From: a virus | Strand: one strand, 5' to 3' | IMG/VR virus record: IMGVR_UViG_3300017991_000003 | Coordinates: 128,001 to 192,000 of that record | DNA: 64,000 nt | Shown here: one piece after another, positions 1-64,000 of the stretch | Layout of the letters: each line of letters starts with the position of its first letter | Position numbering within the stretch: position 1 is the first letter of the stretch | Translations under genes and position numbers: made by a program | The notes under the pieces: generated by a model | What the model was told of the DNA's origin: nothing | The model's input: only the letters and a program-made list of their open reading frames with translations | The model's database searches: none

Positions 1-118
1 GCATCTTGTAGAGCAGGGTGACAAGCTCGAGTTCCATCTCGAAGGCGAAGATCGCTGTGTTACTCATCGGGCATCTCCAGGCTCTGGAAGCAGTCTTCGG
101 TGCGTTTTCGGATAGTCA

Positions 119-355
119 TCAGGAGTCCTCGTCAAGCGGCCCAAGACCGAAGAAGTCGGGATCACAGGCGAGGGCTTCACAGGCCTCGTGTGCCGCTGCT
201 TCGGTCAGGATGCGGTGTTCCAGGACTTCCCAGGACAAGGCCCAGTCGCCCTGTTCGCTTTCGCGAACCATGTGCTCCAGGCTCGTGGCCTCCCACCTCA
301 TATCCCCTTCGGGAACGAGGAGGGTGACCGCGATCTGGATCTTCTGAAGGCCCAT
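119..355 (-). CDS. hypothetical protein (78 aa)
   Basis: Track ORF; its start overlaps the stop of the upstream leftward gene by 1 nt, consistent with translational coupling; no recognisable motif. Confidence 0.4.
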   Translation of the reverse strand: MGLQKIQIAVTLLVPEGDMRWEATSLEHMVRESEQGDWALSWEVLEHRILTEAAAHEACEALACDPDFFGLGPLDEDS

Positions 356-1530
356 TAGAAGGCGATCTTCTTGAGGACCTTGCCGCCGGCCGTCTCGAGG
401 GTGACCTTCTTGTCGCCGTGCGGGATGTCCCGCGCCAGCTCCGTCAGACCACCGACGAACGCCCAGGCCGTGAGGGGATCGCCGTAGCGGTCCTCACGCT
501 CAGCAGCACGATCGAGCCCGTCTCGGATCAGGCCGAGCGGGAGCCCGAGCTTCTTGTCCGAGAACAGGAAGTCCTCGGCCTCGTCACGATCGTCGCCCAG
601 CCTGAACCGGCGAGCCGCCTCGATGGCGTTCTCCTCCGTATCCGTTCGGCTGTTCATGTAGTTCGTGACCTTGCCGCGGGCCTCACCCCAGCGCGCTTTG
701 ACGCTGCCGACGTGACGCAGGCGGAACTCGAGGCTCTGCTGCACACCCCAGATGATGTGGTTGCCGCAGACGCCATCGAAGATGAACGCGAGGCCCACGA
801 GGGCACCGTCGCCCACCTCGGAGTTACGCCAGATCATGCCGCGCATGAACCTGTCCTCCTCCCCGAACGAGCGCTCGGGGTGGACCATCAGGAAGAAGCA
901 GTCGTGGTCCGACACGTAGACACCGGCGGGGGCGATCATGTCCCCCTCCTTCACCTGGATACCGCCCTTGTTGCCCTCGATCAGATCGTCGGCCGTAGCC
1001 GGGCGGGCACGCGGGTCGTCGGGGTTGGCCGGCCGTGCCGGCGGGACCTTCCAGCCCAAGTTGGTGAAGGGTAGCAGCCTGTCGGCCACCTCCCAGTTCC
1101 AGATGCGGGCGTACCGGTCAGACGTCCACGAACGCAGCGTCAGGACGTCCTCCCCGTCCTGGTGGAAGAGGAGCTGCTTGACGGGTTCGTCGTCGACGTC
1201 CTGGGCTTGGAGGTTGTAGTTGAGGTTCTGCGCGGCCATGGAAGTCGGCAGCCGGCGCATGTAGTCGGCAGGAACCCGCATGGATCGGCACAACTGCCCA
1301 AAGGCGTAGTGCGTCATCATCGCGGGCTGCCCGTTGGCGCCGACTAGGCGTAGGTCACGCTGGCCTTCGTCGCCCACCTCCCGCACACGCAGGACGCTGG
1401 GACGAGCAGCTGATTCGATAGCACGCTCGGCGTGCTCGTAGGCGGCGACGCGCGCTTCTTGAATGGTCCAGAAGCGCTCATCGTCAGGGCGGGTGAGCCA
1501 TTGGCTCGCCGCGGTCATGATCTCGGTCAT
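355..1530 (-). CDS. hypothetical conserved phage/plasmid-type protein (391 aa)
   Basis: Long ORF with GC3-rich codon usage, first gene of a leftward co-linear block; family assignment not possible by eye. Confidence 0.65.
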   Translation of the reverse strand: MTEIMTAASQWLTRPDDERFWTIQEARVAAYEHAERAIESAARPSVLRVREVGDEGQRDLRLVGANGQPAMMTHYAFGQLCRSMRVPADYMRRLPTSMAAQNLNYNLQAQDVDDEPVKQLLFHQDGEDVLTLRSWTSDRYARIWNWEVADRLLPFTNLGWKVPPARPANPDDPRARPATADDLIEGNKGGIQVKEGDMIAPAGVYVSDHDCFFLMVHPERSFGEEDRFMRGMIWRNSEVGDGALVGLAFIFDGVCGNHIIWGVQQSLEFRLRHVGSVKARWGEARGKVTNYMNSRTDTEENAIEAARRFRLGDDRDEAEDFLFSDKKLGLPLGLIRDGLDRAAEREDRYGDPLTAWAFVGGLTELARDIPHGDKKVTLETAGGKVLKKIAF

Positions 1531-1542
1531 ATTGTCCGTGGG

Positions 1543-2073
1543 TTAGATATCACAAGGACCCCAGTACAGCCGCTTGCGACGACGTGTTGAGAGGCCTGGG
1601 GGCGGTCGCAGTGTGGGGTCTTGCTGTAGCGCGTCGTACATTAGGTCTTGTACCTGCTCGCCTAGCTTGATTTCTGTGACCCCGTTCCTGGAGCAGAAGA
1701 AACCAGAAGCGCCCTGCTCGTAGGTTTTCAGGACTGCGGTGTAGCGCACCGCGATGAAGGTCACGACATCCGGAAGATCAAAAGTCTTCAGGAAGTCGTG
1801 GATGAGTTGAGCGGCAAACTGAGCTACGCCGTGTTGATCACCGTCGATACGTAGCCAGACATGTTGTGGGAGTGGCCTCTTGTCTTGATCGAGCATGGTA
1901 GGCTCAATAGTGATGATCAGGTCTTGCTGCGGCGTGCCCGCTCTTGGAGTCGCGCTGACGGAGTGCCTTTGATCTGTGCCGGGCCGCCATTGAGCGATCT
2001 GTTGCTGCCACCACTGAACGTGCGCTGGCGCTGGGGCGGGTACGGAGGTGCAGAGCTGTGTGTACCTATTCAT
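1543..2073 (-). CDS. hypothetical protein (176 aa)
   Basis: Track ORF in leftward block, tightly spaced with neighbours. Confidence 0.55.
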   Translation of the reverse strand: MNRYTQLCTSVPAPAPAHVQWWQQQIAQWRPGTDQRHSVSATPRAGTPQQDLIITIEPTMLDQDKRPLPQHVWLRIDGDQHGVAQFAAQLIHDFLKTFDLPDVVTFIAVRYTAVLKTYEQGASGFFCSRNGVTEIKLGEQVQDLMYDALQQDPTLRPPPGLSTRRRKRLYWGPCDI

Positions 2074-2518
2074 TGACCTGCTGCTGCTGTTGCCGGGCCT
2101 GCTCGCGTTGATTCAGGATGTACCGAACCCCGGCATCGCCTAGCTCGTGGATGCTCTTGAACTCGACCCCTTCTCTGCTGATGAGGGCGACGGACGCTAC
2201 CTGCTCATTGAGTGCCGGCTTAGAGCACCATCCCACGACGATCACGTACCTGACGTCGTTGCGGTTGAAGTACTCTAGAAACTCGCTGACCTTGTTGGCG
2301 GCGGGCTCTAGCTCCGAGCCCTGGTCGTCACAGTAGAACCACACCTGTTGCGTCTCGATCTCGAAGTCGAACCGCCACTCGTCATCGATGTCGTAGTCCA
2401 CCGCGTCGGCGTGCTCGGCGTGCTCAGCCTGCTGTGCCTTTACGTCGTACCACCAGTCGAGCTCCTCTTGATCGGTTACGGGGATCTCGAAGGAGAACTG
2501 GGAATAGTACTCAGCCAT
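2066..2518 (-). CDS. hypothetical acidic protein (150 aa)
   Basis: Track ORF; 8-nt overlap with downstream gene; acidic composition, Gln-rich C-terminus. Confidence 0.55.
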   Translation of the reverse strand: MAEYYSQFSFEIPVTDQEELDWWYDVKAQQAEHAEHADAVDYDIDDEWRFDFEIETQQVWFYCDDQGSELEPAANKVSEFLEYFNRNDVRYVIVVGWCSKPALNEQVASVALISREGVEFKSIHELGDAGVRYILNQREQARQQQQQVNE

Positions 2519-2795
2519 CAGCCGGCGCCTCCTCGGGCTTGTTCTTCTCGAGGAAGTCCTCGACGTACTCGTTGATGATGGTCATGGCCGACGCGGTGTC
2601 ACCGGTGTCCTTGATGAGATCGCTTGCCTTGAAGAGCACGTTGATCGGGCCCATGGCGTCGATCTTGTCGCGCGCCTCCATGAGCTCGCAGATCCAATCC
2701 ACGATCTGGTCGTGGCGTTGGCGGACGATGGTGGTGCACCCGAGGATCTCGGAGAGGCGCTTCTCGACTTCGGCTTTGTGCTTGCTGTTGGTCAT
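2511..2795 (-). CDS. hypothetical protein (94 aa)
   Basis: Track ORF; overlaps neighbours by a few nt. Confidence 0.5.
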   Translation of the reverse strand: MTNSKHKAEVEKRLSEILGCTTIVRQRHDQIVDWICELMEARDKIDAMGPINVLFKASDLIKDTGDTASAMTIINEYVEDFLEKNKPEEAPADG

Positions 2796-2797
2796 GA

Positions 2798-2959
2798 CTA
2801 ATCGGCCTCGGTGACGTCGACGGCCATGTGTACGGTGAGGGTGGAGGGGTCGTCTCCGCCGAGAATCTCTCGGATGGCCGCTTGCTGGTTCTCGGTCGGG
2901 ACGAGCGTGACAGCGTCGTCGGTGTTGTTGAGGATGACGATGGAGTAGATGATTTCCAT
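2798..2959 (-). CDS. hypothetical small protein (53 aa, MEIIYSIVILNN...)
   Basis: C-terminal in-frame portion of track ORF 2798..3430, whose upstream part is an Arg-rich read-through across the better gene 2962..3492; ATG fits the gap between neighbours. Confidence 0.3.
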   Translation of the reverse strand: MEIIYSIVILNNTDDAVTLVPTENQQAAIREILGGDDPSTLTVHMAVDVTEAD

Positions 2960-2961
2960 GA

Positions 2962-3492
2962 CTACATCTGGATCTTGACGGCGGCGATGAGCCCGGTGAG
3001 GACCGGGTCGCCCAGCTGGGCGGCGTACGTCTCGAGAGCCTCGAGGAGGGACGGCAGCGCGTCCGCGCTCTGGCCGTTGGTAGCGGGAGCGGCCTTGGCC
3101 GGCTTGTCGAAGTCGAGCTGCCCCTGCTTGGCGCCGGCGTAGCGCAGCGGGTCCGCGATGCGGCCGGCGTCCTCGGGCGAGTTGCCCTCGGCCAGGGCCC
3201 GCAAGTACGGCCACGCGAGCCTGTTGCGGTTGCGGTTGCGGTCGATCAGCGTCTGGCCAAGCTCGGTCAGCTTGACGTTGTGGAAGCGCGAGTACTCGAT
3301 TGCCCCCGTCTTGCGGATCTGATCCCGACGCGAGCCGGCGCTGCTCAGTCGGCGGAGCGGGTCGTCGGGGATGGAGAACTGCATGGCGTGGTTGTCCGGC
3401 CAGCTTCCGGTCATCTCCTTGTGGTGCCACATGAAGAGCAGGGCGGTCAGCAGGTTCTGGGTCACGGGCTTGGGCTTGTCTTGAGTGGTCAT
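2962..3492 (-). CDS. hypothetical protein (176 aa)
   Basis: Track ORF with balanced composition; preferred over the overlapping Arg-rich frame 2798..3430. Confidence 0.55.
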   Translation of the reverse strand: MTTQDKPKPVTQNLLTALLFMWHHKEMTGSWPDNHAMQFSIPDDPLRRLSSAGSRRDQIRKTGAIEYSRFHNVKLTELGQTLIDRNRNRNRLAWPYLRALAEGNSPEDAGRIADPLRYAGAKQGQLDFDKPAKAAPATNGQSADALPSLLEALETYAAQLGDPVLTGLIAAVKIQM

Positions 3493-3827
3493 AGGTGGTC
3501 GGGGTTCGGGACGGTGTTGGTGAGGAGGATGTGCATCCAGGTACGTAGGGACTGCCAGCAGGGGTCGATGTGCTTCCCTTGCTGTCTATCCCACGTCGCC
3601 AGGGCGTGGAGCGTGTTCATCAGATTCATGGGAGGGCCCGGCAGGTACTCATCATCTTCGAGATGCTTGGGGCGCGCCCCCTCGACTAGGGCGTCGTAGC
3701 CCTTCTCGGTCACGAAGGTGATTTCTTGGAGGGCTACTCCCTCCCAGGTCTCGCCTCCGAAGTCGACCTGGACCGGGATGATCGGCGTACCCGGCTCGAG
3801 GTTTTGAAAGGTGAGGCTCATACCCAC
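3489..3827 (-). CDS. hypothetical protein (112 aa)
   Basis: Track ORF; 4-nt overlap with upstream gene. Confidence 0.5.
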   Translation of the reverse strand: MGMSLTFQNLEPGTPIIPVQVDFGGETWEGVALQEITFVTEKGYDALVEGARPKHLEDDEYLPGPPMNLMNTLHALATWDRQQGKHIDPCWQSLRTWMHILLTNTVPNPDHL

Positions 3828-4357
3828 TTCTCCTCGATGAGCTTACGGAGGGCCTTCAGGCACATCCGCTGCCGACCGGCGGTCATACGCATCTTCGTGA
3901 ATCGGTGACTATCGATCAACCGATCAACAAGGATCAGGGCGAGGCCCTTGTTCTCGTCGCCCGCTTGAACAGGGATCGACATCTTCTTGGGCTTCTGCGC
4001 CTTCTTACGCCCTTTCTTGAGGGCCTTCACCGCAGCGGGCTCCGAGGCGTAGCGCATGGCGTGCTTGATGACCGGCCACTCGTCCGGGTGAGCTCCGACT
4101 TGCTGAGCCAGGCGTTTACCAAGCTCGGTCAGCTCGCCACGGTCCCGGCCCACCGTACGCATCAGGCCCATGTTCTTGAGCTCGGCCTTGTAGGTTCCGA
4201 CGGTCGACGCCTTGAGCAGCGTCTTACCAGTCCCGCGTGGGAACCGGCGTGTGATCTGAACGCAAGGCCATCGCTTGACCTGCTGCTGGTAGTGGTAGTA
4301 GAAGGCTAGCAGGTCCTGCTGCCGCTTGCTCAGCTCTCGGATTGTTTCGACAAGCAT
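3818..4357 (-). CDS. hypothetical basic protein, possible DNA-binding (179 aa)
   Basis: Track ORF; Lys/Arg-rich segments (KKGRKKAQKPKK); first gene after the promoter-like motif near 4391-4400. Confidence 0.55.
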   Translation of the reverse strand: MLVETIRELSKRQQDLLAFYYHYQQQVKRWPCVQITRRFPRGTGKTLLKASTVGTYKAELKNMGLMRTVGRDRGELTELGKRLAQQVGAHPDEWPVIKHAMRYASEPAAVKALKKGRKKAQKPKKMSIPVQAGDENKGLALILVDRLIDSHRFTKMRMTAGRQRMCLKALRKLIEEKWV

Positions 4358-4390
4358 GGGTAGGTGGTGGGGTAGAGGTGATCGACATGA

Positions 4391-4400
4391 GACTTATGCC
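4391..4400 (-). promoter_or_regulatory. GKCATRAGTC motif copy 1 (GGCATAAGTC on minus strand), ~33 nt upstream of start of 3818..4357
   Basis: Same decamer seen upstream of three other leftward gene starts at similar distance. Confidence 0.4.
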
Positions 4401-4411
4401 ACAGTCCCTGG

Positions 4412-4448
4412 TCTAAAAAGAGAGCCCAACCCGAGGGGGTTGAGCTCT
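4412..4448 (-). terminator. putative intrinsic terminator (leftward)
   Basis: Imperfect ~12-bp stem (AGAGCCCAACCC / GGGTTGAGCTCT) followed on the minus strand by a T-run (CTCTTTTTAG); lies between the tRNA unit and the next leftward promoter motif. Confidence 0.4.
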
Positions 4449-5003
4449 CTGGAAGTGCCCGGGCCCGCCCCTTTCATCGCAGTCCAACGAGTGGGACAAG
4501 GGGGATGCCGTAAGGGCCCGGGCTTGTAGGTGCGGAGCCGTGCCAGGATCACGGCCCCGCGGTGCTGTGGAAGTAGCTTGGCCCCCCAAGGAGGTGGGAT
4601 GAGCCGCCGTAGCTACGATGAGGCTCGCAGTCGGGCATGGTGCTACCCGGCCAACAGCGTGGCGATACGCCGAGACCCGGATCGCCGCCGGATAAGGTGG
4701 CCCCCGTCGTGACGTGCTCAGCTCACGCTCGAGGGGTTGGAAGACCTGCCATCTAGGATCAGTGGGATCCCCATCCCTTTGCACTCCTCGGAGAGTGTGC
4801 CGCTCCTGCGGCTGATGTGATGGCAGGTGGAAGACACCCACAGGTAGCAAGAACCGGCCTGGATGACCTCTTCGTTGCCCTAGGACCGGGGTCAGAGCCT
4901 TCCGGGCGCGCCTGTGGGTGATTGGGAAAGCCGAGCACGTCATCAACGCCGCTTGTGCGTCTGCTTGGTTGGTGGAGACGTGTGACGCTGCTCGGCTTTT
5001 GTA

Positions 5004-5090
5004 TGGTGCAGGAAGGGGGACTCGAACCCCCACGCCCGGGTGGGCACGTGGACCTAAACCACGGGCGTCTACCGATTCCGCCACTCCTGC
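5004..5090 (-). tRNA. tRNA-Leu (anticodon TAG)
   Basis: Minus-strand sequence folds as a cloverleaf: 7-bp acceptor stem GCAGGAG/CTTCCTGC, anticodon stem CGTGG/CCACG with loop TTTAGGT (anticodon TAG), long variable arm, T-arm GGTTCGAGTCC, encoded CCA. Confidence 0.8.
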
Positions 5091-5164
5091 ATGTAAAGGC
5101 ATCGATGACCCGTGGGAGAGTTTCCCCACTCTGTGTTGAGCCCACAGATCATCGATGTGATTGA

Positions 5165-5250
5165 TGGTGCGGGAGGAGGGACTCGAACCCTCACGCCCGA
5201 AGGCAGTGGATTTTGAATCCACCGTGTCTACCGATTCCAACCACCCCCGC
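5165..5250 (-). tRNA. tRNA-Leu (anticodon CAA)
   Basis: Minus-strand cloverleaf: acceptor GCGGGGG, anticodon stem GTGGA/TCCAC with loop TTCAAAA (anticodon CAA), long variable arm, T-arm GGGTTCGAGTCCC, encoded CCA. Confidence 0.8.
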
Positions 5251-5432
5251 AGAGGGAGTGCCCCGCCGGCCGGAGCCGACGGGGCGAGTGCCTGTCTTTC
5301 CAGACTGTCCGCCCCGTTCGTATCATGCGCTAGGGGCTCTCGACAGTTCACTACGCCGCCATGCGGACGTCGGTGTTGGCATTTGAAAGCCAGAAGGTAC
5401 AGACGCCACCGGGCAACTATTCTCTGCTCGTA

Positions 5433-5461
5433 ACTATACCCGCGAGCACGTCGGGTTGAAA
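5433..5461 (-). promoter_or_regulatory. candidate sigma70-like promoter for the tRNA unit (-35 TTTCAA, 17-nt spacer, -10 TATAGT on minus strand)
   Basis: Hexamers with canonical spacing read directly from the minus strand; about 180 nt upstream of the tRNA-Leu(CAA) 5' end. Confidence 0.25.
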
Positions 5462-5504
5462 GGTGGGCTGCCGAGGACGCGCCTCGACAGCCCGTGGGGG
5501 ATCA

Positions 5505-6125
5505 TCAGAAGTCGGGACGCAGCGTGTCTGCCGCGATCAACGTCAACTCCGGAGCGGACGGAGCTCCGGTCACGACAGCCTGGGGATCCATCTGCGCCAC
5601 GGAGTGCAGCTCGTGCGTCTCCATGAGTCTAAGTAGCGCAAAGAATCCGTAGGCGCGCAGCTCGTCCTCTTCTGAGTCGGAGCGCGGCGCGTGCCTGATG
5701 AGGGCCCCCGGGACGAGGTCTGCGTCGGACAGCACCACCCAGTGATCTGTCCAGACAATCGGCTCCAGTTGAGGAACCAGCTGCGAAGCCACCAGGTCGG
5801 CTAGCCCTTCACTCAGCGGGAAGGGACGCTGAGGAGCGCACAGGTGCGTAAGCTCATGTGCGATCACGAAGCGCTGCCGGTACGGCGGCTGATCAAGCCA
5901 GTTCGGATGGAGCACGAGGTAGACCTCGTCCGCGGCATGGGCCACCAGAGCAAGCCTGTCGATCTCACTCGACACGCACACCTGGGGGACCACACCTCGG
6001 TCATGCCCGATCATCTGCACCACCTGTGGACGCAGTTCATCGAGCAGACCCTCAGCACGCTCGACGGCTGGGTGAGCGCTGGCGCAGGCAGCCAGCGGCA
6101 GGCAGGAGATGATCAAGGACTTCAC
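5505..6125 (-). CDS. putative secreted Zn-metallopeptidase (HExxH motif), GTG start
   Basis: Contains VIAHELTHL (HExxH); N-terminus from the GTG start (VKSLIISCLPLAACASA) looks like a signal peptide; GTG overlaps the stop of the upstream lipoprotein gene; the longer track ORF 5505..6275 has an Arg-rich N-terminal extension judged spurious. Confidence 0.5.
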   Translation of the reverse strand: MKSLIISCLPLAACASAHPAVERAEGLLDELRPQVVQMIGHDRGVVPQVCVSSEIDRLALVAHAADEVYLVLHPNWLDQPPYRQRFVIAHELTHLCAPQRPFPLSEGLADLVASQLVPQLEPIVWTDHWVVLSDADLVPGALIRHAPRSDSEEDELRAYGFFALLRLMETHELHSVAQMDPQAVVTGAPSAPELTLIAADTLRPDF

Positions 6126-7024
6126 GGGATCGGAACCCCCTGCTTCTCGATGGTCAGCGGGGTCACGAACCGCTCGCCCTGCGCGTACTGCATCAGGTCG
6201 AAGCGGATGCTCTCGAGCAGTCCCTCGCTGCCGAGGGGTAGGAGGCCGGCGTCGATGACGACCTCGCTGCCCCACAGCGCGGAGCCGGCCCGGGTCTTGG
6301 ACCAGGCCAGGGCGTGCTGGCTGCCGTCTTGGTAGCCGAGGCTACCGCTGGCGACCATGTCGGAGCTGTCGTTCAGCGCCCGGATCAGGAGCTTGCCCTG
6401 CCCGTGGTCGACGTAGGCGGTGACGGTGTAGGCCCAGAGAACGTCGTCGATCAGCTGGTTGATGGCCCAGTCCTCGCCGCCTGTGAGGTACCAGGCCTGC
6501 ACGATGGCGTGGGCCTCGACCTCGCTGGCGGCGGTCACCAGGAACTCACCGTAGGCGTCCATGTCGTCCTGGTGGTCGTAGGCGTCCACGGACGTCAAGG
6601 AGACCAGGAACTGCTGGAGCTCGTGGGGCTTGCTGAGATCGATGATCACCTGGTTGCCGCCGAGGGGACCGGACGTGGGTCGGCCGACGAGCTCGAGCTG
6701 CTGGGTCGCGTCGGCCAAGGTGCCTGAGAAGGTGGTGACCACGGAGCCCTCCGGAAGGAGGACCGCCGTACCGGGGGCGTACACCCCGGCGTAGCGGGCG
6801 CCGGACTTGGTGATGACCTCGACCCGGAGGTTGGTCGGGATGTCGGCCGGCACGTCACCTTGGAGGGTGCCGTCACCCTTCTTCTCCAGGCTGGCTTCCC
6901 AGCCCGAGAGCTGGACGGTGATGCCGTCACCCTCTTCGAGGTCGAGGACTTCCTCAGTCGCCGTACAGGCGACGAAGCTGAACATCAGCAGGATGAGGAG
7001 GATGAACGTGTGTTGGATGCGCAT
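6122..7024 (-). CDS. putative secreted lipoprotein (300 aa)
   Basis: Start chosen at internal ATG giving MRIQHTFILLILLMFSFVAC (hydrophobic signal with lipobox-like Cys); the track ORF extends to 7129. Confidence 0.55.
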   Translation of the reverse strand: MRIQHTFILLILLMFSFVACTATEEVLDLEEGDGITVQLSGWEASLEKKGDGTLQGDVPADIPTNLRVEVITKSGARYAGVYAPGTAVLLPEGSVVTTFSGTLADATQQLELVGRPTSGPLGGNQVIIDLSKPHELQQFLVSLTSVDAYDHQDDMDAYGEFLVTAASEVEAHAIVQAWYLTGGEDWAINQLIDDVLWAYTVTAYVDHGQGKLLIRALNDSSDMVASGSLGYQDGSQHALAWSKTRAGSALWGSEVVIDAGLLPLGSEGLLESIRFDLMQYAQGERFVTPLTIEKQGVPIP

Positions 7025-7109
7025 GGCGTCTCCTGTTGGGTTGGGTGGGAACAGTGGAGGCTCGAAGCCTCGGGGTATCAGTAGACTCGTGACACAAACC
7101 CGATAAGGT

Positions 7110-7541
7110 TTACAGCGAATCCAGGGCATCTAGGGCGTCTGTGAGGCCCTCAGCAGCCTCTTGAGCAGCGTCCGCCTTGGCGCTCTTCTTCCGCTTCTTC
7201 CCCTTCTTCTTGTGATGCAGGGCGGCCAGGCGAGCCCCCTGCTCCCGCTGAGCGTCCGTCACGGACTCCTCGCATAGGGTCTTGTACTCCGCCTCGGTGG
7301 GGATGACGCCCTCGGGTCGCGTCTTGGTGTCCGCGTAGGGGCGGTGGGCCCAGAAGAAGCAGACGTGGTCCGGGCAGTTCTTGATGGCGTCCCGGTAGCC
7401 CTCGTTGCCGACACAGGCTCGGCAGTTGAGGTCGACAGCGGATCGGAGGCTGCTACCGTGATCAGCTTTGACGGCGACGGTGGGGCGGGCGAGGCGGACG
7501 TCGTTCTCGACGCAATCGATGATGTCAGGCTTGGTGGTCAT
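7110..7541 (-). CDS. hypothetical Cys-containing protein with Lys-rich C-terminal region
   Basis: Track ORF 7110..7550; ATG at 7541 preferred (MTTKPDIID); conserved ~25-nt element abuts the start. Confidence 0.5.
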   Translation of the reverse strand: MTTKPDIIDCVENDVRLARPTVAVKADHGSSLRSAVDLNCRACVGNEGYRDAIKNCPDHVCFFWAHRPYADTKTRPEGVIPTEAEYKTLCEESVTDAQREQGARLAALHHKKKGKKRKKSAKADAAQEAAEGLTDALDALDSL

Positions 7542-7567
7542 GTGTGGCACTGGCTAGGAGTGTCAGG
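7542..7567 (-). repeat. copy (a) of conserved element CTGACACT-N5-CCAGTGCCA (minus orientation)
   Basis: Minus strand reads CTGACACTCCTAGCCAGTGCCACAC immediately 5' of the ATG of 7110..7541; matches copies near 15076, 39081, 45321, 63303. Confidence 0.6.
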
Positions 7568-7589
7568 GTGGGAAAACTGTCTCCATATC

Positions 7590-7618
7590 TTGACAGAGGG
7601 GCGCCGGCTAGGCACGAT
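7590..7618 (+). promoter_or_regulatory. candidate sigma70-like promoter (-35 TTGACA, 17-nt spacer, -10 CACGAT) for the rightward operon; predicts near-leaderless mRNA
   Basis: Perfect TTGACA hexamer 17 nt before a weak -10 that ends ~7 nt before the ATG at 7626. Confidence 0.3.
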
Positions 7619-7625
7619 CCCTGGC

Positions 7626-8141
7626 ATGGAAACGACAACGACAGAGGCCCGCCCTGAGCTACAGCTTCGGCCGTTGGCCGGGCGGGTGATGATTCGAGTG
7701 GACGAGGCCCCCACGATGAGCGCAGGTACGCGAGGCCGTCAGGTCTATCTACCCGAGAGCGTCCAGAAGGAGGAGAAGGCGAACTACCGGTTCGGTACGG
7801 TCGTGGCCCTAGGGGACCCCGCGCTGCATCCGAAGACCGGCAGGCCGATCCCGTGGGCTGTGCATGTAGGCACCAAGGTCTGCTTCCAGTTCGGGGCTGA
7901 CCTTACAGGTGAGCGAGAGCTCCAGTACACAGGAGGCGTGGCCCATGCGGTGTGCTTTGCTGAGGATCTGATTTACGCCATCGAGGATGATTATGAGATT
8001 CAGCCGACTCCCGTATGCCCCAACAGCGTAGGGGTTGCGCTACGCCGCGCTCTGATGAACGACGACTGGCTGACCGAGGAGCAGGTTGACACCCTGAGCC
8101 GGCGGCTCGCGTGCACGATTGCCGGGGTTGTGCCCGCGTGA
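7626..8141 (+). CDS. GroES/Cpn10-like co-chaperonin with C-terminal extension (171 aa)
   Basis: Internal ATG of track ORF 7344..8141; sequence LRPLAGRVMIRVDEAP...SAGT...GTVVALGDPAL...VHVGTKVCFQFGA...EDLIYAIED parallels the GroES pattern (RPLxDRVxV...SAGG...GxVVAVGxG...VKVGDxVxF...SDILAIxE). Confidence 0.6.
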   Translation: METTTTEARPELQLRPLAGRVMIRVDEAPTMSAGTRGRQVYLPESVQKEEKANYRFGTVVALGDPALHPKTGRPIPWAVHVGTKVCFQFGADLTGERELQYTGGVAHAVCFAEDLIYAIEDDYEIQPTPVCPNSVGVALRRALMNDDWLTEEQVDTLSRRLACTIAGVVPA

Positions 8142-8776
8142 GAATCGGCCGCACTTCCGATCTAGCGCCCTGGCCGCTCTTCATCGGCTTCTACACCCCG
8201 GAGTACGAGGAAGAGGCCGGGGAGCTTCGTAAGACCCTGGACGCGTTCGGGCTGCCACACGAGATCGAACCCGTCGAGTCCACGGGTAGCTGGTGGCTCA
8301 ACACGCAGATCAAGGCTCAGATCATTTTGCTCAAGCTACGGGATCACCTGGGTCGACCGCTGGTCTACCTGGACTGCGATGCCCGAGTCAGGCAGGCTCC
8401 TACCTTGTTCCGCTCCCTGCATCACCAGTGCGACTTCGCGGCTCACTTCCGACCGGATCGACGATTCGAATGCGGTCGAGAGCTTTTGAGCGGGACGCTG
8501 TACTTCAGCGGCTCGCCGGCTTGCCAGGGCCTGGTACAGGCTTGGATCGATGAGAATGAGCGCCAGGCTGCGATCAAGAGTAGCAACAAGCTCCGCCTCA
8601 TGGATCAGAGAACCTTGCAGACGGTCCTGGCTAAGGAGATCGAGGAGTACGGTCTTATGTTCACCGAGCTCCCTGCTACCTACGTTCAGATCTTCGACAT
8701 CATGCGCGACGCCGGCGACCCGGTGATCGAGCATCTCCAGGCCAGCCGCCGATTGAGGAACAAGGTTGGTCACTAG
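8111..8776 (+). CDS. putative nucleotide-sugar glycosyltransferase (GT-A fold, GT8-like)
   Basis: LVYLDCD (DxD-like) and MDQRTLQTVL (DQxxLN-like) motifs; alternative GTG start at 8138 would overlap the upstream stop by 4 nt. Confidence 0.5.
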   Translation: MHDCRGCARVRIGRTSDLAPWPLFIGFYTPEYEEEAGELRKTLDAFGLPHEIEPVESTGSWWLNTQIKAQIILLKLRDHLGRPLVYLDCDARVRQAPTLFRSLHHQCDFAAHFRPDRRFECGRELLSGTLYFSGSPACQGLVQAWIDENERQAAIKSSNKLRLMDQRTLQTVLAKEIEEYGLMFTELPATYVQIFDIMRDAGDPVIEHLQASRRLRNKVGH

Positions 8777-8788
8777 ACTCATGACTCA

Positions 8789-9547
8789 ATGAAGCGACTG
8801 ATCTACCAGGTCTGCGTTGGCCCGCCTGACCCGCTCTACGACAAGTGCACGCGCACTGTTGCGGCCTACTGCAAGCGCCTCGGCATCGCGTACATCAAGC
8901 AGACCGAGCCGGTCCTGAAGATCCGCCCGAACCCCGCTACGAGCGGGAGAAGCCAGAACGCTGTTGAACGACTAGGGTACCTGCCGATCTTCGAGAAGGA
9001 GAACGCACTCGCCCACCTTGGTGAGTTCGATCAGGTGGCCATTATCGACTCCGATATCTGGATCAGGGAGGAGGCACCCAACATCTTCGAGGAGCTCGAG
9101 GAGGGTGTTGACTTCATGGGGGTGGTCGAGCGAACCGCACCCATCACGCCGCAGTATGATCGGAAGCTCAAGAGCTACGCGCGCGGCCAGTACGGTCGTC
9201 CGGACTTCCCCTTCATGAACATGGGGCTCATGCTCATGAACAAGAGCCTGCGCCGCTTCTGCCCCGAGCCTCCTCGGGAGTTTCTGGCGCGTCCGGAGTT
9301 CCAGGCCTTCGTGGATGGGCGGGGGGCCTACAAGTGGAGCACGGACCAGACCCTGCTCAACACCTGGTTGACCAGCGATCCCGACATGGTCGTGAAGCCT
9401 CTCGACTGGCGGTGGAACGCCCTGTACGGGGCGCTGGTGCCCGGGTCGATAGAACAGGCCCACTTCGTTCACTTCTTCCTCAAGAACCACCTGGATAGCC
9501 AGGATCCCGACAAGCTCCTTCAGACACAAGGCCGCAAACGCGTTTAG
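8789..9547 (+). CDS. putative glycosyltransferase (GT8-like, nucleotide-diphospho-sugar transferase)
   Basis: AIIDSDIW (DxD), STDQTLLNTWL (DQxxLN-like) and C-terminal HFVHFF, as in GT8-type enzymes. Confidence 0.55.
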   Translation: MKRLIYQVCVGPPDPLYDKCTRTVAAYCKRLGIAYIKQTEPVLKIRPNPATSGRSQNAVERLGYLPIFEKENALAHLGEFDQVAIIDSDIWIREEAPNIFEELEEGVDFMGVVERTAPITPQYDRKLKSYARGQYGRPDFPFMNMGLMLMNKSLRRFCPEPPREFLARPEFQAFVDGRGAYKWSTDQTLLNTWLTSDPDMVVKPLDWRWNALYGALVPGSIEQAHFVHFFLKNHLDSQDPDKLLQTQGRKRV

Positions 9548-9551
9548 CCCC

Positions 9552-10229
9552 ATGAGCAAAGTACCACCCCTATTCATTCACGTACCGAAGACCGGTGGCA
9601 TGTCCGTGCACCATGGACTAGGCCGCCTGATCCGAGAGACGCTGTCTCGAGACAAGCTGAAGTCTCTGGACTACGCGGCGACGATCGAGCAGCACATGCG
9701 CTCCAAGGGTGAGCCTACTCCGGGGTACCGTCATGCCCGGTGGCGTGACGTCAAGCCGGGGTGGCGGGATAAGGGCCGCTGTTTCACGGTGCTGCGCAAT
9801 CCGTGGTCCCGTGTGGTCAGTCGCTACCGGTTCGGACTCAATACCTGGGCGACGCGTCCCTACAACTACACGAACTTCGAGGAGTTTCTTGCGGAGCATG
9901 AGGAGTGGGGCCAAGAGCCGTACTACTGGCACCGCGCCGTGCGGGGCTGGTACCCTGCGGTGGATCACGTGACGGACGGCCAGGGCAACCTCAAGTGCGA
10001 TGTTCTGCGTACGGAGCACCTGGACGATGACATCTGGGCCTACTTCGGGAAGCGGCTACCTCCGCGCCGACGCAACGTCACGCGCGGCGATGCCGTGGAC
10101 TACAAGACCTTCTACGACGATCGAACCATCCAGCTGGTGGCAGACTGGTATGCCGAGGACATTGAGATGTTCGGCTTTGACTTCGACACGCCGGCGACGA
10201 AGAACCTGTGGGAGGGCCTAGGAGCATGA
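9552..10229 (+). CDS. sulfotransferase-family protein
   Basis: N-terminal FIHVPKTGG (5'-phosphosulfate-binding type motif) and VLRNPWSRVVSRY (3'-phosphate-binding RxPxxRxxS type motif). Confidence 0.7.
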   Translation: MSKVPPLFIHVPKTGGMSVHHGLGRLIRETLSRDKLKSLDYAATIEQHMRSKGEPTPGYRHARWRDVKPGWRDKGRCFTVLRNPWSRVVSRYRFGLNTWATRPYNYTNFEEFLAEHEEWGQEPYYWHRAVRGWYPAVDHVTDGQGNLKCDVLRTEHLDDDIWAYFGKRLPPRRRNVTRGDAVDYKTFYDDRTIQLVADWYAEDIEMFGFDFDTPATKNLWEGLGA

Positions 10230-10783
10230 TGGTTGGCAAGAACCAGGGCAGTCTCCTGGTTGTGCAGCAGATCCCAGAGAACAGCGTGGGTGCCGAGCTC
10301 GGCGTCTGGCGCGGGGACACATCAGCCCGCTTCCTAGCTAGCGGTAAGATCAAGCACTTGCACCTGGTGGATGCTTGGAGTCCCGACCCTTACTACGGCA
10401 TCGAAGGCTACCGAGAGAAGTACGCCAAGCTGGTCGGATCGGGTGATCTCGACGCCTTTCGCGCCTACTACGACGCGGTCCTAGCCGGTGTCCGCAGGCG
10501 GTTTCAAGGCCAGCCCGTTACGATCCACCAAACCACTGTGCACGAGTTTCTGACTGAGCCCCCGGAGGATCTCGACTGGGTCTACGTGGACGCGAGTCAC
10601 GAGTACCTCGACGTCCTTGATGATCTCGAGCGCTGTGCCCGTCACGTGGATCTGATCTTTGGGGATGACTACGGCAACAAGCCAGGGGTGGTTCGCGCTG
10701 TCGACGAGTTTGATCGGACGCACCCCGAGTGGCACCTCCAGGTCCTGGGCAAGAACCAGTACCGCCTCGATAGGAAGGTCTGA
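10226..10783 (+). CDS. class I SAM-dependent methyltransferase (TylF/macrocin-O-MT-like)
   Basis: GAELGVWRGDTSARFL glycine-rich SAM-binding region and VYVDASHEY; ATG overlaps upstream stop (ATGA). Confidence 0.6.
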   Translation: MMVGKNQGSLLVVQQIPENSVGAELGVWRGDTSARFLASGKIKHLHLVDAWSPDPYYGIEGYREKYAKLVGSGDLDAFRAYYDAVLAGVRRRFQGQPVTIHQTTVHEFLTEPPEDLDWVYVDASHEYLDVLDDLERCARHVDLIFGDDYGNKPGVVRAVDEFDRTHPEWHLQVLGKNQYRLDRKV

Positions 10784-11289
10784 TGCACCCATCAAGCAAG
10801 GCCAATATGAGGGAGGCCTGGGCACTCGTTCCCGACCCCCACCGCGTCGGGGACGTCCTTGATGTAGGCGGCGGTCGTGGCGGGGAATACCAGGAAATCT
10901 GGAAAGGGTGTGCTAGCTACCGAACGGCTGACATTGCAGGTGACTGCGACCTCTTGATGCCTGGTGAGTACGAGATTCCACTTCCGGATGATTCGATCGA
11001 TGTGGTGATTAGCGGCCAGACACTGGAGCATGTCCGCAACCCTTTCCGCCTCGTCACCGAGATGCGCCGGGTACTGAAGCCCGGTGGCTACGTGGTGATC
11101 ATCGCCCCGTCCGCGGGCCCGGCCCATTTCAAGATCGACTGCTGGCGCTTCGTCCGGGATGCGTTCCGGGCCATCGCCCACGAGTGCGATCTAGAGGTTG
11201 TTGCCGATTGGATCTATACCGGGGACTCTGGCCGAGGTCCTAACAAGCAGTGGAACGATCACACCTTCGTGGGGAGGAAGCCCGAGTGA
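10783..11289 (+). CDS. class I SAM-dependent methyltransferase
   Basis: VLDVGGGRG (motif I) and LKPGGYVVI (post-I) motifs; start overlaps upstream stop by 1 nt. Confidence 0.65.
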   Translation: MHPSSKANMREAWALVPDPHRVGDVLDVGGGRGGEYQEIWKGCASYRTADIAGDCDLLMPGEYEIPLPDDSIDVVISGQTLEHVRNPFRLVTEMRRVLKPGGYVVIIAPSAGPAHFKIDCWRFVRDAFRAIAHECDLEVVADWIYTGDSGRGPNKQWNDHTFVGRKPE

Positions 11290-11987
11290 ATGCGTATGCC
11301 ATCACGCTCTTCGGTAACGAGACCAGCACCCAGAGCGTTGACAAGCTCTTTGAGTCCCATGTGGCGCTTGAGCAGCATTTCGATCTGATCCGCTTCCCGG
11401 CCATCACTCCTGACCAGAACCAGGAGATCATGGCGGAGGAGCGCCTGGTGTGGACCTATCCCTGGGAAAACAACCGGCTGGATGGGATCACTGGCTTGAA
11501 GCTGCATCCCTACGCCACACGTGATCGGGGTGCGCGGATCGCCTGCTTCCTATCGCACTACCACCTCTGGAAGCTGGCCTGCGAGACTGGGGAGTGGGTG
11601 ATGATCCTGGAGGACGACACGGTATTCACCAAGCACCTAGACCTAGACAGCCTGCCTTACCGTGAGTGGAGCGCCGTCGGCATCAACAACCCACTAGGGG
11701 CGACGCGTCGAGCGCCTGTGTTCCACGACAAGGTCGTGGCGCAGCGTCCGACTCCGATCATCGAGACCCCGTGGGTTGATGATGAAGTCAGGACCCCGCA
11801 GGGGCTGGCCGGCCACAGTGCCTACATGATCAGCCCTGAGCTGGCTAAGGACCTGATCCATCGAGCCCGTCATGCGGGTTGCTGGCCTAACGACGCATTG
11901 ATGTGCAAGCAGCTGTACCCTGGGAAGCTCGGGGTCACAACCGAGTTCTACACCCGAGTCCAGCAGACCCCGAGTACTCTGGCATGA
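11286..11987 (+). CDS. glycosyltransferase family 25-like (LPS-type glycosyltransferase)
   Basis: GTG start giving VNAYAITLFG...; ACFLSHYHLWKL and ILEDDTVF resemble the GT25 signature; GTGA overlap with upstream stop. Confidence 0.6.
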   Translation: MNAYAITLFGNETSTQSVDKLFESHVALEQHFDLIRFPAITPDQNQEIMAEERLVWTYPWENNRLDGITGLKLHPYATRDRGARIACFLSHYHLWKLACETGEWVMILEDDTVFTKHLDLDSLPYREWSAVGINNPLGATRRAPVFHDKVVAQRPTPIIETPWVDDEVRTPQGLAGHSAYMISPELAKDLIHRARHAGCWPNDALMCKQLYPGKLGVTTEFYTRVQQTPSTLA

Positions 11988-12646
11988 AGGCGCGCGTCAT
12001 CACCCTGATCCACAACAAGCGATCTGTTCAGGTAGCGAATCGGTGCATTGAGAGCGCTGCAAGGTTCGGCGTTGAGGTTGATATCTTCCCGGCCATCAGG
12101 GCGGCGGATAACCCCAAGGCCCTGATGTTCGAGCGGAAGTTCTCGATGAAGGGGTTTGAGGACAATGAGTACTCGCGTCTTGAGCCGTGCCTGGCTACGT
12201 TCCTCTCCCACTCTCGCCTATGGGAGCTTGCGGTGCTGCTAAAGGAGGCAGTCCTGATCCTCGAGCACGACGCTGTGTTCCAGGCTCCGCTCCCGGAGAT
12301 GATCGAGGAGCGGGTGAAGATGCTCTGCAATCTGGGCAAACCGAGCTTCGGCTCCTTCAAGACCCCGAAAGAGGGGCTAGGCCCGTTCGTGTCCAAGCCC
12401 GGCGGCTATCTAGGCGGCGCCCACGCGTACCTGGTCCAGCCTGAGGCCGCTGAGGTGATGTTGGAGAAGGCCAAGACAGAGGCGGAGCCGGCCGATGTGT
12501 TCATCCAGAAGAAGCGCTTCCCCTGGATGACTGAGTACTACCCGTGGCCGGTGATCTGCGATGACTCCTTCTCCACCATCCAGAAGCCCGCAGGTTGCAC
12601 GGCCAAGCACAACAAGGTCGAGATCATCGATCAGGATGAATCGTGA
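11984..12646 (+). CDS. glycosyltransferase family 25-like, paralog of the preceding gene
   Basis: MKARVITLIHNKRS...ATFLSHSRLWEL...ILEHDAVF; ATGA overlap with upstream stop. Confidence 0.6.
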   Translation: MKARVITLIHNKRSVQVANRCIESAARFGVEVDIFPAIRAADNPKALMFERKFSMKGFEDNEYSRLEPCLATFLSHSRLWELAVLLKEAVLILEHDAVFQAPLPEMIEERVKMLCNLGKPSFGSFKTPKEGLGPFVSKPGGYLGGAHAYLVQPEAAEVMLEKAKTEAEPADVFIQKKRFPWMTEYYPWPVICDDSFSTIQKPAGCTAKHNKVEIIDQDES

Positions 12647-12879
12647 GGCTGCTAAGTCGCGCCTACTGGGCGGAGGTCGTCGAGTGCGACTACTGCCCTA
12701 ATCCTGAAGAACCGCCCGCGCTTGTTTGTGGTGTCTGCGGCGATACGGGGAAAGCCCCGCGATGGCGTCGGGCTTGGCGCGATGTCTTCCGGTGTAGTGC
12801 TCTGGTGGGCCATCCTGATAGGAGCCCTGCTTGTGGGGGCGTTGGCTCAGTAAAAACAACGCGTTGTTTTGTCGGGTAG
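12643..12879 (+). CDS. questionable small Cys-rich ORF (CxxC...CxxC)
   Basis: GTG-initiated ORF that reads through the first terminator palindrome; more AT-ending codons than neighbours; may be non-coding. Confidence 0.2.
   Translation: MRLLSRAYWAEVVECDYCPNPEEPPALVCGVCGDTGKAPRWRRAWRDVFRCSALVGHPDRSPACGGVGSVKTTRCFVG
12852..12869. terminator. perfect 18-bp palindrome AAAACAACGCGTTGTTTT (bidirectional intrinsic terminator candidate)
   Basis: Perfect palindrome with A-run and T-run flanks, at the convergence point of the rightward operon and the leftward block. Confidence 0.55.
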
Positions 12880-12883
12880 GTAG

Positions 12884-12903
12884 CTAAAACAACGTGTTGT
12901 TAG
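12884..12903. terminator. second near-palindrome CTAAAACAACGTGTTGTTAG
   Basis: Near-perfect palindrome 15 nt downstream of the first; tandem hairpins between convergent units. Confidence 0.45.
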
Positions 12904-12939
12904 GCACCCCAGCGCCCGAGGGCGCCGGGGGCCTGGTTC

Positions 12940-13197
12940 TCAGGGGCGGAGCCGCAGCCCCCGAGAGGTGACCAGCACCTTACGGTGCGGGACCTTGGGG
13001 AGCTTCGGCAGGGGCGGGAGGTCGACGTCGGTGTCGACGACCGCCTCCACCAGGGACTCGCCGTCCGCCCCGCTGATGTGGAGGCGGCGGTGCTCGCTGT
13101 TCTCGGTCACGTGGACCGAGCCCAGCGGGGTTTTGACCTTGGCGATGGTTCGCTCGGGGGCGATCCACGCCAAGATCTCGTCGAAGAACCCCATCAC
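12940..13197 (-). CDS. hypothetical protein (85 aa)
   Basis: Track ORF; last gene of leftward block before the terminators. Confidence 0.45.
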   Translation of the reverse strand: MMGFFDEILAWIAPERTIAKVKTPLGSVHVTENSEHRRLHISGADGESLVEAVVDTDVDLPPLPKLPKVPHRKVLVTSRGLRLRP

Positions 13198-13376
13198 TTG
13201 CAGAGCAGCGGGTTCTTCCCCCGCTGCTTGATGCGGCGCACCCTCGCGCGGAGGGTGTGCTCGATGGAGAGGGGCTGCCCGCGGAGGCGGGAGGTGACGG
13301 CGATGTCTAGGCCGCGCATGGGGGAGATCTTCCCCCGGCGGACCTTGAGCATCACCTGGCGACTGAGATTGCTCAT
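13194..13376 (-). CDS. hypothetical small basic protein (60 aa)
   Basis: Track ORF; 4-nt overlaps at both ends with neighbours. Confidence 0.4.
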   Translation of the reverse strand: MSNLSRQVMLKVRRGKISPMRGLDIAVTSRLRGQPLSIEHTLRARVRRIKQRGKNPLLCK

Positions 13377-13573
13377 GTGGTCAGGTGGTCGGCGAAGGCC
13401 CAGGTGACGGCCTCCGCGAAGTTGGGGGTGAGGGTGGCGTAGCCCGTCTCTACGTGGGAGACGTGGGACTGACTGAACCCGATACGCGCAGCGAACTGCG
13501 CTTGGGACAGGCCCAGCCCCTTCCTGATCCAGCGGACCAGGCGGGGGCTGAGCTCGACGGTGGTGGCGATCAC
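13373..13573 (-). CDS. XRE-family helix-turn-helix transcriptional regulator (66 aa)
   Basis: LGLSQAQFAARIGFSQSHVSHVETG matches the Cro/C1-type HTH pattern. Confidence 0.65.
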   Translation of the reverse strand: MIATTVELSPRLVRWIRKGLGLSQAQFAARIGFSQSHVSHVETGYATLTPNFAEAVTWAFADHLTT

Positions 13574-13857
13574 GACGCCTCCTCCGCGTCCGCCCAGGCT
13601 CGGGCGATCTGACGCATGGGAGCCCTCTGGGAGAGGGGCCGGACGGTCACGAGAGTGATGAGACGCTTGTGGCCGATCGTGATGAGCGGCTGCTCGTAGC
13701 CGCCCCGCGAGGCGGCCTCACGCACCTTCTTTTTGAAGGTGGTGAGCTGCGGGCTGTGAGCAGGCAGGCCGATCAGGGATTGACCTACTTCCTCGAACAC
13801 CTCGCAGATGACCTCGGGCATGAGGGGCCGCAGCGGTTCTCGCATGGGGTTCTTCAT
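13570..13857 (-). CDS. hypothetical protein (95 aa, MKNPMREPL...)
   Basis: Internal ATG of track ORF 13570..14244; upstream part is an Arg-rich read-through across the next gene. Confidence 0.45.
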   Translation of the reverse strand: MKNPMREPLRPLMPEVICEVFEEVGQSLIGLPAHSPQLTTFKKKVREAASRGGYEQPLITIGHKRLITLVTVRPLSQRAPMRQIARAWADAEEAS

Positions 13858-14198
13858 CGGATCTCGAACCCCAGCTTTTCGGCGAGTTCGACCGTGGCGG
13901 TGCGGCTCGTGTGGTGGCGGGAGAACGCCACCTCGCCGGTGGCGAGGTCCACGTACCAGCGGTTGCCGCCGCCAATGCCGTAGATCGTCACGTGACCGGA
14001 CTGGCCACGCATACGCAGGGCGTGGCCCCACGTGTATTGAGAGGACTCGGGGTCCTCGATGGAGTCCATCTGGCTCAGGAGCCAGGCGACCCCGTTTGCG
14101 TCGCGGCGCTCCTCGTCGTAGGTCGACGAGAAGCCCTCGACTTCTGCCATGTCGATGAGCGTCTCGGCGCTCATGATACGACCGGTCAGGGTGGTCAT
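13854..14198 (-). CDS. hypothetical protein (114 aa)
   Basis: Track ORF; preceded by the conserved 42-nt leader and the GKCATRAGTC motif. Confidence 0.55.
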   Translation of the reverse strand: MTTLTGRIMSAETLIDMAEVEGFSSTYDEERRDANGVAWLLSQMDSIEDPESSQYTWGHALRMRGQSGHVTIYGIGGGNRWYVDLATGEVAFSRHHTSRTATVELAEKLGFEIR

Positions 14199-14258
14199 GG
14201 TGTTGGGTGGTGAGGGTGTCTCCGGGTAGACATCCCCGGATCATTAGACTTATGCCCT
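14199..14258 (-). promoter_or_regulatory. shared leader (copy 1 of 42-nt direct repeat) plus GKCATRAGTC motif copy 2
   Basis: 42 nt identical to 15869..15910; contains TCCGGG/CCCGGA inverted repeat; GGCATAAGTC (minus) at ~14248-14257. Confidence 0.5.
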
Positions 14259-14357
14259 AACCTCTCCCCCTCCTGGCGCTTTTGGTCCATACTGGGGGCA
14301 CAACTTGACGCCCTTCGGGGCCGTCTCCCACGGATAACACAACTCCAGGAGAAGAGC

Positions 14358-15062
14358 ATGCTGCTCAACAACTTCAGCGTCCGCGTGCCTGAGGGACGCG
14401 AGCACCACCAGTACGTGGAGCTCCAGCACGACACCAAGTACAGCCTCGTCCTCGCCAACAAGAACACCGAGGACTGCGACGCCCGGGTAGAGATCGATGG
14501 GCAGGCTGTTGGGACCTGGCGGATCAAGGCCAAGTCCACGGTCCGGCTCGAGAGGCCGGTTGACTCGGAGGGTAGGTTTACCTTCTACAAACAAGGCACC
14601 GAGGAGGCGAGCAAGGCTCAGCTCGAGGCAGTCGGCGAGGACAAGCTCGGCCTGGTCTGCGTGTGGTTCACCCCGGCTAAGCGACAGCAGGTACCGCAGT
14701 GGATCAGTACCCCGCAGTGGGGCAGTCACTACCCGTCGCCTACGCCCCCGCCGATCCCCTTGGATTACCAAGTCGACTGCAACACGATCCAGACGGCTTT
14801 CTTCTGCGCGAGCTCTGCGGATATGCCTTCGATGAGCCAGAAGAGCGTGGGCTCGATCACGCGAGAGGCGCGCCTTATGTCTTCAGGAGGCACGGGCCTC
14901 TCGGGTAAGAGCACACAGCAGTTCGTTGAGGCTCAAGAGCTCGACCTAGACATGGATCGACAGACCTTCATCGCCCTGCGCCTCGTGTGCGTGGAGAAGG
15001 AGGAGTCGGACATCCGTCCTCTGGTGCAGCGAGCCACCCCTGTACCGCCGCCCCTGAAGTGA
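14358..15062 (+). CDS. hypothetical protein (234 aa)
   Basis: Isolated rightward ORF with SD-like AGGAGAAG upstream; Pro-rich central segment. Confidence 0.55.
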   Translation: MLLNNFSVRVPEGREHHQYVELQHDTKYSLVLANKNTEDCDARVEIDGQAVGTWRIKAKSTVRLERPVDSEGRFTFYKQGTEEASKAQLEAVGEDKLGLVCVWFTPAKRQQVPQWISTPQWGSHYPSPTPPPIPLDYQVDCNTIQTAFFCASSADMPSMSQKSVGSITREARLMSSGGTGLSGKSTQQFVEAQELDLDMDRQTFIALRLVCVEKEESDIRPLVQRATPVPPPLK

Positions 15063-15075
15063 GGCAAAAAAGAAG

Positions 15076-15105
15076 GCTGGCACTGGCTCCCAGTGTCAGT
15101 CTTCT
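15076..15105 (-). terminator. copy (b) of conserved element CTGACACT-N5-CCAGTGCCA followed by T-run (leftward terminator candidate)
   Basis: Minus strand reads CTGACACTGGGAGCCAGTGCCAGCC then TTCTTTTTT; sits between convergent genes. Confidence 0.5.
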
Positions 15106-15114
15106 TCTCGCGGC

Positions 15115-15483
15115 TCACTCGGAGACGGCTCCAGCGGCTCGCATGGCCAGCGAGTGCAGGTAGTCGTACCGGTCCTTGAAGACATCGAAGGCCACAGTGC
15201 GGAGCTCGGCCTGGACCCAGGTGGCGTACTCGACCGGCGGTTCTTTCTGGATCAGCTCTTCAACGATCTCCCGAGGGAGGTAGGCGATGATCCAGTTCAT
15301 GTCGTCCACGCGTCCCCCAGATCCCGGAGGTCCGAAGCCCAGCTGGTGCACAGCGTACTGAGCGCTTTCGATGAAGTCCTCGGGAACGTCGAAGTCGTCT
15401 CGCCGGCCAGCAGCGAGCACCATGGCGGCCCAAGCCGCGTGGATACCTTGCCGGTACCCGCGCAGGTATTCGTCTTTAGTCAT
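15115..15483 (-). CDS. hypothetical protein (122 aa)
   Basis: Track ORF; 8-nt overlap with upstream gene. Confidence 0.55.
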   Translation of the reverse strand: MTKDEYLRGYRQGIHAAWAAMVLAAGRRDDFDVPEDFIESAQYAVHQLGFGPPGSGGRVDDMNWIIAYLPREIVEELIQKEPPVEYATWVQAELRTVAFDVFKDRYDYLHSLAMRAAGAVSE

Positions 15484-15868
15484 GGTTAGGAGGGGTTTGG
15501 CAGGTCTGGTAGATGCGGGCCATCTGGTCGAGCGCCGTCAACCGGATGGTGATGATCTTGCGGGCCACGTTTGCGACGGTCGCGCCACTGCCCTGCCGCA
15601 TCGACAGCTTGTGCGGCCGGGTCTGAAGGAGCTCAACGAGGTCCGTGTGAGCGAGGCGCTCGCGGAGGTCGGTGACGTACTCCGTGAGGAAGCCCTGAAG
15701 CTCCCCCGGCGGGTTGGCGGTCAGGACTGCCTTGGCCCTCGTGGGCGCGGTCCCGTCGAGCTGGCTCTGGAGGCGATCCCCGAAGGGAATCTGGGAGACC
15801 AGCTCGGCCCAGAGCCAGTCCCGGGCCAGGACCGCTGCCTGGCTGTAGATCTTGTCGGCGTGCTTCAT
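15476..15868 (-). CDS. hypothetical protein (130 aa)
   Basis: Track ORF; preceded by copy 2 of the 42-nt leader. Confidence 0.55.
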   Translation of the reverse strand: MKHADKIYSQAAVLARDWLWAELVSQIPFGDRLQSQLDGTAPTRAKAVLTANPPGELQGFLTEYVTDLRERLAHTDLVELLQTRPHKLSMRQGSGATVANVARKIITIRLTALDQMARIYQTCQTPPNHD

Positions 15869-15922
15869 GTTGGGTGGTGAGGGTGTCTCCGGGTAGACAT
15901 CCCCGGATCAAAGGACTCATGA
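15869..15922 (-). promoter_or_regulatory. shared leader (copy 2 of 42-nt direct repeat) plus variant motif GTCATGAGTC
   Basis: Identical to 14202..14244 over ~42 nt; variant of GKCATRAGTC immediately upstream. Confidence 0.5.
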
Positions 15923-16050
15923 CAGACCCAAGAGATGGGTTTGGCCCGCTAGTCCCTGGCACACATCCCGGCCTAGGCCCTAGACTTAGGACGAACCCTA
16001 AGGGCTCTTTCTGGGCCCCAAGTCCCCTTCTAACCGGATCCTGAGACACC

Positions 16051-16320
16051 ATGGACGCCGCCACTCTGTTCGAATCCCAGCTCCGCGAGAGCCTGGAGCG
16101 CCACAACACCCCCTCCATCATGGACAAGATCGCCGCTTTCCACGCGGAGCAGGGCGATCTCGTCGAAGACGTTGTTGAGGAGCTCCCCCTGGAAGACCGA
16201 CTCGCCAAGGTCGCTGAGGCCATCTCTGCTCGCCTGAACAGCGAGCCCGAGGAGCCCGAGGAGCCCGGGGAGGTCGAGGAGACCCCCGAGCAGAGCCTGC
16301 TCGAGCGCCTCCGCGGCTAG
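16051..16320 (+). CDS. hypothetical acidic protein (89 aa)
   Basis: Track ORF, first gene of the rightward structural block; Glu/Pro-rich C-terminus. Confidence 0.5.
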   Translation: MDAATLFESQLRESLERHNTPSIMDKIAAFHAEQGDLVEDVVEELPLEDRLAKVAEAISARLNSEPEEPEEPGEVEETPEQSLLERLRG

Positions 16321-16324
16321 ACCG

Positions 16325-16729
16325 GTGGATCTGGGGGTCGTTCAGGTCTCTGATCAAGTCCTGACCCCGGGCCTGGGGGACGCTCCGGTCCGGGTGTCAG
16401 GTCTTCGTGCCCTCGTACAGCAGGCGGTCATCGAGCTCATCTCGAACCCCCTGCCGGAGCGAGGGCGCGGGGCTGGGCTAGCTCAGCTCGTTGCAGCCCT
16501 GCCTCCCCAGAACCAGGCACAAGCTCGTGGCACCTTTGCGCAGGCCGTGAGCTCCGCCAAGACGCACATCTTGGCCAACCAGCGCTACGCTTCCAACCTC
16601 ACCGCGAACGAGCGGCTGCAAGACATGACCCTGCTTCGGGCCGAGCTCAATGGGCTCGTCTGGGAGATCGACATCAGGATCACCAACGTAGCCGGCGAGT
16701 CCGCCACCTTTGCCCTGCCGGTCAGCTGA
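16325..16729 (+). CDS. hypothetical protein (134 aa), GTG start
   Basis: Track ORF directly following previous stop. Confidence 0.5.
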   Translation: MDLGVVQVSDQVLTPGLGDAPVRVSGLRALVQQAVIELISNPLPERGRGAGLAQLVAALPPQNQAQARGTFAQAVSSAKTHILANQRYASNLTANERLQDMTLLRAELNGLVWEIDIRITNVAGESATFALPVS

Positions 16730-17796
16730 TGACGTCCCACAAGAGTACCCACAAGGACAAACTACCCGGCGGACTTGCGGACAAGATGCGAGATGCCGTC
16801 TTCGCGGCCTCCGCCCTCAAGGCGGGAACCAAGGTGGAGATGGAGCATACTGATGATCCGCAGCTAGCCAAGGAGGTAGCTAAGGACCATCTCGCCGAGG
16901 ATCCGCAGTACTACAAGAAGCTGCGGAAGATGGAGAAGAAGGCCGGTGGCTACGCCACCGGCTCGGTTGAGGTCGCCTCGCAGGTAGGTCGTAGGGTCTT
17001 GCCCGCCTGGAGCCGGTCGAAGAAGATTCCCGCGGGAGCGAAGCGTGCCGCAGGTATGGTTAGGCAGCAGCCGTTCGCCCCTGGTGGGAAAAACAGCCTG
17101 ATCCCCGCTTCGTCGACGACTCGCAAGCCGCTCCCGACCTTCACCTCGACATCCAAGCCGATGAGCATGGCCAAGGCCGCGATGCTGCAAGGCATGGTGA
17201 ACACGCTGGCTAAAGAGGCGGGGTGGGTGGATAAGCTCAAAGGCGGAGCCAAGAAGGCTCCCGGTGTGATCGCCCGAGAGGGCGCAGGCATCGCAACGTG
17301 GGGAGTCGGGGAAGGGGTGGCCAACAAGCTCATTCCCCGGTGGAAGCCCCCGACCCCGCGCGTGAAAGTGGCTGGGGTTGATAAGGAGGCCATCCTTCAG
17401 GCCTTGCTATGGGCGCCGGCCCTGTATGAAGGGGCCAAGGCCGCCGGCCGCGTAGCGGCTAAACCGTTCAAATCCCTCAAGCGTGGGCTAGCCCCGAAGA
17501 GCCCCAAGATCCAAGGACCGCACCCTGAAGTGCGCGCTGCGAACACCCCTGAGGTGGCTAAGGTCGCGGTATGGGGGACGCTCGCCCGTGTGGCTACTAA
17601 GCTGGCCCCTCGATTGGCTAAGGTGGCTCCGAAGACGAGTGCCCGTCTAGCGACGGCTACGCCGCAATCTACCAAGGCGCTCGCAGGACGCGCCGGTAAG
17701 GCGGCTGCTAGGGATGCGGCGCTGGGAGCCGGTACGATGGGCGCAGCTAACGCGGCAAGCCACGTGGCCCGACCGAAACGCCCTAACCCTCTGTAG
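16729..17796 (+). CDS. hypothetical Lys/Ala-rich basic protein (355 aa), possible internal virion or DNA-associated protein
   Basis: Track ORF; low-complexity K/A/P-rich C-terminal half; start overlaps upstream stop. Confidence 0.6.
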   Translation: MTSHKSTHKDKLPGGLADKMRDAVFAASALKAGTKVEMEHTDDPQLAKEVAKDHLAEDPQYYKKLRKMEKKAGGYATGSVEVASQVGRRVLPAWSRSKKIPAGAKRAAGMVRQQPFAPGGKNSLIPASSTTRKPLPTFTSTSKPMSMAKAAMLQGMVNTLAKEAGWVDKLKGGAKKAPGVIAREGAGIATWGVGEGVANKLIPRWKPPTPRVKVAGVDKEAILQALLWAPALYEGAKAAGRVAAKPFKSLKRGLAPKSPKIQGPHPEVRAANTPEVAKVAVWGTLARVATKLAPRLAKVAPKTSARLATATPQSTKALAGRAGKAAARDAALGAGTMGAANAASHVARPKRPNPL

Positions 17797-17805
17797 GGAT
17801 TAGAG

Positions 17806-20800
17806 ATGGCTGAGTTCAAGGACTGCCAGAGCCCGAGCCCCCTGACCGGGCGGATCGGCCCCGATCTGATCGAAGAGGTTGGCGGGGTCTCTCTGGCAGG
17901 TGTGTTGGCAGGCACGGAGACGCTGCCGGTTGGTGCAATCCCTGTCACAGCCCCGCTTTATGACAGTCCGAGCCCTACAGGTACGGCTATTGGACTGCGG
18001 TTGGATTCGAGCCTGACGGTTGATGCCCAGGGCCGGCTCAGTATTGCTGGAGCCCCATCGCCCGCGGCCCACGCCTCGAGCCACGAGCCTGGCGGGTCTG
18101 ATCCGATCACCCCTGCTGCCTTTGACGGGCTTATCACCCCGCCGGTCGCCACGACGGTTGTCCTTGGCGGTGTCAAGGACGGTGACGGCGTCTCGATCGC
18201 CGGTGACGGCACCCTGACCCTCGATCTGGCCGCCGCCAGTGGCCTCGAGATCAGCGGCGGGACCCTGAGACTGGCACTGGGTACCGGTGTCAGCTTCAGC
18301 GGCAACGATCTGGTCCTGGACGAGGCCACGGACTCCACGCTGGGCGGCATCATCGCCGGCACGGGTCTATCAGTCAGCTCGGGTACGGCGAGCCTCAACG
18401 CCCCCCAAGTCACGGGAGCCTCCCTAGCGGGCAGCACTCTGGTCTGGGATACCAGCCCGAGTGCCCAGAGTCCCAGCCCTGCTCTGAGGCTTCCGGCGAG
18501 CTTCACGTACACCAAGGCGATCCCGCAGTCGCAGCTGCCGACCGCGGCCTACGGCAGCCCGGGCAGCTCGAGCCCCAGCCCGCAGCTCGGCCTTGTCCGC
18601 ATCTATGGCCCGAGCGAGGGCCTGACGCTTAGCGATGGGCTCCTGTCGCTGGCGACTCCGATCAGCACGGATCACCTACCCACCGCTACTGGTCTAGGTG
18701 GGCGAGGCATCGTCCGCGCGGGCCTACTTGACGGTACGGGCGTCTACGTCTCCAACAGTACGACCGGCCAGCTGGCGATCCTGATTGACGCCACGTCGGA
18801 CACGTTGGCGTTGTCGTCGAGCGGGATCAAGGTCAAGTCCAATCGCTTCCTGGCGCTGACTGGCACCGGTAACCTCCCCAGCCCCGCGGCGAGCCCGAGC
18901 CCGGGGACTGACGGCTGGATGACCGGGTCGGTTCGATTCACCAACGACCTGGGTGAGCCTGCGATCCGCACCGGTAACCAGCGGATCCGCTACGAGTTCG
19001 GGGCCAGCCCGTCTCCCGGGGCGATCCTGGCATCGGCTGATCTAAGCGATCTACTAACGTACCAGGAGATCAGCACACTCATCTCCCAGGCTGAGCTTGG
19101 TGTCGAGGTTTGGACTCCTGGGCGACCTGTGCAGGCAGAGCCGGGTACGAGCCTAGGTGCGTTGGCGGAGCTCTCGGCCGGGGATCGGTTCCTTACGAGC
19201 ACGTCGTCCAACACCAACCCCGGCGGTGACTGGAATGCGCACAACTGCGTGTTCGCGGTCTGGACGGAAACGGCTCCCGATACCTTTACCTGGGTCTATG
19301 AGACCCCCACGGTCAACACCTGGTTCACAGACGACGTAACTGGGGACACGTGGGCTGTTGTTGTCGGCTCCCCCTCCCCGAAGTCGCCCTCACCGAACCC
19401 GTCGCGAGAGGCTTTCCGGTATCGCGCTCGTCAAGATGACACAGCATCGACGGCCCGAGCTGGTCGCGTGCGTGTCCCGACGACCAGTGGCCTCGTCATG
19501 GACGGCGAGGATATTCGGCTATCCCTCGCCTCGGACATCGGGGTCAGTACGGGCCTGCGTCTGATCACCCGAGCTCGCAACAACGCGCTAGCTCTCGATC
19601 TCAGCCGGTCCCAAGGGATCTTGGAGCTCAACTCCGACGGGCGCCTTCAGGTTGCCGCGTCCTCGATCCAGGCCACGGAGATCGCGGACAACACCATCGT
19701 CCTCGACAACCTGGCCGCGGATCAGGTGACAGGCGGTACCAAAGACTTCATCGCCACGCAGTACGACGGGCTATCCGTCCGGCTGGTGGGGGACTCGGAA
19801 GACTTCCGCGTCACTGGGGCGCCTGTCAGCACGGCTACGACCATTCTGATCCACACCGAGGACGGTATCGGTGTGGCGGAGGAGTCGATCAACACTGACG
19901 CTCTCTCGGACGAGGCGGTTAGCTACAGCAAACTCCTGATGCCCACGGCCTCCGGTCTGGAGGACAACGGGCAGGACAAGGTCCGGGTCAAGCTCCAGAC
20001 CCGCAGCGGCCTCGAGCGAACGGTGGATGGCCTGGCGGTCAACATCCATGACGTGGTGGACGATGCCACGATTGAGCTCGACACATCCACGGGCGGCTTG
20101 CGCGTCAAGACAGGTAGCCTGACGTCGTCGTACTTCGCGTCGGGCCTGGCGATCTCGGCCTCGGTCCTCACGCTGGGAGCCCCTATGCTCTCGTCGAGCG
20201 GGCTCCTGACCTTCTGCTACCAGAGCCCTCTGGTCCTGACCGGCAGCCCCGGCTGCTTGACGATCGGCGAAGGCTTGATCAGCTCGCCGTATCTCGGCAC
20301 CGGGTCGGTCAGCTACGCCAAGCTCAAGCTGGCGAGCCCCTCCGGCATCACGCAGACGGCCGGCGGTATCAAGGTCGACATCTCGACGGGTCTCGCCTTC
20401 AGCGGCAACCAGATCGTGGTCGACCAGGTGCCGGCAGACGCGATGGCACTGGATGCGGATTCGGCGTTGTACGCCGCTAGCCCGACCAGTCCGCTGACGC
20501 AGCTGGAGCTGAGCATCCGGGTCAGCAGCCCGTTCACGCAGACGGGTGGTACGCTGGATCTAGCGGACGAGGGTGTTCAGGTGAGTCACCTGGATCGCTC
20601 CAAGCTGCGCGGTAGCTTCCTGGCCAGCGGCCTCGAGGCCGGCCTAGGTACCCAGACCAGTCCCTTCGACTCTTGGGTCACGAGCCCGGCGTTCTACACC
20701 GGCTCGGACGCCCCGGGTATGCGGGTGGCTACGCGGACGCGATCCGATCACGACTACCTGGATGCGGCGGGTCAGGGACAAGGCACGTTCGAGCCCTATA

Positions 20801-21594
20801 GCTTGACGCTGCTTCAACTTGGTGGCACGCCCTCGGGCAGCGACTACCAGAACCGACTGGCCCCGACGCTCAACAGCATCGGTCTTCCGCACCTAGCCCT
20901 CGGCAACGAGACCCTGGCCCCCACGGACTCCGATCGGCTGCCGACTGGTTTCGGTAGCTACAAGGCGCTGGTCCAGAGCGGGAAGCTGCCCACGAGCCCG
21001 GTGACGAGCCGCGGCTGGGCAGTGGCTAACCTGTCGGAGAACATCCCAGCTGTCCGAGTCGGTCCGGGCCTCAGCATCACGGCTGCGGGCTTCGTGGTTC
21101 CGAGCGATGTCCAGGCGGATCAGATCCTCCTGGGCACCACGTCTCGCGAGACCAGTCCGCGCGGGGTCTCGAGTCTTGCGCTTGTGCGTGACGGGGGATT
21201 GAGCAGCCCGGTCACGGATGGGGCGCTGGCGCTCGGCTACGACGTATCGGACTTCGAGGTCACCTCGGCGCTTGGCCTTGGCCGACGTCAGGCGTACCAA
21301 GAGGAGTACACGGGCGCCTCGGTTCCCGCAGCGGCGAGCGGGTACTACACCTTCGCTCTGACGCTGGGGAGCTCGCAAGGCCTTGTGCCCGGCACGGTGT
21401 CGGTCCACGTCAACGGCCTACGTCTCGAAAGCCCCTTCTTCAGCTACACCAGCCCCTCGATCACCTCGAAGGAGGTGTACCTCAACGAGTCGGCAAGCCC
21501 TGGCCCCAACCTGGCCTACACGTTGAGCCAGTCTACTAGCCCGGACGTTCTTGACCGGGTTGTCATTCGCTATCGAACCCGTCCGACCTCATGA
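17806..21594 (+). CDS. large fibre-like structural protein (1262 aa)
   Basis: Repeated G-L-x-x-x-x-G-x-L-x-V type segments typical of fibrous phage proteins; numerous SPSP motifs. Confidence 0.75.
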   Translation: MAEFKDCQSPSPLTGRIGPDLIEEVGGVSLAGVLAGTETLPVGAIPVTAPLYDSPSPTGTAIGLRLDSSLTVDAQGRLSIAGAPSPAAHASSHEPGGSDPITPAAFDGLITPPVATTVVLGGVKDGDGVSIAGDGTLTLDLAAASGLEISGGTLRLALGTGVSFSGNDLVLDEATDSTLGGIIAGTGLSVSSGTASLNAPQVTGASLAGSTLVWDTSPSAQSPSPALRLPASFTYTKAIPQSQLPTAAYGSPGSSSPSPQLGLVRIYGPSEGLTLSDGLLSLATPISTDHLPTATGLGGRGIVRAGLLDGTGVYVSNSTTGQLAILIDATSDTLALSSSGIKVKSNRFLALTGTGNLPSPAASPSPGTDGWMTGSVRFTNDLGEPAIRTGNQRIRYEFGASPSPGAILASADLSDLLTYQEISTLISQAELGVEVWTPGRPVQAEPGTSLGALAELSAGDRFLTSTSSNTNPGGDWNAHNCVFAVWTETAPDTFTWVYETPTVNTWFTDDVTGDTWAVVVGSPSPKSPSPNPSREAFRYRARQDDTASTARAGRVRVPTTSGLVMDGEDIRLSLASDIGVSTGLRLITRARNNALALDLSRSQGILELNSDGRLQVAASSIQATEIADNTIVLDNLAADQVTGGTKDFIATQYDGLSVRLVGDSEDFRVTGAPVSTATTILIHTEDGIGVAEESINTDALSDEAVSYSKLLMPTASGLEDNGQDKVRVKLQTRSGLERTVDGLAVNIHDVVDDATIELDTSTGGLRVKTGSLTSSYFASGLAISASVLTLGAPMLSSSGLLTFCYQSPLVLTGSPGCLTIGEGLISSPYLGTGSVSYAKLKLASPSGITQTAGGIKVDISTGLAFSGNQIVVDQVPADAMALDADSALYAASPTSPLTQLELSIRVSSPFTQTGGTLDLADEGVQVSHLDRSKLRGSFLASGLEAGLGTQTSPFDSWVTSPAFYTGSDAPGMRVATRTRSDHDYLDAAGQGQGTFEPYSLTLLQLGGTPSGSDYQNRLAPTLNSIGLPHLALGNETLAPTDSDRLPTGFGSYKALVQSGKLPTSPVTSRGWAVANLSENIPAVRVGPGLSITAAGFVVPSDVQADQILLGTTSRETSPRGVSSLALVRDGGLSSPVTDGALALGYDVSDFEVTSALGLGRRQAYQEEYTGASVPAAASGYYTFALTLGSSQGLVPGTVSVHVNGLRLESPFFSYTSPSITSKEVYLNESASPGPNLAYTLSQSTSPDVLDRVVIRYRTRPTS

Positions 21595-22130
21595 CTCTCA
21601 AGCGCGTCACTTGGGTAGGTGATCGTCACCGCCCCCGTCCTCGCTACCGCGGTTTCCGTCGCGGCGTCCCTCAGCTAGTGACCAAAGAGGTTGCTGATCT
21701 CATGATTCGGGATCACGGTCCTGATGTGATCGTGGCTGATCGACTAACTAAGGTGGCTGAGCATGTGGGCGTTGATGTCGAGCGTCGCGAGTTTGAGCAG
21801 ACTACCCGCGGCGAGGGCGATGAGCGTCCGCGGTGGCGCGGTCCTGAGGCTAACGCTCCCGCGTACCGAGGCACCCCATCGCACCGGATCAACTTCTCGT
21901 GGTCGGCTCGAGGAGCTACCTTTCGGCCTGTGCAATACCGAGTGTACCGCGGGACAAGCCTGGATAACCTCCAGCTCCTGACCACGCAGGACGCTGACTC
22001 AGCTCGAGTGAGCGTTGATACCACAGTCGCGGGCCGCACGACGTACTACTACGGTGTGTCCTATGTCGACAACCGCGGCTTCGAGAGCGAGATCACGATC
22101 GCTGGATCAGCCACCACACCCACTTTCTGA
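21591..22130 (+). CDS. hypothetical structural protein with C-terminal Ig/FN3-like region (179 aa)
   Basis: Paralog of the next gene (shared KRVxWxGDR...LVVADxxTxVAEHxGxxVxRxEF); YRVYRGTS...TTYYYGVSYVD beta-sandwich-like motif. Confidence 0.6.
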   Translation: MTLKRVTWVGDRHRPRPRYRGFRRGVPQLVTKEVADLMIRDHGPDVIVADRLTKVAEHVGVDVERREFEQTTRGEGDERPRWRGPEANAPAYRGTPSHRINFSWSARGATFRPVQYRVYRGTSLDNLQLLTTQDADSARVSVDTTVAGRTTYYYGVSYVDNRGFESEITIAGSATTPTF

Positions 22131-22149
22131 CCTCTAACCCCACAGACTC

Positions 22150-22692
22150 ATGACGACCTCTATTCGAAAGCGGGTGAGCTGGTTCGGTGACCGGACCACG
22201 CGCATCCCCAAGCATCGCGGGCTTCACCCGAGCGGTACTCCGACGGAGATGCCTGAAGATGATGCCAACGACCTGATCCGAGACTATCCCAGTCACCTCG
22301 TGGTGGCTGACCCGATCACGTTGGTTGCGGAGCACATCGGTGAAGAGGTGGACCGGAAGGAGTTCTACGACGCTGGATACCGCTCCTACGGTACGCAGCC
22401 TGTGAAGTGGAAAGGCCCTGCGGTGACCTCGGTCACGCCGACGGCCAGCCCGGCTACGTCGCCTACGATCGTGTGGGACGCGATGCCCGCTCGGTTTGCT
22501 CCTCAGAGCTATCAGCTGTACCGAGGTACCGCGGCAGCGCCGAAAACGACGCTGGTGGGCTCGACTACCCTCCTGACGCTCAGCGAGGCCCCGCCGGCTC
22601 AAGGCACCTACATCTACAGCGTGACCTACACGGATCCCCACGGGTATGAGAGCGACGTCGGTACGTCGGTGTCTCACTACTCGTCTCCGTGA
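22150..22692 (+). CDS. tandem paralog of 21591..22130 (180 aa)
   Basis: Clear similarity to the preceding product along its length. Confidence 0.6.
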   Translation: MTTSIRKRVSWFGDRTTRIPKHRGLHPSGTPTEMPEDDANDLIRDYPSHLVVADPITLVAEHIGEEVDRKEFYDAGYRSYGTQPVKWKGPAVTSVTPTASPATSPTIVWDAMPARFAPQSYQLYRGTAAAPKTTLVGSTTLLTLSEAPPAQGTYIYSVTYTDPHGYESDVGTSVSHYSSP

Positions 22693-22715
22693 TACGATCC
22701 CACTAACGACACGTC

Positions 22716-23738
22716 ATGGTCCACATCAAACAGGTTCGTGGGGTCCCCAGCTATCTGAGCTTGGCGACCCCGCTCACCCCGCAGGGTGACACGGTGACCC
22801 AGGTCATCACTGGGCAGAAGACGTGGACCACGAGCGCGAGCACTAACGACCGTAGCGCGCTGGCCGCTAGTGTCCCCGGACGCTTCGACTCGAACGGTAC
22901 GGACGAGGCTGCTGCGGCGTTGTTCGGGGCCTCAAGCGGTATCTTCCGCTCGACGCTCGGGTTCTGGGGTAACAGCGAGGCCAATGGCATGCTGTCCTGG
23001 GCGCCGATCGCCACCCCGGTCAATCAGGACTTCGGCCGGTTCATGATCACCAACAGCCGCACGGCTACTGGTGATGCTTGGGACCCCGCGACTAATGGTG
23101 GTGCGGATACCGGCGTCAGCGGCTTGGTGCAGTACTACGCGGAGTTCCCGGCGCTGCGGCAGTCCGTGCCTGTGGCTTCGCCATCTGACTACGCAGATGA
23201 GACGGGGCTACCGGCGCCTCCTCTTACTTTCGGCCACCTCAAGCTGTTCGCTCGTCAGGGCAACCCAGCCTACGGGTATGAGGCAAGCCCTGGGCGGGAG
23301 TTCGGGCTTAGCTACCTGTCCTACAGCGTTCCTTCGGGATCGATCGAAGAAGACATCGCGACATATCAGCGCGCTGATGTGCGGTACGGGGCGGCTCAGG
23401 TATCGCACATCCATGTGGACACGTGGAGCCCGTCGACCACGATCTACCCCTTCGTGGCTCCGGGAGACGTTCGCATCACGCAGCTTGCTCTCATCGGGTC
23501 AGCAACCGTAGCCACATCTACCCTATCTGGCTACAACCACGCGCAGGTGAGTCCGGGCTACCTCTTCTCCGCAAGCCCTGTGTCGGCTATTGGCGCCGGC
23601 TCCCCGGTGAGCTACTCGCCTGATCAGTACCGAACGATGGCCCAGGGGGATTGGCTCAGCCTTAGCTGGGCCGGCTCCTCGAGCCCCCTCACCAACCTGA
23701 CGATCAGCGTCTCCTATAACCCCATCTATCCGAGCTGA
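22716..23738 (+). CDS. hypothetical structural protein (340 aa)
   Basis: Track ORF in the structural block; Ser/Thr/Gly-rich. Confidence 0.6.
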   Translation: MVHIKQVRGVPSYLSLATPLTPQGDTVTQVITGQKTWTTSASTNDRSALAASVPGRFDSNGTDEAAAALFGASSGIFRSTLGFWGNSEANGMLSWAPIATPVNQDFGRFMITNSRTATGDAWDPATNGGADTGVSGLVQYYAEFPALRQSVPVASPSDYADETGLPAPPLTFGHLKLFARQGNPAYGYEASPGREFGLSYLSYSVPSGSIEEDIATYQRADVRYGAAQVSHIHVDTWSPSTTIYPFVAPGDVRITQLALIGSATVATSTLSGYNHAQVSPGYLFSASPVSAIGAGSPVSYSPDQYRTMAQGDWLSLSWAGSSSPLTNLTISVSYNPIYPS

Positions 23739-23740
23739 CT

Positions 23741-26029
23741 ATGTCGAAGAACCCCCTGAACCTGGGTAAGCACGCGGCACACTACGGTCAGATCGAAATG
23801 ATCGACGGGGCCTACCTGCTGAAAGGCACCGCCACCACGTACATGGTCCTGTACGGTGCCGGCACTGCGCTGGATCGGGGTCAGGTGACTGTGCTGGACG
23901 CTATTTCCGGTTACGCAGTGATCGACCGAGCTCTGGTAGGGGTACGCGGGGCTGGTAAGCTCAAGCCCGCAGCGCCGGTCGCGGCGATAAGCCATGAGGT
24001 CAAGGTGAGCGCTAAAGGCCCCATCCTGTCGACCTTGTATGAGGATGTCATTGACGGCATCACCCGCCGCCGGGAGCACGCCTACTGGGTTGAGGGTAAC
24101 TGCGTGCATGTGCTGATCTCTCAGCAGGGCGCGGGATCAACCGAGTATGAGTCCAACTACTCAGGGGTCTACGGCGGTCGCTTTGATGATGAGCTCGCCG
24201 CGGATCTGGTGGAGATGACGGGCACGCTGACGGTCCCCACTGTGTCGGCGATGATCAAGGAGTCGGGAGAGCCCGAGAAGCCGCGGTTCTTCTCGCACAT
24301 GATGGACCTTGGCTGGTCACACGCTTCGGCGTTTGATCTGCCTAACCCAGCTGTGGTCGAGGATCCACACGCCTGGACGTACTCTACTGCGGGTAAGTAC
24401 AAGAAGAACACCGCTGGAGCCCTGCAAGGGCCTCTTCAAGAGATGCTGCTGGGGTCCGCGTCGTATGACATCGTCGACTGCTTGGTCCACCCAGCACAGT
24501 CCGCTCCCCGTATTCCCAAGCGATCACTACAGCCTTGGACGCTCTTGACCAGTCGCGGCGAGTCGTGGGATCACTTCGAGAAGTACCTCGAGTGGCGTGC
24601 GGAGATGGGTATGACCAGTGGGGTGATCTACCCCATGTTCTGGTGGCAGGAGATCAACTACCCTCCGAGCGTGGTTCAGGCCAACGGCCAGCACTGGTAT
24701 CCCGCCGGCGATCACGAGGGTTTCGCCAGCTTCTGCGCTATGGCCCGTGCGCTTGGCTTCGACGTCGGCGGCTACACCTTGTGGGGCATTCAGAAGGAGA
24801 CTGTCCCTAACTACAACCCAGGTGATCGGGTACTCGAGAGCAGCGGTGCCCCGCGCCCGTCGGTGTGGGAGTCCAATGTGTGGCTTAGTCGGGAAGAGCA
24901 GACGCAGAAGTACATGGACCTGTACCTGCCTAAGCTTCGAGATGAGTACCACTGGAGCATGATCTTCTACGACGTGGAGACCTACGCAGATCCCACGCAC
25001 GGCAACGGGGATCACGTGGACATGACGGCCGGCAGCCTGTGCGGAACGCTGGCTGGCTGCATCGCTGCGCGTCGAGAATGGATGCAGTACGGACAGGACG
25101 TCCTAGGCCCGGACGCGTTTGCTCATGGCGAAGGTAGTCGAGGCGGCTACCTAAATGATCAGGAGTACCTGTGGGCCGGTGTGATGACTGGCTTGAACAA
25201 GTCGATCAACACCAACAGCGGTAAGGAGGAGATCCAGACCACCGACCCTGATCGCACGATGCTCAGCTGGCCTATGGCTCTTGAGTACGTGTGGGCCGTG
25301 GAGAACCAGGTGTTCGCTCATACGCCTAACTTCCCAGGACGCACCTTCTCCCCCAACGACGCGAGTCTCCAAGACCCCGGAGTCGGCGGCCTCTTCCCAT
25401 TCAGTGTGAAGATGGTGGATGCGCTACGAGCTGTGAACTTGATGCACGGCCGTATGGGTGCTCTTCCGATCAATGGACAAGGGCACGAGGCTTTCCTGTC
25501 AAAGCGCGAGCAGGTCAAGGAGTACTACATCGCCTCGGCGATCTCAGCCTTCACGCGTGACCTCAGCGTCCCCACGATCCACTACCACAGCGACGAGCAC
25601 GGCTATGAGACCTTCTCGCAGCGCTACGCTCGTACAGGTCTAGACGGCTTCCGCCGTACACGTGTACGCCTGGTCTTCGAGTCAGGTCTCGAGGTCTATG
25701 TGAGCCTGGACAAGCAGCCGTGGGTTCTGCCTGACCGGTTTGGTGTGACGATCGAGGAGTTCGGCTACTTCTGCTTTGGGTCGGTCAACAACACGCTGGT
25801 GGTGGGCGGTAGTTGCTCCGCTCCCGTCACAGGCAACAAGCGGGTTGACTTCGTCATGATCCCCGGCGTGCTCACGGCGGTGGATGGTCGCGGTGAGGTG
25901 ACGAACTTCCTCGGCATGCCCGTGCCCGGAGGCCGGCTAGTGGTGCGCGACTACAAGAGGCAGTTCGTGATCAATGAGGGCACTGACGGGGTGCTGCACA
26001 AGTCGCTGACTACCTCGCACGGGTTCTAG
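23741..26029 (+). CDS. hypothetical large protein (762 aa), function unknown
   Basis: Long ORF, aromatic-rich globular composition, last gene before the convergent terminator. Confidence 0.65.
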   Translation: MSKNPLNLGKHAAHYGQIEMIDGAYLLKGTATTYMVLYGAGTALDRGQVTVLDAISGYAVIDRALVGVRGAGKLKPAAPVAAISHEVKVSAKGPILSTLYEDVIDGITRRREHAYWVEGNCVHVLISQQGAGSTEYESNYSGVYGGRFDDELAADLVEMTGTLTVPTVSAMIKESGEPEKPRFFSHMMDLGWSHASAFDLPNPAVVEDPHAWTYSTAGKYKKNTAGALQGPLQEMLLGSASYDIVDCLVHPAQSAPRIPKRSLQPWTLLTSRGESWDHFEKYLEWRAEMGMTSGVIYPMFWWQEINYPPSVVQANGQHWYPAGDHEGFASFCAMARALGFDVGGYTLWGIQKETVPNYNPGDRVLESSGAPRPSVWESNVWLSREEQTQKYMDLYLPKLRDEYHWSMIFYDVETYADPTHGNGDHVDMTAGSLCGTLAGCIAARREWMQYGQDVLGPDAFAHGEGSRGGYLNDQEYLWAGVMTGLNKSINTNSGKEEIQTTDPDRTMLSWPMALEYVWAVENQVFAHTPNFPGRTFSPNDASLQDPGVGGLFPFSVKMVDALRAVNLMHGRMGALPINGQGHEAFLSKREQVKEYYIASAISAFTRDLSVPTIHYHSDEHGYETFSQRYARTGLDGFRRTRVRLVFESGLEVYVSLDKQPWVLPDRFGVTIEEFGYFCFGSVNNTLVVGGSCSAPVTGNKRVDFVMIPGVLTAVDGRGEVTNFLGMPVPGGRLVVRDYKRQFVINEGTDGVLHKSLTTSHGF

Positions 26030-26030
26030 C

Positions 26031-26056
26031 TAAAAAAGAGCCCCGAAGGGCTCCTA
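26031..26056. terminator. bidirectional intrinsic terminator candidate (AAAAAAGAGCCCCGAAGGGCTC)
   Basis: 6-bp GC-rich stem with CGAA-type loop preceded by an A-run; between convergent genes 23741..26029 and 26075..26578. Confidence 0.5.
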
Positions 26057-26074
26057 GACCTTGTTCGGGCCTAA

Positions 26075-26578
26075 CTAGGGCGAGCTCTCGTTGATGCGTA
26101 GCTGGGCTACGATCGGCCAGTACAGGCAGTTCGAGACGCTGTTGTAGACGACATACGAGATGTGATCTCGAGGCTCAGCTCGTCGATTGACGCTCTGCGC
26201 AATGAAGCGAGCTTGTCGGCAGTCTGCACGCTGTAGCGCGGGAAGCAGCCAACCAGCAGGCTCTGTGCGGGATCCCTCTTTCCGTGGGACGCGTCCGGCT
26301 TCGATCGTGGCGACGACCGTACCTGTTCGACGACCTGTCTTGGACGAGGGTCGCCAAACCACCTGATCCCCTACCGCGAAGTCCGCGTAGCCACGCAAGG
26401 CTGGGAGGATCGGAACAGGTTGAAGGTACCAATACACGGTGGCGTCTGTGGCGTAGCGCGGGTTCGTTTCGTAGTAGCGCTTCTTGGCCATGTCCAGGCG
26501 GCGGATGGCCGCGGCCTCTGAGTACAGAACGACACCGATGGGGGTGTCGTTCTGCATCAGAACGTATGCGAGCTTCAT
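26075..26578 (-). CDS. hypothetical protein (167 aa), paralog of 26974..27531
   Basis: Shares VxWxSSKTGxxTGxVVAxxxAGxxP and HxSYxVxxxxNxLYWP segments with the downstream paralog. Confidence 0.55.
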   Translation of the reverse strand: MKLAYVLMQNDTPIGVVLYSEAAAIRRLDMAKKRYYETNPRYATDATVYWYLQPVPILPALRGYADFAVGDQVVWRPSSKTGRRTGTVVATIEAGRVPRKEGSRTEPAGWLLPALQRADCRQARFIAQSVNRRAEPRDHISYVVYNSVSNCLYWPIVAQLRINESSP

Positions 26579-26730
26579 CCTTGATCAGCGTCGCAGTTGG
26601 TGCACAGCTTGACCGGAGCGGTCTTGCAGCCGTCGTCGACCGCAGCGTCCTCCTCTACGTGCCCGCAGTACAGGCACTTGAAGACGAGGACCTCGTAGTG
26701 GTCTTCCGTTCGGATGGTGTCGAGGTACAT
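26575..26730 (-). CDS. small zinc-ribbon-like protein (51 aa, CxxC...C...CxxC), not in ORF track
   Basis: Translated by hand from minus strand (MYLDTIRTEDHYEVLVFKCLYCGH...KLCTNCDADQG); GC3-rich codons; stop overlaps ATG of 26075..26578. Confidence 0.4.
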   Translation of the reverse strand: MYLDTIRTEDHYEVLVFKCLYCGHVEEDAAVDDGCKTAPVKLCTNCDADQG

Positions 26731-26753
26731 GGGTGGTGTCAAGGGATGGGCGG

Positions 26754-26984
26754 TCAGAGGGAGTACCGACTCGGCCGGCCGCAGTGCTTGCAGTACATCT
26801 GGCTGTACAGCCGGAACTTGAGCATGACGAGCTCGCCTGAGTCACCGGGCCGCGGCATCTCCGCCCCGGAGGGTTGGATGCCTTCGTCGGCCTTACAAGT
26901 CCAACTGTGGTTGCCGAACAGACAGCCAAGGGCGACTCCTAGGCGTTTGATGCGCGCCCAGAGCCTGGTGAGCCTAGCAGACAC
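26754..26984 (-). CDS. small Cys-containing protein (76 aa)
   Basis: Track ORF with spaced Cys residues (C...WTC...CKHCG); occupies the gap between paralog genes. Confidence 0.35.
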   Translation of the reverse strand: MSARLTRLWARIKRLGVALGCLFGNHSWTCKADEGIQPSGAEMPRPGDSGELVMLKFRLYSQMYCKHCGRPSRYSL

Positions 26985-27531
26985 GATCGACCTCCTTCAT
27001 GTAGGGCTCCTTGTGAGTGTGCCGGCCGGTCATGGTCTGGCAGTCGATGAGGCGAGCAGGCCTGAGAGCCGATACACGCGGCCAGTACAGGTGGTTACCG
27101 ACGAGGACGAGGTAGGACACGTGATTGCGTCCGTACCCGCCTCCGAGCTTGGCAGTGCTGTAGCGATCGAGGCCCAATCTCTTGAGCTTGTCGTTCAGCA
27201 GCCCGCCGTGAGAGCACTGACCACGTGTCGGACGCACGCCTGCCGGGACGATCGCAACGACCTGTCCGGTCTTCTGAGTGGTGTAACCACTTGAGGAACT
27301 CTTCCAGGTCACCCTGGACCCGACGATGAAGTCAGACTGCAACTCCTCTGTGTGCTGCTTAGCCAGAAGGAGGAGCTTCTCGACACCGCGCGGAGCGTGC
27401 TTCTTGAGGAACTCATCGAGCTCTCGTAGGTGTATCGTCTCGGTCGCGCAACCAGTAGCTGCGATCGTGAGGCGGGGAGGCAAGATCACATCGTCTTGGA
27501 TGTGAACTTGGTCAGTGAAGTGGTGCTCCAT
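26974..27531 (-). CDS. hypothetical protein (185 aa), paralog of 26075..26578
   Basis: Internal ATG (MEHHFTDQVH) of track ORF 26974..27906; its start overlaps the stop of the lipoprotein gene. Confidence 0.55.
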   Translation of the reverse strand: MEHHFTDQVHIQDDVILPPRLTIAATGCATETIHLRELDEFLKKHAPRGVEKLLLLAKQHTEELQSDFIVGSRVTWKSSSSGYTTQKTGQVVAIVPAGVRPTRGQCSHGGLLNDKLKRLGLDRYSTAKLGGGYGRNHVSYLVLVGNHLYWPRVSALRPARLIDCQTMTGRHTHKEPYMKEVDRVC

Positions 27532-28145
27532 CAGAAGCCTCCGAACAGGGAGTTGGCATTGTCGATCCGCAGCGCCGCGGCCACGGTTTCGAAGCCTCCG
27601 GAGAACTCGCTTAGGGCGCGAGCGATCAAGGCATCGGCATCGGCGGCAGTCATGGGGCTGTTGAGATCCCGACAGATAAACACGCCAAAGAAACCACCGC
27701 CATCCTCGAAACTGGAGAACGTCAGCCGCGTGACGCCGCTGATGTTGTTGTAGGTGACCAAGGCGCGCTCCCGCTGGGACTCGGTCAGCAGCGGGTTGAG
27801 GGGGCGGGCGGCCATCAGGAGCAGTCGGGGCACCTCGTTCTCTACCTGAGGCTCGTCGATCGCGCCGCTGAGGAAGAAGAGGGTGCCTTCGACTCGTTCG
27901 GTCCACCCGAAGGCGGTGCTCTGGTCTTCTCCCTCGGTGATGGGGATGACGGCCTCGCGGTGCTTGAAGGCTTTCGAGATCTCGCGAGCGTTGGCCTTGG
28001 TCGTGAAGTCCTCGTTGTAGTAGTAGGTGTCCTTCTCAGCCGGCACGACTGCCAGCTGACCTTGGAGAGGCGACTTCTGGTCGGAGGACAGGCAGGTGAT
28101 GAAGAGCGAGGCGACGAGCGTCAGTGCGAGGTTGGTGTATTTCAT
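27531..28145 (-). CDS. putative lipoprotein (204 aa)
   Basis: N-terminus MKYTNLALTLVASLFITCLSS: hydrophobic signal followed by lipobox-like Cys. Confidence 0.6.
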   Translation of the reverse strand: MKYTNLALTLVASLFITCLSSDQKSPLQGQLAVVPAEKDTYYYNEDFTTKANAREISKAFKHREAVIPITEGEDQSTAFGWTERVEGTLFFLSGAIDEPQVENEVPRLLLMAARPLNPLLTESQRERALVTYNNISGVTRLTFSSFEDGGGFFGVFICRDLNSPMTAADADALIARALSEFSGGFETVAAALRIDNANSLFGGF

Positions 28146-28186
28146 GGTTGGGTAGTGTTGTTAGGCGTTGGGGTTTACTGTGTGGG

Positions 28187-28372
28187 TCACGGCCTCACCC
28201 CACGGATCTTGTAGTAGGCCAAGGCGCAGGCCCCGAGGGGCCATAGCGCGACGGCACTGAAGGTCGGGGTGCCCTTCATCCGGGCACGGTCACAGGTCTT
28301 GGCGAGGGCCAGGAGTTCGTGGGAGACGACGGCTCCAAGGGCGTAGAGGGTGGTGAGGGCGAGGTAGATCAC
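28187..28372 (-). CDS. small putative membrane protein (61 aa, two hydrophobic segments), GTG start
   Basis: In-frame C-terminal part of track ORF 28187..28618 (VIYLALTTLYALGAVV...FSAVALWPLGACALAYY); GTG overlaps upstream stop. Confidence 0.3.
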   Translation of the reverse strand: MIYLALTTLYALGAVVSHELLALAKTCDRARMKGTPTFSAVALWPLGACALAYYKIRGVRP

Positions 28373-28761
28373 GGCTTGTCCTCCGGTGCGGGTGTAGGTG
28401 GGGCGGGGATGGGGAGGTAGCCGACGTACCAGGAGTCGTCCGCGTTGAAGTACTCTCCGTAGCGACAGGTAGATGTCCATTCGGTTCCGTCCCACCGGGC
28501 GACAACACAGGCCAGGGAGTCGCGCTCGCATAGCAAGACCTCGCGCCCGTCCCGAGGCGCACTCTCCATGTCCCGCCACTCGGTAGCCTCGGCAAGCTGG
28601 CGGCGGGCCTCGCGCCACATCTTCATCGCGGCCCTCCGGCGCTCTTGGTCGTGCTGGGCGTCGGCCTCCAGGTCGGCCACTAGGGCCAGGAGGGCACCGC
28701 GGCGCCCCGTGAACATGGTGGCCTTGGCCAGCAGCGCCCGCGCCTCGTCGAGCCTACTCAT
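28369..28761 (-). CDS. hypothetical protein (130 aa)
   Basis: Track ORF 28369..28806 trimmed to the ATG at 28761, which abuts the upstream stop. Confidence 0.45.
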   Translation of the reverse strand: MSRLDEARALLAKATMFTGRRGALLALVADLEADAQHDQERRRAAMKMWREARRQLAEATEWRDMESAPRDGREVLLCERDSLACVVARWDGTEWTSTCRYGEYFNADDSWYVGYLPIPAPPTPAPEDKP

Positions 28762-29413
28762 CGCTTCCTCCCAGGCCAGCGGCCCGTGCGGCGGCGCGGG
28801 CTTCAAAGAGACTGTTGTAGTGGATGTGGGGTTCGTCGAGCCACCGCTCGACCTTGCCGAACAGCTCCTCCCCCGCCGCGACCTTGGCCCTCAGGGCGGC
28901 CCAGGCTTCACGCGGGTTGGCGTTGGGGCACAGGTCTTCGTGCATCACGGAGTCGCAGCCGTCCAAGCAGTCAGGCCCCTCGTTGATGATGGCGGTCAGC
29001 CGTTCGACCTCGGCGCGGGTTTCGGCAAGCTGCGCGGAGGCTTTGACCGCTTCGTCCCAGCCGCGCTCGGGCTCGGTGTGGGCGAGGGCGGCGTCGATGT
29101 CGTCGATCCTCCCGGTGTCGTCGTCGCAGAAGTCGCACTCGTAGAACTTGGCGAGGAGCCAGCGAACGTCCTCCTCTAGCACCCGGACGCGCTCGGCCAG
29201 GGCGTCGCGATCGCGCCAGAGCCCGGCCAGAGCCTCATTGGAGATCGGGGACTCGACGACCCGCTCGCGCTCGGTGGATTCGCGGGCGATAGCGTCTCGG
29301 AGGGCCCGGCGATCCGACGCCATCTCGGGCGAGTCCTCGTCGTAGTTGATCGCGGTGCAGATCAGGTTGTCGATGCACTCCTCGACGCTCGGGGTGGAGT
29401 GATTAGTGGTCAT
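28754..29413 (-). CDS. hypothetical Cys-containing coiled-coil protein (219 aa), member of 3-gene paralog family
   Basis: Internal ATG (MTTNHSTPSVEE) of track ORF 28754..29629; CxxC-like motifs (CDFCDDD, CLDGCD); N-terminus similar to the next two upstream genes. Confidence 0.55.
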   Translation of the reverse strand: MTTNHSTPSVEECIDNLICTAINYDEDSPEMASDRRALRDAIARESTERERVVESPISNEALAGLWRDRDALAERVRVLEEDVRWLLAKFYECDFCDDDTGRIDDIDAALAHTEPERGWDEAVKASAQLAETRAEVERLTAIINEGPDCLDGCDSVMHEDLCPNANPREAWAALRAKVAAGEELFGKVERWLDEPHIHYNSLFEARAAARAAGLGGSDE

Positions 29414-30377
29414 TTTGAATCTCCGGGGCGGTGTGGTCAGTACAGAAACGGCTACCCTCAATGGTGTCGGCGTTGCACCGGGGCTCCCCGATAGGGTGGA
29501 CGGGACACTTGCCCGGGGCGGCGGGCTCGGTGCGGGCGGCCTCCTCGTCGAGGCGCTCCTCGTCGTCCACGAACTTGCACGACGGGCAGAACGGGCCGGG
29601 GTGGTTATGCCCGGCGGTGAACGGACCAACCGTGTCGTCGCAGGACACGCAAGTCAGGGGCCCATCCGGGGCGGCGGGGCGGTTATCCCACCATGCAGCA
29701 CCTTTCGGGTTGCCGTGGCCGCACCCATCCTCCGAGGAGCCGCACTCCTCACAGAAGGTGTCGCCCGGCAGCGGCTGATCATGCAGGTCGCACGGCCCCG
29801 CCTCGAACGGTAGGCGTTTGAAGCGGGTGGCGTTCACCGCCTCGATGGCTCGCTCGGACCACGGGTTGACCTCGGGCTCGGTGCGGGCCAGGGCGGTGTC
29901 GAGGCGTTCCCAGAAGTCCCCAGGCGCGGGGCGGGAAAAGTAGCTCATCTTGGGCGACCGGGAGTGCTGTTTCATCTCGGCACCAAGCGCCTCCAGCGCC
30001 CGGATCCGCTCGGCCAGGGCGTTGCGCTCGGCTTCGAGTTCCCGCTCGCGCTCGGCGGACTCGACGCGGAGTTTGACGTACCCAGCGCCCACCTCTTCGA
30101 GCTTGCGTTGGAGGTCGGCCTCGCGTTCGGCGGACTCCTCGACCTGTACGGCCATGACCTTCACGCAGTCGTTCACGTTGTCGTGCGGGCAGTCGCCGGT
30201 CGCGCAGCCGTGCCATTGGGGCTCGCGCTCGGCGGGCTCGCGGCCAGCACGGATCAGGCGGGCGGCATTGTGGTAGTTAGCCTGGTCCTCCGTGTTGCCT
30301 TGTAGGCGCGACTCCTCCTCTCGGAGCGCCAGGAACTCCAGCGTCCACTCGAGGCTCGGGGTGGGGTGGTTACTCAT
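29403..30377 (-). CDS. hypothetical multi-Cys (zinc-binding-like) protein (324 aa), paralog family member
   Basis: Internal ATG (MSNHPTPSLEW) of track ORF 29403..30833; at least eight CxxC/CxnC pairs; the Arg-rich N-terminal extension is judged spurious. Confidence 0.55.
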   Translation of the reverse strand: MSNHPTPSLEWTLEFLALREEESRLQGNTEDQANYHNAARLIRAGREPAEREPQWHGCATGDCPHDNVNDCVKVMAVQVEESAEREADLQRKLEEVGAGYVKLRVESAERERELEAERNALAERIRALEALGAEMKQHSRSPKMSYFSRPAPGDFWERLDTALARTEPEVNPWSERAIEAVNATRFKRLPFEAGPCDLHDQPLPGDTFCEECGSSEDGCGHGNPKGAAWWDNRPAAPDGPLTCVSCDDTVGPFTAGHNHPGPFCPSCKFVDDEERLDEEAARTEPAAPGKCPVHPIGEPRCNADTIEGSRFCTDHTAPEIQNDH

Positions 30378-30534
30378 CGGTCTGCTCCGGTGTGTAGGGG
30401 TTGTCGGTCGGGTCCTGGCCGAAGGCGTGGTTCCACCCCAAAGCGTACGCCTCGGCCTTCGCGGCCTGGATCGCGGCGTAGAGGGCGGACTCGGCGGCGT
30501 CGCGGTCCCGCATCCTCCAAGGGCGTGGGTCCAT
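30370..30534 (-). CDS. questionable small ORF (54 aa)
   Basis: C-terminal in-frame part of track ORF 30370..30912 starting at MDPRPWRM; fills the gap between neighbours. Confidence 0.2.
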   Translation of the reverse strand: MDPRPWRMRDRDAAESALYAAIQAAKAEAYALGWNHAFGQDPTDNPYTPEQTDE

Positions 30535-30592
30535 GCAATACTGCGACTGCGCCGAGATGGCCTGGCGGACCTCCTTCTCGCACGGTCGGGGG

Positions 30593-30916
30593 CTATCCAC
30601 GGGCGGCCTCCTGCGCGGCCCGACGGACCGCATCCAGCTCCTTCTTCCTGGTTGCCGCCCAGTCCTTCGCTTTGAAGTAGGCGGACTCGGCCACGCGCAG
30701 CGCCCGGTCCCACGCCTCGGCCTCCGTCGGACACCAATCCTCGATCGAGACCGTGGTGAGGTGCTCGGTGGCGCGGCACCGCTCCACGCGGATCTGCTTC
30801 GCGGTCCGCTTGAGGACGGGGACGACGAAGCACTTGGGTGTCGGGTCGTTGTAGCTCGCGGACCGCACAACGTAGTGGAACTCTTCGTCTTGGTTCGGGG
30901 TCGGTTGGTCACTCAT
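30593..30916 (-). CDS. hypothetical protein (107 aa), paralog family member
   Basis: Internal ATG (MSDQPTPNQDEE) of track ORF 30593..31036; 5' end similar at DNA level to the 29403..30377 start region. Confidence 0.5.
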   Translation of the reverse strand: MSDQPTPNQDEEFHYVVRSASYNDPTPKCFVVPVLKRTAKQIRVERCRATEHLTTVSIEDWCPTEAEAWDRALRVAESAYFKAKDWAATRKKELDAVRRAAQEAARG

Positions 30917-30953
30917 CGGTCTTGTCCTCCTTGGGGTCGAGCCAGGGGGCGGC

Positions 30954-31151
30954 TCATTGGAAATCCTCATGCCCCGAGTCGCGGAGCCTCTTGATTTCGC
31001 CCTGTGCCCAGTCCAGGCACTCACGAGAGTGGGCAATCAGCGCTTCAGCCTTGTGAATCGACTCCCTGTGCTTCTTGACCCATGCTGTGAGGCTGTCACG
31101 TATGGATTCGTCGCGCGGGCGAAGCCCATGGAATCTGTAGAAGGCGATCAT
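30954..31151 (-). CDS. hypothetical small protein (65 aa)
   Basis: Track ORF; 4-nt overlap with upstream gene. Confidence 0.4.
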   Translation of the reverse strand: MIAFYRFHGLRPRDESIRDSLTAWVKKHRESIHKAEALIAHSRECLDWAQGEIKRLRDSGHEDFQ

Positions 31152-31393
31152 CGCGGGCCCTCCTGCTCCAGGTGGGCGTCGATCAGGTCCAGCATTTCCA
31201 GGGCATCCTGGAGGGCTTCCTCCTTAGAGTAGCGCCACTCCCTCTCCCCGCTGTAGGAGAGGAAACCCTGCCAGAACCCGCCGGCCATGCGGTCGAGGCG
31301 GTCTCGGCGGACTTCTTTCGGAGATTGAGGGGCCGGCAGGACCCCCTCGGCGACGAGGTTCCTCACGACAAACTCAATGTCATTGCTATTCAT
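31148..31393 (-). CDS. hypothetical protein (81 aa)
   Basis: Track ORF; overlaps both neighbours. Confidence 0.45.
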   Translation of the reverse strand: MNSNDIEFVVRNLVAEGVLPAPQSPKEVRRDRLDRMAGGFWQGFLSYSGEREWRYSKEEALQDALEMLDLIDAHLEQEGPR

Positions 31394-31757
31394 CGCTTCC
31401 CCCCTGCTCCCCGAGGAGCGCGGCGAGGCGAGTTGAAACGGTAGCGGTGTGGTTCGTCTTCATTGGATACCCCACGTGGTGCAGGAAGGGTTGCAGCTGG
31501 AACAACACCTCCCGGGCCTCAAGGGCGTAGGCCAGGAGGGCGGGGGCGGCGGCAAGAAGTGCGACGAAAGCGTCCAACTCTTTACGAGGCACATCATGAG
31601 GCGCACTACACGACGCCATGAACTTGTTCTCCTTCGTGGGCTTGTCTAGCCGCACGGAGTCGCGAAGCGTGTAGATCAGGCGGTCTTCGACAAGGAGTTC
31701 GGGTATGTGTCCGGCCAGTGCGTCCAGGTCGAGCTCGTTGTAGTGGGTGGGGTTCAT
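31386..31757 (-). CDS. hypothetical protein (123 aa)
   Basis: Track ORF 31386..31826 trimmed to internal ATG (MNPTHYNELDL) so that the conserved upstream motif is non-coding. Confidence 0.5.
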   Translation of the reverse strand: MNPTHYNELDLDALAGHIPELLVEDRLIYTLRDSVRLDKPTKENKFMASCSAPHDVPRKELDAFVALLAAAPALLAYALEAREVLFQLQPFLHHVGYPMKTNHTATVSTRLAALLGEQGGSDE

Positions 31758-31787
31758 TGTTCGGTCCGTGGTAAGAGAAACAGGCGT

Positions 31788-31805
31788 CAGTGGACTTATG
31801 CCACG
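31788..31805 (-). promoter_or_regulatory. GKCATRAGTC motif copy 4 (GGCATAAGTC on minus strand), ~35 nt upstream of start at 31757
   Basis: Same decamer and spacing as copies at ~4391, ~14248 and variant at ~15912. Confidence 0.4.
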
Positions 31806-31838
31806 GACGCCTGCTCTATCTGGCACTGGTACCTAGTG

Positions 31839-32039
31839 TCAGCCTTCGTACAGCTTCTGGACCGATGTCCCCAGCGCCTTGGCGATCTTGCTCATGGTCG
31901 GCCACTTAGGGATGAAGCGGCTGTGCTCGGCAGCGTTGATGTACTGACGCTCTTTACCTACACGTCGACCCAGCTCAGCTTGGCTCATATTTTTAGCCTC
32001 GCGTAGCTGGGCGATTCGATCTCCGGGGGAGTCACTCAT
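31839..32039 (-). CDS. XRE-family helix-turn-helix transcriptional regulator (66 aa)
   Basis: MSQAELGRRVGKERQYINAAEHSRFIPKWPTMSKIAKALG matches the Cro/C1-type HTH pattern; lies immediately upstream of the promoter-like motif. Confidence 0.65.
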   Translation of the reverse strand: MSDSPGDRIAQLREAKNMSQAELGRRVGKERQYINAAEHSRFIPKWPTMSKIAKALGTSVQKLYEG

Positions 32040-32043
32040 GGGG

Positions 32044-32901
32044 CTACAGCAGGCTCGAGAACTTCAGTTGATCACCCGCGATGCTGACCGTGGGCTCAAC
32101 GCCTGTGATCTCTGCGTAGGCAGAGACCATTCCAGCTAGCTCCATCACAGGTAGTACGTCCTTGTCGTTGTGGACCCAGGCCTGAAGACATAGGCGCCGG
32201 GTCCGGTTTTCTCCATGAACACCCGCGACCGTGGTCTGAAGGACGATCGACGGGCTTAGGAGGCCTAGATCGGCCAGCTGTCCCAGAATATTGCGAAGGA
32301 CTCCTGCGAGGTCCTTCTCCTCCGTGTTGGCAGGTTCCGCAGTATCGGGATCTTCCGCCTCGGTGTCCCACGAGCTGAGAGCGTCAAGCGTGTCCTCAGC
32401 GGCCAGAGGCTCGTCATCCTCGTCATCAGCCGGACCCAGGTCTGGGACAGGCCGGCGATCGCCAAGCTCGTTGAGCCACAACCACGTTGTGGCGTAGGCA
32501 ATAAGGACCCCCGTGTGGAACGGATGCTCCTCGAGCCTGCCGATCGTGTCTGCGATGCCGGGGAAGGCCTCGATCATTGCCTGAGCCAGCGGAGTCGAGG
32601 TCTCGGAGTGGCTTAGCTGATCATCGGCCTCGGCTTGATCACTGAGGGTAGGGCCTTCGACGCCGAGGCTACCGAAGGGGTTATCTCCAAACTCGGCCTC
32701 GAGGGCGCCGTGAATGTGTTGGAAGCCGGCAAGCCGTCCGCGGGTCTCATCATCACCGTCAGGACCGAAGCCCTTGGCAATCTGCCCGAGCAGAGGGAAG
32801 TCCTGACTGGTGAGCGAGATATCGAGAGAATCGAGCTCGTGCTCGGGATTACGCGGCGGGTCCGCCAGGGCGATGGCGTTGATGAGTGGTTGGATGTCCA
32901 T
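32044..32901 (-). CDS. hypothetical acidic protein (285 aa)
   Basis: Track ORF; Asp/Glu-rich; first gene of the leftward block, divergent from the structural operon. Confidence 0.55.
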   Translation of the reverse strand: MDIQPLINAIALADPPRNPEHELDSLDISLTSQDFPLLGQIAKGFGPDGDDETRGRLAGFQHIHGALEAEFGDNPFGSLGVEGPTLSDQAEADDQLSHSETSTPLAQAMIEAFPGIADTIGRLEEHPFHTGVLIAYATTWLWLNELGDRRPVPDLGPADDEDDEPLAAEDTLDALSSWDTEAEDPDTAEPANTEEKDLAGVLRNILGQLADLGLLSPSIVLQTTVAGVHGENRTRRLCLQAWVHNDKDVLPVMELAGMVSAYAEITGVEPTVSIAGDQLKFSSLL

Positions 32902-32989
32902 GGGCTGGTCTTAGGAGGAAGGCCTGGCTCGCAGTGCAAGATAGACACCGCTACGAGGCTTGTCAACATTCCTATACGACCTTCTAGGC

Positions 32990-35047
32990 ATGGTTCCTGG
33001 CCGACTCGGTGTCTATAATCCGTTGAGCCTGCGCACCTTAGACCCGGAGCACGCAAACAAGATGGCGGCCGAAACTCCGAATAGGTTCAGTGTCCCAGTT
33101 GAGACGCTGATCCTTCAACTGCTCGAGGAGCAGCACCCTCAACTACATGTCGCCCCCGGGTCGGCTACCTATGACACCCTCGTCACCCCGATGGCGTTGG
33201 TGCTTCAGCCGTTCCGCGACTACCTGCGCGTGATTCAGAGGAACCAGAGCCTCAAGAACGCGCAGACCATGCTGCCCGAGGAGCTGGACCGCCTGGCCAG
33301 TAACTTCCTGGTCGACCGTCGCCAAGGTACCAAGGCACTCGGGGTTCAGCGGGTGCTTTTCCCCACGCTCCAGCAGGTGTCCGTGCCGGCTTCCGCGCGC
33401 TTCACGGACGACAACGGCAACAGGTACCAGCCGGTGACCTCGGTTCAGGTGAGCACCACCACCTTGGCTAATAACGTGGTGGCTGCTACCGGGGAGTACT
33501 ACGTGGATGTCCCGGTCATCGCTGAGCAGCCTGGGGAGGGCAGCGCCGCCCTCGCCGGGGCTGTGACCCAGTTCAGCGGTATTCCCGGAGCGGCACGTAC
33601 GTTCAACGCGTCTGACTACTTCCAGGGCTCGGCTGGCGAGAGCAACAGCCAGCTCGTGGCCCGCATCAAGAGCAGTGTGGCTAACCGAGAGCTGGTCAAG
33701 GCCGCCTCGATCGAAGCCCTCCTGCTTGAGACTTTCCCCAGCATCAGGGACCTGGCTGTCCGGGGCTATGGGGATAGTCTGATGACCCGCGATACGGTGG
33801 ATGTGGTCCTGGCCAGCCACAAGCTGTTCGAGCAGAGCTTTGCCCAGAAGGTGAACCTACCTCTGGACTCTGAGGGCGAGGTTCAGTGGATCACGGACGC
33901 TGGAGAGGAGATCACGGCCCCCATCGGCGGGTTCGTGGGCGCTGTCTACGACCTGACGGGTAAGGACTTCAACGCCCTCAACGTCACCTTGGACGGCCAG
34001 ATCTACGAGGTCGTGAGTGCCCAGCCGGGCAACAAGCTCCGCTTCCTGAACTCGGACGACCCCGACGCGGTCAACAACGATTACCGCATCACCCGCGTCG
34101 AGGAGGTGCCTGTGGCCCCCGGCGGGGACGCTGTGAAGGTCTTGCGGCTCGATCGAGCGCTCTCTGATACCGCTGAGGTCGACGTCTCCACCAATCTCGA
34201 CAGCGTGCCGTATACCGTGATCGGCCGGTTCAATACCAGCCGCTTCCATGTGGGCGGTAAGGTGGATGTCTACGTGGACTCCACAGCTGATATCGAGCAG
34301 ACGGTCACGGTCAGCAACCTACCCGCGGTCAACGACCAGACCCTGGATGTGGGCGAGATCCCGCTGACTCAGAGCTTCATCAACGACAACGGCGCCAACC
34401 TTTTCGAAGGTAACACAGGCTTTACAGCTCCGGTAATCGCTGTGACCAAGGTCGAGCAGCTGGATCCCACCAACAGCAGCGTAGTGATTCGGGAGCTCAC
34501 CCCTGACGTCCACTACGTCCAGGTCACCGCAGCGAGCCGCGGCCGCTTCACGCAGGCCACCAACGACGTACTGGTCATCCGAGGTACCGAGGTTGACCCA
34601 GTCACCGGCGAGGAGGTCCCTCTCTTCGTGGGGCAGCGGCTCAAGGTCACCTACATCACCAACCCGGACATTCCTTTGATTCAGGACTTCGTAGATGCCT
34701 CGGATCAGAGGGACTTGACCAAGGACATTCAGATCCTCACGCCGACCGTGGTGCTCTTGAATCTGGATCTTGAGTACGCAGGTACCTTGCCTGTGGGTGA
34801 TGTTCAGACGATCATCAGGGAGTACATCGAATCCAAGGGCCTCGGCGCCTCGGTCTCGGTGAACGAGATCGTCACGGTCCTCTCTTACTTCGGGGTTACG
34901 GACGTCACCATGCCGGTACGCCTACGCAGCCGACAGGCCACAGGAAGCGGCTCCTTCACTTTCAACGAGAGCGAGGATCGCCTCTCCGTCGACAGCAACT
35001 CGGTGTTCGTGCCTGACTCGGGCCTGAACATCACCAAGGTCGGGTAA
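32990..35047 (+). CDS. putative baseplate-type structural protein (assignment tentative)
   Basis: Long ORF directly preceding the giant fibre gene; start ambiguous (track TTG 32960, ATG 32990, ATG 33062); baseplate call based on gene order and loose resemblance only. Confidence 0.5.
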   Translation: MVPGRLGVYNPLSLRTLDPEHANKMAAETPNRFSVPVETLILQLLEEQHPQLHVAPGSATYDTLVTPMALVLQPFRDYLRVIQRNQSLKNAQTMLPEELDRLASNFLVDRRQGTKALGVQRVLFPTLQQVSVPASARFTDDNGNRYQPVTSVQVSTTTLANNVVAATGEYYVDVPVIAEQPGEGSAALAGAVTQFSGIPGAARTFNASDYFQGSAGESNSQLVARIKSSVANRELVKAASIEALLLETFPSIRDLAVRGYGDSLMTRDTVDVVLASHKLFEQSFAQKVNLPLDSEGEVQWITDAGEEITAPIGGFVGAVYDLTGKDFNALNVTLDGQIYEVVSAQPGNKLRFLNSDDPDAVNNDYRITRVEEVPVAPGGDAVKVLRLDRALSDTAEVDVSTNLDSVPYTVIGRFNTSRFHVGGKVDVYVDSTADIEQTVTVSNLPAVNDQTLDVGEIPLTQSFINDNGANLFEGNTGFTAPVIAVTKVEQLDPTNSSVVIRELTPDVHYVQVTAASRGRFTQATNDVLVIRGTEVDPVTGEEVPLFVGQRLKVTYITNPDIPLIQDFVDASDQRDLTKDIQILTPTVVLLNLDLEYAGTLPVGDVQTIIREYIESKGLGASVSVNEIVTVLSYFGVTDVTMPVRLRSRQATGSGSFTFNESEDRLSVDSNSVFVPDSGLNITKVG
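33015..33024 (+). promoter_or_regulatory. candidate -10 element TATAAT for the rightward structural operon
   Basis: Perfect TATAAT in a GC-rich divergent region ~40 nt upstream of the ATG at 33062; no convincing -35; could instead lie inside the CDS if the start is 32990. Confidence 0.25.
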
Positions 35048-35053
35048 CCCTAC

Positions 35054-38000
35054 ATGACTTCGGACAAGGTCTTTCAGTCGGACTCGCTCTTCGACTACCT
35101 CCCCAGCTACTGGAAGAGCTCGTTCGGCGACCGCCCGGTCCTCGAGACGGTCTACGAGGCCCTCGTGCGGTCCATGGACGTGGACTGGGTGCGCCTATTC
35201 GCTGCTAACGACACGCGCGAGCTCGCCACCACTCCTGTCACCACCACCCACACGCTAGTCCACCAGCCTCTGGGCAGCTGGACGAGCCTAGAGGTGGCTC
35301 ACGGTCACTACCATACGTGGCTGGACTGGCCGGCGGCCACTGGGAGCCCCGAGACCTATGTGATTCGACTGGAGGACCACGTCCTCACGCGTCCGCGGCT
35401 GTTCTTCGACGGCCGGGCCATCCCCAGCTTCCTCTATCGCCTGGATACGAGCCACTGGTCTAGTGGCGGCTCGGTGGTCTACGGCACCACCATCACGTTC
35501 GACAAGGCTCAGCTCGATTCCTTCCTCGACGGTAGCTATCTGAGCCTGCAAGGCCAGTCAGGCGAGAATACGAGCCAGGAGTGGACCCCTGCTGATGTCA
35601 TCGAGCGGCTCGGGATCCTCGCCTACAGGGATCAGCGCCCCTTCACGGGGTCTGGAGACGCCTCCACCACCGCGTTTGAGTTCACGATCGGAGGGTCCGC
35701 GGCTGTCGTAGAGGCTTTTGACGCAATGGCTTACGTCGAGAGCATCGACGTCACAAGCCGTGTCACGGTCGCCGCCGTTACAGGCGGTTTCAGCATCACT
35801 CCCAAGCCCGCAGGCGGCTTTGGGGCCGGGATGCTGCTTCAAGCCACGTTTGACGACGACTCCCAGCAGCTCGTTGAGCTCGACAGCGGTACCGGTTCTG
35901 TGACACTACGAACCAGTGCCAGCTCCGTGACTGGGGTTCGGCTCTTCGTGAACATCCCCCTGGGGGAGCAGCACTACACCGTCACCTCGAGCGCTGTTGA
36001 GCTGCTCGGTGGCGCTGTGTTCCCTGGCGGTACGATCCTCAGAGTCAAGGACGCCAAGGGCATCCAGTCCAAGACGCTCACCGAGCCGCGCTCCCGGGTC
36101 ACCTTTGACCGGGACATCGACACCAACAGCGCTCAGGTCCTCTACCAGGGCACCGATGTGCTCGCCACCGAGGTCTCGACCAGCGGCATCACCTTCGAGC
36201 GCCCCCTCAATAGCGGCGCCCGATGGCGTGTGGATGCTCCTGTGGTGGTGGATCACGACCACGCCCTCTACCGCACAGCTACGGACGGTACGGCCAACAT
36301 CGCTATCCCCACGGCCCGCCCGCTGACACTGGCAGGCAGTGCCACAGATGAGGATTACCCCATCCTCCTGTTCGTGGACGGCGTGCTTCAGGACCCGAGC
36401 ACCTACAGTCCCAGCTCCACGGTCAACCTGGTCCTCCAGTCGCCGCTCCCCTCGGGAATCCCAGTGGATGTGTGGTACGTGGACCAGGAGGAGCCGGCTG
36501 AGCACCTGCACAGCGAGCTCAGTGATGTGGTCCCCCTCTCGGTCCCCGAGCAGTACAGCGTCAGCTACAGTCAGGCTGAGACCTTCGACGACACCACCTG
36601 GCCCCTCACGGTCTTCAGGGACGGCTTCCTGGAGAACGACCCTGACCAGATCCGCACGGTCGACGGCCAGTTCCTTCAGTTCACTGACGCGCTGACCCCG
36701 GGCATCAGGGTGGCGGCCGACGGTCTGCGCACAGAGTTCCGGTACGCCCACACCATCCCCCATAGGGAGGACCTGGACTACGGCTACCGTGGGGACATCC
36801 AGGAGATCGGCACGCTCCAGGACGGGGTGATGAGCCCCAGCTCGGTCAAGAGCCCGGACACCGGCTTCAGCCTCACCCCAGCGGCCAGCCCGGCTGAGAC
36901 AGCTACCCTCAAGGCGTCCATCACCTGGGACGAGGCGTGGCTAACCGGTGTGAAGGTGGATGAGCACCTGCTCGAGACCACCTGGGGTGATCCTGTGGGT
37001 ATCAAGCGACCGGTCAGCTCGACCCGCTACCGCAACCTGCTCATGGCTGTGTACGCAGCCTACCGCGGCCCCAGCTTCGTCGACAGCCTCGTCAACGTCA
37101 GCTCTATCCTCCTAGGCTCGGCCTTCCTACCCACCGCTGGCGTGAGTGGGGGCATCACGCGCTCCTCCACCGGCGTCCAAGTCCTCATCGAGCCCACGGA
37201 CCCCAAGGAGAGCCCGTACACCGTTGACCTGCTCCCTGGTGAGGAGCATCGCATCCTGCCGGCTCCCCGTGAGATGTCTCGGCTCCGCGCGGTCAACAGC
37301 CTCGCCACTGTTAGTGACCGTAGTCTGGACGACATCCCCTGGCTCGCCTTCATGGCCCAGGACGTGGCTGAGGACTACTCGTACGCCAAGCGGCTGGATG
37401 TCAGGAGCTCGAGCAGCTTCAGCAGCATCCCGGCCGGCTACGACAAGACCACCGGCCACCTCACCGACTACAGCGTCAACTACAACGACCAAGAGGTGTG
37501 GGTCGGTGATCTCATCAAGCTGACACTGGTTGCCAGTGCCAGTCCCACGTCTATCATTCAAACCTACACGAGTGATGGCACGTCTCCTCAACAGGTGCAG
37601 CGGCTCGTCTACGACTCGAGCCAACCGACAGCCCGCCTCAGGGCGCATGTCGCCTCACCGGCGGTAAGTACTTACAAACCCGGCCATTACGTCAATCTAG
37701 AGGGTGCTGGGAGCCCCTGGGACACCCTCACCGGCGAGTACTACCAGCTCACCAACGTCAGCCCCGGCTACGCAGCTAGCACTACCAGGCTCACGGCTGA
37801 GTGGATCAGCAGTCACGCTGCTCCCACCATCACGGCTGTCGACTACACGGCGTCTCCTTATCCCGAGCTCCAAGGCTACAACCTCAGCCAGAGCACGAGC
37901 ACGCCTGACTTCCAGTCCTACACGCAGTTCACCACGGTGCAGGAGGTCCTCGGGGATCACACCATCCGGGTGAGCTTCGACGCTACCAGTGAGGTCACCG

Positions 38001-41000
38001 GCTACGGCGATGAGACTTACGGTGAGCTAGGCTTCGGCGGTGGGGTGCTGGACCCTGTGCCCTCGGCCTACACCATCTGGAGCCGGCGCACCCGCCAGCT
38101 AGACACCTACCTATCCCTGGACCAGGCGCTCGATGAGAGCGTGGCCCTGGTCCCTGGTGAGACGGTCCAGATCCTCAACGAGGAGCTCAGCGCTCTCCTG
38201 TCCACCCACGTCTTCGCCATGGAGCTAGCGTGGGATCGGATGACGGACCGGGAGACCCTGGAGGACCTCAAGGTCGTCATCGACCGCATCCGGCCTGCTG
38301 AGACGCGCGCCCTGGTCTACACCGAGGGCTTCCCGACCCTCAGCCTGGAGATGACTGGCTCGCTCATCGGAGGCAGCCCCGACATCACCGAGACCCTGGC
38401 CGACTCGCTCTTCCTGGAGGAGAGCTGGATGGGCACGGGGTCGACCGCACTGCTCACCCCGGAGCTCAACTACCTCTACCGCCCCTGGCAGCACCGCTTC
38501 GGTCCTCGCCTCGAGTCCCAGCTCAAAGAGCCGCCGGCAAGTCCTGTGGTGGGTGGCTTCTACGCCGTGGCTCCCGTAGGCCAGGCCAGCCATCTTGGCG
38601 TGTGGGCCAGTGTGTACGGATCCAAAGGCCTGGAGGGCCAGGTCCTCCGCCGCGGGTCCCCGGATGAGTGGTTGGTTGACAGCGGCTTCAGTCCCGCTCC
38701 GGGGTGGGCGCTCGATTTCAGCTCGGGTGTGCGCCGGCTCAACTCCGGCCCCTTCACCCACAACGAGGGCAGCCCGCTCACCATGCGGGCCCTGGTCTAC
38801 GTCCCCAGTGGTAGCTACAGCGAGGCAGGCACGGTCTATGTGGGCCAAGCGAGCCCCATGCTGCCCTTCGGCTTCGAGGTCCAGAGCCCTGGCCTGACCC
38901 TGGCGCCCTTCTTCCAAGTCCACAGCAGTGAGACCAAGGCACTGGGTAGCCCCACCAACTACTACGACCGCTGGCTGGATCTGGTGGGCGTGTACCGAGA
39001 GGGTGCGGCCAGCTACTGGTACACCGACCTGTACCTGGATGGGACGCTGATCGCCACGAGCAGCCCCACGGGCGCCGCGTCTCTGACACTGGCTCCCAGT
39101 GCCACATTCAGCCTCACGCTGGGTGGCACGACCCAGTCGACCCCCACCCAGAGCCCCAGCTTCAAGGGCTACCTGGACGAGTACCGCCTGTACCTGGGTA
39201 CCGAGCTCTCGAGCCCCGAGATCACGACCCTGTACAACGCCGGCTCCCCTGTGATGCCCTCGATCGGGGTCACGGACGCTGGTAGCCCCATCGCACCGGC
39301 CGGGATCACCGCCTGGTACGTGGGCCAGGAGCATGATCCGGCTACGGTCATCGATCTGAGCGGTAATGGGTACAACGCTAGCCGCCAGACGGCCACGCTG
39401 GGCGACGAGAACCAGGACTGGCGGGTGGCCGGGTACCTTCAGACCCGCTACCGCCTCTTCGGCGACACCTACGAGATCAAGCTGGGCGGCTACTACGTCG
39501 ACCAGGGCAAGCTCACGACCACGCTGCTCGGTACGCCCCCGAGTCTGCTTAGCGACTCGCCTGACTCGCAGACCGCCGCTATCGATGCTGGCGGCCAGCC
39601 TCTCCTGATCCCCGGGGTCTTCGGCTTCAAGGACGTGGTCTACACGAACCAGACCCGCTGGCTGCACTACAAGGACCTCGAAGGCTGGATCATCACCCTG
39701 GCTAACCCCCAGGCGCCAGGCTCGGCTATCTCGGTGGACCAGGAGGGCAACCTAGGCTCCCAGAGCCCCACCACGGCCCTTGCCTCGCCCCTGAGCATCA
39801 CCGGTAGCCGCCTGACCCTCACCTGCGCCGCGGGTAGTGGTGGTGCTGTGACCCAGCTGGAGCTCGATGGTAGCCCGCTGCTGGTCAACACCCTCAAGGG
39901 CCAGCTGACCCAGTGGTCCTGCCGCTACCTGGGCAGGGGCTTCGAGCGTACTGTGAGCGAGGCCGGCAAGATCAGCCGCCCCGTGGCTCAGCCGTCCAAC
40001 TCCGACTTCATCTCCAAGGAGTCCGGGGACACGGCGATCCGCACGGCGAGCTACCTCGGCAACATCCAGGGCACGATGACCTACGACGGGACGCTCTACG
40101 ACTCGAGCGCCACCCGCCTGGACAAGCTCATGGAGGTCGGCTTCAACGCCAACCCCAACGTGATCCGCGTCGACGCCATCTTCGATCGGGATCAGAGCAC
40201 CAAGGACGGCTCCTGGTACAGCCAGTTCACCATGAGCCTGGTCCCGGAGCTCAACGTGGCCTGGCTCTACCAGCCTGGGGTCGACTCCGTGCCGCTCCCC
40301 GCCGTGTTCAACGGCGACGTGAACTACCAGACCAACTGGGTGGGTGGTGCGATCTACACCAACGCGGCCCAGGACAAGGCTGTGGGCGTGTTCCACCGCC
40401 GGCCGAACACGGATACGGGCTGGTTCCAGTCCCAGGTGCTCCCGGCCCCTGCGTCGGCTGTTTCCAAGAGCAGCCCGGGCAGCACGTCGTATTCGGTGCT
40501 CAACGATCAGGAGTTCCTGGGTGATTACCCCGGCGCGGCTGACAGCATCTGGCGCACGGAGCGCTACATCGTGTCCGGTACGCTCACAGAGGTCGTCGGG
40601 GGGTTCAACCAGCTCGCCTATGAGCTGGAAGGCATTGAGCCCATCGTTACGGGGCCCGAATCGGCCACCTACATCGAGTTCACAAGCCTCCCGGACCCTC
40701 TGACGCTCGGCGACACCTTCTCGGTGACCGCTCAGGCCTTTGGTCCGGGCGGGTTGATCGACCCGAACTTCGATCGGCAGGCCTATCTGACCCTCCTGAC
40801 GCCTGGTGGCACGCTCACGGGCACCACTACGGGTACGTTCGCCTCCGGTGAGGTCACGTTCAGTGGTCTCGAGGTCTCCCCGGGCGGTACCTGGTTCCTC
40901 CAGGTCGACTCGGGCGGCCTAGCGCCAGGCCAGGCAGCCATCCAGGTCAACAACCCCGCTCCGTACGCCTCGAACCCCACGGCTTGGGCCATCAGCCCGG

Positions 41001-44000
41001 CCCAGGTGCCTCTCACGCTGTACGGTACGGACTTCCTGGACACCTCGTTCGTGGTCTACTCGAACTGGGGCGGTACTCCGAGCCCCTATCCGTCGACGCT
41101 GACCTACGTGAGCCCGGGTGAGGTGCAGTTCACGCCTCCCCAGGAGATCCTGGACAGCTACCCGAACACGCTGACGCTCTCGGTCCACAACCCCGGGCCT
41201 GGTGGCGGCTCTACGGGTGAGCTCCCGCTTACGATCGGCAGCCCCGGCGTACCGAGCCCGGTTGTCCCGAGCCCCGTGGCCGACTTGCTGCTGTTCACGG
41301 CCCCGCCTAGCCTGCCCATCACCCCGCGCGTGGGTGAGAACACGCTGATTGGCGGTTATGCGGCGGACTCCACGCTGTCTCTGGCGCTGGATGTGGACGC
41401 TACGGGCGCCGTGACGGTCAGCCCGAGCGCCCAGCCGGCGGGTTCGAGCATCGGCGGCACCCTGACCCAGTCCCTGGGCGCCTCGATCCCCGGTTACGTG
41501 TTCTTCCCGAACCTAACCTTTGATACCGCAGGCACTTACACGCTCAACCTGGTCCACGAGAGCCCCGCGGTCATCGCCCAGACGCCGTTGGCGCTCAACC
41601 TGAGCGTCCTGAACCCGGTCCCGACGCTCACTAGCATCGACCCGGACAACATCGACCAGGGTGCGCAGACCCTGACGCTACGGGCGCTGGGCTCGAACTT
41701 CGTGAGCGGTGACTCCAGCATCTACTGGAACGGTCTCCAGCGGACCACGACCTATGTGAGCCCAGGTGAGCTACGTACTACGCTGACCGCGGCGGACTTC
41801 CTGGTGCCCCAGGTGGTGGGTGTGAAGGTCAACACGGCCCAAGGCGGTGGTGACTCGAGCACGATCCCCTTCACCATCAACGGCGCGCCTGGCTCTGGCC
41901 TCACTGAGGAGGACCTGAGCCCCACGATCATCGTCCTGAGCCCCTCGGCGTACCAGCGGGTGCTGCCCACGCAGGGTCCTGTGATCACTACCGAGGAAGG
42001 TGTGTCCCTGCACCGGGCCTTGGAGCAGACTGGCCTCGCTACGGCAGGCACTCCTATCCACGCCTACGACGGATCGGTGGGCGCTATCGAGGTCGTCGAG
42101 GTCCGAGCCGGTGCCTACAAGGCGATGGCCACCGGTGACGACGTCTTCAAGAGCGACAAGAACCGCAACGTGGCGGTCCCGCACGCGCCTGATTCCGACC
42201 ACCCGCTCATCATCCGAGCGGCCAAGTGGTCCGCGGCTCGTGCCCCTGAGCCGGACATGGTGGGTGATCCTGAGCCGTACGTGCTCGTGGCCCGTTTCCC
42301 TGACTTCGGTAGCGAGGACGTGATCTTCCACGACCGGTCGCTCGAGAGCAGTCATTGGCACTGGTACGACCCGATCCTGTTCCTGGGTAGCCGGGGCGGG
42401 ATGCTGATCGCCGACAACAAGATCTACGGCGCCAACGACCCCACCATCCCGTGGCTGGGCTGGCACATGTACCGGCCGAAGGTCCTGGGCCGCTACGACC
42501 ACCGGGTGTACCGCCTGGATTCGGATCGCTGGATCGTGGGCCCGGGCCCTGACACAGCCTCGATCACCCAGTACGACACCACGGGCGTCGAGATCAGCCC
42601 CAAGTCCTGGGACCTCGATGACCTGCACCGGGCTCGCTTCGGCAAGCGCCTGACCAGCTCCAACGGCATCACGTCGGGCTTCGCTTCGCTGACCTCGGTG
42701 CCTGCGGGCCAGATCACGGCCACCCACGTGGGCGTGTTCGGCAACGATGCGGACACGCTCTACCGCGTGGGCGTGGCTAGCACGGCCGGCGGCCTGATCC
42801 AGACCGATCTGGGTCTCCTGAGCGTCTTCTCGTCTGATGCGGCCCTGACGACTAGCGACTTCATCGCCTCGGCGCCCTTCGATCCCATCACGAGCCCCAA
42901 CCAGTACGCCAGCCCTCCGTCCCTGAGCTACAGCATGGACGTGACCTGGCAGTCCAGCAGTACGTTTGATGCTGTGCCCGGGGCCGGGGGTACGATCCAG
43001 TTCTACGACCGCAAGGATGACGAGACCCTGTCGCCCAGCACGCTGCTCACCGCGGGCGGTACGGTCAACGTGCCCCTCGAGCAGGGCATCGGCGCCGCTT
43101 TCATGGCCTTCACGGGCCGTGGCTGCTACGTCCTCAAGACCACGGTCAAGGACGAGTGGGGCAACCCGGTCCCCGACCCGGAGGACCCGGATAAAGATCT
43201 GACTCGGAACAGCATTATCCAGGTCACGAACCACGGGATGAGCGACAGCCCGACGAGCCTGGAGGTGGTCTATGACCTGCCTGATCAGGAGATGCTGTGG
43301 TTCTCCAACATCACCTGGGCCGCAGGGCAGAACATCGGCTTCATGGGCCCGTTCAGCCTGCTGCTGGAGGCGCGCACGAGCTCGGGCGCCCTCTCGATGG
43401 AGGTGGACGGTACGGTCCAGGTTCTGATCGACAGCTTCGAGACCGTGGAGGGCACCGCCATCGGCACGCCCTTCCTCTCCTCGAACGAGATCACGCACAT
43501 CATGCGCGGCGGGGTCTGCCACATCCGGGACCTGCACCCCTACATCACGAGCATCAACCCCGAGTCCTTCCAGGCGTTCCTGGATCAGAACTCGGCCTCC
43601 AACTACGCGATCCTCACCCTCACCCTCACGCCGTTCGGCACGGGCACGGGGCTAGACAGCCAATCTACTACTTACCAGATCGGCGTGTGGCCTCCGGGGG
43701 CCCAGCGCGGTGAGAGCCCGGGCTCGATCCCTGTGCCCTTCTCGGTCTATCCGTGGGGCGCGCGTCTGACGGACAAGGAGTGGCTAGGCCCGAACCTCAA
43801 CGAGTTCGCGCTCACTCTGGCGCCCTCGGACACGATCCAGGGCATGGAGAGTGGTGCACCGGTCAACGCCAAGGTCAAGACGGCTATCGGCCTGCCCTTC
43901 TGGGCCGGCTGGCCGGGCTCGCCTGGGCACCCCAACTACCGCCCGGGTTACGAGAACATCTGGCCCAAGCCCGAGCACACGCCTGGGCTCGAGTACATCG

Positions 44001-45274
44001 GCTACCCGACCTTCGACGTCCAGCCCAAGTGGGGTCTCGCGCCCTTCTACACGAGCGACTGGATTTTCGACGGCGGTGTGATCATGAACGTGGGCGTCGA
44101 GCATGGCGTCTACCTCCACAACACGGTCGGCGACACGCGCTTCAGCAACACGATCATCACTCGCGTGGGTCGGACGGCCATCCAGAAGGCCGATCGACGC
44201 ATCGAGAACCCCTACGACCCGGTCCTTGTCGGCACGGGCGGGGACACGGGCGGCCCAGGTCAGGGTCAGGTCATCTACCGCAACGTGCAGGCATCCGAGA
44301 CGGCGCTGAACGACGGTGGCGGGTCCTACACCATCGTGGGCCACGGCCCCGACGGGCAGATCACGATGGAGAACTGCTCCATCCGGCAGGGCTTCGACGA
44401 CCAGCTTGCCGCTCACCGCTACATCAGCGGCAACGGCATGTTCGGCACCATGTTGACGGTCTGGGGCGGCTGGTTCCCGGGCTACTCGGACCATAGCTTC
44501 TGCCTGACGGGCATGGGCTATCAGTTCGACGGCCTGCGCCGGTGGCATCCGTTCTTGCGTAAGGCCGACGGTAGTTCGGTGTTCACCAACGACGAGTACC
44601 TCACCCACCTGACCAACAAGTACGACGTGCTGGGTCTTTCGGGCGTGCTTGGGGACTACGGTGGTGTCCCGGTTCCGACACCTCCCCACTACACCAACCT
44701 GCTCTACGGCGCCCCGATGTTCTCCTACGGGGGCGTGCAGGACCTGGGCCTGACTCTGGGCCAGGAAGCGGCCGGTATTCGCGAGCCCGTCTTCACGGGT
44801 ACGGACGCGACCTACGGGATGGGTAGCCCCACCTACGCGAGCTTCCATCAGACGGGCACGCTCACGATCACGGGGTGCCTCTTCGAAGCTAACCACCCGA
44901 ACGCCACGAGCGACGCCGAGGTTACCTGGTCGCAGCCCCTGCCCAGCCTCAACCCCTACGGCTCGATCTACAAAGGCGGTACCTACAGCTCGGCGCCGGC
45001 GCTGCTCGTCAGTGACGTGCGCATCCTGACCCTCCAGGACAACATCATTCACCAGACGGGCAACCAGGCGATCCAGTTCGACGAAGTGGCCTACGTCTGG
45101 GACAGCCCCCAAGCCAAGGCCACGGGCAAGGCGACGAAGCTCATCACCAAGAACGCCGCTATCTGGCAGATCCTGGGCGGCAACAACGAGCTGATCTCCG
45201 CCGCGGTGGTCAAACGCTATGGCCAAGACGCTCCGGCGGAACTTGTGAGTCAGCTAACGAGCCCGAGCACCTAA
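35054..45274 (+). CDS. giant multidomain fibre/adhesin-like structural protein (3406 aa)
   Basis: Uninterrupted 10.2-kb ORF; LamG/concanavalin-like motif (FKGYLDEYRLYLGTELSSPEITTLYNAG), repeated IPT/TIG-like Ig segments (NPVPTLTSIDP...YVSPGE...), C-terminal beta-helix-like repeats (NIIHQTGNQAIQF); frequent [A/S/G]SP motifs. Confidence 0.8.
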   Translation: MTSDKVFQSDSLFDYLPSYWKSSFGDRPVLETVYEALVRSMDVDWVRLFAANDTRELATTPVTTTHTLVHQPLGSWTSLEVAHGHYHTWLDWPAATGSPETYVIRLEDHVLTRPRLFFDGRAIPSFLYRLDTSHWSSGGSVVYGTTITFDKAQLDSFLDGSYLSLQGQSGENTSQEWTPADVIERLGILAYRDQRPFTGSGDASTTAFEFTIGGSAAVVEAFDAMAYVESIDVTSRVTVAAVTGGFSITPKPAGGFGAGMLLQATFDDDSQQLVELDSGTGSVTLRTSASSVTGVRLFVNIPLGEQHYTVTSSAVELLGGAVFPGGTILRVKDAKGIQSKTLTEPRSRVTFDRDIDTNSAQVLYQGTDVLATEVSTSGITFERPLNSGARWRVDAPVVVDHDHALYRTATDGTANIAIPTARPLTLAGSATDEDYPILLFVDGVLQDPSTYSPSSTVNLVLQSPLPSGIPVDVWYVDQEEPAEHLHSELSDVVPLSVPEQYSVSYSQAETFDDTTWPLTVFRDGFLENDPDQIRTVDGQFLQFTDALTPGIRVAADGLRTEFRYAHTIPHREDLDYGYRGDIQEIGTLQDGVMSPSSVKSPDTGFSLTPAASPAETATLKASITWDEAWLTGVKVDEHLLETTWGDPVGIKRPVSSTRYRNLLMAVYAAYRGPSFVDSLVNVSSILLGSAFLPTAGVSGGITRSSTGVQVLIEPTDPKESPYTVDLLPGEEHRILPAPREMSRLRAVNSLATVSDRSLDDIPWLAFMAQDVAEDYSYAKRLDVRSSSSFSSIPAGYDKTTGHLTDYSVNYNDQEVWVGDLIKLTLVASASPTSIIQTYTSDGTSPQQVQRLVYDSSQPTARLRAHVASPAVSTYKPGHYVNLEGAGSPWDTLTGEYYQLTNVSPGYAASTTRLTAEWISSHAAPTITAVDYTASPYPELQGYNLSQSTSTPDFQSYTQFTTVQEVLGDHTIRVSFDATSEVTGYGDETYGELGFGGGVLDPVPSAYTIWSRRTRQLDTYLSLDQALDESVALVPGETVQILNEELSALLSTHVFAMELAWDRMTDRETLEDLKVVIDRIRPAETRALVYTEGFPTLSLEMTGSLIGGSPDITETLADSLFLEESWMGTGSTALLTPELNYLYRPWQHRFGPRLESQLKEPPASPVVGGFYAVAPVGQASHLGVWASVYGSKGLEGQVLRRGSPDEWLVDSGFSPAPGWALDFSSGVRRLNSGPFTHNEGSPLTMRALVYVPSGSYSEAGTVYVGQASPMLPFGFEVQSPGLTLAPFFQVHSSETKALGSPTNYYDRWLDLVGVYREGAASYWYTDLYLDGTLIATSSPTGAASLTLAPSATFSLTLGGTTQSTPTQSPSFKGYLDEYRLYLGTELSSPEITTLYNAGSPVMPSIGVTDAGSPIAPAGITAWYVGQEHDPATVIDLSGNGYNASRQTATLGDENQDWRVAGYLQTRYRLFGDTYEIKLGGYYVDQGKLTTTLLGTPPSLLSDSPDSQTAAIDAGGQPLLIPGVFGFKDVVYTNQTRWLHYKDLEGWIITLANPQAPGSAISVDQEGNLGSQSPTTALASPLSITGSRLTLTCAAGSGGAVTQLELDGSPLLVNTLKGQLTQWSCRYLGRGFERTVSEAGKISRPVAQPSNSDFISKESGDTAIRTASYLGNIQGTMTYDGTLYDSSATRLDKLMEVGFNANPNVIRVDAIFDRDQSTKDGSWYSQFTMSLVPELNVAWLYQPGVDSVPLPAVFNGDVNYQTNWVGGAIYTNAAQDKAVGVFHRRPNTDTGWFQSQVLPAPASAVSKSSPGSTSYSVLNDQEFLGDYPGAADSIWRTERYIVSGTLTEVVGGFNQLAYELEGIEPIVTGPESATYIEFTSLPDPLTLGDTFSVTAQAFGPGGLIDPNFDRQAYLTLLTPGGTLTGTTTGTFASGEVTFSGLEVSPGGTWFLQVDSGGLAPGQAAIQVNNPAPYASNPTAWAISPAQVPLTLYGTDFLDTSFVVYSNWGGTPSPYPSTLTYVSPGEVQFTPPQEILDSYPNTLTLSVHNPGPGGGSTGELPLTIGSPGVPSPVVPSPVADLLLFTAPPSLPITPRVGENTLIGGYAADSTLSLALDVDATGAVTVSPSAQPAGSSIGGTLTQSLGASIPGYVFFPNLTFDTAGTYTLNLVHESPAVIAQTPLALNLSVLNPVPTLTSIDPDNIDQGAQTLTLRALGSNFVSGDSSIYWNGLQRTTTYVSPGELRTTLTAADFLVPQVVGVKVNTAQGGGDSSTIPFTINGAPGSGLTEEDLSPTIIVLSPSAYQRVLPTQGPVITTEEGVSLHRALEQTGLATAGTPIHAYDGSVGAIEVVEVRAGAYKAMATGDDVFKSDKNRNVAVPHAPDSDHPLIIRAAKWSAARAPEPDMVGDPEPYVLVARFPDFGSEDVIFHDRSLESSHWHWYDPILFLGSRGGMLIADNKIYGANDPTIPWLGWHMYRPKVLGRYDHRVYRLDSDRWIVGPGPDTASITQYDTTGVEISPKSWDLDDLHRARFGKRLTSSNGITSGFASLTSVPAGQITATHVGVFGNDADTLYRVGVASTAGGLIQTDLGLLSVFSSDAALTTSDFIASAPFDPITSPNQYASPPSLSYSMDVTWQSSSTFDAVPGAGGTIQFYDRKDDETLSPSTLLTAGGTVNVPLEQGIGAAFMAFTGRGCYVLKTTVKDEWGNPVPDPEDPDKDLTRNSIIQVTNHGMSDSPTSLEVVYDLPDQEMLWFSNITWAAGQNIGFMGPFSLLLEARTSSGALSMEVDGTVQVLIDSFETVEGTAIGTPFLSSNEITHIMRGGVCHIRDLHPYITSINPESFQAFLDQNSASNYAILTLTLTPFGTGTGLDSQSTTYQIGVWPPGAQRGESPGSIPVPFSVYPWGARLTDKEWLGPNLNEFALTLAPSDTIQGMESGAPVNAKVKTAIGLPFWAGWPGSPGHPNYRPGYENIWPKPEHTPGLEYIGYPTFDVQPKWGLAPFYTSDWIFDGGVIMNVGVEHGVYLHNTVGDTRFSNTIITRVGRTAIQKADRRIENPYDPVLVGTGGDTGGPGQGQVIYRNVQASETALNDGGGSYTIVGHGPDGQITMENCSIRQGFDDQLAAHRYISGNGMFGTMLTVWGGWFPGYSDHSFCLTGMGYQFDGLRRWHPFLRKADGSSVFTNDEYLTHLTNKYDVLGLSGVLGDYGGVPVPTPPHYTNLLYGAPMFSYGGVQDLGLTLGQEAAGIREPVFTGTDATYGMGSPTYASFHQTGTLTITGCLFEANHPNATSDAEVTWSQPLPSLNPYGSIYKGGTYSSAPALLVSDVRILTLQDNIIHQTGNQAIQFDEVAYVWDSPQAKATGKATKLITKNAAIWQILGGNNELISAAVVKRYGQDAPAELVSQLTSPST
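39081..39106 (+). repeat. copy (c) of conserved element CTGACACT-N5-CCAGTGCCA embedded inside the giant CDS
   Basis: CTCTGACACTGGCTCCCAGTGCCACA matches the intergenic copy at 45321..45346 at 23 of 26 positions; encodes SLTLAPSAT. Confidence 0.55.
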
Positions 45275-45320
45275 CCTCTGAGTACGGCTTCCCTTACACT
45301 AACCCCCGGTAGGCACCAGT

Positions 45321-45346
45321 CTCTGACACTGGTAGCCAGTGCCACA
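45321..45346 (+). repeat. copy (d) of conserved element CTGACACT-N5-CCAGTGCCA (intergenic, 3' of giant gene, ~17 nt before next start)
   Basis: CTCTGACACTGGTAGCCAGTGCCACA; CACTGG/CCAGTG can form a 6-bp stem with 3-nt loop. Confidence 0.6.
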
Positions 45347-45363
45347 CTCCTGAGAACGACCCA

Positions 45364-46803
45364 GTGAAGAAGCTCCGATTCGCCGATGGCCTGAAGCCGC
45401 TCACGTCGGACATGGACTCCATCCATGACCTGACGGAGGATGCGCTGGGTACCGTGATCCAGGCCCTTACCAGCGGCTCCAGCGGTAAGGTGCTGTTCGA
45501 CAACGTACCGCCGTCCGGTACGTATGACTCGGGAACCGGTACGATCACGGTCACCGTCCAGGCGCAGTACTATGCGGTGGGTGGTGTGGTGCTTCAGCAG
45601 CCCGAGACCGAGATCAGCGTGGCGGCCGGCACGACAGACATGCAGATCGGCGTCTTCCTCGTGGCGGGGACGGAAGGCACTCAGGCTCTGCGGAACTTCC
45701 TCTCGATCGACCCCGATACCGCTCAGGTCATCCAGCAAGACCTCAACCATGAGATCTTCGTCTCGGACGCCTCCCGAGTGGTCCTGACAACGGTCTCCGA
45801 TCTTGTGTCCAGCGTGCCGGAGCCTACTCTGGCGGCTGACGACAGCGGCTGGGTCCGTGTGGGCACCCTCCGCTTTACCGTGGCTACGGGTGCCATTACG
45901 GTGTCGAAGAACACGACCGACGTGTACACCCTGCCGGGTGGTACGACGGTCCCGGTCGCAGACCATGGTGAGACCCACCTTCCGGATGGCGCTGATCCCC
46001 TCCCTGTGAGCGCCTTGAGTGGCGGAGCTTCGGGTGGTAGCACCGCTGGTCTACTCCCGGAGGGTGGTCTCACCGCTTTGCTAGACGCTGTGCAGTCCGT
46101 GCTCCCTGCGGACTCGGCGCCCTACATCCAGGTCCTGACGACCGGCGACAACTCGGTCGACGGCTCGGACATCGACTCCAAGACGGTCACCCTCGACCTC
46201 AAGCTGCACGAGTCGATCACCACCAAGGACTCTGGTGGCACAACCAAGCTCGCCGTCAACCACGCCCCGGCCTCTGCGCTGAAAGGCACGAGTGACAGGA
46301 GCGCGCGTGAGGACCACATCCACCCCCTCGTGGAGTCGGGGTTCATCTTCCAGCAGATCACCCTGGACCTCACCACGGACAAGCTCGGCACGGTTATTCC
46401 CTACACGGTGACTGCCGCGGCTTCCGGTCAGCCCACCGCGACCGTGGCCAAGATCCTCTCGGTCACGGCCATGTGGCAACCACCCAACATCAAGGCGGGT
46501 TACGAGAACCGCAGCGTGGATAGTGGCTGGAACGTCGTGAGCTACGCTGGCTCCCTGGGGACGCTGGGATGCCGCGCCCTTGTGACTGGCAAGAACACCT
46601 TCGAGCTCGAGGTCGGCACTCTCGGTGCTGCGCACGCCTCAGATGCGGCCATTCAGGCCATCAACGACTCGGACGGCGACGGCTCTGACGCCTGGACCAA
46701 CCCCATCTACCCCACAAGCGGCGAGTTCGCCAAGACCGGCAAGATCTTCCTCTTCGTGCTTGCCTTGCGGGCCGGCTCGGTGGTCCTTGAAGACGGTCAG
46801 TGA
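45364..46803 (+). CDS. tail-fibre-like protein (479 aa), GTG start
   Basis: Ser/Thr/Gly-rich fibrous composition; location after giant fibre gene. Confidence 0.65.
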   Translation: MKKLRFADGLKPLTSDMDSIHDLTEDALGTVIQALTSGSSGKVLFDNVPPSGTYDSGTGTITVTVQAQYYAVGGVVLQQPETEISVAAGTTDMQIGVFLVAGTEGTQALRNFLSIDPDTAQVIQQDLNHEIFVSDASRVVLTTVSDLVSSVPEPTLAADDSGWVRVGTLRFTVATGAITVSKNTTDVYTLPGGTTVPVADHGETHLPDGADPLPVSALSGGASGGSTAGLLPEGGLTALLDAVQSVLPADSAPYIQVLTTGDNSVDGSDIDSKTVTLDLKLHESITTKDSGGTTKLAVNHAPASALKGTSDRSAREDHIHPLVESGFIFQQITLDLTTDKLGTVIPYTVTAAASGQPTATVAKILSVTAMWQPPNIKAGYENRSVDSGWNVVSYAGSLGTLGCRALVTGKNTFELEVGTLGAAHASDAAIQAINDSDGDGSDAWTNPIYPTSGEFAKTGKIFLFVLALRAGSVVLEDGQ

Positions 46804-46804
46804 C

Positions 46805-47104
46805 ATGGACATCTACTGGTACAAAATCCCGGCCATTGAGAACTGGTTCGGGATGATCCCTAAGAGCGCTGTCCCGCCCTCCATGCTCGATGACGTTATA
46901 GACGCCGCTGAGGCTGCTTTTTCGGCAAATGGGTGGGATATGAGCATCAAGAGTGGGCCGTACTTCTTTGCCATCCCTGCGCCGACGTATGTGGGGATCG
47001 GCTACCTAGTCCAGCAGGCGGATGGGCTAGTGTACGTGGGCTCGGAGTACCCGTTCACACATCTAGAGAGCGCGGCCATCGCTCACGGAGTAGAGACAGT
47101 CTGA
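46805..47104 (+). CDS. hypothetical protein (99 aa)
   Basis: Internal ATG (MDIYWYKIPAIENWF) of track ORF 46625..47104, placed right after the upstream stop. Confidence 0.45.
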   Translation: MDIYWYKIPAIENWFGMIPKSAVPPSMLDDVIDAAEAAFSANGWDMSIKSGPYFFAIPAPTYVGIGYLVQQADGLVYVGSEYPFTHLESAAIAHGVETV

Positions 47105-47652
47105 TGGACGCCTCCTCCAGCATTCAATCGGCCATGACTGGTCGGTTGCGGCTCTACAAGAGCACCGAGCGGCCAACGCTGGACGGTTGGGAGGACCTGG
47201 ACCTCGTCCTTGACCGACCCAACCTCGTGGTGGATACCGCTCAGACGGCCCTTCTGGGCCTTCTTCAGCGTCAGTTCACTGACTACGCCCCGGCGTACAT
47301 CGTTCTGGGAGCGGGTGGCGACCTTGAACAGGTCTCGAAACAGGACTTCGGATCTCGCGTTGCCCCTGCGGTCACCGATACGGAGGTCCGAGAAGTCGTC
47401 GCCCGTCTTCCTATCCTTCAAATCACCCCAGACGACTCTGACGACACGAGCTGGGACTACGTGACCATCGCGCGGCCCCACGAGGCCAACACCACAAGCC
47501 TCAATGAGCTGGGGCTGGAGACGGCGAACAACACGCTGATCGCCCACGTGGTCACTGATCCTGACGCCGGCGAGTCCCGCGCCAAGAAGTACGTCAAGAG
47601 CAGCCTCGAGTACCTCGTGGTCCGGTGGACCATGACCTTCACCCTGAGCTAA
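47104..47652 (+). CDS. hypothetical tail-associated protein (182 aa)
   Basis: Internal ATG (MDASSSIQSAM) of track ORF 46933..47652; 1-nt start/stop overlap. Confidence 0.5.
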   Translation: MDASSSIQSAMTGRLRLYKSTERPTLDGWEDLDLVLDRPNLVVDTAQTALLGLLQRQFTDYAPAYIVLGAGGDLEQVSKQDFGSRVAPAVTDTEVREVVARLPILQITPDDSDDTSWDYVTIARPHEANTTSLNELGLETANNTLIAHVVTDPDAGESRAKKYVKSSLEYLVVRWTMTFTLS

Positions 47653-49994
47653 TGTCCCAGTCGATCTCCACTGCCTATCACGCGCTCGACACGTCGAGGC
47701 TCCAGAACACGCGCTTCGATGGCGTGGTGCAGCCCGGGGTCTATGAGGGCTACAGAGCGCGCGCCAACTCGGGCCAACAGAACCTGATCGACCTCACGAC
47801 CGGAGACGATGACGCGAGCGTCCTTGTTACCTCCGAAGGTGTGCGCGTTGAGGAGAGCGCTACGGTCTTTGCCGCGGTCCAGGTCGATTCGGCCGATCCG
47901 AGCCTGACCCGCATCGATCTGCTCGTGGCTGAGTACCAGTACACGACGGACACGACGCAGACGCAGACCTACAAGCTCATCAAGGGCAAGAACCAGACGA
48001 ACCTGAGCGCTGACCCCGTGCGCCCCACGGTGGAGAGTGACTATCAGGTGGCCCTGGCTTGGATCACGGTCCGTCCCCAGAAGAGCACTGGCGGGGCCAT
48101 CCAGGCGAAGATCGAGAACACCGACATCATCCACGTCCCCAAGGCGGCGTGGGCAGAGGCTCCTTCGGAGCTGTCGGGCCTCAAGCCGGAGATCGATCCC
48201 AACGACGCGCGCCGGCTCTTCGTCCATCAGGGTGTGATGCCCAACGTGGACGGCACCCGGGTCATCCAGTTCCTGGGCGGCTACAGCGACGTCATCGACC
48301 CGGACACCCTCGATAACCTCCAGGAGTACTGGTACACGTTCGGCGTCGATGATCAAGGCGATGTGGAGGTCATCGGCTCGGCGGCCACCCAAGCGGCTCT
48401 GCCTGACCTCACCAACAGCAGCCTGCCTGTGGCTCAGGTGCGGGCGCAGAAGATCGGTGGCCAGATCCAGCTCCAAGAGCTGGTGGACATTCGCTTCTCG
48501 TTCAGCCGTCAACTGGCCCAGGACCAGGAGGGCTACAACTACCGGGACCTTCTGGCCAACTCCGTCTTCCGGTACCTGCGGGTCGACACGTTCACGGACG
48601 ACTCGCTGCTTGATCTCGACTCCGTGGAGCTAGCCACAACTGAAGATGCTAGTGACCTCACGGCTGAGATTGATAGCAGCGACACCAGCCTGACCGTCAC
48701 GTGGTCAGGAACGACGTCGGTGCCGTCCGAAGAGGTGGCTATCGTCACCACGAACCTGCTCTCCGGCACTGCGATCTCCAAGATCGAGCACTTCATGCTT
48801 GCCGTGGAGGCCGGCTTCGAGAACCTCGAGTTCCGCTACAGCACGAGCTCGGCTACGAGCGGGTTCAGCACTACGCGGCACAGCCCCGGCGAGATCGTCC
48901 GCATCCCGTTCAACGGCGCGACCAAGCTCTACATCAAGTTCCTGATCCCCGTCTCGGGGTTCAGCTCGGGCGAGGCCAAGATCTTCAGCTACGGCGCCCT
49001 GATCAACTTGAGTGGTGGCGCTGTCAACGCGACGACCCTGGGTGACCTAGGTCTCCTGGCTTTCCCCTACTCGGTCAACAACCTGGTGGCCAACGGCAGC
49101 TTCTACTACTGGAGCCGGCCGCTGTCCGACGGGACCGAGCCTGACCTGACCAGCCAGGATGAGCAGAGCTTCGCGCTCAGCTCCGAAGACGACTATCCGC
49201 TGGTGGCCGACGGCTGGCAGATGACCAAGTTCCCGACCCCTGTGGCCGGTGAGGTGGTCAAGCGCATCATTCGGGACCAGGGCGATAACACCGCTGCTAC
49301 GGCGATCGAGATCACGACCTCGGCCGCTGACGAGGCTGGCGCGGTCAACGTCATGGAGTACCGGATCCCGGTGGGCGCGGAGATGCAGGGGCAGTACCTG
49401 ACCCTAGCCGCGGCCTTCGAGACCACGACGCCCCAGTCCCTTGCTGTGGGGCTCGCCATGTACCGGCGCACCTCCAGCGGCCTGACGCTCAAGGAGAAGG
49501 ACGAGACCTACGCCAAGACAACCAGCGGCGAGATCTACGTGCGCTCCAGCTCTGCCATCGGCCCCGACGTGGACCAGATCAGCGTCTACGTGCTCATGAT
49601 CGCCAGCACGGCCGAGGTCACGCATAGGCTCTGGGATGTGCGCACGGCGGCTGGTGAGTTCTCGAGCCTCCCGATGCTCAAGGTGGTCGATGCCCCTGAC
49701 GTCCTGCGCCAGTACTACGAGCGTGGGCGCATCTACACGGCGCAGAACGTCACCGAGAACGTCCAGGTAGGCGCCGCGACCCAGTTCGGGGCCACCAAAG
49801 CCGAGAGCCTCGGCACCCTGGTGGGGCGCACGGTGCCTGTGAGTAGCGCCAACCGCTCGACCAACGTCGGCGACCTCATCTACTCGGCGGATCGTCACGG
49901 TCTGCTCATCACCGCAACCTCGAGCTCTTCGGGCGTGTCCACTGTGGACGCTGATTGGGAGAGCTTCGTCAAGTTCGAGTCCAGCGTCCTATGA
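47652..49994 (+). CDS. tail-fibre-like protein (780 aa)
   Basis: Internal ATG (MSQSISTAYH) of track ORF 47625..49994 overlapping upstream stop; contains NLVANGSFYYW carbohydrate-binding-module-like motif. Confidence 0.65.
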   Translation: MSQSISTAYHALDTSRLQNTRFDGVVQPGVYEGYRARANSGQQNLIDLTTGDDDASVLVTSEGVRVEESATVFAAVQVDSADPSLTRIDLLVAEYQYTTDTTQTQTYKLIKGKNQTNLSADPVRPTVESDYQVALAWITVRPQKSTGGAIQAKIENTDIIHVPKAAWAEAPSELSGLKPEIDPNDARRLFVHQGVMPNVDGTRVIQFLGGYSDVIDPDTLDNLQEYWYTFGVDDQGDVEVIGSAATQAALPDLTNSSLPVAQVRAQKIGGQIQLQELVDIRFSFSRQLAQDQEGYNYRDLLANSVFRYLRVDTFTDDSLLDLDSVELATTEDASDLTAEIDSSDTSLTVTWSGTTSVPSEEVAIVTTNLLSGTAISKIEHFMLAVEAGFENLEFRYSTSSATSGFSTTRHSPGEIVRIPFNGATKLYIKFLIPVSGFSSGEAKIFSYGALINLSGGAVNATTLGDLGLLAFPYSVNNLVANGSFYYWSRPLSDGTEPDLTSQDEQSFALSSEDDYPLVADGWQMTKFPTPVAGEVVKRIIRDQGDNTAATAIEITTSAADEAGAVNVMEYRIPVGAEMQGQYLTLAAAFETTTPQSLAVGLAMYRRTSSGLTLKEKDETYAKTTSGEIYVRSSSAIGPDVDQISVYVLMIASTAEVTHRLWDVRTAAGEFSSLPMLKVVDAPDVLRQYYERGRIYTAQNVTENVQVGAATQFGATKAESLGTLVGRTVPVSSANRSTNVGDLIYSADRHGLLITATSSSSGVSTVDADWESFVKFESSVL

Positions 49995-50626
49995 GCCAGG
50001 TTCAGCCAGTTCGCAGCGGTACTGTCGTACTAAGCGGCGTCTTCGAGAAGATCACCACGGAGGGTGACAGCTCGAACTTCCTAGGCTCCAACGCGGGCCT
50101 CAGCCAACTTTTCCGTGCCACTGAGGACACTGGGAGCTCGGTCGACCACAGCTACGGCGTGCTGGTCACCGATGTTGACTCGGTTACGGACGGGTATGGC
50201 AACACCCTCTACACCTACGACTTCACGCTGGACTTCAACTACTTGGTTGGTGCCAAGCAGCTGATCGTGCAGCTCAAGACCACGCCTACGGCCACCCAAC
50301 CGGTCGCAGGCTTTGTGACGCTCCCCTCCAAGGAGCTGATCGACACGGACCCCGCAGCCAATGCTTGGGATCCCTACTACGAGGAGATCGACTCGACCAC
50401 CGTGCGGGTTCACAACATCCTCGACTCGCGCATCATCCTTGCGCTGATTCCGCACACGGCCATCCCGGCTACCAACAAAGAGAAGATCACGGTCCAGAAT
50501 CAAGGCAACAACGAGGCTATCGAGCTCGAGGGTGCTGGTGACGGCGTGATCTTCCGAACGCCTAACGGGAGCCGCTGGTTGTTCCGAATCGATGATTCTG
50601 GAACCACTGCCATCGTGCCCCGGTAA
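49991..50626 (+). CDS. hypothetical tail protein (211 aa)
   Basis: Internal ATG (MSQVQPVRSG) of track ORF 49955..50626; ATGA overlap with upstream stop. Confidence 0.55.
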   Translation: MSQVQPVRSGTVVLSGVFEKITTEGDSSNFLGSNAGLSQLFRATEDTGSSVDHSYGVLVTDVDSVTDGYGNTLYTYDFTLDFNYLVGAKQLIVQLKTTPTATQPVAGFVTLPSKELIDTDPAANAWDPYYEEIDSTTVRVHNILDSRIILALIPHTAIPATNKEKITVQNQGNNEAIELEGAGDGVIFRTPNGSRWLFRIDDSGTTAIVPR

Positions 50627-50629
50627 GTC

Positions 50630-51346
50630 ATGTGCGACGTCATCGCCCCTCTTGGAGTCAGCCTGTTCTTGATGACGGCTGCTTTCATCTATGCTGTTTT
50701 TCAGAACAAGAAACTACGGCAGGCTCCAAGGTGCATATTCCCCTCGTCGGCCTGCCCGCATGACGGTCACAAGAACAAGGTGATGCGTGAGAAGGCCGTG
50801 GCCTTCGAGGCCGCTTTCAACAACGCGGCACACGGCATGGCGGTCGTCGACATCGACGGGAGCTGGGTACGCGTGAACGATGCCCTTATCGACATGCTTG
50901 GGTACACGCGAGAGGAGCTCGTGTCCGGGATGACGTTCCAAGACGTCACGCATCCGGACGATCTCGACAAAGACCTGAAGCTGATGCAAAAGCTCCAGGA
51001 CGGTCATATTCGGAAGTATCACCTGGCCAAGAGGTACATCCGCAAGGACGCTCACGTGATCTACATCATGCTGTCCGTCAGCCTGATCCGTAACCTGAGT
51101 GATCATCCGCTGTTCTATGTCTCGCAGATTATCGAGCGCACCGCAGACCAGGTGGAGCTCGATCGACTGCGGGAAGAGGCCCGCCGGTGGCGTTCTGAGG
51201 CGCTTTTGTGGGAGCAGCGCCTAGAGTCTACCCGGCAGCGCCATAACGAGGCGTTGGATCGGCTGATCCAGCCCTCGAGTGCTCCCTCCGTCGAAGAGCC
51301 GAGCACGTCTCAGCCGTCCACTAAGCCGCACCAGGATCATGACTAA
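50630..51346 (+). CDS. membrane-anchored PAS-domain protein (238 aa)
   Basis: N-terminal hydrophobic helix (VIAPLGVSLFLMTAAFIYAVF) followed by a PAS-like region (FEAAFNNAAHGMAVVDIDGSWVRVNDALIDMLGYTREELVSGMTFQDVTHPDDLD...). Confidence 0.6.
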   Translation: MCDVIAPLGVSLFLMTAAFIYAVFQNKKLRQAPRCIFPSSACPHDGHKNKVMREKAVAFEAAFNNAAHGMAVVDIDGSWVRVNDALIDMLGYTREELVSGMTFQDVTHPDDLDKDLKLMQKLQDGHIRKYHLAKRYIRKDAHVIYIMLSVSLIRNLSDHPLFYVSQIIERTADQVELDRLREEARRWRSEALLWEQRLESTRQRHNEALDRLIQPSSAPSVEEPSTSQPSTKPHQDHD

Positions 51347-51761
51347 CGAACCGGCCTCAAGACAACAAGTGGATACGCTGATCAAAGCTGTAGAGGGGCT
51401 CGCAGCCAAGGTAGACGCAAATACCGTGGCCATCGCCGAGCGTGGTTCGGACTTCCGAGCTATGAAGGCGGAGCTTGAGCGTGTGCGCCAGCAGGTGCAT
51501 GACACCCATCAGTACATCCACACAGGCAATGGTCGTGAGGCCTTGTCGACGCGGATGCTTGTGGCGGAGCGTGAGTTGGCCGAGCTTGTGGCCAAGGCGC
51601 TAGCCAGGGAGCAGCTGGAGGCTGAGGAGCGCCTCACCAAGGACGCGGAGGCCCGGGCCTACGCCCGCAGCATCCGAATCGCCATCTTGACGAGTGCTGC
51701 GGCCCTACTAGGGGTGGGGATCAACATCGTGTACTTGATGGCGTCCGGGGGCGCGTCGTGA
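51339..51761 (+). CDS. coiled-coil protein with C-terminal transmembrane segment (140 aa)
   Basis: Internal ATG (MTNEPASRQQ) of track ORF 51279..51761; C-terminal IAILTSAAALLGVGINIVYLMA hydrophobic segment. Confidence 0.5.
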   Translation: MTNEPASRQQVDTLIKAVEGLAAKVDANTVAIAERGSDFRAMKAELERVRQQVHDTHQYIHTGNGREALSTRMLVAERELAELVAKALAREQLEAEERLTKDAEARAYARSIRIAILTSAAALLGVGINIVYLMASGGAS

Positions 51762-52081
51762 TTGAGCACCTGCTAGCTGGCCTACTCGATGGACTCGAGA
51801 AGGAGGCCGGCCGTGCGCCGCGTGCTCCTGAGTACAAGGTCCTCGATAAACATCGAGTTGCCTTGACGCCTGGCGAGCGCGCCTACGTCATGGACAACAA
51901 GGCCGTCTGGCACCGCGCGTGGAAGAACGGCAAGCAGGTGCCCAGTCCTGCTGTCTGGAAGGCTGTCATGCCCGACGGTAAGGTTTGGTACGTGACCAAC
52001 ACGCATCGGGTTATGAACGCGCGCCCCACGGTGCGTGGGGCTGTTAGCCGCTACCACAAGTTCATCAAGACCACGGCATGA
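51758..52081 (+). CDS. hypothetical protein (107 aa), GTG start
   Basis: Track ORF; GTGA overlap upstream and ATGA overlap downstream. Confidence 0.45.
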   Translation: MIEHLLAGLLDGLEKEAGRAPRAPEYKVLDKHRVALTPGERAYVMDNKAVWHRAWKNGKQVPSPAVWKAVMPDGKVWYVTNTHRVMNARPTVRGAVSRYHKFIKTTA

Positions 52082-53160
52082 GCCAGCGCTTCGCCACCAC
52101 CCACCAGGCGGTCAACCTCCTGCGTAACGGGAGCCTCGAGATGGTCGAGGCCCTGGACAGCGGTGCGCAGAAGCCCCATTTCTGGTCATTCGACGCCCTG
52201 ATCCACGAGGCGCTTCAAGATGCGGTCGTGGTAAACACCTTCGAGGTCCTTCAGGAGGATCCTGGACCGGCCCCGGCTAGCCGGTTTCGTGTGGAGCTTG
52301 TCACGGGCGAGCCCTCCAAGCTCTATCAGGACACGACCCGGGACGCCTCGGTCCACGTCCAGGATTTCCCGGTCCCGCTAGCGCCGTCGTTGAAGCCGGC
52401 GCTGCCGCAGGGCCACTTTTCTACCGAGGTCCACGCCCTCCCCAAGGGGGATTACACGCTCTCCTTCGATGTTCGGGCCTACCAAGGCACCGTGTCGATC
52501 GATCCAGCTGCTTGGGACCTCGTCGGAGCGGTGCAGACGCCGACCTACCCCACTGGCCAGACTTCCGTGACACTGGGAGCTAGTGCCATCTGGCGCCGGA
52601 TCACCATCCAGTTCTCGGTCGACTACGCCCTGGGCGGTGTCGGGCTCCAACTAGAGCGCACAACGTCCTCCGGTCTGGCTGTGGTAGAGATCGGCAACGT
52701 CATGTTGGCTCAGGGGCACTACCGCTACCTTCCGTACACCGGCGACCCGCTCCTCTCGGCCATCCCCAAGGGGGCGATCATCCTCACCATGGGGTCTGTG
52801 TGCCCTCCTGGCTTCGAGGAGATCGGCGAGGATGGTCTTGAGCCTCTGCCTGAGTGGGTGGCTGATGAGCCCAACATCCTGGCACGCAAGGGTAACTACC
52901 CGCGCGAGGGCACGGAGCTAGTGGGAACGACCTCGCATACTGTGGATGCTGTCGAGATCACTCCGGGCACCACGGATGCGCTCGAGTTCTCCGGTCCCGA
53001 CAGCAAGGTGGTTGATGGGACTCTCGTCGACACCTCCAAATCCAATCCGGCGACGGACGAGCCCGGCGGGTCTCAGGGCGTCCCGGAGCATGATCACACG
53101 ATTGAGACGGCAGGTACGCGGCCGGTGAGCCGCGGCTACCTCCTTTGCCGGCGCATCTGA
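52078..53160 (+). CDS. tail-fibre protein with CBM-like N-terminus, collar-like domain and C-terminal HxH motif (360 aa)
   Basis: AVNLLRNGSLE (carbohydrate-binding-module-like start), IILTMGSVCPPGFEE (tail-collar-like), PEHDHT near C-terminus; paralogous to the next two fibre genes. Confidence 0.7.
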   Translation: MSQRFATTHQAVNLLRNGSLEMVEALDSGAQKPHFWSFDALIHEALQDAVVVNTFEVLQEDPGPAPASRFRVELVTGEPSKLYQDTTRDASVHVQDFPVPLAPSLKPALPQGHFSTEVHALPKGDYTLSFDVRAYQGTVSIDPAAWDLVGAVQTPTYPTGQTSVTLGASAIWRRITIQFSVDYALGGVGLQLERTTSSGLAVVEIGNVMLAQGHYRYLPYTGDPLLSAIPKGAIILTMGSVCPPGFEEIGEDGLEPLPEWVADEPNILARKGNYPREGTELVGTTSHTVDAVEITPGTTDALEFSGPDSKVVDGTLVDTSKSNPATDEPGGSQGVPEHDHTIETAGTRPVSRGYLLCRRI

Positions 53161-56100
53161 TGGAAGTGAACACCCTCAACCAGCGCAACGCGCTGAACCT
53201 CCTGCGTAACGGCTCCTTCTCGCAAGGAGTCGCGCACTGGTGGGGGAGCTATCTACGCCACAAGCGCAGCTCCGGAGGCCAGACGCTGGGCTCCAATGCT
53301 CCTGAGTATGCTCTGGAGGTCTTCCAGGCCCAGGACACGAGCTATCCAGACTCGGTGACGCCCGGGGCGCATCAGTGGGTGGATCGCCCGGATCTATTCA
53401 CCTATCCCAGCCAGCGGCTGGTGAGCGGCCTGCGCCTCATTCCTTTTACGGATGATCGAGCGCTGCTCCAGGTCGTGCCGGAGCTGACGGCGATGGATGG
53501 GGTCGTCCTCGCTGAGCCGGACGCTGCGGAGATCCCGACCTACTCCGATATCTTCCAGCACCCGTTCGTGCACCTGGAGCCGGATGGGACGCGTGTGAAC
53601 ATCGAGGCGGGTTCGGTCCTGCCTCTCACGGATACCCGGCGCCCGGAGTCGAGCGGCCTGTACCGTGTGGGCTCCTTCCTGGAGAACCGGAATGGAACCG
53701 GTGTGGCGTCGGACTATGACCCGTCCAACTACCACGAGTACACCTACCACGGCCTGGAGATCAATCCGCTGAGCGGAGGCTCGTACAAGGCTCTGATGAC
53801 CCACGAGACGAGCGGCGTGGTCACGGCCGCCATCACCGCGGAGGCGTCGGGCCTGTACACCGTGGTGACGATCTCGGTCGACAAGGACGTGGTGCGCGGC
53901 TTGGATCGCGAGCAGCCTGGGTACACCCCGGAGCTTGGCTTGGCGGTCGGTGATGTGTTCACCATGACCGAGCCGGTGCTGCGCTCGGGCGTGATCACTC
54001 AGGTGGCGATCTCGGACGACCAGACGGTCGTGACGCTCATCCCACTCGCTAACTATGGCGACTACGTGGTCACCCCGTTCGTGGAGGACGTGACCCCGGA
54101 GGCCTGGTCGATCTACGCCACGTCGGTCGCTACGGTGCGGCGCACCATGCCGCTGTACGCCTACGACTTCACCCTGGGCTACACCTGCCGGATCAACGAC
54201 GGCTACTCAGCCCCGGCCGAGACCTCGATGGTGGCCCGGACTCTTTCGGGCACGGGGACTCTTGTGGGCACAGGCACGGTCGGCGCTGAGATCCCGCGCA
54301 TCGGCGGCAAGCGCAAGATCGTCAACCTCCTAATCGACGAGGACACGGTCGACGGGGCGTGGCAACGCCGGCTCGAACGTCACTTCCGGGAGGCCTCGGC
54401 TCCGCTGGAGGGGCGTATCGACCTCTCGGTCCTGCCCCCGGCCGGCTCCGAAGACAGCTACCCCACTCCAACCAGCAAGCTGCCTGACTCGGTCTACTGG
54501 TACTTCTTCACGGACCTGGATGGGGAACTTCCGAACCTCAACGATCCGCCGGAGTCGATCGAGGACACGCCGCACTTCCAGATCAACATCCCGGTCGACG
54601 AGAACAACCTGCCTCCGGCTGAGTGGCTGGCCGGCAACAAGGAGTTCACGGTCACGCCCTTCGGCGACACGTCCGAGCTCGAGGAGCAGTTCTCCTGGAT
54701 CATTCCGCTGCTGCTCGTTCCTAGCTTCACGGCGCAGGCAGCGCTGCTAGAGGTCCCCGACGAGACCTATCCGGCTCTGCTGAAGCTCTACGTCGCCTGG
54801 GATACCGACGAGTTCGGCGCCTTCCCTAGCGTGGATGGCTTCAACATCGGCTGGAACAGCACAGTGACGGCTACCTGGGGCTTCAACGTCAAGGGTCTGA
54901 ACGGCTCTGGTGCGCGCGCTCTGGTCTCGGACGTCTTCATGACCCACGGGGATCAGGCGCAGCGGCTCGAGAAGCTCGATGACACGGCCCTGCCTGTCAC
55001 AGGCCCGCTCACCGATGATGTCTCGATCGATCCCCTGCGCCACGGGGTCGATCTCTTGGAGAACGTGATCCCGCCCGGGGCGGTGGTCCTCTACGCCGGC
55101 GGCGGTACCTGCCCTCCGGGCTTCAAGCGAGTGGAGAGCTTCCCCGACGCCGCTGTAGCGGGAATCGGCTCGGACGCTGATCTGACCCTCACTGACGCAA
55201 CCGTCGTCTACGACACGGCCCGTGATCGGACCAAGATCACCTGGACGGGTCGGGAGTTCCCGCTCTATGACGATGACGGGGGTGTGATCCCGATCCCTGA
55301 GCTCGCTCTCTCGGTCAGCAAGCCGATTCCAGGCATCCCGGACTCTCTCCAGGAGGTCAAGTTCACGCCGAGCCAGCAGGTGGTACAGCCGGGCATGGCG
55401 GTTCGTGTCCCTGAGTTCCTCATGGACTCGACGATCACCGAGACCGACCCGCTGTTCTCTTCGGAGACCCTCGGCAAGGCCATGCGCGCTGTAGGTGGCT
55501 GGGCGCAGCTGCATCGCCCCGAGGAGCCACTATTCAGCCGACTCGGTGTCGAGCTGTGGTTCCAGACCCAGAGCAGCATCACGACTTCTGGCGATGAGCG
55601 CCTGTCGTGGATCTTCCGCCAGGCCAAGAAGGTCGGCGATGATGTGATCAGCTGGGGCCTTCTGTACGTCACGTCTGGCACGGACGGGGGCAAGCTCGAG
55701 TGGCGTGTCGAGACGGTCGGCTCCCTGGGTGCCCGCACAGACGTCTATCGCATGACCACGGCGGCCCTTCCGGTTAGCGGATTCGCCGGTGACTGGATGC
55801 ACATCATCGTGGAGTTCAGCGCGCCCAACTCCGGTACGGTCGGCGAGCCGGGCCAGGGCGTGACCCCTGATGTGCGCATCACCTTCAGCGATACGGAGGA
55901 CTCCTACGGCACGCTGATCGAGAGCCACAACTTCGGCGTGGTACAGGCAGGGGCTGATCTGGCCAAGGGCGCCGTGCTGCGGCTAGGCCACACCCCCGAG
56001 GTAGATGGCGCGCTGGGGACGAGCTCCTATACCGACCCGGTGACCGGGAACCTGATCACCCTGGCCGCCAAGCACATCGACAACTTCCGCGTCTTCGATC

Positions 56101-57377
56101 TCTCTAGTCAGGAGATGACCGAGTCGGAGCGTGTGGCTCTGTGGAATAGCGGGAAGGGTCTGGCCCTGGCACCGGCCGAGCTCCAGAGTCGTCTTGTCAC
56201 CGAGGTGCGCTTCGATGAGGGCTACGGCTCCACGGCTGTGGACTCGGCCCCGGTCAACTGGACAGAGCCCGTCCAGCTGCAAGGCGCCGCCTCGTGGACT
56301 ACGGGTCACGTGCTGGCCTTGGGCGGCTCAGACTTCGGGACGGACGACTACCGCGCGCCCTTCGAGGACAAGGCGCGTAGCTACCTCGTCACCAAGGTCG
56401 AGTCGATTCTGGTCGAGGCCGAGGGCGCCTTCGCCAGCGGCATCCCCTACAACCCCTCGGCCAACCCGGTTGGTAACGGGCTCGGGGACGTGCTGTACCC
56501 CTTCTCGGTGTCTGAAGACGATCTGATGGAGGGGGATAAGACCATCATGCCGCTCGGCCCGGGCCTCACAGGCCAGTCGGCCACCTTCGATGGTGGGGCG
56601 GTGCTTTCTGGGCAGTTCTGGAACGGCACGTCGAGCGGAGGGCTGTTCTCGACGATCACGATGCGGAACTTCGGATCGCAGCCGTCAGATTGGAACCCGC
56701 AGGTGGGCGACGTCTACTTCCTCCAGTGGGAGAGCTCAGACAACCCCGGCCTGGCCCTCGGATGGTTCCCGGCACGTCTGACCGACATCACGATCGAGAC
56801 GGGTATCCCGGTGTACCGCTACTACACCTTCCAGCGGTATGACGGGCGCAAGATCCAGCTGACCCCGGCCGAGTACCAGCAGCTCAGTTACGAGGACGCG
56901 TTGTCCGGGGACAAGGGCACGATCACGGTCCGCCCGGTCAAGCTCTTTGGCGACGGGGAGCAGGTTGTGGCATCGGAGACCGGTGCCATCACTCCGCAGG
57001 CTGTGACCATCTCGGAGACCTTCTACAACTCGACGCGCTACTGGGTGGTACGCCGGCTGAGCAACAACCTCGAGCTCGAGGTCAAGGGCGACCTATCCAT
57101 CCCCACCGGTCAGACTGAGATCCATGTCGAGGCCACGGGCTATCTGCGCTACGATGATCCTGAGGACAAGATGGACTACGGCGCAGGCGGACACAGTCAC
57201 CGGGTGGGTGGCGCTCTCACGGCTACCGACGATTTGATCCCCAGGATCTCCGAGACCGGTTCCCTGGCGTCCGAGCCCTATCAGGCTGTGGCGCAGGATC
57301 ACGACCATGGGTTCCAGAGCGTCTTCCGGTTCCCGCTGCCCAAGTTCCGCCTATTCACGGCCTGCCAGAAGCTCTAG
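53160..57377 (+). CDS. large tail-fibre protein paralog (1405 aa)
   Basis: Internal ATG (MEVNTLNQRN) of track ORF 53145..57377; LNLLRNGSF, VVLYAGGGTCPPGF collar-like motif, C-terminal GGHSHR and DHDHG. Confidence 0.75.
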   Translation: MEVNTLNQRNALNLLRNGSFSQGVAHWWGSYLRHKRSSGGQTLGSNAPEYALEVFQAQDTSYPDSVTPGAHQWVDRPDLFTYPSQRLVSGLRLIPFTDDRALLQVVPELTAMDGVVLAEPDAAEIPTYSDIFQHPFVHLEPDGTRVNIEAGSVLPLTDTRRPESSGLYRVGSFLENRNGTGVASDYDPSNYHEYTYHGLEINPLSGGSYKALMTHETSGVVTAAITAEASGLYTVVTISVDKDVVRGLDREQPGYTPELGLAVGDVFTMTEPVLRSGVITQVAISDDQTVVTLIPLANYGDYVVTPFVEDVTPEAWSIYATSVATVRRTMPLYAYDFTLGYTCRINDGYSAPAETSMVARTLSGTGTLVGTGTVGAEIPRIGGKRKIVNLLIDEDTVDGAWQRRLERHFREASAPLEGRIDLSVLPPAGSEDSYPTPTSKLPDSVYWYFFTDLDGELPNLNDPPESIEDTPHFQINIPVDENNLPPAEWLAGNKEFTVTPFGDTSELEEQFSWIIPLLLVPSFTAQAALLEVPDETYPALLKLYVAWDTDEFGAFPSVDGFNIGWNSTVTATWGFNVKGLNGSGARALVSDVFMTHGDQAQRLEKLDDTALPVTGPLTDDVSIDPLRHGVDLLENVIPPGAVVLYAGGGTCPPGFKRVESFPDAAVAGIGSDADLTLTDATVVYDTARDRTKITWTGREFPLYDDDGGVIPIPELALSVSKPIPGIPDSLQEVKFTPSQQVVQPGMAVRVPEFLMDSTITETDPLFSSETLGKAMRAVGGWAQLHRPEEPLFSRLGVELWFQTQSSITTSGDERLSWIFRQAKKVGDDVISWGLLYVTSGTDGGKLEWRVETVGSLGARTDVYRMTTAALPVSGFAGDWMHIIVEFSAPNSGTVGEPGQGVTPDVRITFSDTEDSYGTLIESHNFGVVQAGADLAKGAVLRLGHTPEVDGALGTSSYTDPVTGNLITLAAKHIDNFRVFDLSSQEMTESERVALWNSGKGLALAPAELQSRLVTEVRFDEGYGSTAVDSAPVNWTEPVQLQGAASWTTGHVLALGGSDFGTDDYRAPFEDKARSYLVTKVESILVEAEGAFASGIPYNPSANPVGNGLGDVLYPFSVSEDDLMEGDKTIMPLGPGLTGQSATFDGGAVLSGQFWNGTSSGGLFSTITMRNFGSQPSDWNPQVGDVYFLQWESSDNPGLALGWFPARLTDITIETGIPVYRYYTFQRYDGRKIQLTPAEYQQLSYEDALSGDKGTITVRPVKLFGDGEQVVASETGAITPQAVTISETFYNSTRYWVVRRLSNNLELEVKGDLSIPTGQTEIHVEATGYLRYDDPEDKMDYGAGGHSHRVGGALTATDDLIPRISETGSLASEPYQAVAQDHDHGFQSVFRFPLPKFRLFTACQKL

Positions 57378-57380
57378 GTC

Positions 57381-58499
57381 ATGGCGACTCCAGACGTACC
57401 CACGTACCACAACCTCGCTGCCAGCAGCCGTAGCCGGCTGAATCTGGTGAGCAACGGGGGCTTCACGGCCTACTCCGGGGGGTTGGGCGTCGTGGAGGAC
57501 ACGTTGGCGCTTCGTAAGGGCGGGGATGCCGAGGTCGTGCGGCAGGATCTGATCGACAAGCGGCTCTACCAGGACGTGAGTGCCTCGTTCTCGGTCCCTG
57601 CGGAGGCTGGTGGAGAGAACATCCTGGGCCATTGGGACATCTACGGCACCGATGGCGCTCTCGAGGTCGCCCCTGTCGACGACCAGACCGACCAGGTGAT
57701 CCCTTCGCAGGACGGAGGCAACCTGATGCGGGTTTCCTTCACGTCCGCGGGCACGATCACCATGGATCAGCGGCTCGAGGACACCGCTCCGCTGCGTGGA
57801 CAGATCCTGAGCGTCACGTACACGGGTCGCAGCTTCACTCAATCCGTGCTGGTCGACGCCCAGGTGGTCGTTGACGGCGAGGTGGTCTCCAATCTACAGC
57901 AGCAGTCCAAGACCTTCGGTGCCCGGCGCCGGCCGCTCTTCACAGCGACCATTCCGAGCACTGCCAAGGAGGTCCTGATCCGCTTCGAGCTCTCTGGAGG
58001 GCCTGGAAGCGCGGTTGGATTCGCTGGAATCGCCGTTTTCCTGGGGGATACGGGCCCGACGGCGGCCTACACCCCTAGCGTGGCTGATCTCACAGTGTCC
58101 TCGGGCACGGTGATCCTGTGGAGTGGTGAGACCTGCCCGGCGGGGTACCGTACCCTGCCTGGGAGCACGGAACGCATGGCCTTGCTCACGGGGGGACCGG
58201 CAAACTTTATGTCGGCCGGGGGCGAGGCCACCTTCACCGGTGGTCAGGACACCCATGATCACCACCCTGATGGGGCCGCAGATACTCTGGAAGCCCCTTT
58301 GACAAGCGCACACGACACCGACACGCCGATCCCCTTCGAGAAGCAGACCGCGGTCCACGGTGTGGAGTTCGGATCTCAGGATCAGTACCCCGGTGAGAAG
58401 CCCGTGTACGCTCTAGGCGTCGAGCACACCCACAAGACGCGCTCGGACATGACGTCGATCCCACCCTGCTTCCCGGTGCGCTACTGCGTCAAGATCTGA
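57381..58499 (+). CDS. tail-fibre protein paralog (372 aa)
   Basis: LNLVSNGGF N-terminal motif, VILWSGETCPAGY collar-like motif, C-terminal THDHH and EHTHK. Confidence 0.7.
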   Translation: MATPDVPTYHNLAASSRSRLNLVSNGGFTAYSGGLGVVEDTLALRKGGDAEVVRQDLIDKRLYQDVSASFSVPAEAGGENILGHWDIYGTDGALEVAPVDDQTDQVIPSQDGGNLMRVSFTSAGTITMDQRLEDTAPLRGQILSVTYTGRSFTQSVLVDAQVVVDGEVVSNLQQQSKTFGARRRPLFTATIPSTAKEVLIRFELSGGPGSAVGFAGIAVFLGDTGPTAAYTPSVADLTVSSGTVILWSGETCPAGYRTLPGSTERMALLTGGPANFMSAGGEATFTGGQDTHDHHPDGAADTLEAPLTSAHDTDTPIPFEKQTAVHGVEFGSQDQYPGEKPVYALGVEHTHKTRSDMTSIPPCFPVRYCVKI

Positions 58500-58768
58500 T
58501 GGCCCGTCCTGCTGTAACCCTCTACTACCAGAGCAACTGCGGTTTCTGCCCAGATGCGATTGAGGGGTGTGCGGGCCTCGTAGAAGCCCTGGGTGCTCCT
58601 ATCCTTATTCGTAAGCCGACTTTGCAGGAAATGAAGTCCGGGCAGATCCCTGGCTATCCCGCCCTGTTCGTGCCGGCTGGGGTCCGAGGCCTCACCCGCC
58701 CCTATCTCCTGGTAGGTGCGGCCCTCCCCGACCTCCTTGACCAGTTGCTGAGCTCCACGGATGGCTGA
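58499..58768 (+). CDS. glutaredoxin/thioredoxin-fold small redox protein (89 aa)
   Basis: TLYYQSNCGFCPDA: CxxC active-site-like motif in a beta-alpha start typical of glutaredoxin-like proteins. Confidence 0.55.
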   Translation: MARPAVTLYYQSNCGFCPDAIEGCAGLVEALGAPILIRKPTLQEMKSGQIPGYPALFVPAGVRGLTRPYLLVGAALPDLLDQLLSSTDG

Positions 58769-61700
58769 CCTCCGGATTCTCACCGAACTCCTTCCCCTGG
58801 CCTTCGCCGGCGAGGCGTACTCTGTGCGCCTTCAGGCGCGGGGCGGGACCGCTCCGTACACCTGGTCGGTTCAGTCGGGCACCCTGTTCACCGGGATGTC
58901 GCTGGATTCGAGCACTGGAGAGCTCACCGCGGCTGCCAGCGCGCTACTAGGTACCGAGGTAGGGGATCGTACGATCACGTTCCGCGTCACGGACAGCCTA
59001 GCGGCTACGCATGACCTCGAGGTGACGCTGACGCTGCGCCCGGCGAACTACCGCCGAGCCACGGCGCTCATGCTGGACCCGCGCCTGGAGCGCATGCTGT
59101 CCATCTGGGATGTCGGCGTGGCCACCCGCGCTCAGATCACGGCACACTTCGCCCAAGGGCCGAAGTTCACCAGCATCACGCCGGCGGGGACATTCAAAGA
59201 GGACGTCTGCGTTCACTACGCGGACCAGATCTGCTACGGCCAGACTCCCGCCAGCCCCGCGAGCCCCGGTGCGAGCCCCGGCCAGACGGTCTGGGACAAG
59301 ATCCAAGAGCTCGATGGCGGCGGTAAGGTCCTCGCCGAGCCCAAGATCATCACGGTCAGCGCCTACAGCTCGACCGAGATCAATACGAGCCCGCAAGAGG
59401 TGGTGGGTTTTGGGCCTGACGACGATCTCTTGGGCGAGGGCCTGGGTGTGCGCGTCGTCGGTATGGACGAGGGTCCGGTCTACGGTAGCCCTGAGAACAC
59501 GCTGGGCTATTTCGCCCTGGGCCAGCGCTTCACGCTTCCGGCTGAGGCGAGCCCCTCGAGCGTCACCCTGTACCTCAACCGGTTCAGCAGCCCCGCCAGT
59601 CCGGGTAACCTGACCGTCGGCCTGTCGCTGGCGAGCCCGGGTAACATCCAGATCCCCGCTGGTTCGTCCTACGCTGCGTTCGGCGACGGCTCCGCGGTGG
59701 TGGCCTCCGGTACGCTGAGCCTTGCGACGGTCTCGAGCGACGCCTCCCGAACCAGCTGGACCTCGGCGCACGCCTACGACATCCCCCTCACGCTTCAGAG
59801 CCCTTTCACGGGTCTGGATGCGAACCGCAACTACTACCTGACGATCGCTGCTGACTTCGCCGGCAGCCCGTTCCTGGAGATTGCGGCCAGTGTGGACGAC
59901 GTGACGAGCCTTGTGGCGGGCAGCGAGGCCATCGCCCTCACCACGGCCTTCGCCACCTCGAGCCCGTACTACAGCCCCACCTCGGCGGCGAGTCCTGCCC
60001 TCAAGGCGCCCTTCGAGCTTGCTACTAGCCCGCAAAACGTGACCGGGTTGGCCTTCGGTCTCAACGCTGGCTGGACCGGTGCGACTGTCGGCATCGTCAC
60101 GCTTGCCGAGGTGGATCCCTACTCCGGGAGCCCGGCGACCAACGACCGGTACTGGGTGGGTGAATCCACGGCCACGGCCGCCGATGTGCGGGCCATGGCC
60201 TTCCAGTTGATCGACGGCTACGACCGCACCGGCTCGAGCCCGGTCCTGGACAAGACCAACTTCAACGAGTACGTCGATGCGTACGGCAACCAAGCCAGCA
60301 TCGTCGAGGCTCAAACCACCGCAGGGGCTGAGATCAACCCCAGCGGCGGTGGACAGACAGACGCCGACGGCTTTCTCTCGTCCGGTGGCGCGAAGCTCAG
60401 GGTCCAACTTCTTCCCAACTCTCGCGGTACTGTTCCTGAGCTTCCCTTCCGAGTGCTTGCGGGAAGCCGTCGGCTGCTTTCCAACCTAGGCGCGGACAGC
60501 CTGATCCGCACCGCCAACAAGACCGGCTCGACCGATGCTGAGGTCCTGGCGGCGCTGAACCTCACGAGCGCTTCCAACCCGCTTCTCAGTCTCAGCCAGA
60601 CGCTCAAGCCTGACTCCTCGGGCAACCTGGAGCTCACGGTCAACAGCGGTGCGTTGGCGTGGAACCTGAACCCCGGCTCCTACACGGCTGAGCTTCAGTT
60701 CAACGCCCAGCTCCGGGCGGCGGCTCTTGGAAGCCCCTCCGGCTCGGTCGACTTCGACAGCAACGGTGTTCTGACTCTGGACGCGGCGGACAGCACGATC
60801 ACGCTGACACCGGTTCCCGGTTCCAACAAGATCCAGATCGCTGCCCAGGTCGGCATCACGACCCTCAACACCGTCGACCCCGACGGCTCGGGCAACCTGA
60901 CCCTGGTGGCGGACGAGGACTCGAGCCACGCAGGCCAGACCTTCATCACGGTCTCGGCTGGCTCGGCCCCCAACACCGTCGAGATCGGCACCGCCATTCC
61001 GGACGCCACGACCAGCCTCGCTGGTCTGCTCTCCACCACGGACAAGCAACGCCTGGACGCGCTGTACGCTGGTAGCGACGACGTGACGACGGCAGGCACT
61101 GGTGCGCTGGCTGGTGGTCATGCCCACGAGGCCACTGCGCTCAACCTGGGCCGCACGCTGACCGGCTATTCGACGCTCCTGAGCTCGATGAACATCGCCG
61201 ATGCGCTCGAGGCCCTGAACATGGTGCTCTACGCCCAGTTCAGCCCGGCGTCCGAGGCTCCGAACCTCGCCACGGCGACCACGAGCTTCTCGGCCTTTGC
61301 TACCGGCTACCTAGCGGACGACTCGAGCACCATCGACTACTCGAGCCCCGGCTACGCGGCTGGTGATCTAGTCACCACGCTGGTCGAGAGCACCGCTGCG
61401 ACGGTCTTCACGGTCACCAGCGCCCCCTTCGGTAACCCGGGCAACTCCGGTACGGTCAAGGCCCAGCTCTATGACAGCCCCGGCGCTACGAGCCCTTGGG
61501 TCACGCTAGACACCATCGATCTGGACCAGACCTACTCGAACTCCCTGTCGGCGATCGGAGGCAGCCCGCCGAACTACACGTCGGTGGCGAGCCACATGCA
61601 GGCCAACCCGCTCAACGAGGCGGGCAGCCCGACCACCAAGATCAGCTTCCAGGCGGTCTCCTATAGTGGCCTGAGCACGGCCGGCGCCCCTGTCTTCCAG

Positions 61701-63299
61701 CTCCAGGTCAAGACGACCCCGGTGCTGTCGGACATGCAGAACGCGCTTGGCTACAACCAGGTGCGCCTGTTCCAGGACACCGGTGCGACGACCCATGCCT
61801 CGACCGCGGTCACGCTGGTCAAGGACAACTACCAGGGTGTGAGCGATCCGATCATCAACCAGTCGGACCTCGTACCGCTCTCGAGCGTCACTCCCGTGTG
61901 GGTCAGTGGTGTGCCGCACTACGCCGCGGCGACCGATCCGGCTTTCCGCGTGGATGCGGACAGCTTGTTCGACATCGCGTACATCCAGCAGCCTGTGCGG
62001 GTCTGGGATACGGCGGACAGCCCGACCGAGATCACGTTCAACTACTACGATGCGGCTGCTGCCAGCCCGTCGGACGCTACCTGGATCCCGAGCCCCTCGA
62101 CGCCCTTCCGTCTGGGTGTCGTGGGTGAGCCGTATGCGGTGACCGCTGAGGACATGACCTTCCTGGTCGGTACCGATGAGGTCTCGAGCCGGCTCCTGAC
62201 CCTGGAAGTCTCCGATCCGCACGGCGTCCAAGCCTCCCAGGCCTTCGCCTACTTCGATGCGGCGTCCAGCCCGGGCCGCCTGATGCACTTGGGTCGTGGC
62301 GGCCTCTCGAGCGGCAACCTGACGACCGAGTACTTCACCAACGAGAAGTACCGCCTGGACATCAATGACTACGCCGGGGTCGACTTCGCAAGCCCCGTGG
62401 CTAGCCCGAGCTTCACGTCGATCACCGTCCAGCCCTCTGGCAACGGCACGACCGATGCGGACACCTACGGCTGGCCCAACGAGTACGCGCTGACCACCTT
62501 CTCGGCCACGAACACCTGGAACGCGACGACCGGTAGCCCCAGCGCCGAGTTCCGAAGCGGTGTGAGTGTGACCTACGCGGCTGGTACTCTCAGCAGCCTG
62601 CCTGCTGCGGTGACCGACTTGGGTCTTGTGCACCCTGGCTACTGCTCGCTCTACAACTTCGACGAGAACCTGTACGCCCCGGCGGCTGCGAGTCCCTACA
62701 ACACGTACGCGGCCCACAGCAGCCCGCTGGGCTACTACGACGCTTACAGCGCGCAGGGCTCGGTGGTCTACCACCGCCTCTTCCAGAGCTCGACGGCCAC
62801 CAACCAAGGGCGTCTCAGGATCTACGGCTACAAGCGCGGTACGGCCAGCCCGACGCCGACGGTCCTCTCCTATGAGAACGTCGGCAGTCCGATCACGCTG
62901 AGCGACTTCACGGGATCCTTCCTCAATGTCGGCCCGGCTTCGAGCCCGACCCCGACGATGAGCGGTATCAGCCTTGAGGTCAAGTTCCCGAGCGCCACCA
63001 AGACGCCCAAGGACAACCCTGGCGCGACTGGCTGGCTCGACATGCTGACGACCCCCGGCTCGAGCCTCTACGCGCTCGGCGAGGACGGCTACGGGTGCGC
63101 TGACACCTCGGTCCACAGCCCCGGCATGGTCCAGGGCGCTGGCTACGTGGATGTCTACTGGCGCTCCGGCTCCTTCACCACCGGCCTGAGCAGCAACCAG
63201 GCGGTGGTTCGTGTGGGCATCCACGACAAGGAGTGGGTGATCACCAACATGCAGATGCTCAACCAGAGCACGGACACCCCCTGGACCAACGGCGCCTGA
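58761..63299 (+). CDS. giant structural protein with N-terminal Ig-like domain (1512 aa)
   Basis: N-terminus (AGEAYSVRLQARGGTAPYTWSVQSGTLFTGMSLDSSTGELT) resembles the putative-Ig/cadherin-like surface domain; remainder is Ser/Thr/Ala-rich with many [A/S/G]SP motifs. Confidence 0.8.
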   Translation: MADLRILTELLPLAFAGEAYSVRLQARGGTAPYTWSVQSGTLFTGMSLDSSTGELTAAASALLGTEVGDRTITFRVTDSLAATHDLEVTLTLRPANYRRATALMLDPRLERMLSIWDVGVATRAQITAHFAQGPKFTSITPAGTFKEDVCVHYADQICYGQTPASPASPGASPGQTVWDKIQELDGGGKVLAEPKIITVSAYSSTEINTSPQEVVGFGPDDDLLGEGLGVRVVGMDEGPVYGSPENTLGYFALGQRFTLPAEASPSSVTLYLNRFSSPASPGNLTVGLSLASPGNIQIPAGSSYAAFGDGSAVVASGTLSLATVSSDASRTSWTSAHAYDIPLTLQSPFTGLDANRNYYLTIAADFAGSPFLEIAASVDDVTSLVAGSEAIALTTAFATSSPYYSPTSAASPALKAPFELATSPQNVTGLAFGLNAGWTGATVGIVTLAEVDPYSGSPATNDRYWVGESTATAADVRAMAFQLIDGYDRTGSSPVLDKTNFNEYVDAYGNQASIVEAQTTAGAEINPSGGGQTDADGFLSSGGAKLRVQLLPNSRGTVPELPFRVLAGSRRLLSNLGADSLIRTANKTGSTDAEVLAALNLTSASNPLLSLSQTLKPDSSGNLELTVNSGALAWNLNPGSYTAELQFNAQLRAAALGSPSGSVDFDSNGVLTLDAADSTITLTPVPGSNKIQIAAQVGITTLNTVDPDGSGNLTLVADEDSSHAGQTFITVSAGSAPNTVEIGTAIPDATTSLAGLLSTTDKQRLDALYAGSDDVTTAGTGALAGGHAHEATALNLGRTLTGYSTLLSSMNIADALEALNMVLYAQFSPASEAPNLATATTSFSAFATGYLADDSSTIDYSSPGYAAGDLVTTLVESTAATVFTVTSAPFGNPGNSGTVKAQLYDSPGATSPWVTLDTIDLDQTYSNSLSAIGGSPPNYTSVASHMQANPLNEAGSPTTKISFQAVSYSGLSTAGAPVFQLQVKTTPVLSDMQNALGYNQVRLFQDTGATTHASTAVTLVKDNYQGVSDPIINQSDLVPLSSVTPVWVSGVPHYAAATDPAFRVDADSLFDIAYIQQPVRVWDTADSPTEITFNYYDAAAASPSDATWIPSPSTPFRLGVVGEPYAVTAEDMTFLVGTDEVSSRLLTLEVSDPHGVQASQAFAYFDAASSPGRLMHLGRGGLSSGNLTTEYFTNEKYRLDINDYAGVDFASPVASPSFTSITVQPSGNGTTDADTYGWPNEYALTTFSATNTWNATTGSPSAEFRSGVSVTYAAGTLSSLPAAVTDLGLVHPGYCSLYNFDENLYAPAAASPYNTYAAHSSPLGYYDAYSAQGSVVYHRLFQSSTATNQGRLRIYGYKRGTASPTPTVLSYENVGSPITLSDFTGSFLNVGPASSPTPTMSGISLEVKFPSATKTPKDNPGATGWLDMLTTPGSSLYALGEDGYGCADTSVHSPGMVQGAGYVDVYWRSGSFTTGLSSNQAVVRVGIHDKEWVITNMQMLNQSTDTPWTNGA

Positions 63300-63302
63300 T
63301 CA

Positions 63303-63324
63303 CTGACACTGCTGGCCAGTGCCA
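63303..63324 (+). repeat. copy (e) of conserved element CTGACACT-N5-CCAGTGCCA (3 nt after stop of 1512-aa gene)
   Basis: CTGACACTGCTGGCCAGTGCCA. Confidence 0.55.
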
Positions 63325-63367
63325 GCTATCAACCCTCTTGATATCCTCCGGATATACCGAAAACGCT

Positions 63368-63598
63368 ATGAAACACGTTGATCAACTCCTCTTCGGCTTC
63401 GTCGACGGTCTGGAGAAGCTAGCTCTAGATGAAGACGGCGGCTCCGACACCATGATGCCTCCCTCGACCAAGACCATGGGCGAGGAGAAGGAGTCCAAGC
63501 TCAAGCGCAAGAAGCGCAAGCAAGAGGACGAGATGAAGGGCAAGCAGACCAAGGAGACCGAGGTCGAGGACGAGGAGGAGCGTGGCGACGATGACTGA
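63368..63598 (+). CDS. hypothetical charged low-complexity protein (76 aa)
   Basis: Internal ATG (MKHVDQLLFGF) of track ORF 63233..63598; Lys/Glu-rich C-terminus. Confidence 0.35.
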   Translation: MKHVDQLLFGFVDGLEKLALDEDGGSDTMMPPSTKTMGEEKESKLKRKKRKQEDEMKGKQTKETEVEDEEERGDDD

Positions 63599-64000
63599 TC
63601 ACGACAAGCAGAAGGCCAAGAAAGACGCCTATCGAGGTGCCGCAGGCGCCGTTGGTGGGGCAGGCCTAGCCGCCGCGAGCTGGAAGGGTCTTTCCAAGCT
63701 GTACGAGAGCGGGCGGGTCGGGAAAACCATGCAGCGCGGTATGCGGGGCTTCTCCCCAAAGAAGCGGAGAGCCGCGATGGCCGCTGTGATGACTGCTGGG
63801 GCTGTGGACGGTACTCGGTGGGCTGCTCGTCAAGCGGCCAAGGACAGCGAGAAGACCGCTGCCCTACTCGAAGGCTTCCTCTCCAAGCTGGCCGAGGCCG
63901 TGGGGGAGGAGGAGACGACTGAGTCCGTGACCGAAGGCGCTCCTACTACGCCAGAGCCTGAGAAGGCCAAGCCGAGTGAGGATCCCGCCGCGCTCGAGAA
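63588..64000 (+). CDS. hypothetical protein, 5' part only (runs off the window end)
   Basis: Hand translation from ATG at ~63588 (MTDHDKQKAKKDAYRGAAGAVGG...) stays open to the window end; not in the ORF track, presumably because it lacks a stop. Confidence 0.35.

What the first reader, a model, noticed from the sequence alone, without database searches (positions are those of the whole stretch)
39081..39106. Copy of the conserved element embedded in-frame inside the 3406-aa gene
The internal copy matches the copy directly downstream of the same gene at 23 of 26 positions while encoding SLTLAPSAT. This may mark an ancestral gene boundary (fusion of two fibre genes), an internal promoter or processing site, or a recombination linker used to exchange fibre modules.
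Basis: partly seen in the sequence, partly recalled or inferred. Interest (0 to 1): 0.45.

Follow-up and report, generated by a model that had tools for sequence, protein, structure and literature searches.

The report
Palindromic control site inside giant gene
The flagged bases are one of about a dozen copies of a 23-base directional palindrome scattered through an uncultured large phage; this copy is written into a giant tail-protein gene with rare codons, is kept in related phages, and is most likely a docking site for a regulatory protein, not a gene-fusion scar.

Summary
Window 39080-39105 matches 45320-45345 at 23 of 26 bases, and 39080-39106 reads in frame as SLTLAPSAT (codons 1343-1351). 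It is not a lone pair. The window holds 11 strict copies of TGACAC-N9-GTGCCA (0.3 expected), always with a 9-base spacer and the same asymmetry. Ten of the 11 point the same way as the local gene. Four lie inside the 3406-aa gene, all in one reading frame, and all use the rare codons ACA and AGT.

Four related phages have a continuous 3435-4231-aa orthologue, and the site falls inside a Laminin_G_3 domain. Gene fusion and module-exchange readings are therefore rejected.

Two internal sites (37520 and 39083), the gap after the giant gene, and the stop codon of a 66-aa XRE-type HTH gene all carry a palindrome in relatives. The palindrome sequence is specific to each genome and changes in concert across sites.

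Best reading is a selected, polar cis-element recognised as DNA by a sequence-specific factor, possibly the adjacent HTH protein, acting like an operator or roadblock. An RNA or single-strand hairpin role is not excluded.

The closest known cases are the Cluster O 17-bp dyad repeats and the Cluster A stoperators of mycobacteriophages. I rate it a new variant of a known kind.

The parts
39083..39105 (+). The finding: in-frame copy of the 23-nt element, CTGACACTGG-CTC-CCAGTGCCAC. With its TCT prefix and the following A it encodes SLTLAPSAT (39080-39106), codons 1343-1351.
   Evidence: A palindrome is kept at the same place, give or take 1-2 codons, in relatives B and D.
45323..45345 (+). Intergenic copy, CTGACACTGG-TAG-CCAGTGCCAC. 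It lies 48 nt after the giant gene's stop and ends 18 nt before the GTG start of the next gene.
   Evidence: A genome-specific palindrome occupies the same place, also ending 18 nt before the GTG, in relatives D, B and E.
37520..37542 (+). In-frame internal copy (LTLVASAS, codons 823-830), 9 of 10 Watson-Crick pairs.
   Evidence: The orthologous site is a palindrome of the host genome's own type in B and E.
36323..36345 (+). In-frame internal copy (LTLAGSAT). It is window-specific and arose by substitutions with no length change.
35900..35922 (+). In-frame internal copy (VTLRTSAS), GTGACACTAC-GAA-CCAGTGCCAG.
31820..31842 (-). Copy overlapping the TGA stop of the 66-aa HTH gene, CTGACACTAG-GTA-CCAGTGCCAG on the - strand. 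A separate terminator-like hairpin follows it.
   Evidence: A palindrome sits at the same place in D and E.
31839..32039 (-). 66-aa XRE-family helix-turn-helix protein, the candidate factor that binds the element.
   Evidence: Pfam HTH_3 E=2.7e-11. Orthologues occupy the same locus in B, D and E.
7544..7566 (-). Copy in the divergent intergenic region, 2 nt before the ATG of the - strand gene 7110..7541.
15077..15099 (-). Copy between convergent genes, 15 nt after a - strand stop. It is the only copy followed by a T-run.
18271..18293 (-). Copy inside the 1262-aa gene 17806..21594 (+). It is the only copy oriented against its gene.
52567..52589 (+). In-frame copy (VTLGASAI) in gene 52078..53160, window-specific.
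63303..63325 (+). Copy 3 nt after the stop of the 1512-aa gene 58761..63299.
35054..45274 (+). The 3406-aa gene that hosts four copies. It lies directly downstream of a baseplate-wedge gene.
38768..39223 (+). Laminin_G_3 (concanavalin-like) domain, residues 1239-1390, which encloses the finding.
45291..45301 (+). CCTTACACTAA, the window's version of the GCTTTACACTA motif conserved upstream of the intergenic copy in five genomes. It may be a -10-like promoter element.

Best explanation
The flagged sequence is one member of a dispersed family of 23-bp directional pseudo-palindromes, CTGACACTGG-N3-CCAGTGCCA(G/C). The phage keeps these both between genes and, using rare codons, inside coding sequence. 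The copy at 39083 is under selection as a nucleic-acid signal, not as a peptide, and it marks no gene or domain boundary; that much is shown. Inferred: the element is read as double-stranded DNA by a sequence-specific, probably dimeric, phage-encoded factor. The 66-aa XRE-type HTH protein, whose stop codon lies inside one copy, is the only candidate found. The copies would then work as operators or polar roadblocks that modulate transcription through and beyond the 10-kb tail gene, in the manner of mycobacteriophage stoperators. Each phage lineage has its own version of the site, and all copies in a genome track that version.
For: Family and statistics:
- There are 11 exact TGACAC-N(1-25)-GTGCCA matches against 0.32 expected, all with a spacer of exactly 9 nt, even where the inner 'stem' pairs are broken.
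- The symmetric variants have 0 copies.
- 10 of 11 copies are co-oriented with the local gene, p=0.006.
- 5 of 11 lie in the roughly 11% of the window that is non-coding.

Selection at the nucleic-acid level:
- Every sense-strand in-frame copy (the five at 35900, 36323, 37520, 39083 and 52567) uses ACA (5% of Thr codons) and AGT (7.6% of Ser codons).
- The peptide pattern [LV]TL..SA[ST] occurs only at the four copies inside the giant gene.

Comparative evidence:
- The 39083 site is a family-type palindrome in B (GTGGTACCGGctaCTGGTGCCAC) and D (GTGGTACCGActaCCAGTACCAC).
- The 37520 site is a palindrome in B and E.
- The gap after the giant gene carries one in D, B and E, always ending 18 nt before the GTG.
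- The HTH stop carries one in D and E.
- Sequences are genome-specific (window GACAC/GTGCC, B GGTAC, E GATAG/C) while the giant proteins are only 53-59% identical.
- 6 of 10 pairs show double changes; 0 of 500 shuffles reach the observed covariation score.
- Anchored palindromes number 11 against 0.7 expected (window), 4 against 0.25 (B), 3 against 0.15 (D) and 2 against 0.15 (E).

DNA rather than RNA:
- The spacer length is fixed and its sequence is free.
- Positions 2, 3, 6 and their partners 18, 21, 22 are invariant and 7/17 nearly so, while the spacer-proximal pairs are broken in about 23% of cells each.
- Apart from position 4/20, G.U-type and A.C-type mismatches are 7 against 7, so there is no strand signal.
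- The sense-strand RNA hairpin at the finding is unremarkable, -8.2 kcal/mol, z = -1.0.
- At the HTH gene a separate conserved terminator hairpin follows the element, so the element is not itself the terminator there.

HTH link:
- The HTH gene is identified.
- The four phages with an orthologue of at least 50% identity all have the palindrome family.
- The two distant relatives without one (F, I) have no such family in the 22-43 kb seen for each.
Against: - Nothing here shows binding or any effect on transcription.
- A symmetric dimer does not explain the strict A4/C20 asymmetry in the window.
- The best-conserved half-site cores are about 15 bp apart centre to centre, which is unusual for a small HTH dimer.
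- The HTH recognition helix is nearly identical in B, D and E although their sites differ.
- No family palindrome lies in the promoter region of the HTH operon.
- An apparently unrelated viral contig (C) carries three window-type copies with the same polarity, but no close HTH orthologue was found in it. Only 31 of its 91.6 kb were seen.
- The correlation between HTH and element rests on one clade.
- Within-genome uniformity could also come from gene conversion.
Confidence: 0.4

Rival explanations
1. The element acts as a single-stranded hairpin. It could be an RNA stem-loop (a processing, stability or pausing signal in the long late transcripts). It could also be a DNA hairpin or cruciform on the template strand, read by a polymerase, primase or nuclease that co-evolves with it.
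For: The element is a 10-bp stem with a 3-nt loop and shows compensatory changes. In the window the fixed A.C on the sense strand becomes G.T on the template strand, and the antisense or template hairpins are stable (-13.9 to -17.1 kcal/mol, z -2.2 to -3.6). The state series A-T (E), G.T (window) and G-C (B, D) at pair 4/20 is the classic wobble pathway on that strand. Many copies sit at or within 50 nt of stop codons. One copy has a T-run like an intrinsic terminator. The polarity is strict.
Against: The loop is always 3 nt even when the closing pairs are broken. The sense-RNA hairpins of the finding and of the intergenic copy are no better than shuffles (z -1.0 and -0.5). Outside pair 4/20 there is no wobble bias towards either strand. 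Only 1 of 11 copies has a T-run, and the terminator scan at 45200-45420 finds nothing. A separate terminator follows the HTH-end copy. There is no Rfam match. No virion RNA polymerase, primase or HUH nuclease was recognised in the window.
Confidence: 0.27
2. The copies are kept uniform by gene conversion or spread as a short selfish repeat. They have little or no function for the phage.
For: All window copies share the same asymmetric state, as expected from copying a master sequence. Copy number and positions turn over between relatives: 36323, 35900 and 52567 are window-specific.
Against: The internal copies arose by substitution with no length change and no flanking homology that could drive conversion. 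Four positions kept a palindrome through about 45% protein divergence. Rare codons and amino-acid changes are tolerated to keep the sites. The copies are enriched in intergenic DNA and co-oriented with genes.
Confidence: 0.1
3. The direct repeats are substrates for recombination. They would drive programmed deletion or shuffling within the giant gene, or exchange of fibre modules between phages.
For: The copies at 39080 and 45320 are direct repeats exactly 6240 nt (2080 codons) apart. Recombination between them would give a 1358-aa product ending at a nearby TGA (read directly from the sequence).
Against: The shared stretch is only 23-27 bp. The element differs between phages, so it cannot guide exchange between them. 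All relatives are collinear, and no truncated or rearranged versions of the gene appeared among the contigs seen. No recombinase was found among the scanned ORFs. Copies occur at many places unrelated to fibres.
Confidence: 0.04
4. The copy is a scar of an ancestral gene boundary, from the fusion of two fibre genes.
For: It resembles the copy that lies in a true intergenic gap.
Against: The orthologue is continuous in every relative, including one with only 26% protein identity. The site is inside a Laminin_G_3 domain. Three further copies sit in the same gene.
Confidence: 0.02

Closest known systems
17-bp dyad repeats of Cluster O mycobacteriophages (5'-TGTTCGGNNNCCGAACA; Cresawn et al. 2015, PMC4351075)
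   Same: Both have inverted half-sites separated by exactly 3 bp of free sequence. Both occur as many copies dispersed through a phage genome, with about a third inside coding regions and many in short intergenic gaps. In both cases the function is unknown, and the authors of the Cluster O work also proposed sites for a dimeric DNA-binding protein.
   Different: The sequence differs and the half-sites are longer (10 bp against 7 bp). There are fewer copies: 11 strict copies (12-13 counting weaker matches) in 64 kb, against 34 in 70 kb. The window's version is strictly asymmetric and co-oriented with genes, whereas the Cluster O sites show no meaningful orientation. The Cluster O genomes are near-identical to each other, while here the sites can be followed across 53-59% protein identity with lineage-specific sequence change. 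The phage lineage is unrelated, uncultured and has contigs of about 175-193 kb.
Stoperators of Cluster A mycobacteriophages (L5 gp71-type repressor sites; PMC6550527, PMC9283540)
   Same: [quoted passage not shown] Most are not at promoters. Each phage has its own consensus, and some sites are syntenic between phages.
   Different: Stoperators are 13-bp asymmetric sites bound by a monomeric two-domain repressor of a temperate phage. This element is a 23-bp pseudo-palindrome. No evidence of lysogeny was found, and no binding protein has been demonstrated.
Dispersed palindromic sites of ParB/KorB-type proteins (chromosomal parS, RK2 KorB operators, N15 centromere repeats); from my own knowledge, not tested here
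   Same: These are short palindromes scattered over a replicon, some inside genes. They are specific to each replicon and are bound by a dimeric HTH protein.
   Different: No ParA or ParB gene was seen in the window, only a faint HTH_ParB hit of the 66-aa protein (E=0.009, below the cut-off). Those sites are symmetric and not oriented with genes.

Membership tests
Cluster O-type dispersed dyad repeats (kind, not sequence family) | Two inverted half-sites separated by a fixed 3-bp spacer of free sequence | tested here: met
The spacers vary: TAG, GAG, GTA, CAG, TTG, CTC, GAA, TGG.
Cluster O-type dispersed dyad repeats (kind, not sequence family) | Many copies dispersed through the genome, a substantial share inside coding regions | tested here: met
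   11 strict copies between 7.5 and 63.3 kb; 6 of 11 are fully inside ORFs.
Cluster O-type dispersed dyad repeats (kind, not sequence family) | Consensus TGTTCGGNNNCCGAACA | tested here: not met
   The consensus here is CTGACACTGGNNNCCAGTGCCAS. This is therefore not the same sequence family.
Stoperators (Cluster A mycobacteriophages) | [quoted passage not shown] | tested here: met
   10 of 11 co-oriented, p=0.006.
Stoperators (Cluster A mycobacteriophages) | Genome-specific consensus that varies along with the cognate repressor | tested here: inconclusive
   A genome-specific consensus is shown. Covariation with the HTH protein is not shown: the recognition helix is almost the same in B, D and E.
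Stoperators (Cluster A mycobacteriophages) | 13-bp asymmetric site bound by a monomeric immunity repressor of a temperate phage | tested here: not met
   The site is a 23-bp pseudo-palindrome. No integrase or other lysogeny gene was found among the scanned ORFs.
Stoperators (Cluster A mycobacteriophages) | Bound repressor blocks transcription elongation | not testable with these tools
   This needs binding and reporter assays.
Intrinsic (rho-independent) terminators | G+C-rich hairpin immediately followed by a T/U run | tested here: not met
   Only the copy at 15077 has a T-run. The scan of 45200-45420 finds none. The HTH-end copy is followed by a separate terminator-like hairpin.
Invertase/shufflon crossover sites in tail-fibre genes (Gin/Hin/Cin type) | Sites in inverted orientation flanking an invertible segment, with a recombinase gene nearby | tested here: not met
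   All five copies in and after the giant gene are in direct orientation. No recombinase domain was found among the scanned ORFs. There is no alternative fibre end on the opposite strand.
REP elements / RAYT | Hundreds of copies in a host chromosome, with a TnpA-like RAYT gene | tested here: not met
   The exact-pattern scan of 185,579 species genomes gave 3 single hits in unrelated taxa and no multi-copy genome.
N4-type hairpin promoters for a virion RNA polymerase | 5-7-bp stem and 3-nt loop on the template strand, a few copies at early genes, and a giant virion RNA polymerase gene | tested here: not met
   The 3-nt loop and a stable template-strand hairpin are present. However, the giant ORF carries Laminin_G_3 and weak TIG matches and no polymerase signature, the copies lie mostly in structural genes, and one sits between convergent genes.
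Rfam RNA families | Match at the gathering score | tested here: not met
   Only two tRNAs match in the window.

The most novel reading that the evidence does not exclude
The elements are polar signals read as template-strand DNA hairpins or cruciforms; the conserved A.C on the sense strand is a G.T wobble on the template strand. A phage enzyme that co-evolves with them would use them for internal initiation or arrest of transcription or replication inside a 10-kb structural gene. That would be a hairpin-signal system written through coding sequence in an uncultured lineage of phages of about 180 kb.
Probability: 0.1. Interest if true: 0.7.

Novelty: new variant of a known kind. Interest (0 to 1): 0.42.

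Why it matters
Dispersed dyad repeats that run through phage coding regions have been described, but their function remains unknown (Cluster O). Here, related genomes show that such intragenic sites are kept in place while their sequence changes in step with every other copy in the same genome. That is direct evolutionary evidence that the sites are functional and are read by a factor with lineage-specific preferences. It also shows a cost: rare codons and altered residues inside a folded lectin-like domain. For annotation, the practical lesson is that such a repeat inside a giant gene should not be read as a fusion point.

Tried and rejected
- **Chance:** rejected by shuffles.
- **Peptide repeat as the cause:** rejected by codon rarity and by the non-coding copies.
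- **Gene fusion or domain boundary:** rejected.
- **General promoter motif:** the conserved TACACTA motif upstream of the intergenic copy occurs only once in the window. No sigma-70-type promoter or terminator is found around 45200-45420.
- **Internal translation start:** the GTG 18 nt after the internal copy (39123) is out of frame and has no ribosome-binding site (read).
- **Host-derived repeat:** metagenome and species-genome scans gave only single, apparently chance hits, and none of those loci encodes a relative of any window protein.
- **Searches that led nowhere:**
  - megablast and tblastn against 50,697 cultured phage records: no match;
  - homologue search with the whole giant protein: timed out;
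  - homologue search with residues 1100-1600: found nothing;
  - pattern-based locus searches with three window proteins: failed;
  - tblastx: uninformative noise;
  - PDB profile search of the LamG region: no hit;
  - single-sequence AlphaFold model of residues 1220-1410: unusable, pLDDT 32.6.
- **HTH link tests:**
  - the search for the HTH protein in viral contigs found only relative B, not contig C;
  - no operator-like palindrome lies in the divergent promoter region of the HTH operon;
  - the last viral scan with a baseplate alignment added only phage I again.
Full report
**Observation**

The 26-mer TCTCTGACACTGGCTCCCAGTGCCAC lies at 39080-39105, one base left of the reported coordinates. 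Its only other match in the window at up to 3 mismatches is 45320-45345, with 3 mismatches, all three in or next to the central spacer (GCTC versus GTAG). No such match occurred in 100 shuffles. Identity extends to 27 of 31 bases. ORF 35054..45274 is 3406 aa, and 39080 is the first base of codon 1343. The stretch 39080-39106 reads TCT CTG ACA CTG GCT CCC AGT GCC ACA = SLTLAPSAT.

**What the element is**

The core is a 23-nt pseudo-palindrome, CTGACACTGG-N3-CCAGTGCCA(G/C).

- A degenerate search found 10 sites, counting once each site that matched on both strands, against 0.03 matches expected.
- A gap-tolerant search for TGACAC-N(1-25)-GTGCCA found 11 copies against 0.32 expected, every one with exactly 9 nt between the two hexamers.
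- The copies are at 7544(-), 15077(-), 18271(-), 31820(-), 35900, 36323, 37520, 39083, 45323, 52567 and 63303 (all +).
- The two symmetric versions, TGACAC..GTGTCA and TGGCAC..GTGCCA, have no copies at all. The element is therefore strictly polar: A at position 4 faces C at position 20.
- Ten of the 11 copies point the same way as the gene they lie in or next to (p=0.006).
- Five of the 11 lie in the roughly 11% of the window that is non-coding.

All four are in the same frame: VTLRTSAS, LTLAGSAT, LTLVASAS and LTLAPSAT. A fifth in-frame copy lies in gene 52078..53160. The shared frame is partly forced, because one alternative frame reads TGA. That TGA serves as the real stop codon of the HTH gene in the window, of two genes in relative E, and of a sigma-70-like gene in contig C.

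**The signal is nucleic acid, not peptide**

In the large structural genes, ACA makes up 5% of Thr codons and AGT 7.6% of Ser codons. Every sense-strand in-frame copy (the five listed above) uses both. The peptide pattern [LV]TL..SA[ST] occurs only at the four copies inside the giant gene. Five copies lie wholly or partly outside ORFs.

**Relatives**

The window belongs to an uncultured phage lineage.

- Its own baseplate protein occurs on contigs of 174,660 and 193,018 bp.
- Nothing similar exists among 50,697 cultured phage records.
- The gene upstream of the giant ORF is a baseplate-wedge protein.
- Homologues of the two genes flanking the giant ORF led to phages B (L005/L006/L023/L036), D (L020/L033), E (L026/L034), F (L029/L038) and I (L039/L042).
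- Each carries one continuous giant ORF at the same place: 3435, 3449, 3440, 4231 and 3636 aa.
- The window protein aligns to B over residues 1-3306 in a single segment.
- Pairwise identity among the window, B, D and E is 53-59%; to F it is 26%.
- Pfam Laminin_G_3 matches residues 1239-1390 above the gathering score in the window, B, D and E. Codons 1343-1351 therefore lie inside a folded domain.

**Conservation with concerted change**

The gap after the giant gene carries a conserved GCTTTACACTA motif followed by a dyad with 10-bp arms and a 3-bp spacer, ending exactly 18 nt before the GTG of the next gene. The dyad sequence differs by genome:

| Genome | Dyad after the giant gene |
|---|---|
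| Window | CTGACACTGG-tag-CCAGTGCCAC |
| D | GTGGCACTAG-cta-CCTGTGCCAT |
| B | CTGGTACCGG-aaa-CCAGTACCAG |
| E | ATGATAGTGG-cac-CCACTATCAT (perfect) |
| F, G | none |

The internal sites follow each genome's own version:

- **37520 site:** CTGGTACTAGtagCCGGTACCAG in B and CTGATACTGGcgtCCACTATCAG in E. It is lost in D.
- **39083 site (the finding):** GTGGTACCGGctaCTGGTGCCAC in B and GTGGTACCGActaCCAGTACCAC in D, displaced by one or two codons in an indel-prone Ser/Thr/Ala/Pro stretch. It is lost in E.
- **36323, 35900 and 52567:** window-specific. They arose by substitution with no length change.

An anchored scan (TG..A / T..CA, at least 7 of 10 pairs) gives 11 against 0.7 expected in the window, 4 against 0.25 in B, 3 against 0.15 in D, and 2 against 0.15 in E. 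On 22 copies, six of the ten pairs show changes on both sides, and no shuffle out of 500 reaches the observed covariation score. These sites are clearly maintained by selection, and some factor distinguishes the lineage-specific versions.

**A candidate reader**

ORF 31839..32039(-) encodes a 66-aa XRE-family HTH protein (HTH_3, E=2.7e-11).

- Its TGA stop lies inside the copy at 31820-31842.
- Orthologues of 50-62% identity occupy the same locus in B, D and E.
- A palindrome of the local type sits at the stop in D and E. It is absent in B, where the region is rearranged.
- In the window, D and E it is followed by a separate conserved terminator-like hairpin. The element is therefore not itself the terminator there.
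- Phages F (only a 35%-identical, 103-aa HTH-like protein) and I (none within 10 kb) show no recurring dyad family in the 22-43 kb seen for each.

This association is suggestive, but it rests on a single clade.

**DNA site or hairpin?**

Evidence favouring a duplex DNA site:

- The spacer length is fixed and its sequence is free, even where the inner pairs are broken.
- Positions 2, 3, 6 and their partners 18, 21, 22 are invariant and 7/17 nearly so, while the spacer-proximal pairs fail in about 23% of cells.
- Outside pair 4/20 there is no excess of G.U-type over A.C-type mismatches, 7 against 7.
- The sense-RNA hairpins at the finding and at the intergenic copy are no better than shuffles (z -1.0 and -0.5).
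- Only one copy has a T-run.
- There is no Rfam match.

Evidence favouring a hairpin:

- The strict polarity.
- The A.C becomes G.T on the template strand, where the hairpins are stable at -14 to -17 kcal/mol.
- The series A-T (E), G.T (window), G-C (B, D) at that pair.

Neither model explains everything. The asymmetry remains unexplained, as does its presence in contig C. That contig shares the window-type element and a second non-coding element, but it shows no detectable protein similarity to the window in the 31 kb seen, and a viral-contig search did not find the HTH protein in it.

**Comparison with known systems**

- **Closest in form:** the Cluster O mycobacteriophage repeat TGTTCGGNNNCCGAACA. 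It has inverted halves 3 bp apart and 34 copies, a third of them in coding regions. Its function is unknown, and it was proposed to bind a dimeric regulator (PMC4351075).
- **Closest in behaviour:** the Cluster A stoperators. There are 20-30 per genome, oriented with transcription, with a phage-specific consensus and some syntenic sites (PMC6550527).
- This element belongs to neither sequence family. It fails the defining tests for intrinsic terminators, invertase crossover sites, REP elements and N4-type promoters (see the membership table).

**Verdict**

It is a selected, polar, lineage-specific dyad element embedded in coding sequence. I judge it most likely a protein-recognition site acting on transcription (confidence about 0.4), with a single-strand hairpin role as the main rival (about 0.27). 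It is a new variant of a known kind, and interest is moderate.

Noticed in passing
window 14201-14254 and 15868-15921 (extending to about 86 nt); L002:9324-9409: A second conserved non-coding element. Two copies, 93% identical, lie directly upstream of two - strand genes (13854..14201 and 15476..15868). An 80%-identical copy occurs in the otherwise unrelated viral contig IMGVR_UViG_3300018080_003942, about 100 nt downstream of a sigma-70-like gene whose stop codon lies inside a window-type palindrome. It is probably a phage-specific promoter or leader.
   Followed up: partly
window 45291-45301; same gap in L020, L023, L026, L029: The motif GCTTTACACTA is conserved between the giant gene and the next gene in five genomes, including distant phage F, which lacks the palindrome. 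It occurs only once in the window. It may be a -10-like promoter element for the downstream gene.
   Followed up: partly
window 31775-31806 (-): A conserved terminator-like hairpin, GGCGTCCGTGGCATAAGTCCACTGACGCC followed by a T-rich tract, lies after the HTH gene and its palindrome. It is also present in D and E.
   Followed up: partly
window 5004-5090 and 5165-5250 (-): Two tRNA-Leu genes (anticodons TAG and CAA). The long mechanical ORF 4413..5351 that overlaps them is spurious.
   Followed up: yes
window 50630-51346 (+): A PAS-domain protein (E=8e-11) is encoded among the tail and fibre genes. The same is seen in relative D. This is unusual for a phage structural module.
   Followed up: no
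window 9552-12646 (+): A cluster of a sulfotransferase, two methyltransferases and two family-25 glycosyltransferases. It may serve surface or virion glycan modification.
   Followed up: no
window 28700-30930: Several families of 23-41-nt direct repeats (families D3, D7, D15, D16) lie within - strand ORFs. They suggest an internally repetitive, possibly coiled-coil, protein.
   Followed up: no
window 56967-56989, 60804-60826, 6079-6101: Weak, degenerate palindromes resembling the family: GTGGCATCGGAGACCGGTGCCAT, CTGACACCGGTTCCCGGTTCCAA and CTGGCGCAGGCAGCCAGCGGCAG. Two lie inside the 1410-aa and 1512-aa genes.
   Followed up: no
L036 4346-4368/4952-4974 and 4393-4415/4999-5021 (phage B): Two different perfect 23-nt palindromes are each repeated 606 nt apart upstream of the HTH region in B. 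This indicates a local tandem duplication.
   Followed up: no
whole window and relatives: The lineage is uncultured. Contigs reach 175-193 kb, most proteins have no Pfam or PHROG match, and a giant ORF of 3400-4200 aa sits downstream of the baseplate-wedge gene in every member examined.
   Followed up: partly

What the first reader, a model, noticed from the sequence alone, without database searches (positions are those of the whole stretch)
50630..52081. Membrane-anchored PAS-domain protein and a C-terminally anchored coiled-coil protein inserted within the tail-fibre cluster
PAS domains are sensory modules; a PAS protein with an N-terminal transmembrane helix between tail-fibre genes is unexpected. 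The three-gene insert (PAS protein, coiled-coil protein with C-terminal TM segment, small protein) appears slightly lower in GC than its flanks by eye and is translationally coupled. It may be a moron that senses host state, or part of a lysis or membrane-targeting function.
Basis: partly seen in the sequence, partly recalled or inferred. Interest (0 to 1): 0.5.

Follow-up and report, generated by a model that had tools for sequence, protein, structure and literature searches.

The report
Phage membrane PAS sensor gene pair
An uncultured large phage carries, among its tail-fibre genes, a swappable two-gene unit: a membrane-tethered PAS sensor protein and a small tail-anchored helical membrane protein. 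The pair most likely controls a membrane event such as lysis timing, but its function is untested.

Summary
Gene 50630-51346 encodes an N-terminal TM helix, a genuine PAS domain (Pfam E=8e-11; TIGR00229 E=4e-20; AF2 pLDDT>95) and a long C-terminal helix. Gene 51339-51761 encodes a helical protein with a C-terminal TM anchor. The genes overlap.

Three points need correcting:
- The variable unit is two genes, not three. The 107-aa gene is conserved in all four sister lineages.
- GC and GC3 are not anomalous.
- There is no promoter or terminator signal of its own.

Two sister phage lineages with the same flanking genes lack the pair and carry other small membrane proteins in that slot. An unrelated lambda-like siphovirus contig carries the same pair after its central tail fibre J gene.

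The tail-anchored protein is the basic unit and occurs without PAS in other contigs. In the siphovirus contigs it sits directly before a 2-TM holin-like gene and a gene with unimolecular-spanin architecture. This resembles XhlA/gp24.1 + XhlB/gp26 two-component holins in architecture only.

Best reading (about 0.35): a cytoplasm-facing PAS sensor gates a holin-accessory-like membrane protein. Rivals are superinfection exclusion and interference with host signalling. PAS domains occur in other phages; this pairing has not been described.

The parts
50630..51346 (+). TM-PAS-helix protein (238 aa), the optional 'sensor' half of the two-gene module
   Evidence: Pfam PAS, PAS_9 and PAS_3 above cut-off; TIGR00229 E=3.8e-20 and a partial DgcE-type PRK09776 match E=7e-38; AF2 model pLDDT 83; identical gene call in metagenome contigs.
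50639..50695 (+). N-terminal transmembrane helix (residues 4-22), with no positive residues before it and KKLRQAPR after it. Predicted topology is N-out/C-in, which places the PAS domain in the cytoplasm.
   Evidence: Kyte-Doolittle 2.04; AF2 helix 8-30. The homologues in L003 and L014 have the same layout once the L014 start is corrected to the TGATG overlap. Topology is inferred from the positive-inside rule.
50732..50755 (+). Juxtamembrane cysteine pair C35...C42, invariant in the three phage proteins and absent from the bacterial PAS homologues
   Evidence: Alignment A6 compared with A3. A role in redox sensing, metal binding or a disulfide is speculative.
50792..51136 (+). PAS core (about residues 55-169). 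It contains no cysteine, so it cannot form a LOV-type photoadduct. No cofactor signature was identified.
   Evidence: the sequence read directly.
51140..51268 (+). Long C-terminal helix (residues 171-213), followed by a disordered Pro/Ser-rich tail. It is a candidate docking helix. No kinase, GGDEF or DNA-binding output domain is present.
   Evidence: AF2 helix 171-213; no other Pfam domain.
51339..51761 (+). CC_TM: tail-anchored helical membrane protein (140 aa), the primary unit of the module
   Evidence: Gene call. An exhaustive HMMER search finds a small family of 123-141-aa proteins with the same layout. AF2 gives helix 6-62, a break, helix 66-98 and TM helix 106-137 at low confidence.
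51519..51539 (+). Family-defining motif H-x-G-N-G-[RK]-[EP] (H61-E67) at the break between the two cytoplasmic helices
   Evidence: H61, G63, N64 and G65 are invariant in A4. The AF2 helix break falls at residues 63-65.
51678..51734 (+). C-terminal transmembrane anchor (residues 114-132), rich in Gly/Ala/Ser. Arg residues precede it and an uncharged 8-residue tail follows, giving a predicted N-in (cytoplasmic) topology.
   Evidence: Kyte-Doolittle 1.99. The same feature is present in all family members.
51758..52081 (+). s107: small soluble protein of unknown function. It is conserved next to the downstream fibre-like gene in all four sister lineages, so it is not part of the variable module.
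   Evidence: 69% identity in L003 and homologues in L010/L012 and L013. No TM segment. No Pfam or NCBIfam hit.
49991..50626 (+). g215: conserved upstream flank that marks the left edge of the variable slot
   Evidence: 60-64% identity across lineages, conserved to its last residues. The slot begins 3 nt after its stop codon.
52078..53160 (+). g360: conserved downstream fibre-like gene
   Evidence: 60% identity in L003; weak phrog_4492 tail-fibre hit E=0.0046; shares a CPPGF motif with the next gene.

Best explanation
The feature is a horizontally exchanged two-gene membrane module carried in a variable slot of the late tail-fibre operon of an uncultured phage. Metagenome contigs carrying the identical PAS protein reach 193 kb.

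The effector half is CC_TM. It is a tail-anchored inner-membrane protein whose roughly 110-residue helical hairpin, with a conserved HxGNG[RK][EP] tip, faces the cytoplasm. Its small-residue-rich TM helix can self-associate.

The sensor half is a PAS domain held at the membrane by an N-terminal anchor and also facing the cytoplasm. It has no enzymatic or DNA-binding output, only a long C-terminal helix. I infer that this helix docks on CC_TM. In that way a cytoplasmic cue sensed by the PAS domain or by the conserved Cys pair (metabolite, redox or energy state) would modulate CC_TM activity.

The most likely activity is control of a late membrane event, namely holin triggering or lysis timing. 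CC_TM would act like the XhlA/gp24.1 'single C-terminal TM' partner of two-component holins.

Shown here: the domain content, the accessory status, the pairing, and the genomic neighbourhoods. Inferred: the topology, the PAS-CC_TM contact, and the lysis role.
For: 1. The PAS domain is real. No output domain is present.
2. The pair is conserved in a syntenic sister lineage: PAS 51%, CC_TM 50%, flanks 55-76% identity. It is replaced by unrelated small membrane proteins in two other sister lineages with the same flanks.
3. The same pair, again overlapping and in the same order, lies after central tail fibre J (phrog_31, E=2e-60) in an unrelated siphovirus-type contig, L014.
4. The PAS gene is always immediately 5' of CC_TM, whereas CC_TM occurs without PAS in L027, L032/L033 and L028-31.
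5. L014 and L027 are 71-83% identical in the flanking genes but only 41% identical in CC_TM. The PAS-linked CC_TMs (window/L003 versus L014) share about 33% identity, against 24-29% for window/L003 versus the PAS-less copies. This fits unit exchange or co-evolution.
6. In L014, L027 and L032, CC_TM is followed by a 71-77-aa protein with two TM segments and a basic C-terminus. Next comes a protein with a lipobox which, in L014 where the gene is complete, also has a C-terminal TMD; this is the architecture that defines unimolecular spanins (PMC6139136).
7. There is precedent. SPP1 gp24.1 and PBSX XhlA have a single C-terminal TM helix and act only together with a canonical 2-TM holin (PMC6316719, PMC10630273). 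phiKZ gp143 regulates a holin through the holin's cytoplasmic domain (PMC12894885).
Against: - No sequence homology to XhlA was found. The only match is PF10779 at E=0.14 in one family member, which is coiled-coil noise.
- No endolysin was found next to the module in L014 or anywhere in the 64-kb window.
- No 2-TM holin candidate exists in the window.
- In L028-31, CC_TM is a lone opposite-strand gene inside a replication region. That position suits an exclusion gene or a moron at least as well.
- CC_TM lacks the charged C-terminal tail typical of holins.
- The PAS-CC_TM contact and both topologies are predictions. The AF2 model of CC_TM has low confidence (pLDDT 56).
- The host is unknown.
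Confidence: 0.35

Rival explanations
1. Superinfection exclusion or another membrane-level exclusion or defence function. In this reading the slot holds interchangeable membrane proteins that protect the infected cell from other phages or block DNA entry, and the PAS protein tunes that activity.
For: The slot holds unrelated small membrane proteins in sister lineages. It lies beside fibre or receptor-binding genes, where exclusion genes such as T5 llp and cor are known to sit (from my own knowledge). A lone, divergently oriented CC_TM gene with a 290-nt upstream spacer lies inside an early/replication region in L028-31, across 21 contigs.
Against: Both proteins are predicted to expose almost nothing to the periplasm, which is unusual for proteins that block receptors or injection. 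CC_TM is a conserved, overlapping member of a three-gene membrane cluster in the siphovirus contigs rather than a sporadic add-on. There are no meaningful PADLOC hits, only coiled-coil noise. Expression appears to be coupled to late structural genes.
Confidence: 0.2
2. Interference with host signalling. In this reading the TM-PAS-helix protein is a truncated copy of a host sensor (histidine kinase or diguanylate cyclase type). It heterodimerises with the host protein through the PAS domain and signalling helix and so rewires two-component or c-di-GMP signalling. CC_TM would be a cofactor or membrane scaffold.
For: The closest non-phage relatives are PAS domains placed directly before HisKA, HisKA_3, GerE or GGDEF outputs, at 42-53% identity over the core. 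There is a strong partial match to the DgcE-type diguanylate cyclase model (E=7e-38). The PAS domain plus following helix is retained while the output is missing. A precedent exists for phage peptides that target a PAS-containing cyclase, YfiN (PMC8085984).
Against: This does not explain the strict linkage to CC_TM, or the existence of CC_TM without PAS. The three phage PAS proteins share derived features not seen in the bacterial homologues: the Cys pair, a one-residue insertion and the N-terminal anchor. That argues for long residence in phages rather than fresh mimicry of one host protein. The genome scan found only generic PAS sensors from many phyla, and no specific host target can be named.
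Confidence: 0.15
3. Virion or tail-fibre assembly factor, that is, a membrane-bound scaffold or chaperone for the neighbouring fibre proteins.
For: The pair is embedded in, and translationally coupled to, the fibre-like gene run. It lies downstream of fibre genes in both phage types.
Against: It is absent from two sister lineages whose fibre-like genes are 58-73% identical and syntenic. It moves between phages with unrelated tail modules. CC_TM also occurs far from structural genes.
Confidence: 0.05

Closest known systems
XhlA (B. subtilis PBSX) / SPP1 gp24.1, the holin-like partner of the two-component holins XhlA+XhlB and gp24.1+gp26
   Same: A small phage protein with a helical N-terminal part and a single C-terminal TM helix. 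Its gene lies directly before a canonical 2-TM holin-type gene and after the tail genes, as in L014, L027 and L032 (PMC6316719, PMC10630273).
   Different: There is no detectable sequence homology. In the window phage no 2-TM partner or endolysin is adjacent. The hosts here are probably Gram-negative (lipobox and spanin-like gene; a GT25 LPS-type enzyme in the window). No PAS partner is known for XhlA.
Cytoplasmic holin regulators: phiKZ gp143, and T4 RIII (the latter from my own knowledge)
   Same: A phage protein that acts on the cytoplasmic part of a membrane lysis protein to shift lysis timing (PMC12894885).
   Different: Those regulators are soluble and have no sensory domain. Here the candidate regulator is membrane-anchored and carries a PAS domain. 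No interaction has been shown.
VqmA-Phage of vibriophage VP882, a phage PAS-domain receptor that triggers lysis
   Same: A phage-encoded PAS domain used to couple a cellular or chemical cue to the lysis decision (PMC8284805).
   Different: VqmA-Phage is a soluble transcription factor made of a PAS domain and a DNA-binding domain. The protein here has no DNA-binding domain, is membrane-anchored, and is paired with a membrane protein.
Short stand-alone PAS/LOV proteins with N- and C-terminal helices (for example PpSB1-LOV, W619_1-LOV, MrLOVe), and small 'PAS domain' proteins of uncultured Caudovirales in BFVD
   Same: The fold and the N-cap helix, PAS core and long C-terminal helix layout. The best Foldseek hits are 9vf7 and 5luv at E~1.5e-8. 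Viral PAS proteins of 165-205 aa exist.
   Different: The PAS core has no flavin-binding cysteine. Sequence identity is only 14-22%. None of those proteins is known to have an N-terminal TM anchor or a CC_TM partner.
Morons in the sense of Hendrix and co-workers
   Same: Presence/absence polymorphism between close relatives, inserted between conserved late genes.
   Different: No detectable promoter or terminator of its own and no deviant composition. The slot is never empty; it holds alternative membrane proteins.

Membership tests
PAS domain (Pfam PF00989 / TIGR00229) | Profile match above the curated cut-off | tested here: met
   PF00989 scores 42.4 bits against a cut-off of 22.6. TIGR00229 scores 72.3 bits against 22.9.
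PAS domain (Pfam PF00989 / TIGR00229) | PAS fold: an antiparallel beta-sheet flanked by helices | tested here: met
   The AF2 model has strands at 69-73, 78-82, 129-137, 143-154 and 160-169, with pLDDT 95-98. Foldseek finds 627 PDB matches at E<=0.001; the 50 listed are all PAS/LOV.
LOV / flavin photoreceptor PAS | Conserved adduct-forming cysteine in the PAS core (NCRFL-type motif) | tested here: not met
   The only cysteines are C2, C35 and C42, all outside the PAS core (sequence).
Sensor histidine kinase | DHp (HisKA) and HATPase_c domains after the PAS domain | tested here: not met
   No such Pfam hit at E<0.1. The protein ends with one helix and a disordered tail.
VqmA-type phage PAS receptor | C-terminal DNA-binding (HTH) domain | tested here: not met
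   No DNA-binding domain is detected.
Moron | Own promoter and terminator | tested here: not met
   The consensus scan finds no more sites than shuffled sequence, and none flanks the pair. The genes overlap their neighbours. The scan covers only sigma-70-type promoter signals and intrinsic terminators.
Moron | Nucleotide composition different from the flanks | tested here: not met
   GC3 is 0.74-0.75 against 0.80 +/- 0.06 for the window's genes. The GC dip comes mostly from codon position 2.
Moron | Present or absent between otherwise syntenic relatives | tested here: met
   Absent from L010/L012 and L013, present in the window and in L003-L008.
XhlA / gp24.1 holin-like family (PF10779) | Sequence profile match | tested here: not met
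   The best match is E=0.14 in one of six members, well below the cut-off.
XhlA / gp24.1 holin-like family (PF10779) | Single C-terminal TM helix and a gene adjacent to a 2-TM holin | tested here: inconclusive
   The C-terminal TM helix is present in all members. A 2-TM gene follows in L014, L027 and L032 but not in the window, L003 or L028.
XhlA / gp24.1 holin-like family (PF10779) | Lethal or lytic only when co-produced with the partner holin | not testable with these tools
   This needs expression experiments.
Canonical holin | Small size, at least one TMD, a charged hydrophilic C-terminal tail, and adjacency to an endolysin gene | tested here: not met
   CC_TM ends 8 uncharged residues after its TMD. 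No endolysin was detected in the window or next to the module in L014.
Unimolecular spanin (applies to the L014 159-aa neighbour, not to the window genes) | N-terminal lipoylation signal plus a C-terminal TMD | tested here: met
   Lipobox LPGC with C23, TMD at 106-124 (Kyte-Doolittle 2.25), and a basic tail. The definition is taken from PMC6139136. Function is untested.

The most novel reading that the evidence does not exclude
A phage lysis (or membrane-permeabilisation) switch with a built-in cytoplasmic sensor. A membrane-tethered PAS protein reads the infected cell's metabolic or redox state and, through a helix-helix contact, gates a tail-anchored holin-accessory protein. The two genes travel together between unrelated phages as a plug-in 'sensory lysis timer'.
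Probability: 0.25. Interest if true: 0.8.

Novelty: new variant of a known kind. Interest (0 to 1): 0.5.

Why it matters
Phage lysis timing is usually described as an internal holin clock, with only a few known external inputs such as T4 lysis inhibition and quorum-sensing receptors that act on transcription. A PAS sensor wired directly to a membrane lysis component would be a new, post-translational way for a phage to match lysis, or another membrane event, to host physiology. It would also be a compact two-gene part for engineering.

Even if the lysis reading is wrong, three results stand:
- A previously undescribed small protein family, tail-anchored and carrying the HxGNG[RK][EP] motif.
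- An optional PAS partner for that family.
- A hot-swap slot for membrane proteins inside a tail-fibre operon.

The finding rests on metagenomic sequence only. The host is unknown and no function has been tested.

Tried and rejected
- Cultured-phage relatives: blastn and tblastn of the region, the PAS protein, CC_TM, g789 and the baseplate gene against 50,697 phage genomes found nothing.
- Prophage copies and host assignment: two scans of species-representative genomes found no CC_TM. They found only generic PAS sensors from many phyla, so the host remains unknown.
- IMG/VR scans returned only two relevant contigs.
- Word-indexed homologue searches for CC_TM and s107 returned only the queries themselves.
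- PHROGs, Pfam, NCBIfam and PADLOC gave nothing meaningful for CC_TM or s107. The sub-threshold hits (DUF1664, JetC, LmuB, Cas12f) are coiled-coil noise and were discarded.
- The foreign-composition argument was rejected.
- The idea that s107 is related to the DUF5661 protein in the window was rejected.
- The AF2 model of CC_TM was too poor to use in a fold search.
- No population variation exists among L003-L008, which are identical in this region, so no dN/dS test was possible.
- LOV and heme-type cofactor assignments: the LOV type is excluded by the lack of a core cysteine. No other cofactor could be assigned.
Full report
**1. What is at the coordinates**

On the + strand the window carries a tightly packed run of genes from 45364 to 63299. 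Within it are three ORFs:
- 50630-51346, 238 aa
- 51339-51761, 140 aa (the longer GTG-started 160-aa reading is not used by metagenome gene callers or supported by homologues)
- 51758-52081, 107 aa

These follow. The PAS ATG lies 3 nt after the upstream stop. PAS and CC_TM overlap by 8 nt. CC_TM/s107 and s107/g360 each overlap by 4 nt.

The first protein matches PAS profiles well above the curated cut-offs:
- PF00989, E=8e-11
- PAS_9 and PAS_3, E~2e-9
- TIGR00229, E=3.8e-20
- a partial match to the DgcE-type diguanylate cyclase model PRK09776, E=7e-38

An AlphaFold2 model built on 15 homologues has pLDDT 95-98 across residues 51-210. It shows a TM helix (8-30), an N-cap helix (44-65), the PAS core (69-169) and a 43-residue C-terminal helix (171-213). 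Foldseek places it among PAS and short-LOV structures that have N- and C-terminal helices, at E~1e-8. No kinase, cyclase or DNA-binding domain is present.

Hydropathy gives one TM segment at residues 4-22 of the PAS protein and one at residues 114-132 of the 140-aa protein. The 107-aa protein has none. By the positive-inside rule (an inference), both soluble parts face the cytoplasm.

The PAS core has no cysteine, so a LOV-type mechanism is excluded.

**2. Composition and signals**

The PAS gene has GC 0.58 against 0.635 for the window. The dip starts in the upstream gene and comes mainly from codon position 2. GC3 values (0.75, 0.74, 0.73) lie about 1 SD or less below the mean of the window's genes (0.80 +/- 0.06). 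Promoter-like and terminator-like sites are no more frequent than in shuffled sequence, and none brackets the genes. There is therefore no compositional or transcriptional sign of a recent foreign insert.

**3. Genomic setting**

The phage is uncultured. Nothing in 50,697 phage genomes matches the region or its proteins. Identical copies occur in metagenome contigs of up to 193 kb.

Upstream lie a baseplate-wedge gene (phrog_6, E=1.4e-17) and a 3406-aa ORF. The flanking large proteins have only a weak tail-fibre hit. 'Tail-fibre cluster' is therefore plausible but not proven.

**4. Comparison with relatives**

Lineage L003-L008 is perfectly syntenic and keeps all three genes. Identities are PAS 51%, CC_TM 50% and s107 69%, against 55-76% for the flanks.

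Two further lineages share the flanks at 58-73% identity but lack both the PAS gene and the CC_TM gene:
- L010/L012 carry a roughly 100-aa protein with two TM segments and a charged C-terminal helix in the slot.
- L013 carries a 156-aa protein with an N-terminal TM segment and a coiled-coil-like remainder.

All four lineages keep the s107 homologue directly before the g360 homologue. The variable unit is therefore two genes, in a slot that always holds some small membrane protein. The third gene belongs to the conserved backbone.

**5. The pair elsewhere**

An exhaustive HMMER search with CC_TM found only a handful of relatives. All are 123-139 aa and share an invariant H-x-G-N-G motif and a C-terminal Gly/Ala/Ser-rich TM helix.

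One of them (P0018) lies in IMG/VR contig L014. This contig has a lambda-like siphovirus tail module, with central tail fibre J at E=2e-60. There CC_TM is again immediately preceded by, and overlaps, a TM-PAS-helix gene that is 47% identical to the window's. The correct start of that PAS gene overlaps the upstream stop as TGATG, which places its TM helix at the very N-terminus as in the window.

The three phage PAS proteins share two juxtamembrane cysteines and a one-residue insertion that the bacterial homologues lack.

Relatives of L014 (L027 and L032/L033) have CC_TM in the same place without any PAS gene. In another group (L028-31, 21 contigs) CC_TM is a lone opposite-strand gene inside a replication region.

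L014 and L027 are 71-83% identical in the neighbouring genes but only 41% identical in CC_TM. The PAS-linked CC_TMs (window/L003 versus L014) share about 33% identity, against 24-29% for window/L003 versus the PAS-less copies.

I conclude three things:
- CC_TM is the basic unit.
- The PAS protein is an optional partner that is always placed 5' of it.
- The two genes are exchanged or co-evolve as a unit, which implies that they work together.

**6. Clues to function**

In L014, L027 and L032, CC_TM is followed by overlapping genes for two further membrane proteins:
- a 71-77-aa protein with two TM segments and a basic C-terminus, which is the class II holin architecture;
- a protein with a lipobox. 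L014, the only contig holding this gene in full, adds a glycine-zipper region, a C-terminal TMD and a basic tail, giving the architecture that defines unimolecular spanins.

These rest and on PMC6139136.

A holin-like protein with a single C-terminal TM helix that works only together with a canonical 2-TM holin is known from PBSX (XhlA/XhlB) and SPP1 (gp24.1/gp26). It is typically encoded after the tail genes (PMC6316719, PMC10630273). Cytoplasmic regulators that act on a holin's cytoplasmic domain are also known, for example phiKZ gp143 (PMC12894885).

This makes a lysis-control role the best-supported reading. CC_TM would be an XhlA-like accessory and the PAS protein a cytoplasmic sensor that gates it.

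The support is by architecture and neighbourhood only, and several points count against it:
- There is no sequence homology to XhlA.
- No endolysin was found beside the cluster or in the window.
- The window has no 2-TM holin candidate.
- The lone CC_TM in L028-31 fits an exclusion gene or a moron at least as well.

I put this reading at about 0.35.

**7. Rivals**

- Superinfection exclusion or another membrane defence (0.2) fits the variable slot next to the fibre genes. It fits poorly with proteins that expose almost nothing to the periplasm and with the conserved three-gene cluster in the siphovirus contigs.
- Interference with host PAS-containing sensors (0.15) fits the origin of the domain. 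The closest relatives are PAS domains of HisKA, HisKA_3, GerE and GGDEF proteins at 42-53% identity. It does not explain the linkage to CC_TM.
- An assembly role (0.05) is contradicted by the absence of the pair from syntenic relatives.

**8. Novelty**

PAS domains in viruses are uncommon but known. BFVD holds about 22 PAS-fold viral proteins, including small stand-alone ones from uncultured Caudovirales. VqmA-Phage is a characterised example (PMC8284805).

Full-text searches found no paper that links a PAS domain to a phage holin, antiholin or exclusion protein. The following appear to be undescribed:
- the CC_TM family;
- its strict pairing with a membrane-anchored PAS protein that has no output domain;
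- the movement of the pair between unrelated phages;
- the hot-swap slot for membrane proteins inside a tail-fibre operon.

I rate it a new variant of known kinds (phage accessory membrane modules, and holin partners or regulators). Interest is moderate because the function is unproven.

Noticed in passing
window 35054-45274 (+): A 3406-aa ORF directly after the baseplate-wedge gene. It has a 3449-aa homologue in the L003 lineage and no Pfam or PHROG hit. It may be a giant virion or baseplate-associated protein.
   Followed up: partly
window 9552-12646 (+): A cluster of glycan-modifying enzymes: a sulfotransferase (PF03567), two SAM methyltransferases, and a family-25 LPS-type glycosyltransferase (PF01755). 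It may modify the host surface or the virion, and it hints at a Gram-negative host.
   Followed up: no
window 5004-5090 and 5165-5250 (-): Two adjacent tRNA-Leu genes with anticodons TAG and CAA.
   Followed up: no
window 16729-17796 (+): A 355-aa protein with an N-terminal DUF5661 match (E=4e-12), followed by a long tail rich in Lys, Ala and Pro.
   Followed up: no
window 52078-53160 and 53145-57377 (+): Two successive fibre-like proteins share an 'NLLRNGS' motif near the N-terminus and an 'IP.GA..L..G..CPPGF' motif. Both end with histidine-rich HxH-type tails. This suggests modular, paralogous receptor-binding proteins.
   Followed up: partly
window 6122-7129 (-): A 335-aa protein with a signal-anchor and lipobox-like 'FVAC' sequence. 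Apart from the PAS/CC_TM pair it is the only convincing membrane or lipoprotein candidate in the window.
   Followed up: no
L014 8363-9047; L027 513-924; L032 2986-3548: After CC_TM, the siphovirus-type contigs carry a 2-TM holin-like gene and then a gene with a lipobox. L014, where this gene is complete, shows a glycine-zipper region and a C-terminal TMD as well (u-spanin-like). No endolysin is recognisable nearby.
   Followed up: partly
L028-L031 (for example L028 8001-8420): A lone CC_TM homologue (P0020) lies on the opposite strand inside a replication region (DnaB, DNA methylase, ParB_N). It has a 290-nt upstream spacer and is seen in 21 contigs.
   Followed up: partly
window 51758-52081; L003 11073-11393; L012 7051-7329; L013 7143-7460: The small s107 family has the motif 'AVWK..PDGK.WYVTNT...ARPT.R.A' and no match in any profile library. 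Different pipelines call identical DNA as either a 106-aa protein (GTG start) or a 63-aa protein (ATG start).
   Followed up: partly
L012 6542-7006 and L013 6676-7146: The alternative occupants of the slot are a protein with two TM segments and a charged C-terminal helix, and a 156-aa protein with an N-terminal TM segment and a coiled-coil-like remainder. Neither is related to the PAS protein, to CC_TM, or to the other.
   Followed up: partly

Follow-up and report, generated by a model that had tools for sequence, protein, structure and literature searches.

The window analysed here, a stretch of 64,000 nucleotides, belongs to a contig of about 193 kb from an uncultivated large phage and holds 43 likely genes (~17,900 aa). 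Three of these genes, ORF1, ORF2 and ORF3, follow one another on the plus strand, and the ORF check of the window bears out the positions and lengths originally predicted for them (Table 1). The start of ORF2 is placed at the ATG at 53160, which matches the starts of its orthologues; the TTG at 53145 would yield a protein of 1410 aa. The genes are tightly packed, with an ATGA overlap at 52078, a TGATG overlap at 53158-53162 and a gap of 3 nt before 57381, and they would be co-transcribed and translationally coupled within the baseplate/tail-fibre module of a large phage. A baseplate wedge gene (phrog_6, 32960-35044, E 1.4e-17) sits 17 kb upstream in the same plus-strand gene run, and the triad module occurs on IMG/VR viral contigs, as expected of virion components encoded in a tail/baseplate module. 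The genes in between are mostly without annotation, and PHROG scans of neighbour genes, in the window as well as at distant loci, are almost empty. Two giant ORFs of structural type (3406 and 1512 aa) lie nearby in the same plus-strand run. A PAS-domain gene, unusual in a structural module, is located just upstream of the triad.

Table 1. Features of the triad locus, in window coordinates
Feature	Position	Strand	Description
ORF1	52078..53160	+	360 aa; short family member, predicted N-terminal CBM-like beta-sandwich and C-terminal Cys/His-rich, putatively collar-like domain
ORF1 aa 21-215	52138..52722	+	predicted beta-sandwich of carbohydrate-binding-module type (CBM4/22-like); most variable part of ORF1
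ORF1 aa 216-360	52723..53157	+	YTGDP, GAIIL..G..CPPGF (Cys242), His287, HDH 338-340, RPVSRGYLLCRRI (Cys357); invariant alignment columns
ORF2	53160..57377	+	1405 aa; expanded, divergent member with large inserted regions
ORF2 insertion, aa about 690-1320	55227..57119	+	between CPPGF and first HxH, from motif positions
ORF2 optional module, aa 771-1058	55470..56333	+	within the insertion; missing from the L006/L007 orthologue (alignment A3)
ORF2 aa 1321-1405	57120..57374	+	C-terminal piece of the split domain: GGHSH, QDHDH, FPLPKFRLFTACQKL
ORF3	57381..58499	+	372 aa; short member, two-domain architecture as in ORF1
Small gene	58499..58768	+	89 aa; 1-nt overlap with the ORF3 stop; CxxC, IPGxPAL
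C-terminal part of the 789-aa upstream ORF	49080..49991	+	from aa 486, NLVANGSF

Four signatures are common to the three products and are colinear in them: an N-L-x-x-N-G-x-F start (NLLRNGSL at aa 13 of ORF1, NLLRNGSF at aa 13 of ORF2, NLVSNGGF at aa 21 of ORF3), CPxG[FY], one or two HxH, and a C-x-[KR]-[IL] end. The original prediction had assigned CPPGF and C-terminal HxH motifs to all three proteins. CPPGF is indeed present in ORF1 (aa 242) and ORF2 (aa 651-655), whereas ORF3 has CPAGY at aa 252 instead; likewise, ORF2 (HSH 1345-1347 and HDH 1381-1383) and ORF3 (HDH 292-294 and HTH 349-351) carry two HxH each, but ORF1 has a single one, together with the invariant lone His287. The HxH is present and invariant in the alignments across the family. 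The C-terminal cysteine motif (CRRI in ORF1, CQKL in ORF2, CVKI in ORF3) is an addition to that description. Three of the four signatures are exclusive to the trio among the 43 genes of the window, including CPxG[FYW] and the cysteine motif; the start motif has one extra occurrence, at aa 486 of the 789-aa ORF.

The three proteins are paralogues, ancient copies of one gene, as had been proposed. The families of ORF1 and ORF3 align over 215 columns with a probability of 96% and an E value of 1.9e-9 (hhalign), and a 109-member family HMM, run against all six-frame ORFs of the window, matches ORF1 (6.9e-91), ORF2 (1.9e-8) and ORF3 (3.9e-94) and no other ORF. Eleven homologues were retrieved for ORF3. 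The merged alignment contains 12 invariant columns whose order is kept, at a mutual identity of the paralogues of 16-20%. The kinship of ORF2 rests on short colinear pieces, three of which are matched by the family HMM; in hhalign, the N-terminal start is found at E 6.6e-5 and the CPPGF region at 4.3e-5 and 1.6e-6. Because the isolated C-terminal HxH fragments are not significant in profile comparison, a splice control was used, in which the true C-terminal segment of ORF2 ranks 1/240, exceeds the mean of the controls (29.9) by 7.7 bits and adds 6.4 bits over the first piece alone.

Pairwise alignment, suggested originally as a check, is nearly blind to this homology, which the profiles show: BLASTP among the trio and ten neighbour proteins scores a 28-aa CPPGF stretch and nothing more (E 3e-4, 0.011 and 0.24). 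Such marginal scores, and the lack of significance of the C-terminal HxH pieces taken alone, are what one would expect if the shared motifs were a chance or compositional likeness among unrelated proteins, the outcome named beforehand as the one that would overturn the prediction. This explanation, to which we give a negligible probability, is already refuted by the profile and cluster data, namely the match between the ORF1 and ORF3 families, the restriction of the HMM matches to the trio, and the recurrence of the signature in about 150 representative clusters.

The paralogues differ in length between CPPGF and the first HxH, where ORF2 has an insertion of about 690 aa, as compared to about 40 aa in ORF1 and ORF3. 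Within ORF2 this insertion varies most, with 34-58% identity to the orthologues versus 60-73% at the ends of the protein (67-73% for aa 1321-1405), and the orthologue in L006 is only 1145 aa long, compared to 1393-1414 aa in the others. Read by eye, the sequence of the optional module (aa 771-1058) hints at a LamG-like fold. The loop after CPxGF is a recurrent insertion site: an insertion of about 290 aa is found at the equivalent position in 10 of 11 giant representatives of the family, and one of about 258 aa in L021. The giant members of 1564-2052 aa were also considered as ORF2 orthologues, but they proved to be ORF3-like and were rejected. ORF2 has variable extra modules in the CPxGF loop and, besides these, an expanded N-terminal region. 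A fixed insertion site that tolerates from 40 to about 700 residues could be of interest to engineers of receptor-binding proteins. Short DNA repeats link ORF2 to the 223-aa and 789-aa ORFs, with no similarity at the protein level.

The N-terminal domain, previously described as a lectin-like start, is predicted to be a beta-sandwich of the carbohydrate-binding-module (CBM) type, with the jelly-roll fold of CBM4/22. In a Foldseek comparison with viral structures, the AlphaFold model of ORF3 matches tail-fibre and CenC-like CBM proteins, from E 6.8e-11. CBM4/CBM22 domains (CenC-like, Pfam CBM_4_9) occur in phage tail fibres; the N-domains of the window are 8-18% identical to them in sequence, and Pfam CBM_4_9 gives no match at E up to 1 for the three proteins. 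No Pfam family at all is found within this limit for ORF1, ORF2 or ORF3, nor is an N-terminal anchor or shaft recognisable in them.

For the C-terminal domain, structure prediction is less informative than for the N-terminal sandwich, the AlphaFold monomer models of ORF1 and ORF3 (alignments of 11 and 22 sequences) having pLDDT values of 28-40 over about 90 residues. The profile of ORF1 and ORF3 retrieves 231 representative clusters, among them proteins consisting of the C-domain only, at E 1e-8 to 1e-11. These relatives match PHROG tail families (phrog_5795, E 7.4e-10; phrog_2097; phrog_1800, 'tail collar fiber'), and one of them, P0151, has a C-domain with matches to annotated tail-fibre genes from 110 phage records. 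Within the trio, the sole PHROG match is that of ORF1 to the tail-fibre family phrog_4492 (E 0.0046). In PDB sequence searches, nothing meaningful was found with the family profiles A1, A2 and A3 at full length. The best solved-structure matches, obtained with the trimmed C-domain profile only, are the tail fibre gp60 of Pseudomonas phage Pa223 (9nxk, E 0.0046, 119/129 positions) and the Photorhabdus PVC fibre Pvc13 (9qgo, E 0.13), both below conventional family-membership significance. These are trimeric fibres whose tips have been called gp37-like (10.1101/2025.06.11.659172) and short-tail-fibre-like host-binding domains (10.1101/2025.04.20.649488); unlike the window proteins, they have the P-x-G-W ... 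C motif typical of collar-type fibres rather than C-P-x-G-F, and neither has an N-terminal CBM.

The label 'collar-like', part of the original description, is weakly supported. In its favor, the C-domain profile aligns with residues 332-525 of T4 gp12 at a probability of 49% and E 1.7e-4 under relaxed hhalign settings, and in a six-protein database searched with hmmsearch it matches gp12 (E 0.0014) and gp10 (E 0.0066), with no match to gp11 in either comparison. However, Pfam Collar (PF07484) has no match in the trio or in 32 C-domain sequences of the wider family. Gp10_C (PF21939, gathering score 27 bits) matches no protein of the window, and sub-threshold matches to it are found in 6 of the 32 relatives, the best at E 0.0019. 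The family-profile check thus gave tail families for the C-domain-only relatives, but neither Collar nor CBM_4_9 for the trio itself. Together, the sequence comparisons suggest that the C-terminal domain is one of the tail-fibre tips whose HxH motifs bind metal (PMC3004832), with links to solved structures and to T4 that are weak or transitive; this would bear out the likeness of the HxH to metal-binding sites of fibre tips, noted at the outset. Each of the three products would then probably join a domain of sugar-binding type to a histidine-rich tail-fibre tip.

We have also considered that the products are not part of the virion but secreted or cell-surface carbohydrate-binding proteins encoded by phage accessory genes. 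Distant C-domain-only relatives have N-termini that read like signal peptides and may be cellular proteins, and the PAS-domain gene would fit such a setting better than a structural module. The proteins of the window, however, have no signal peptide in their sequences, their genes stand in an unbroken plus-strand run with the wedge gene and the giant structural-type ORFs, the module is found on viral contigs, and the annotated relatives of the C-domain are tail proteins. We regard a non-virion role as improbable.

At present, all 231 clusters of the family come from metagenomes and are without a Pfam or PHROG model, and the family has no member in deposited phage genomes; among 50,697 deposited phage records, no match was found to the region at the nucleotide level or to ORF1, ORF3 and two further family members at the protein level. 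A further (third) homologue search, with the merged profile, yielded nothing new. The numbers of ORF1-like and ORF3-like clusters are about equal (70 and 74), and the triad itself, in the same order and with one orthologue per paralogue, recurs in eight or more phage lineages, with identities as low as about 31% (loci L001, L004, L006, L012, L015/16, L017, L018 and L020). Since this gene order persists over such distances and the paralogues are only 16-20% identical to each other, the triplication must be ancient, with a fixed role for each copy. As judged from sequence, the triad is an old fixed module and not a recent duplication. It evolves faster than its neighbours: identity to the orthologues from L001 and L004, the nearest two relatives, is 54-66% for the trio versus 70-76% for the 479-, 789- and 1512-aa genes on its flanks. 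In L006, the neighbour genes are 60-71% identical. Within the proteins the core is conserved, and most of the variation falls in the CBM-like domain and the insert of ORF2; the CBM-like sandwich, the part that evolves fast, presumably contacts glycans.

These data bear on the original interpretation, taken here to mean that the three products are alternative, interchangeable receptor-binding proteins, derived from a recent duplication and diversification that would broaden the host range or permit phase-variable use. Three paralogous fibre-like genes in tandem do suggest such an arrangement, and branched systems with several receptor-binding proteins are known: phage CBA120 has four tailspikes, each for the lipopolysaccharide of a different host (PMC8825819). 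Nevertheless, the low identity of the paralogues and the existence of a separate orthologue for each, in the same order in at least eight lineages, speak against recent duplication. With regard to phase variation, no inverted repeats, invertible segments, DGR-like template repeats or slippery tandem repeats are found in or around the genes; a repeat scan of the locus detects only short, chance-level repeats of 18-34 nt, and a single tandem repeat in the 1512-aa ORF. In addition, the three genes form a single operon with translational coupling. This interpretation is already largely refuted, and we consider it even less probable than a non-virion role. For host-range biology, the presence of multiple paralogous fibre genes would here mean a division of labour rather than switchable specificity.

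A closer parallel is provided by gp10, gp11 and gp12 of T4, which are encoded sequentially in a polycistronic message, are built on a common core fold to which inserted loops are added, and contact one another at the periphery of the baseplate (PMC3004832). As in the window, where three sequential genes with a common C-terminal core are linked by close junctions, matched by profiles and retained in at least eight lineages, the junctions of T4 genes 10, 11 and 12 overlap. [quoted passage not shown] The last ~195 aa of gp12 also show the same order of elements, IPVGAIMMW ... HKH ... RPWNISLNYIIKV, as compared to IPKGAIIL..CPPGF ... HDH ... RPVSRGYLLCRRI in the window. If gp12 is taken as a guide, the C-domain, a putative relative of the collar-plus-head tip in fibres of that type, would trimerise, with the invariant HxH coordinating a metal ion on the three-fold axis, and its first strand (GAIILxxGxxCPxGF) may pair with the last strand (FCxK[IL]), closing the domain. 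HxH pairs near the C-terminus of fibre-type proteins are also conserved in the T4 gp37 needle and related marine phage fibres, and seven iron ions are held by such pairs in gp37, according to PMC11705849; the window proteins, in contrast, have one or two HxH rather than a long stack, in a putatively globular, collar-like domain.

The differences from the T4 trio are also clear. Sequence similarity is marginal for gp12 and gp10 and absent for gp11; the window proteins have neither a triple beta-helix shaft nor an N-terminal gp10-type domain, the CBM-like sandwich directly preceding the tip; their two invariant cysteines have no counterpart at those positions of gp12; and their paralogy is visible in sequence profiles, whereas that of the T4 proteins is visible in structures alone.

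We thus favor, with a probability of roughly 65%, a reading of the three products as ancient paralogues in a baseplate/tail-fibre module, each with a CBM-type N-domain and a gp12-tip-related C-domain, that act as specialised host-recognition and attachment proteins. Like gp10, gp11 and gp12, they would sit together at the baseplate periphery and be non-interchangeable. The analysis itself establishes the paralogy, the order of the domains, the predicted fold of the N-domain, the site of insertion, the conservation of the triad and its faster evolution relative to neighbour genes, and from these trimerisation, metal binding, a place in the virion and receptor binding are inferred by analogy. 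A different role within the same module is that of baseplate building blocks, i.e. pins or adaptors like gp10 and gp11 that bind no receptor themselves. The CBM-like domain would then be structural or protein-binding, and receptor binding proper would fall to the neighbouring giant ORFs (3406 and 1512 aa). T4 gp10 and gp11 indeed have a gp12-type core and yet serve as structural adaptors (PMC3004832), the order and number of the triad genes are strictly conserved across lineages, as expected of structural parts, and the C-terminal third of the 3406-aa ORF, at 52-55% identity, evolves as fast as the triad. However, a variable CBM-like domain and ORF2 insert on a conserved core is a pattern typical of host-contacting surfaces, and among viral structures, those that match most closely are annotated as tail fibres or are CenC-like carbohydrate-binding proteins. 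We therefore find a purely structural role unlikely, albeit the most serious competitor to host recognition among these alternatives.

The locus would offer a second, sequence-traceable example of a baseplate gene triplication of the gp10/gp11/gp12 type, with a bearing on how complex baseplates are built up by duplication and insertion. Three large genes that lacked annotation, and with them a family of ~230 metagenomic protein clusters, also receive names and a domain map, in a lineage of uncultivated large phages that present profile libraries cover poorly. More speculatively, and with a likelihood only slightly above that of the building-block role, the family could be an undescribed type of host-recognition protein, in which a gp12-like collar/head core is fused to a CBM, closed by a new Cys...Cys element that is maybe serviced by the probable thioredoxin-fold CxxC protein encoded just downstream, and used as a one-loop scaffold for 250-700 aa of cargo. 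The invariant Cys...Cys pair would in that case be a disulfide or part of a Cys/His metal site. Because sequence still connects its three paralogues, such a family would keep a readable record of the gene triplication, which in T4 can be deduced from structures only.

The small gene that overlaps the ORF3 stop probably encodes a thioredoxin-fold CxxC protein. Its CxxC and IPGxPAL motifs are invariant across five orthologues, and comparison with the PDB gives weak but consistent thioredoxin matches (2k8s at E 0.044, then 3ia1, 1xpv, 1ttz and 1nho), with no match in Pfam or PHROG. It is possibly linked to the invariant cysteine pair of the ORF1, ORF2 and ORF3 products. Finally, the C-terminal part of the 789-aa ORF is possibly a fourth copy, reduced to the CBM-like domain. 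The family HMM does not match the 789-aa ORF of the window itself, but it does match its orthologues in L012 (E 2.1e-4, HMM positions 14-208) and L009 (0.029).

The three adjacent tail-fibre-like genes of the original prediction, ORF1, ORF2 and ORF3, are present with the predicted coordinates and lengths, all on the + strand and tightly packed. The start of ORF1 overlaps the upstream gene (ATGA), the ORF1/ORF2 junction is a TGATG overlap, and ORF2 and ORF3 are separated by 3 nt, an arrangement that fits a single translationally coupled operon. The motifs proposed for the three products are also found. The N-terminal motif N-L-[LV]-x-N-G-x-[FL] begins at aa 13, 13 and 21 of ORF1, ORF2 and ORF3, respectively, ORF1 and ORF2 have CPPGF, at aa 242 and 651, where ORF3 has CPAGY (aa 252), and HxH occurs once in ORF1 and twice in each of the others. 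A further motif, C-x-[KR]-[IL], absent from that prediction, terminates all three proteins. Among the 43 likely genes of the window (~17,900 aa), CPxG[FYW] and the terminal Cys motif are each confined to this triad.

Features of the window, with the matches obtained
Feature	Coordinates	Strand	Length	Remarks
tRNA-Leu (anticodon tag)	5004-5090	-		side by side with the next
tRNA-Leu (anticodon caa)	5165-5250	-
Galactose-3-O-sulfotransferase-like, accessory-type gene	9552-10226	+		phrog_3347, E 4.1e-9
2OG-Fe(II) oxygenase or glycosyltransferase-like, accessory-type gene	11250-11984	+		weak; phrog_61, E 5.3e-5
Baseplate wedge gene	32960-35044	+		phrog_6, E 1.4e-17
3406-aa ORF	35054-45274	+	3406 aa	directly after wedge gene; TIG/IPT sub-threshold, E 0.0011
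789-aa ORF	47625-49994	+	789 aa	internal NLVANGSF at aa 486, from 49080
PAS-domain gene	50630-51346	+		Pfam PAS, E 8e-11; hydrophobic N-terminal segment
ORF1	52078-53160	+	360 aa
ORF2	53160-57377	+	1405 aa	length from ATG; start agrees with orthologues
ORF3	57381-58499	+	372 aa
89-aa gene	58499-58768	+	89 aa	1-nt overlap with ORF3 stop
1512-aa ORF	58761-63299	+	1512 aa	downstream of triad; rich in A-S-P / S-P motifs

Pairwise alignment, which had been proposed as a check of paralogy, reaches only a 28-residue stretch around CPPGF in BLASTP (E 3e-4, 0.011 and 0.24), the rest of the similarity going undetected, so that paralogy had to be tested with profiles. With the 11 sequences collected for ORF1 and the 11 for ORF3, the profile-profile alignment of the two families spans 215 columns (probability 96%, E 1.9e-9), from the second half of the N-terminal CBM-like part (N-domain) through the last residue. 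The joint alignment has 12 invariant columns with their order kept (Q84, G213, G239, C242, P243, G245, G283, H287, H338, H340, P349 and C357 in ORF1 numbering), and N17, G18 and W36 are nearly invariant. For ORF2, orthologues were collected from syntenic loci. An HMM of the 109-member family, run against all six-frame ORFs of the window that are 60 aa or longer, matches only ORF3 (3.9e-94), ORF1 (6.9e-91) and ORF2 (1.9e-8), the last in three colinear pieces that cover its N-terminal start, the stretch around CPPGF and the first HxH.

Because the C-terminal piece of ORF2 is too short for significance by itself, a splice control was run, in which every 76-aa window of ORF2 in turn was fused to the CPPGF piece and the product scored against an HMM of the Cys/His-rich C-terminal part that carries CPxGF and HxH (C-domain). 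The true C-terminus ranks 1/240, with 37.6 bits vs 29.9 ± 1.2, and the top eight windows all overlap the last ~115 residues of ORF2. On these sequence comparisons we conclude that ORF1, ORF2 and ORF3 are homologous, at 16-20% identity, and that ORF2 is the most divergent, enlarged by insertions. The predicted paralogy is thus borne out by the profile-profile match, the family HMM and the splice control.

The distance from the CPxG Cys to the next invariant His is ~40 residues in ORF1 and ORF3 and ~690 in ORF2, and the ORF2 orthologue of the related loci L006/L007 is without ~290 of the inserted residues (ORF2 aa 771-1058). The CPxG Cys and the next HxH lie ~290 aa apart in ten of the 11 giant ORF3-like representatives (1564-2052 aa), the eleventh, P0118, being without HxH. 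At locus L021, ~258 aa lie between two pieces matching the family model, and the ORF1 family has ~17 extra aa in this loop relative to the ORF3 family. Since ORF2, the giant proteins, L021 and the ORF1 family are all expanded there, the loop after CPxG is a recurrent insertion point. The ORF2 inserts gave no match in Pfam, PHROG or PDB sequence searches.

The "lectin-like start" of the original prediction finds support at the level of the fold, while a Pfam scan of the triad proteins gave no CBM family match. The AlphaFold models of ORF1 and ORF3 (mean pLDDT 62 and 66) contain a predicted β-sandwich at ~aa 20-215 and ~30-225, respectively, with pLDDT mostly >74, and the Foldseek matches of the ORF3 model among predicted structures of viral proteins, starting at E 6.8e-11, include entries named "tail fiber protein" and "Carbohydrate-binding, CenC-like". 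The N-domain also takes insertions, as seen in the 548-aa ORF1-type gene of locus L012 (3405-5051), from a more distantly related phage, where the CBM-like domain is interrupted by ~180 aa; aa 2-159 of its product correspond to family HMM positions 4-143 and aa 341-550 to positions 143-345. The L012 orthologue of the 789-aa ORF matches the family N-domain (HMM positions 14-208, E 2.1e-4), and this ORF may therefore hold the CBM-like domain a fourth time, with no Cys/His C-domain attached.

Structure prediction of the C-terminal regions, run on ORF1 and ORF3, leaves ~90 residues of each model without a confident fold (pLDDT 28-40), as would be expected if the C-domain folds only as an intertwined trimer, and its assignment is based on sequence. 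Searched with HMMER in full, the merged ORF1+ORF3 profile retrieves 231 representative clusters (E ≤1e-3), 91 of them at E ≤1e-30, and nearly all have the four triad signatures. Weaker matches, at E 1e-8 to 1e-11, have the C-domain alone, joined to other N-termini. These proteins match the PHROG tail families phrog_5795 (E 7.4e-10), phrog_2097 "tail fiber" and phrog_1800 "tail collar fiber", with sub-threshold matches to Pfam Gp10_C in 6/32 sequences (best E 0.0019). For one of these weaker matches, P0151, tblastn with the C-domain finds annotated tail-fibre genes of 110 phage records.

A trimmed C-domain profile matches Pa223 gp60 (9nxk, E 0.0046, 119/129 positions) and Photorhabdus Pvc13 (9qgo, E 0.13), both solved trimeric fibres, whose tips the respective authors describe as T4 gp37-like and as short-tail-fibre-like host-binding domains (10.1101/2025.06.11.659172; 10.1101/2025.04.20.649488). 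The C-domain profile also aligns with T4 gp12 residues 332-525 (probability 49%, E 1.7e-4) and, faintly, T4 gp10. The order of elements in gp12, IPVGAIMMW followed by HKH and RPWNISLNYIIKV, equals that of the C-domain. [quoted passage not shown] The C-domain passes none of the curated membership thresholds, and our reading is that it is probably a divergent relative of the collar/HxH tip class. Outside the window, in the distantly related cluster proteins P0146-P0166, the shared part is limited to the Cys/His C-domain, which has 3-4 HxH motifs and is preceded by apparent signal peptides (by eye) and an N-terminal "VP.LI.YQG...G.Y...F.LYD...GG...W.E" module; in P0158 (908 aa), the whole unit is present in three tandem copies.

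The order of the triad is identical in all related loci having enough flank (L001, L004, L006, L012, L015/16, L017, L018 and L020, several being IMG/VR viral contigs), with sizes of 341-548, 1145-1426 and 361-385 aa and ORF3 identity down to ~31%. Of 145 clusters, 70 are ORF1-like and 74 ORF3-like, as expected if each phage has one of each. From the constant order, these near-equal counts and the low paralogue identity we conclude that the triplication is much older than the split between these phages and that every copy has been retained. In the two nearest relatives, L001 and L004, identity is about 53-66% for the triad and for the C-terminal third of the 3406-aa ORF, that third (52-55%) evolving at triad-like speed; these are more diverged than the neighbouring 479-, 789-, 89- and 1512-aa genes, at 70-76% (60-71% in L006). 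Within the triad genes, variation is greatest in the CBM-like domain and the ORF2 insert and lowest in the split C-domain, as expected of a conserved structural core presenting host-contacting modules.

The triad is best explained as an ancient three-gene module of fibre-type proteins, probably at the baseplate periphery and functionally analogous to T4 gp10-gp11-gp12. Each protein would combine a predicted sugar-binding-type domain with a putative trimeric metal-binding core, and large insertions elaborate one of the three. That these proteins trimerise, bind metal, have this place in the virion and bind a receptor is in each case inferred. In the main rival explanation, the triad proteins would, in part or all, be purely structural adaptors. 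Tail fibres combining CBM-type domains with collar/HxH tips are already known, as are paralogous baseplate triads. What distinguishes the present family, for which neither Pfam nor PHROG has a model and no relative was found in deposited phage genomes, is the CBM placed directly N-terminal without a shaft, the invariant Cys pair, the fixed insertion loop and a paralogy still readable in the sequence. The suggested phase-variable or interchangeable use receives no support, because no inverted, template-like or tandem repeats able to drive inversion, DGR-type mutagenesis or slipped-strand switching were found; one 23-nt direct repeat simply encodes the A-x-N-L-L-R-N-G start common to ORF1 and ORF2.

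The window (GC ~63%) comes from a metagenomic contig of ~193 kb and hardly matches any known phage family. The triad lies in an unbroken + run that begins with the wedge gene and continues through the 3406-, 479-, 789- and 223-aa ORFs to the triad and the 1512-aa ORF. The 89-aa protein has CxxC (C14, C17) and IPGxPAL invariant in five orthologues, and its PDB matches are weak and consistently of the thioredoxin fold (2k8s, E 0.044, then 3ia1, 1xpv, 1ttz and 1nho). As its gene adjoins three proteins each with two invariant cysteines, one may speculate that it is their dedicated redox or metal partner. The PAS-domain gene is in L001 and missing from L004 and L006, and is thus accessory; a sensor-type domain is unusual in the middle of a tail module. 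Relatives of the 3406-aa ORF carry a weak Laminin_G_3 flag, and those of the 1512-aa ORF, which keep 70-75% identity, a weak He_PIG flag.
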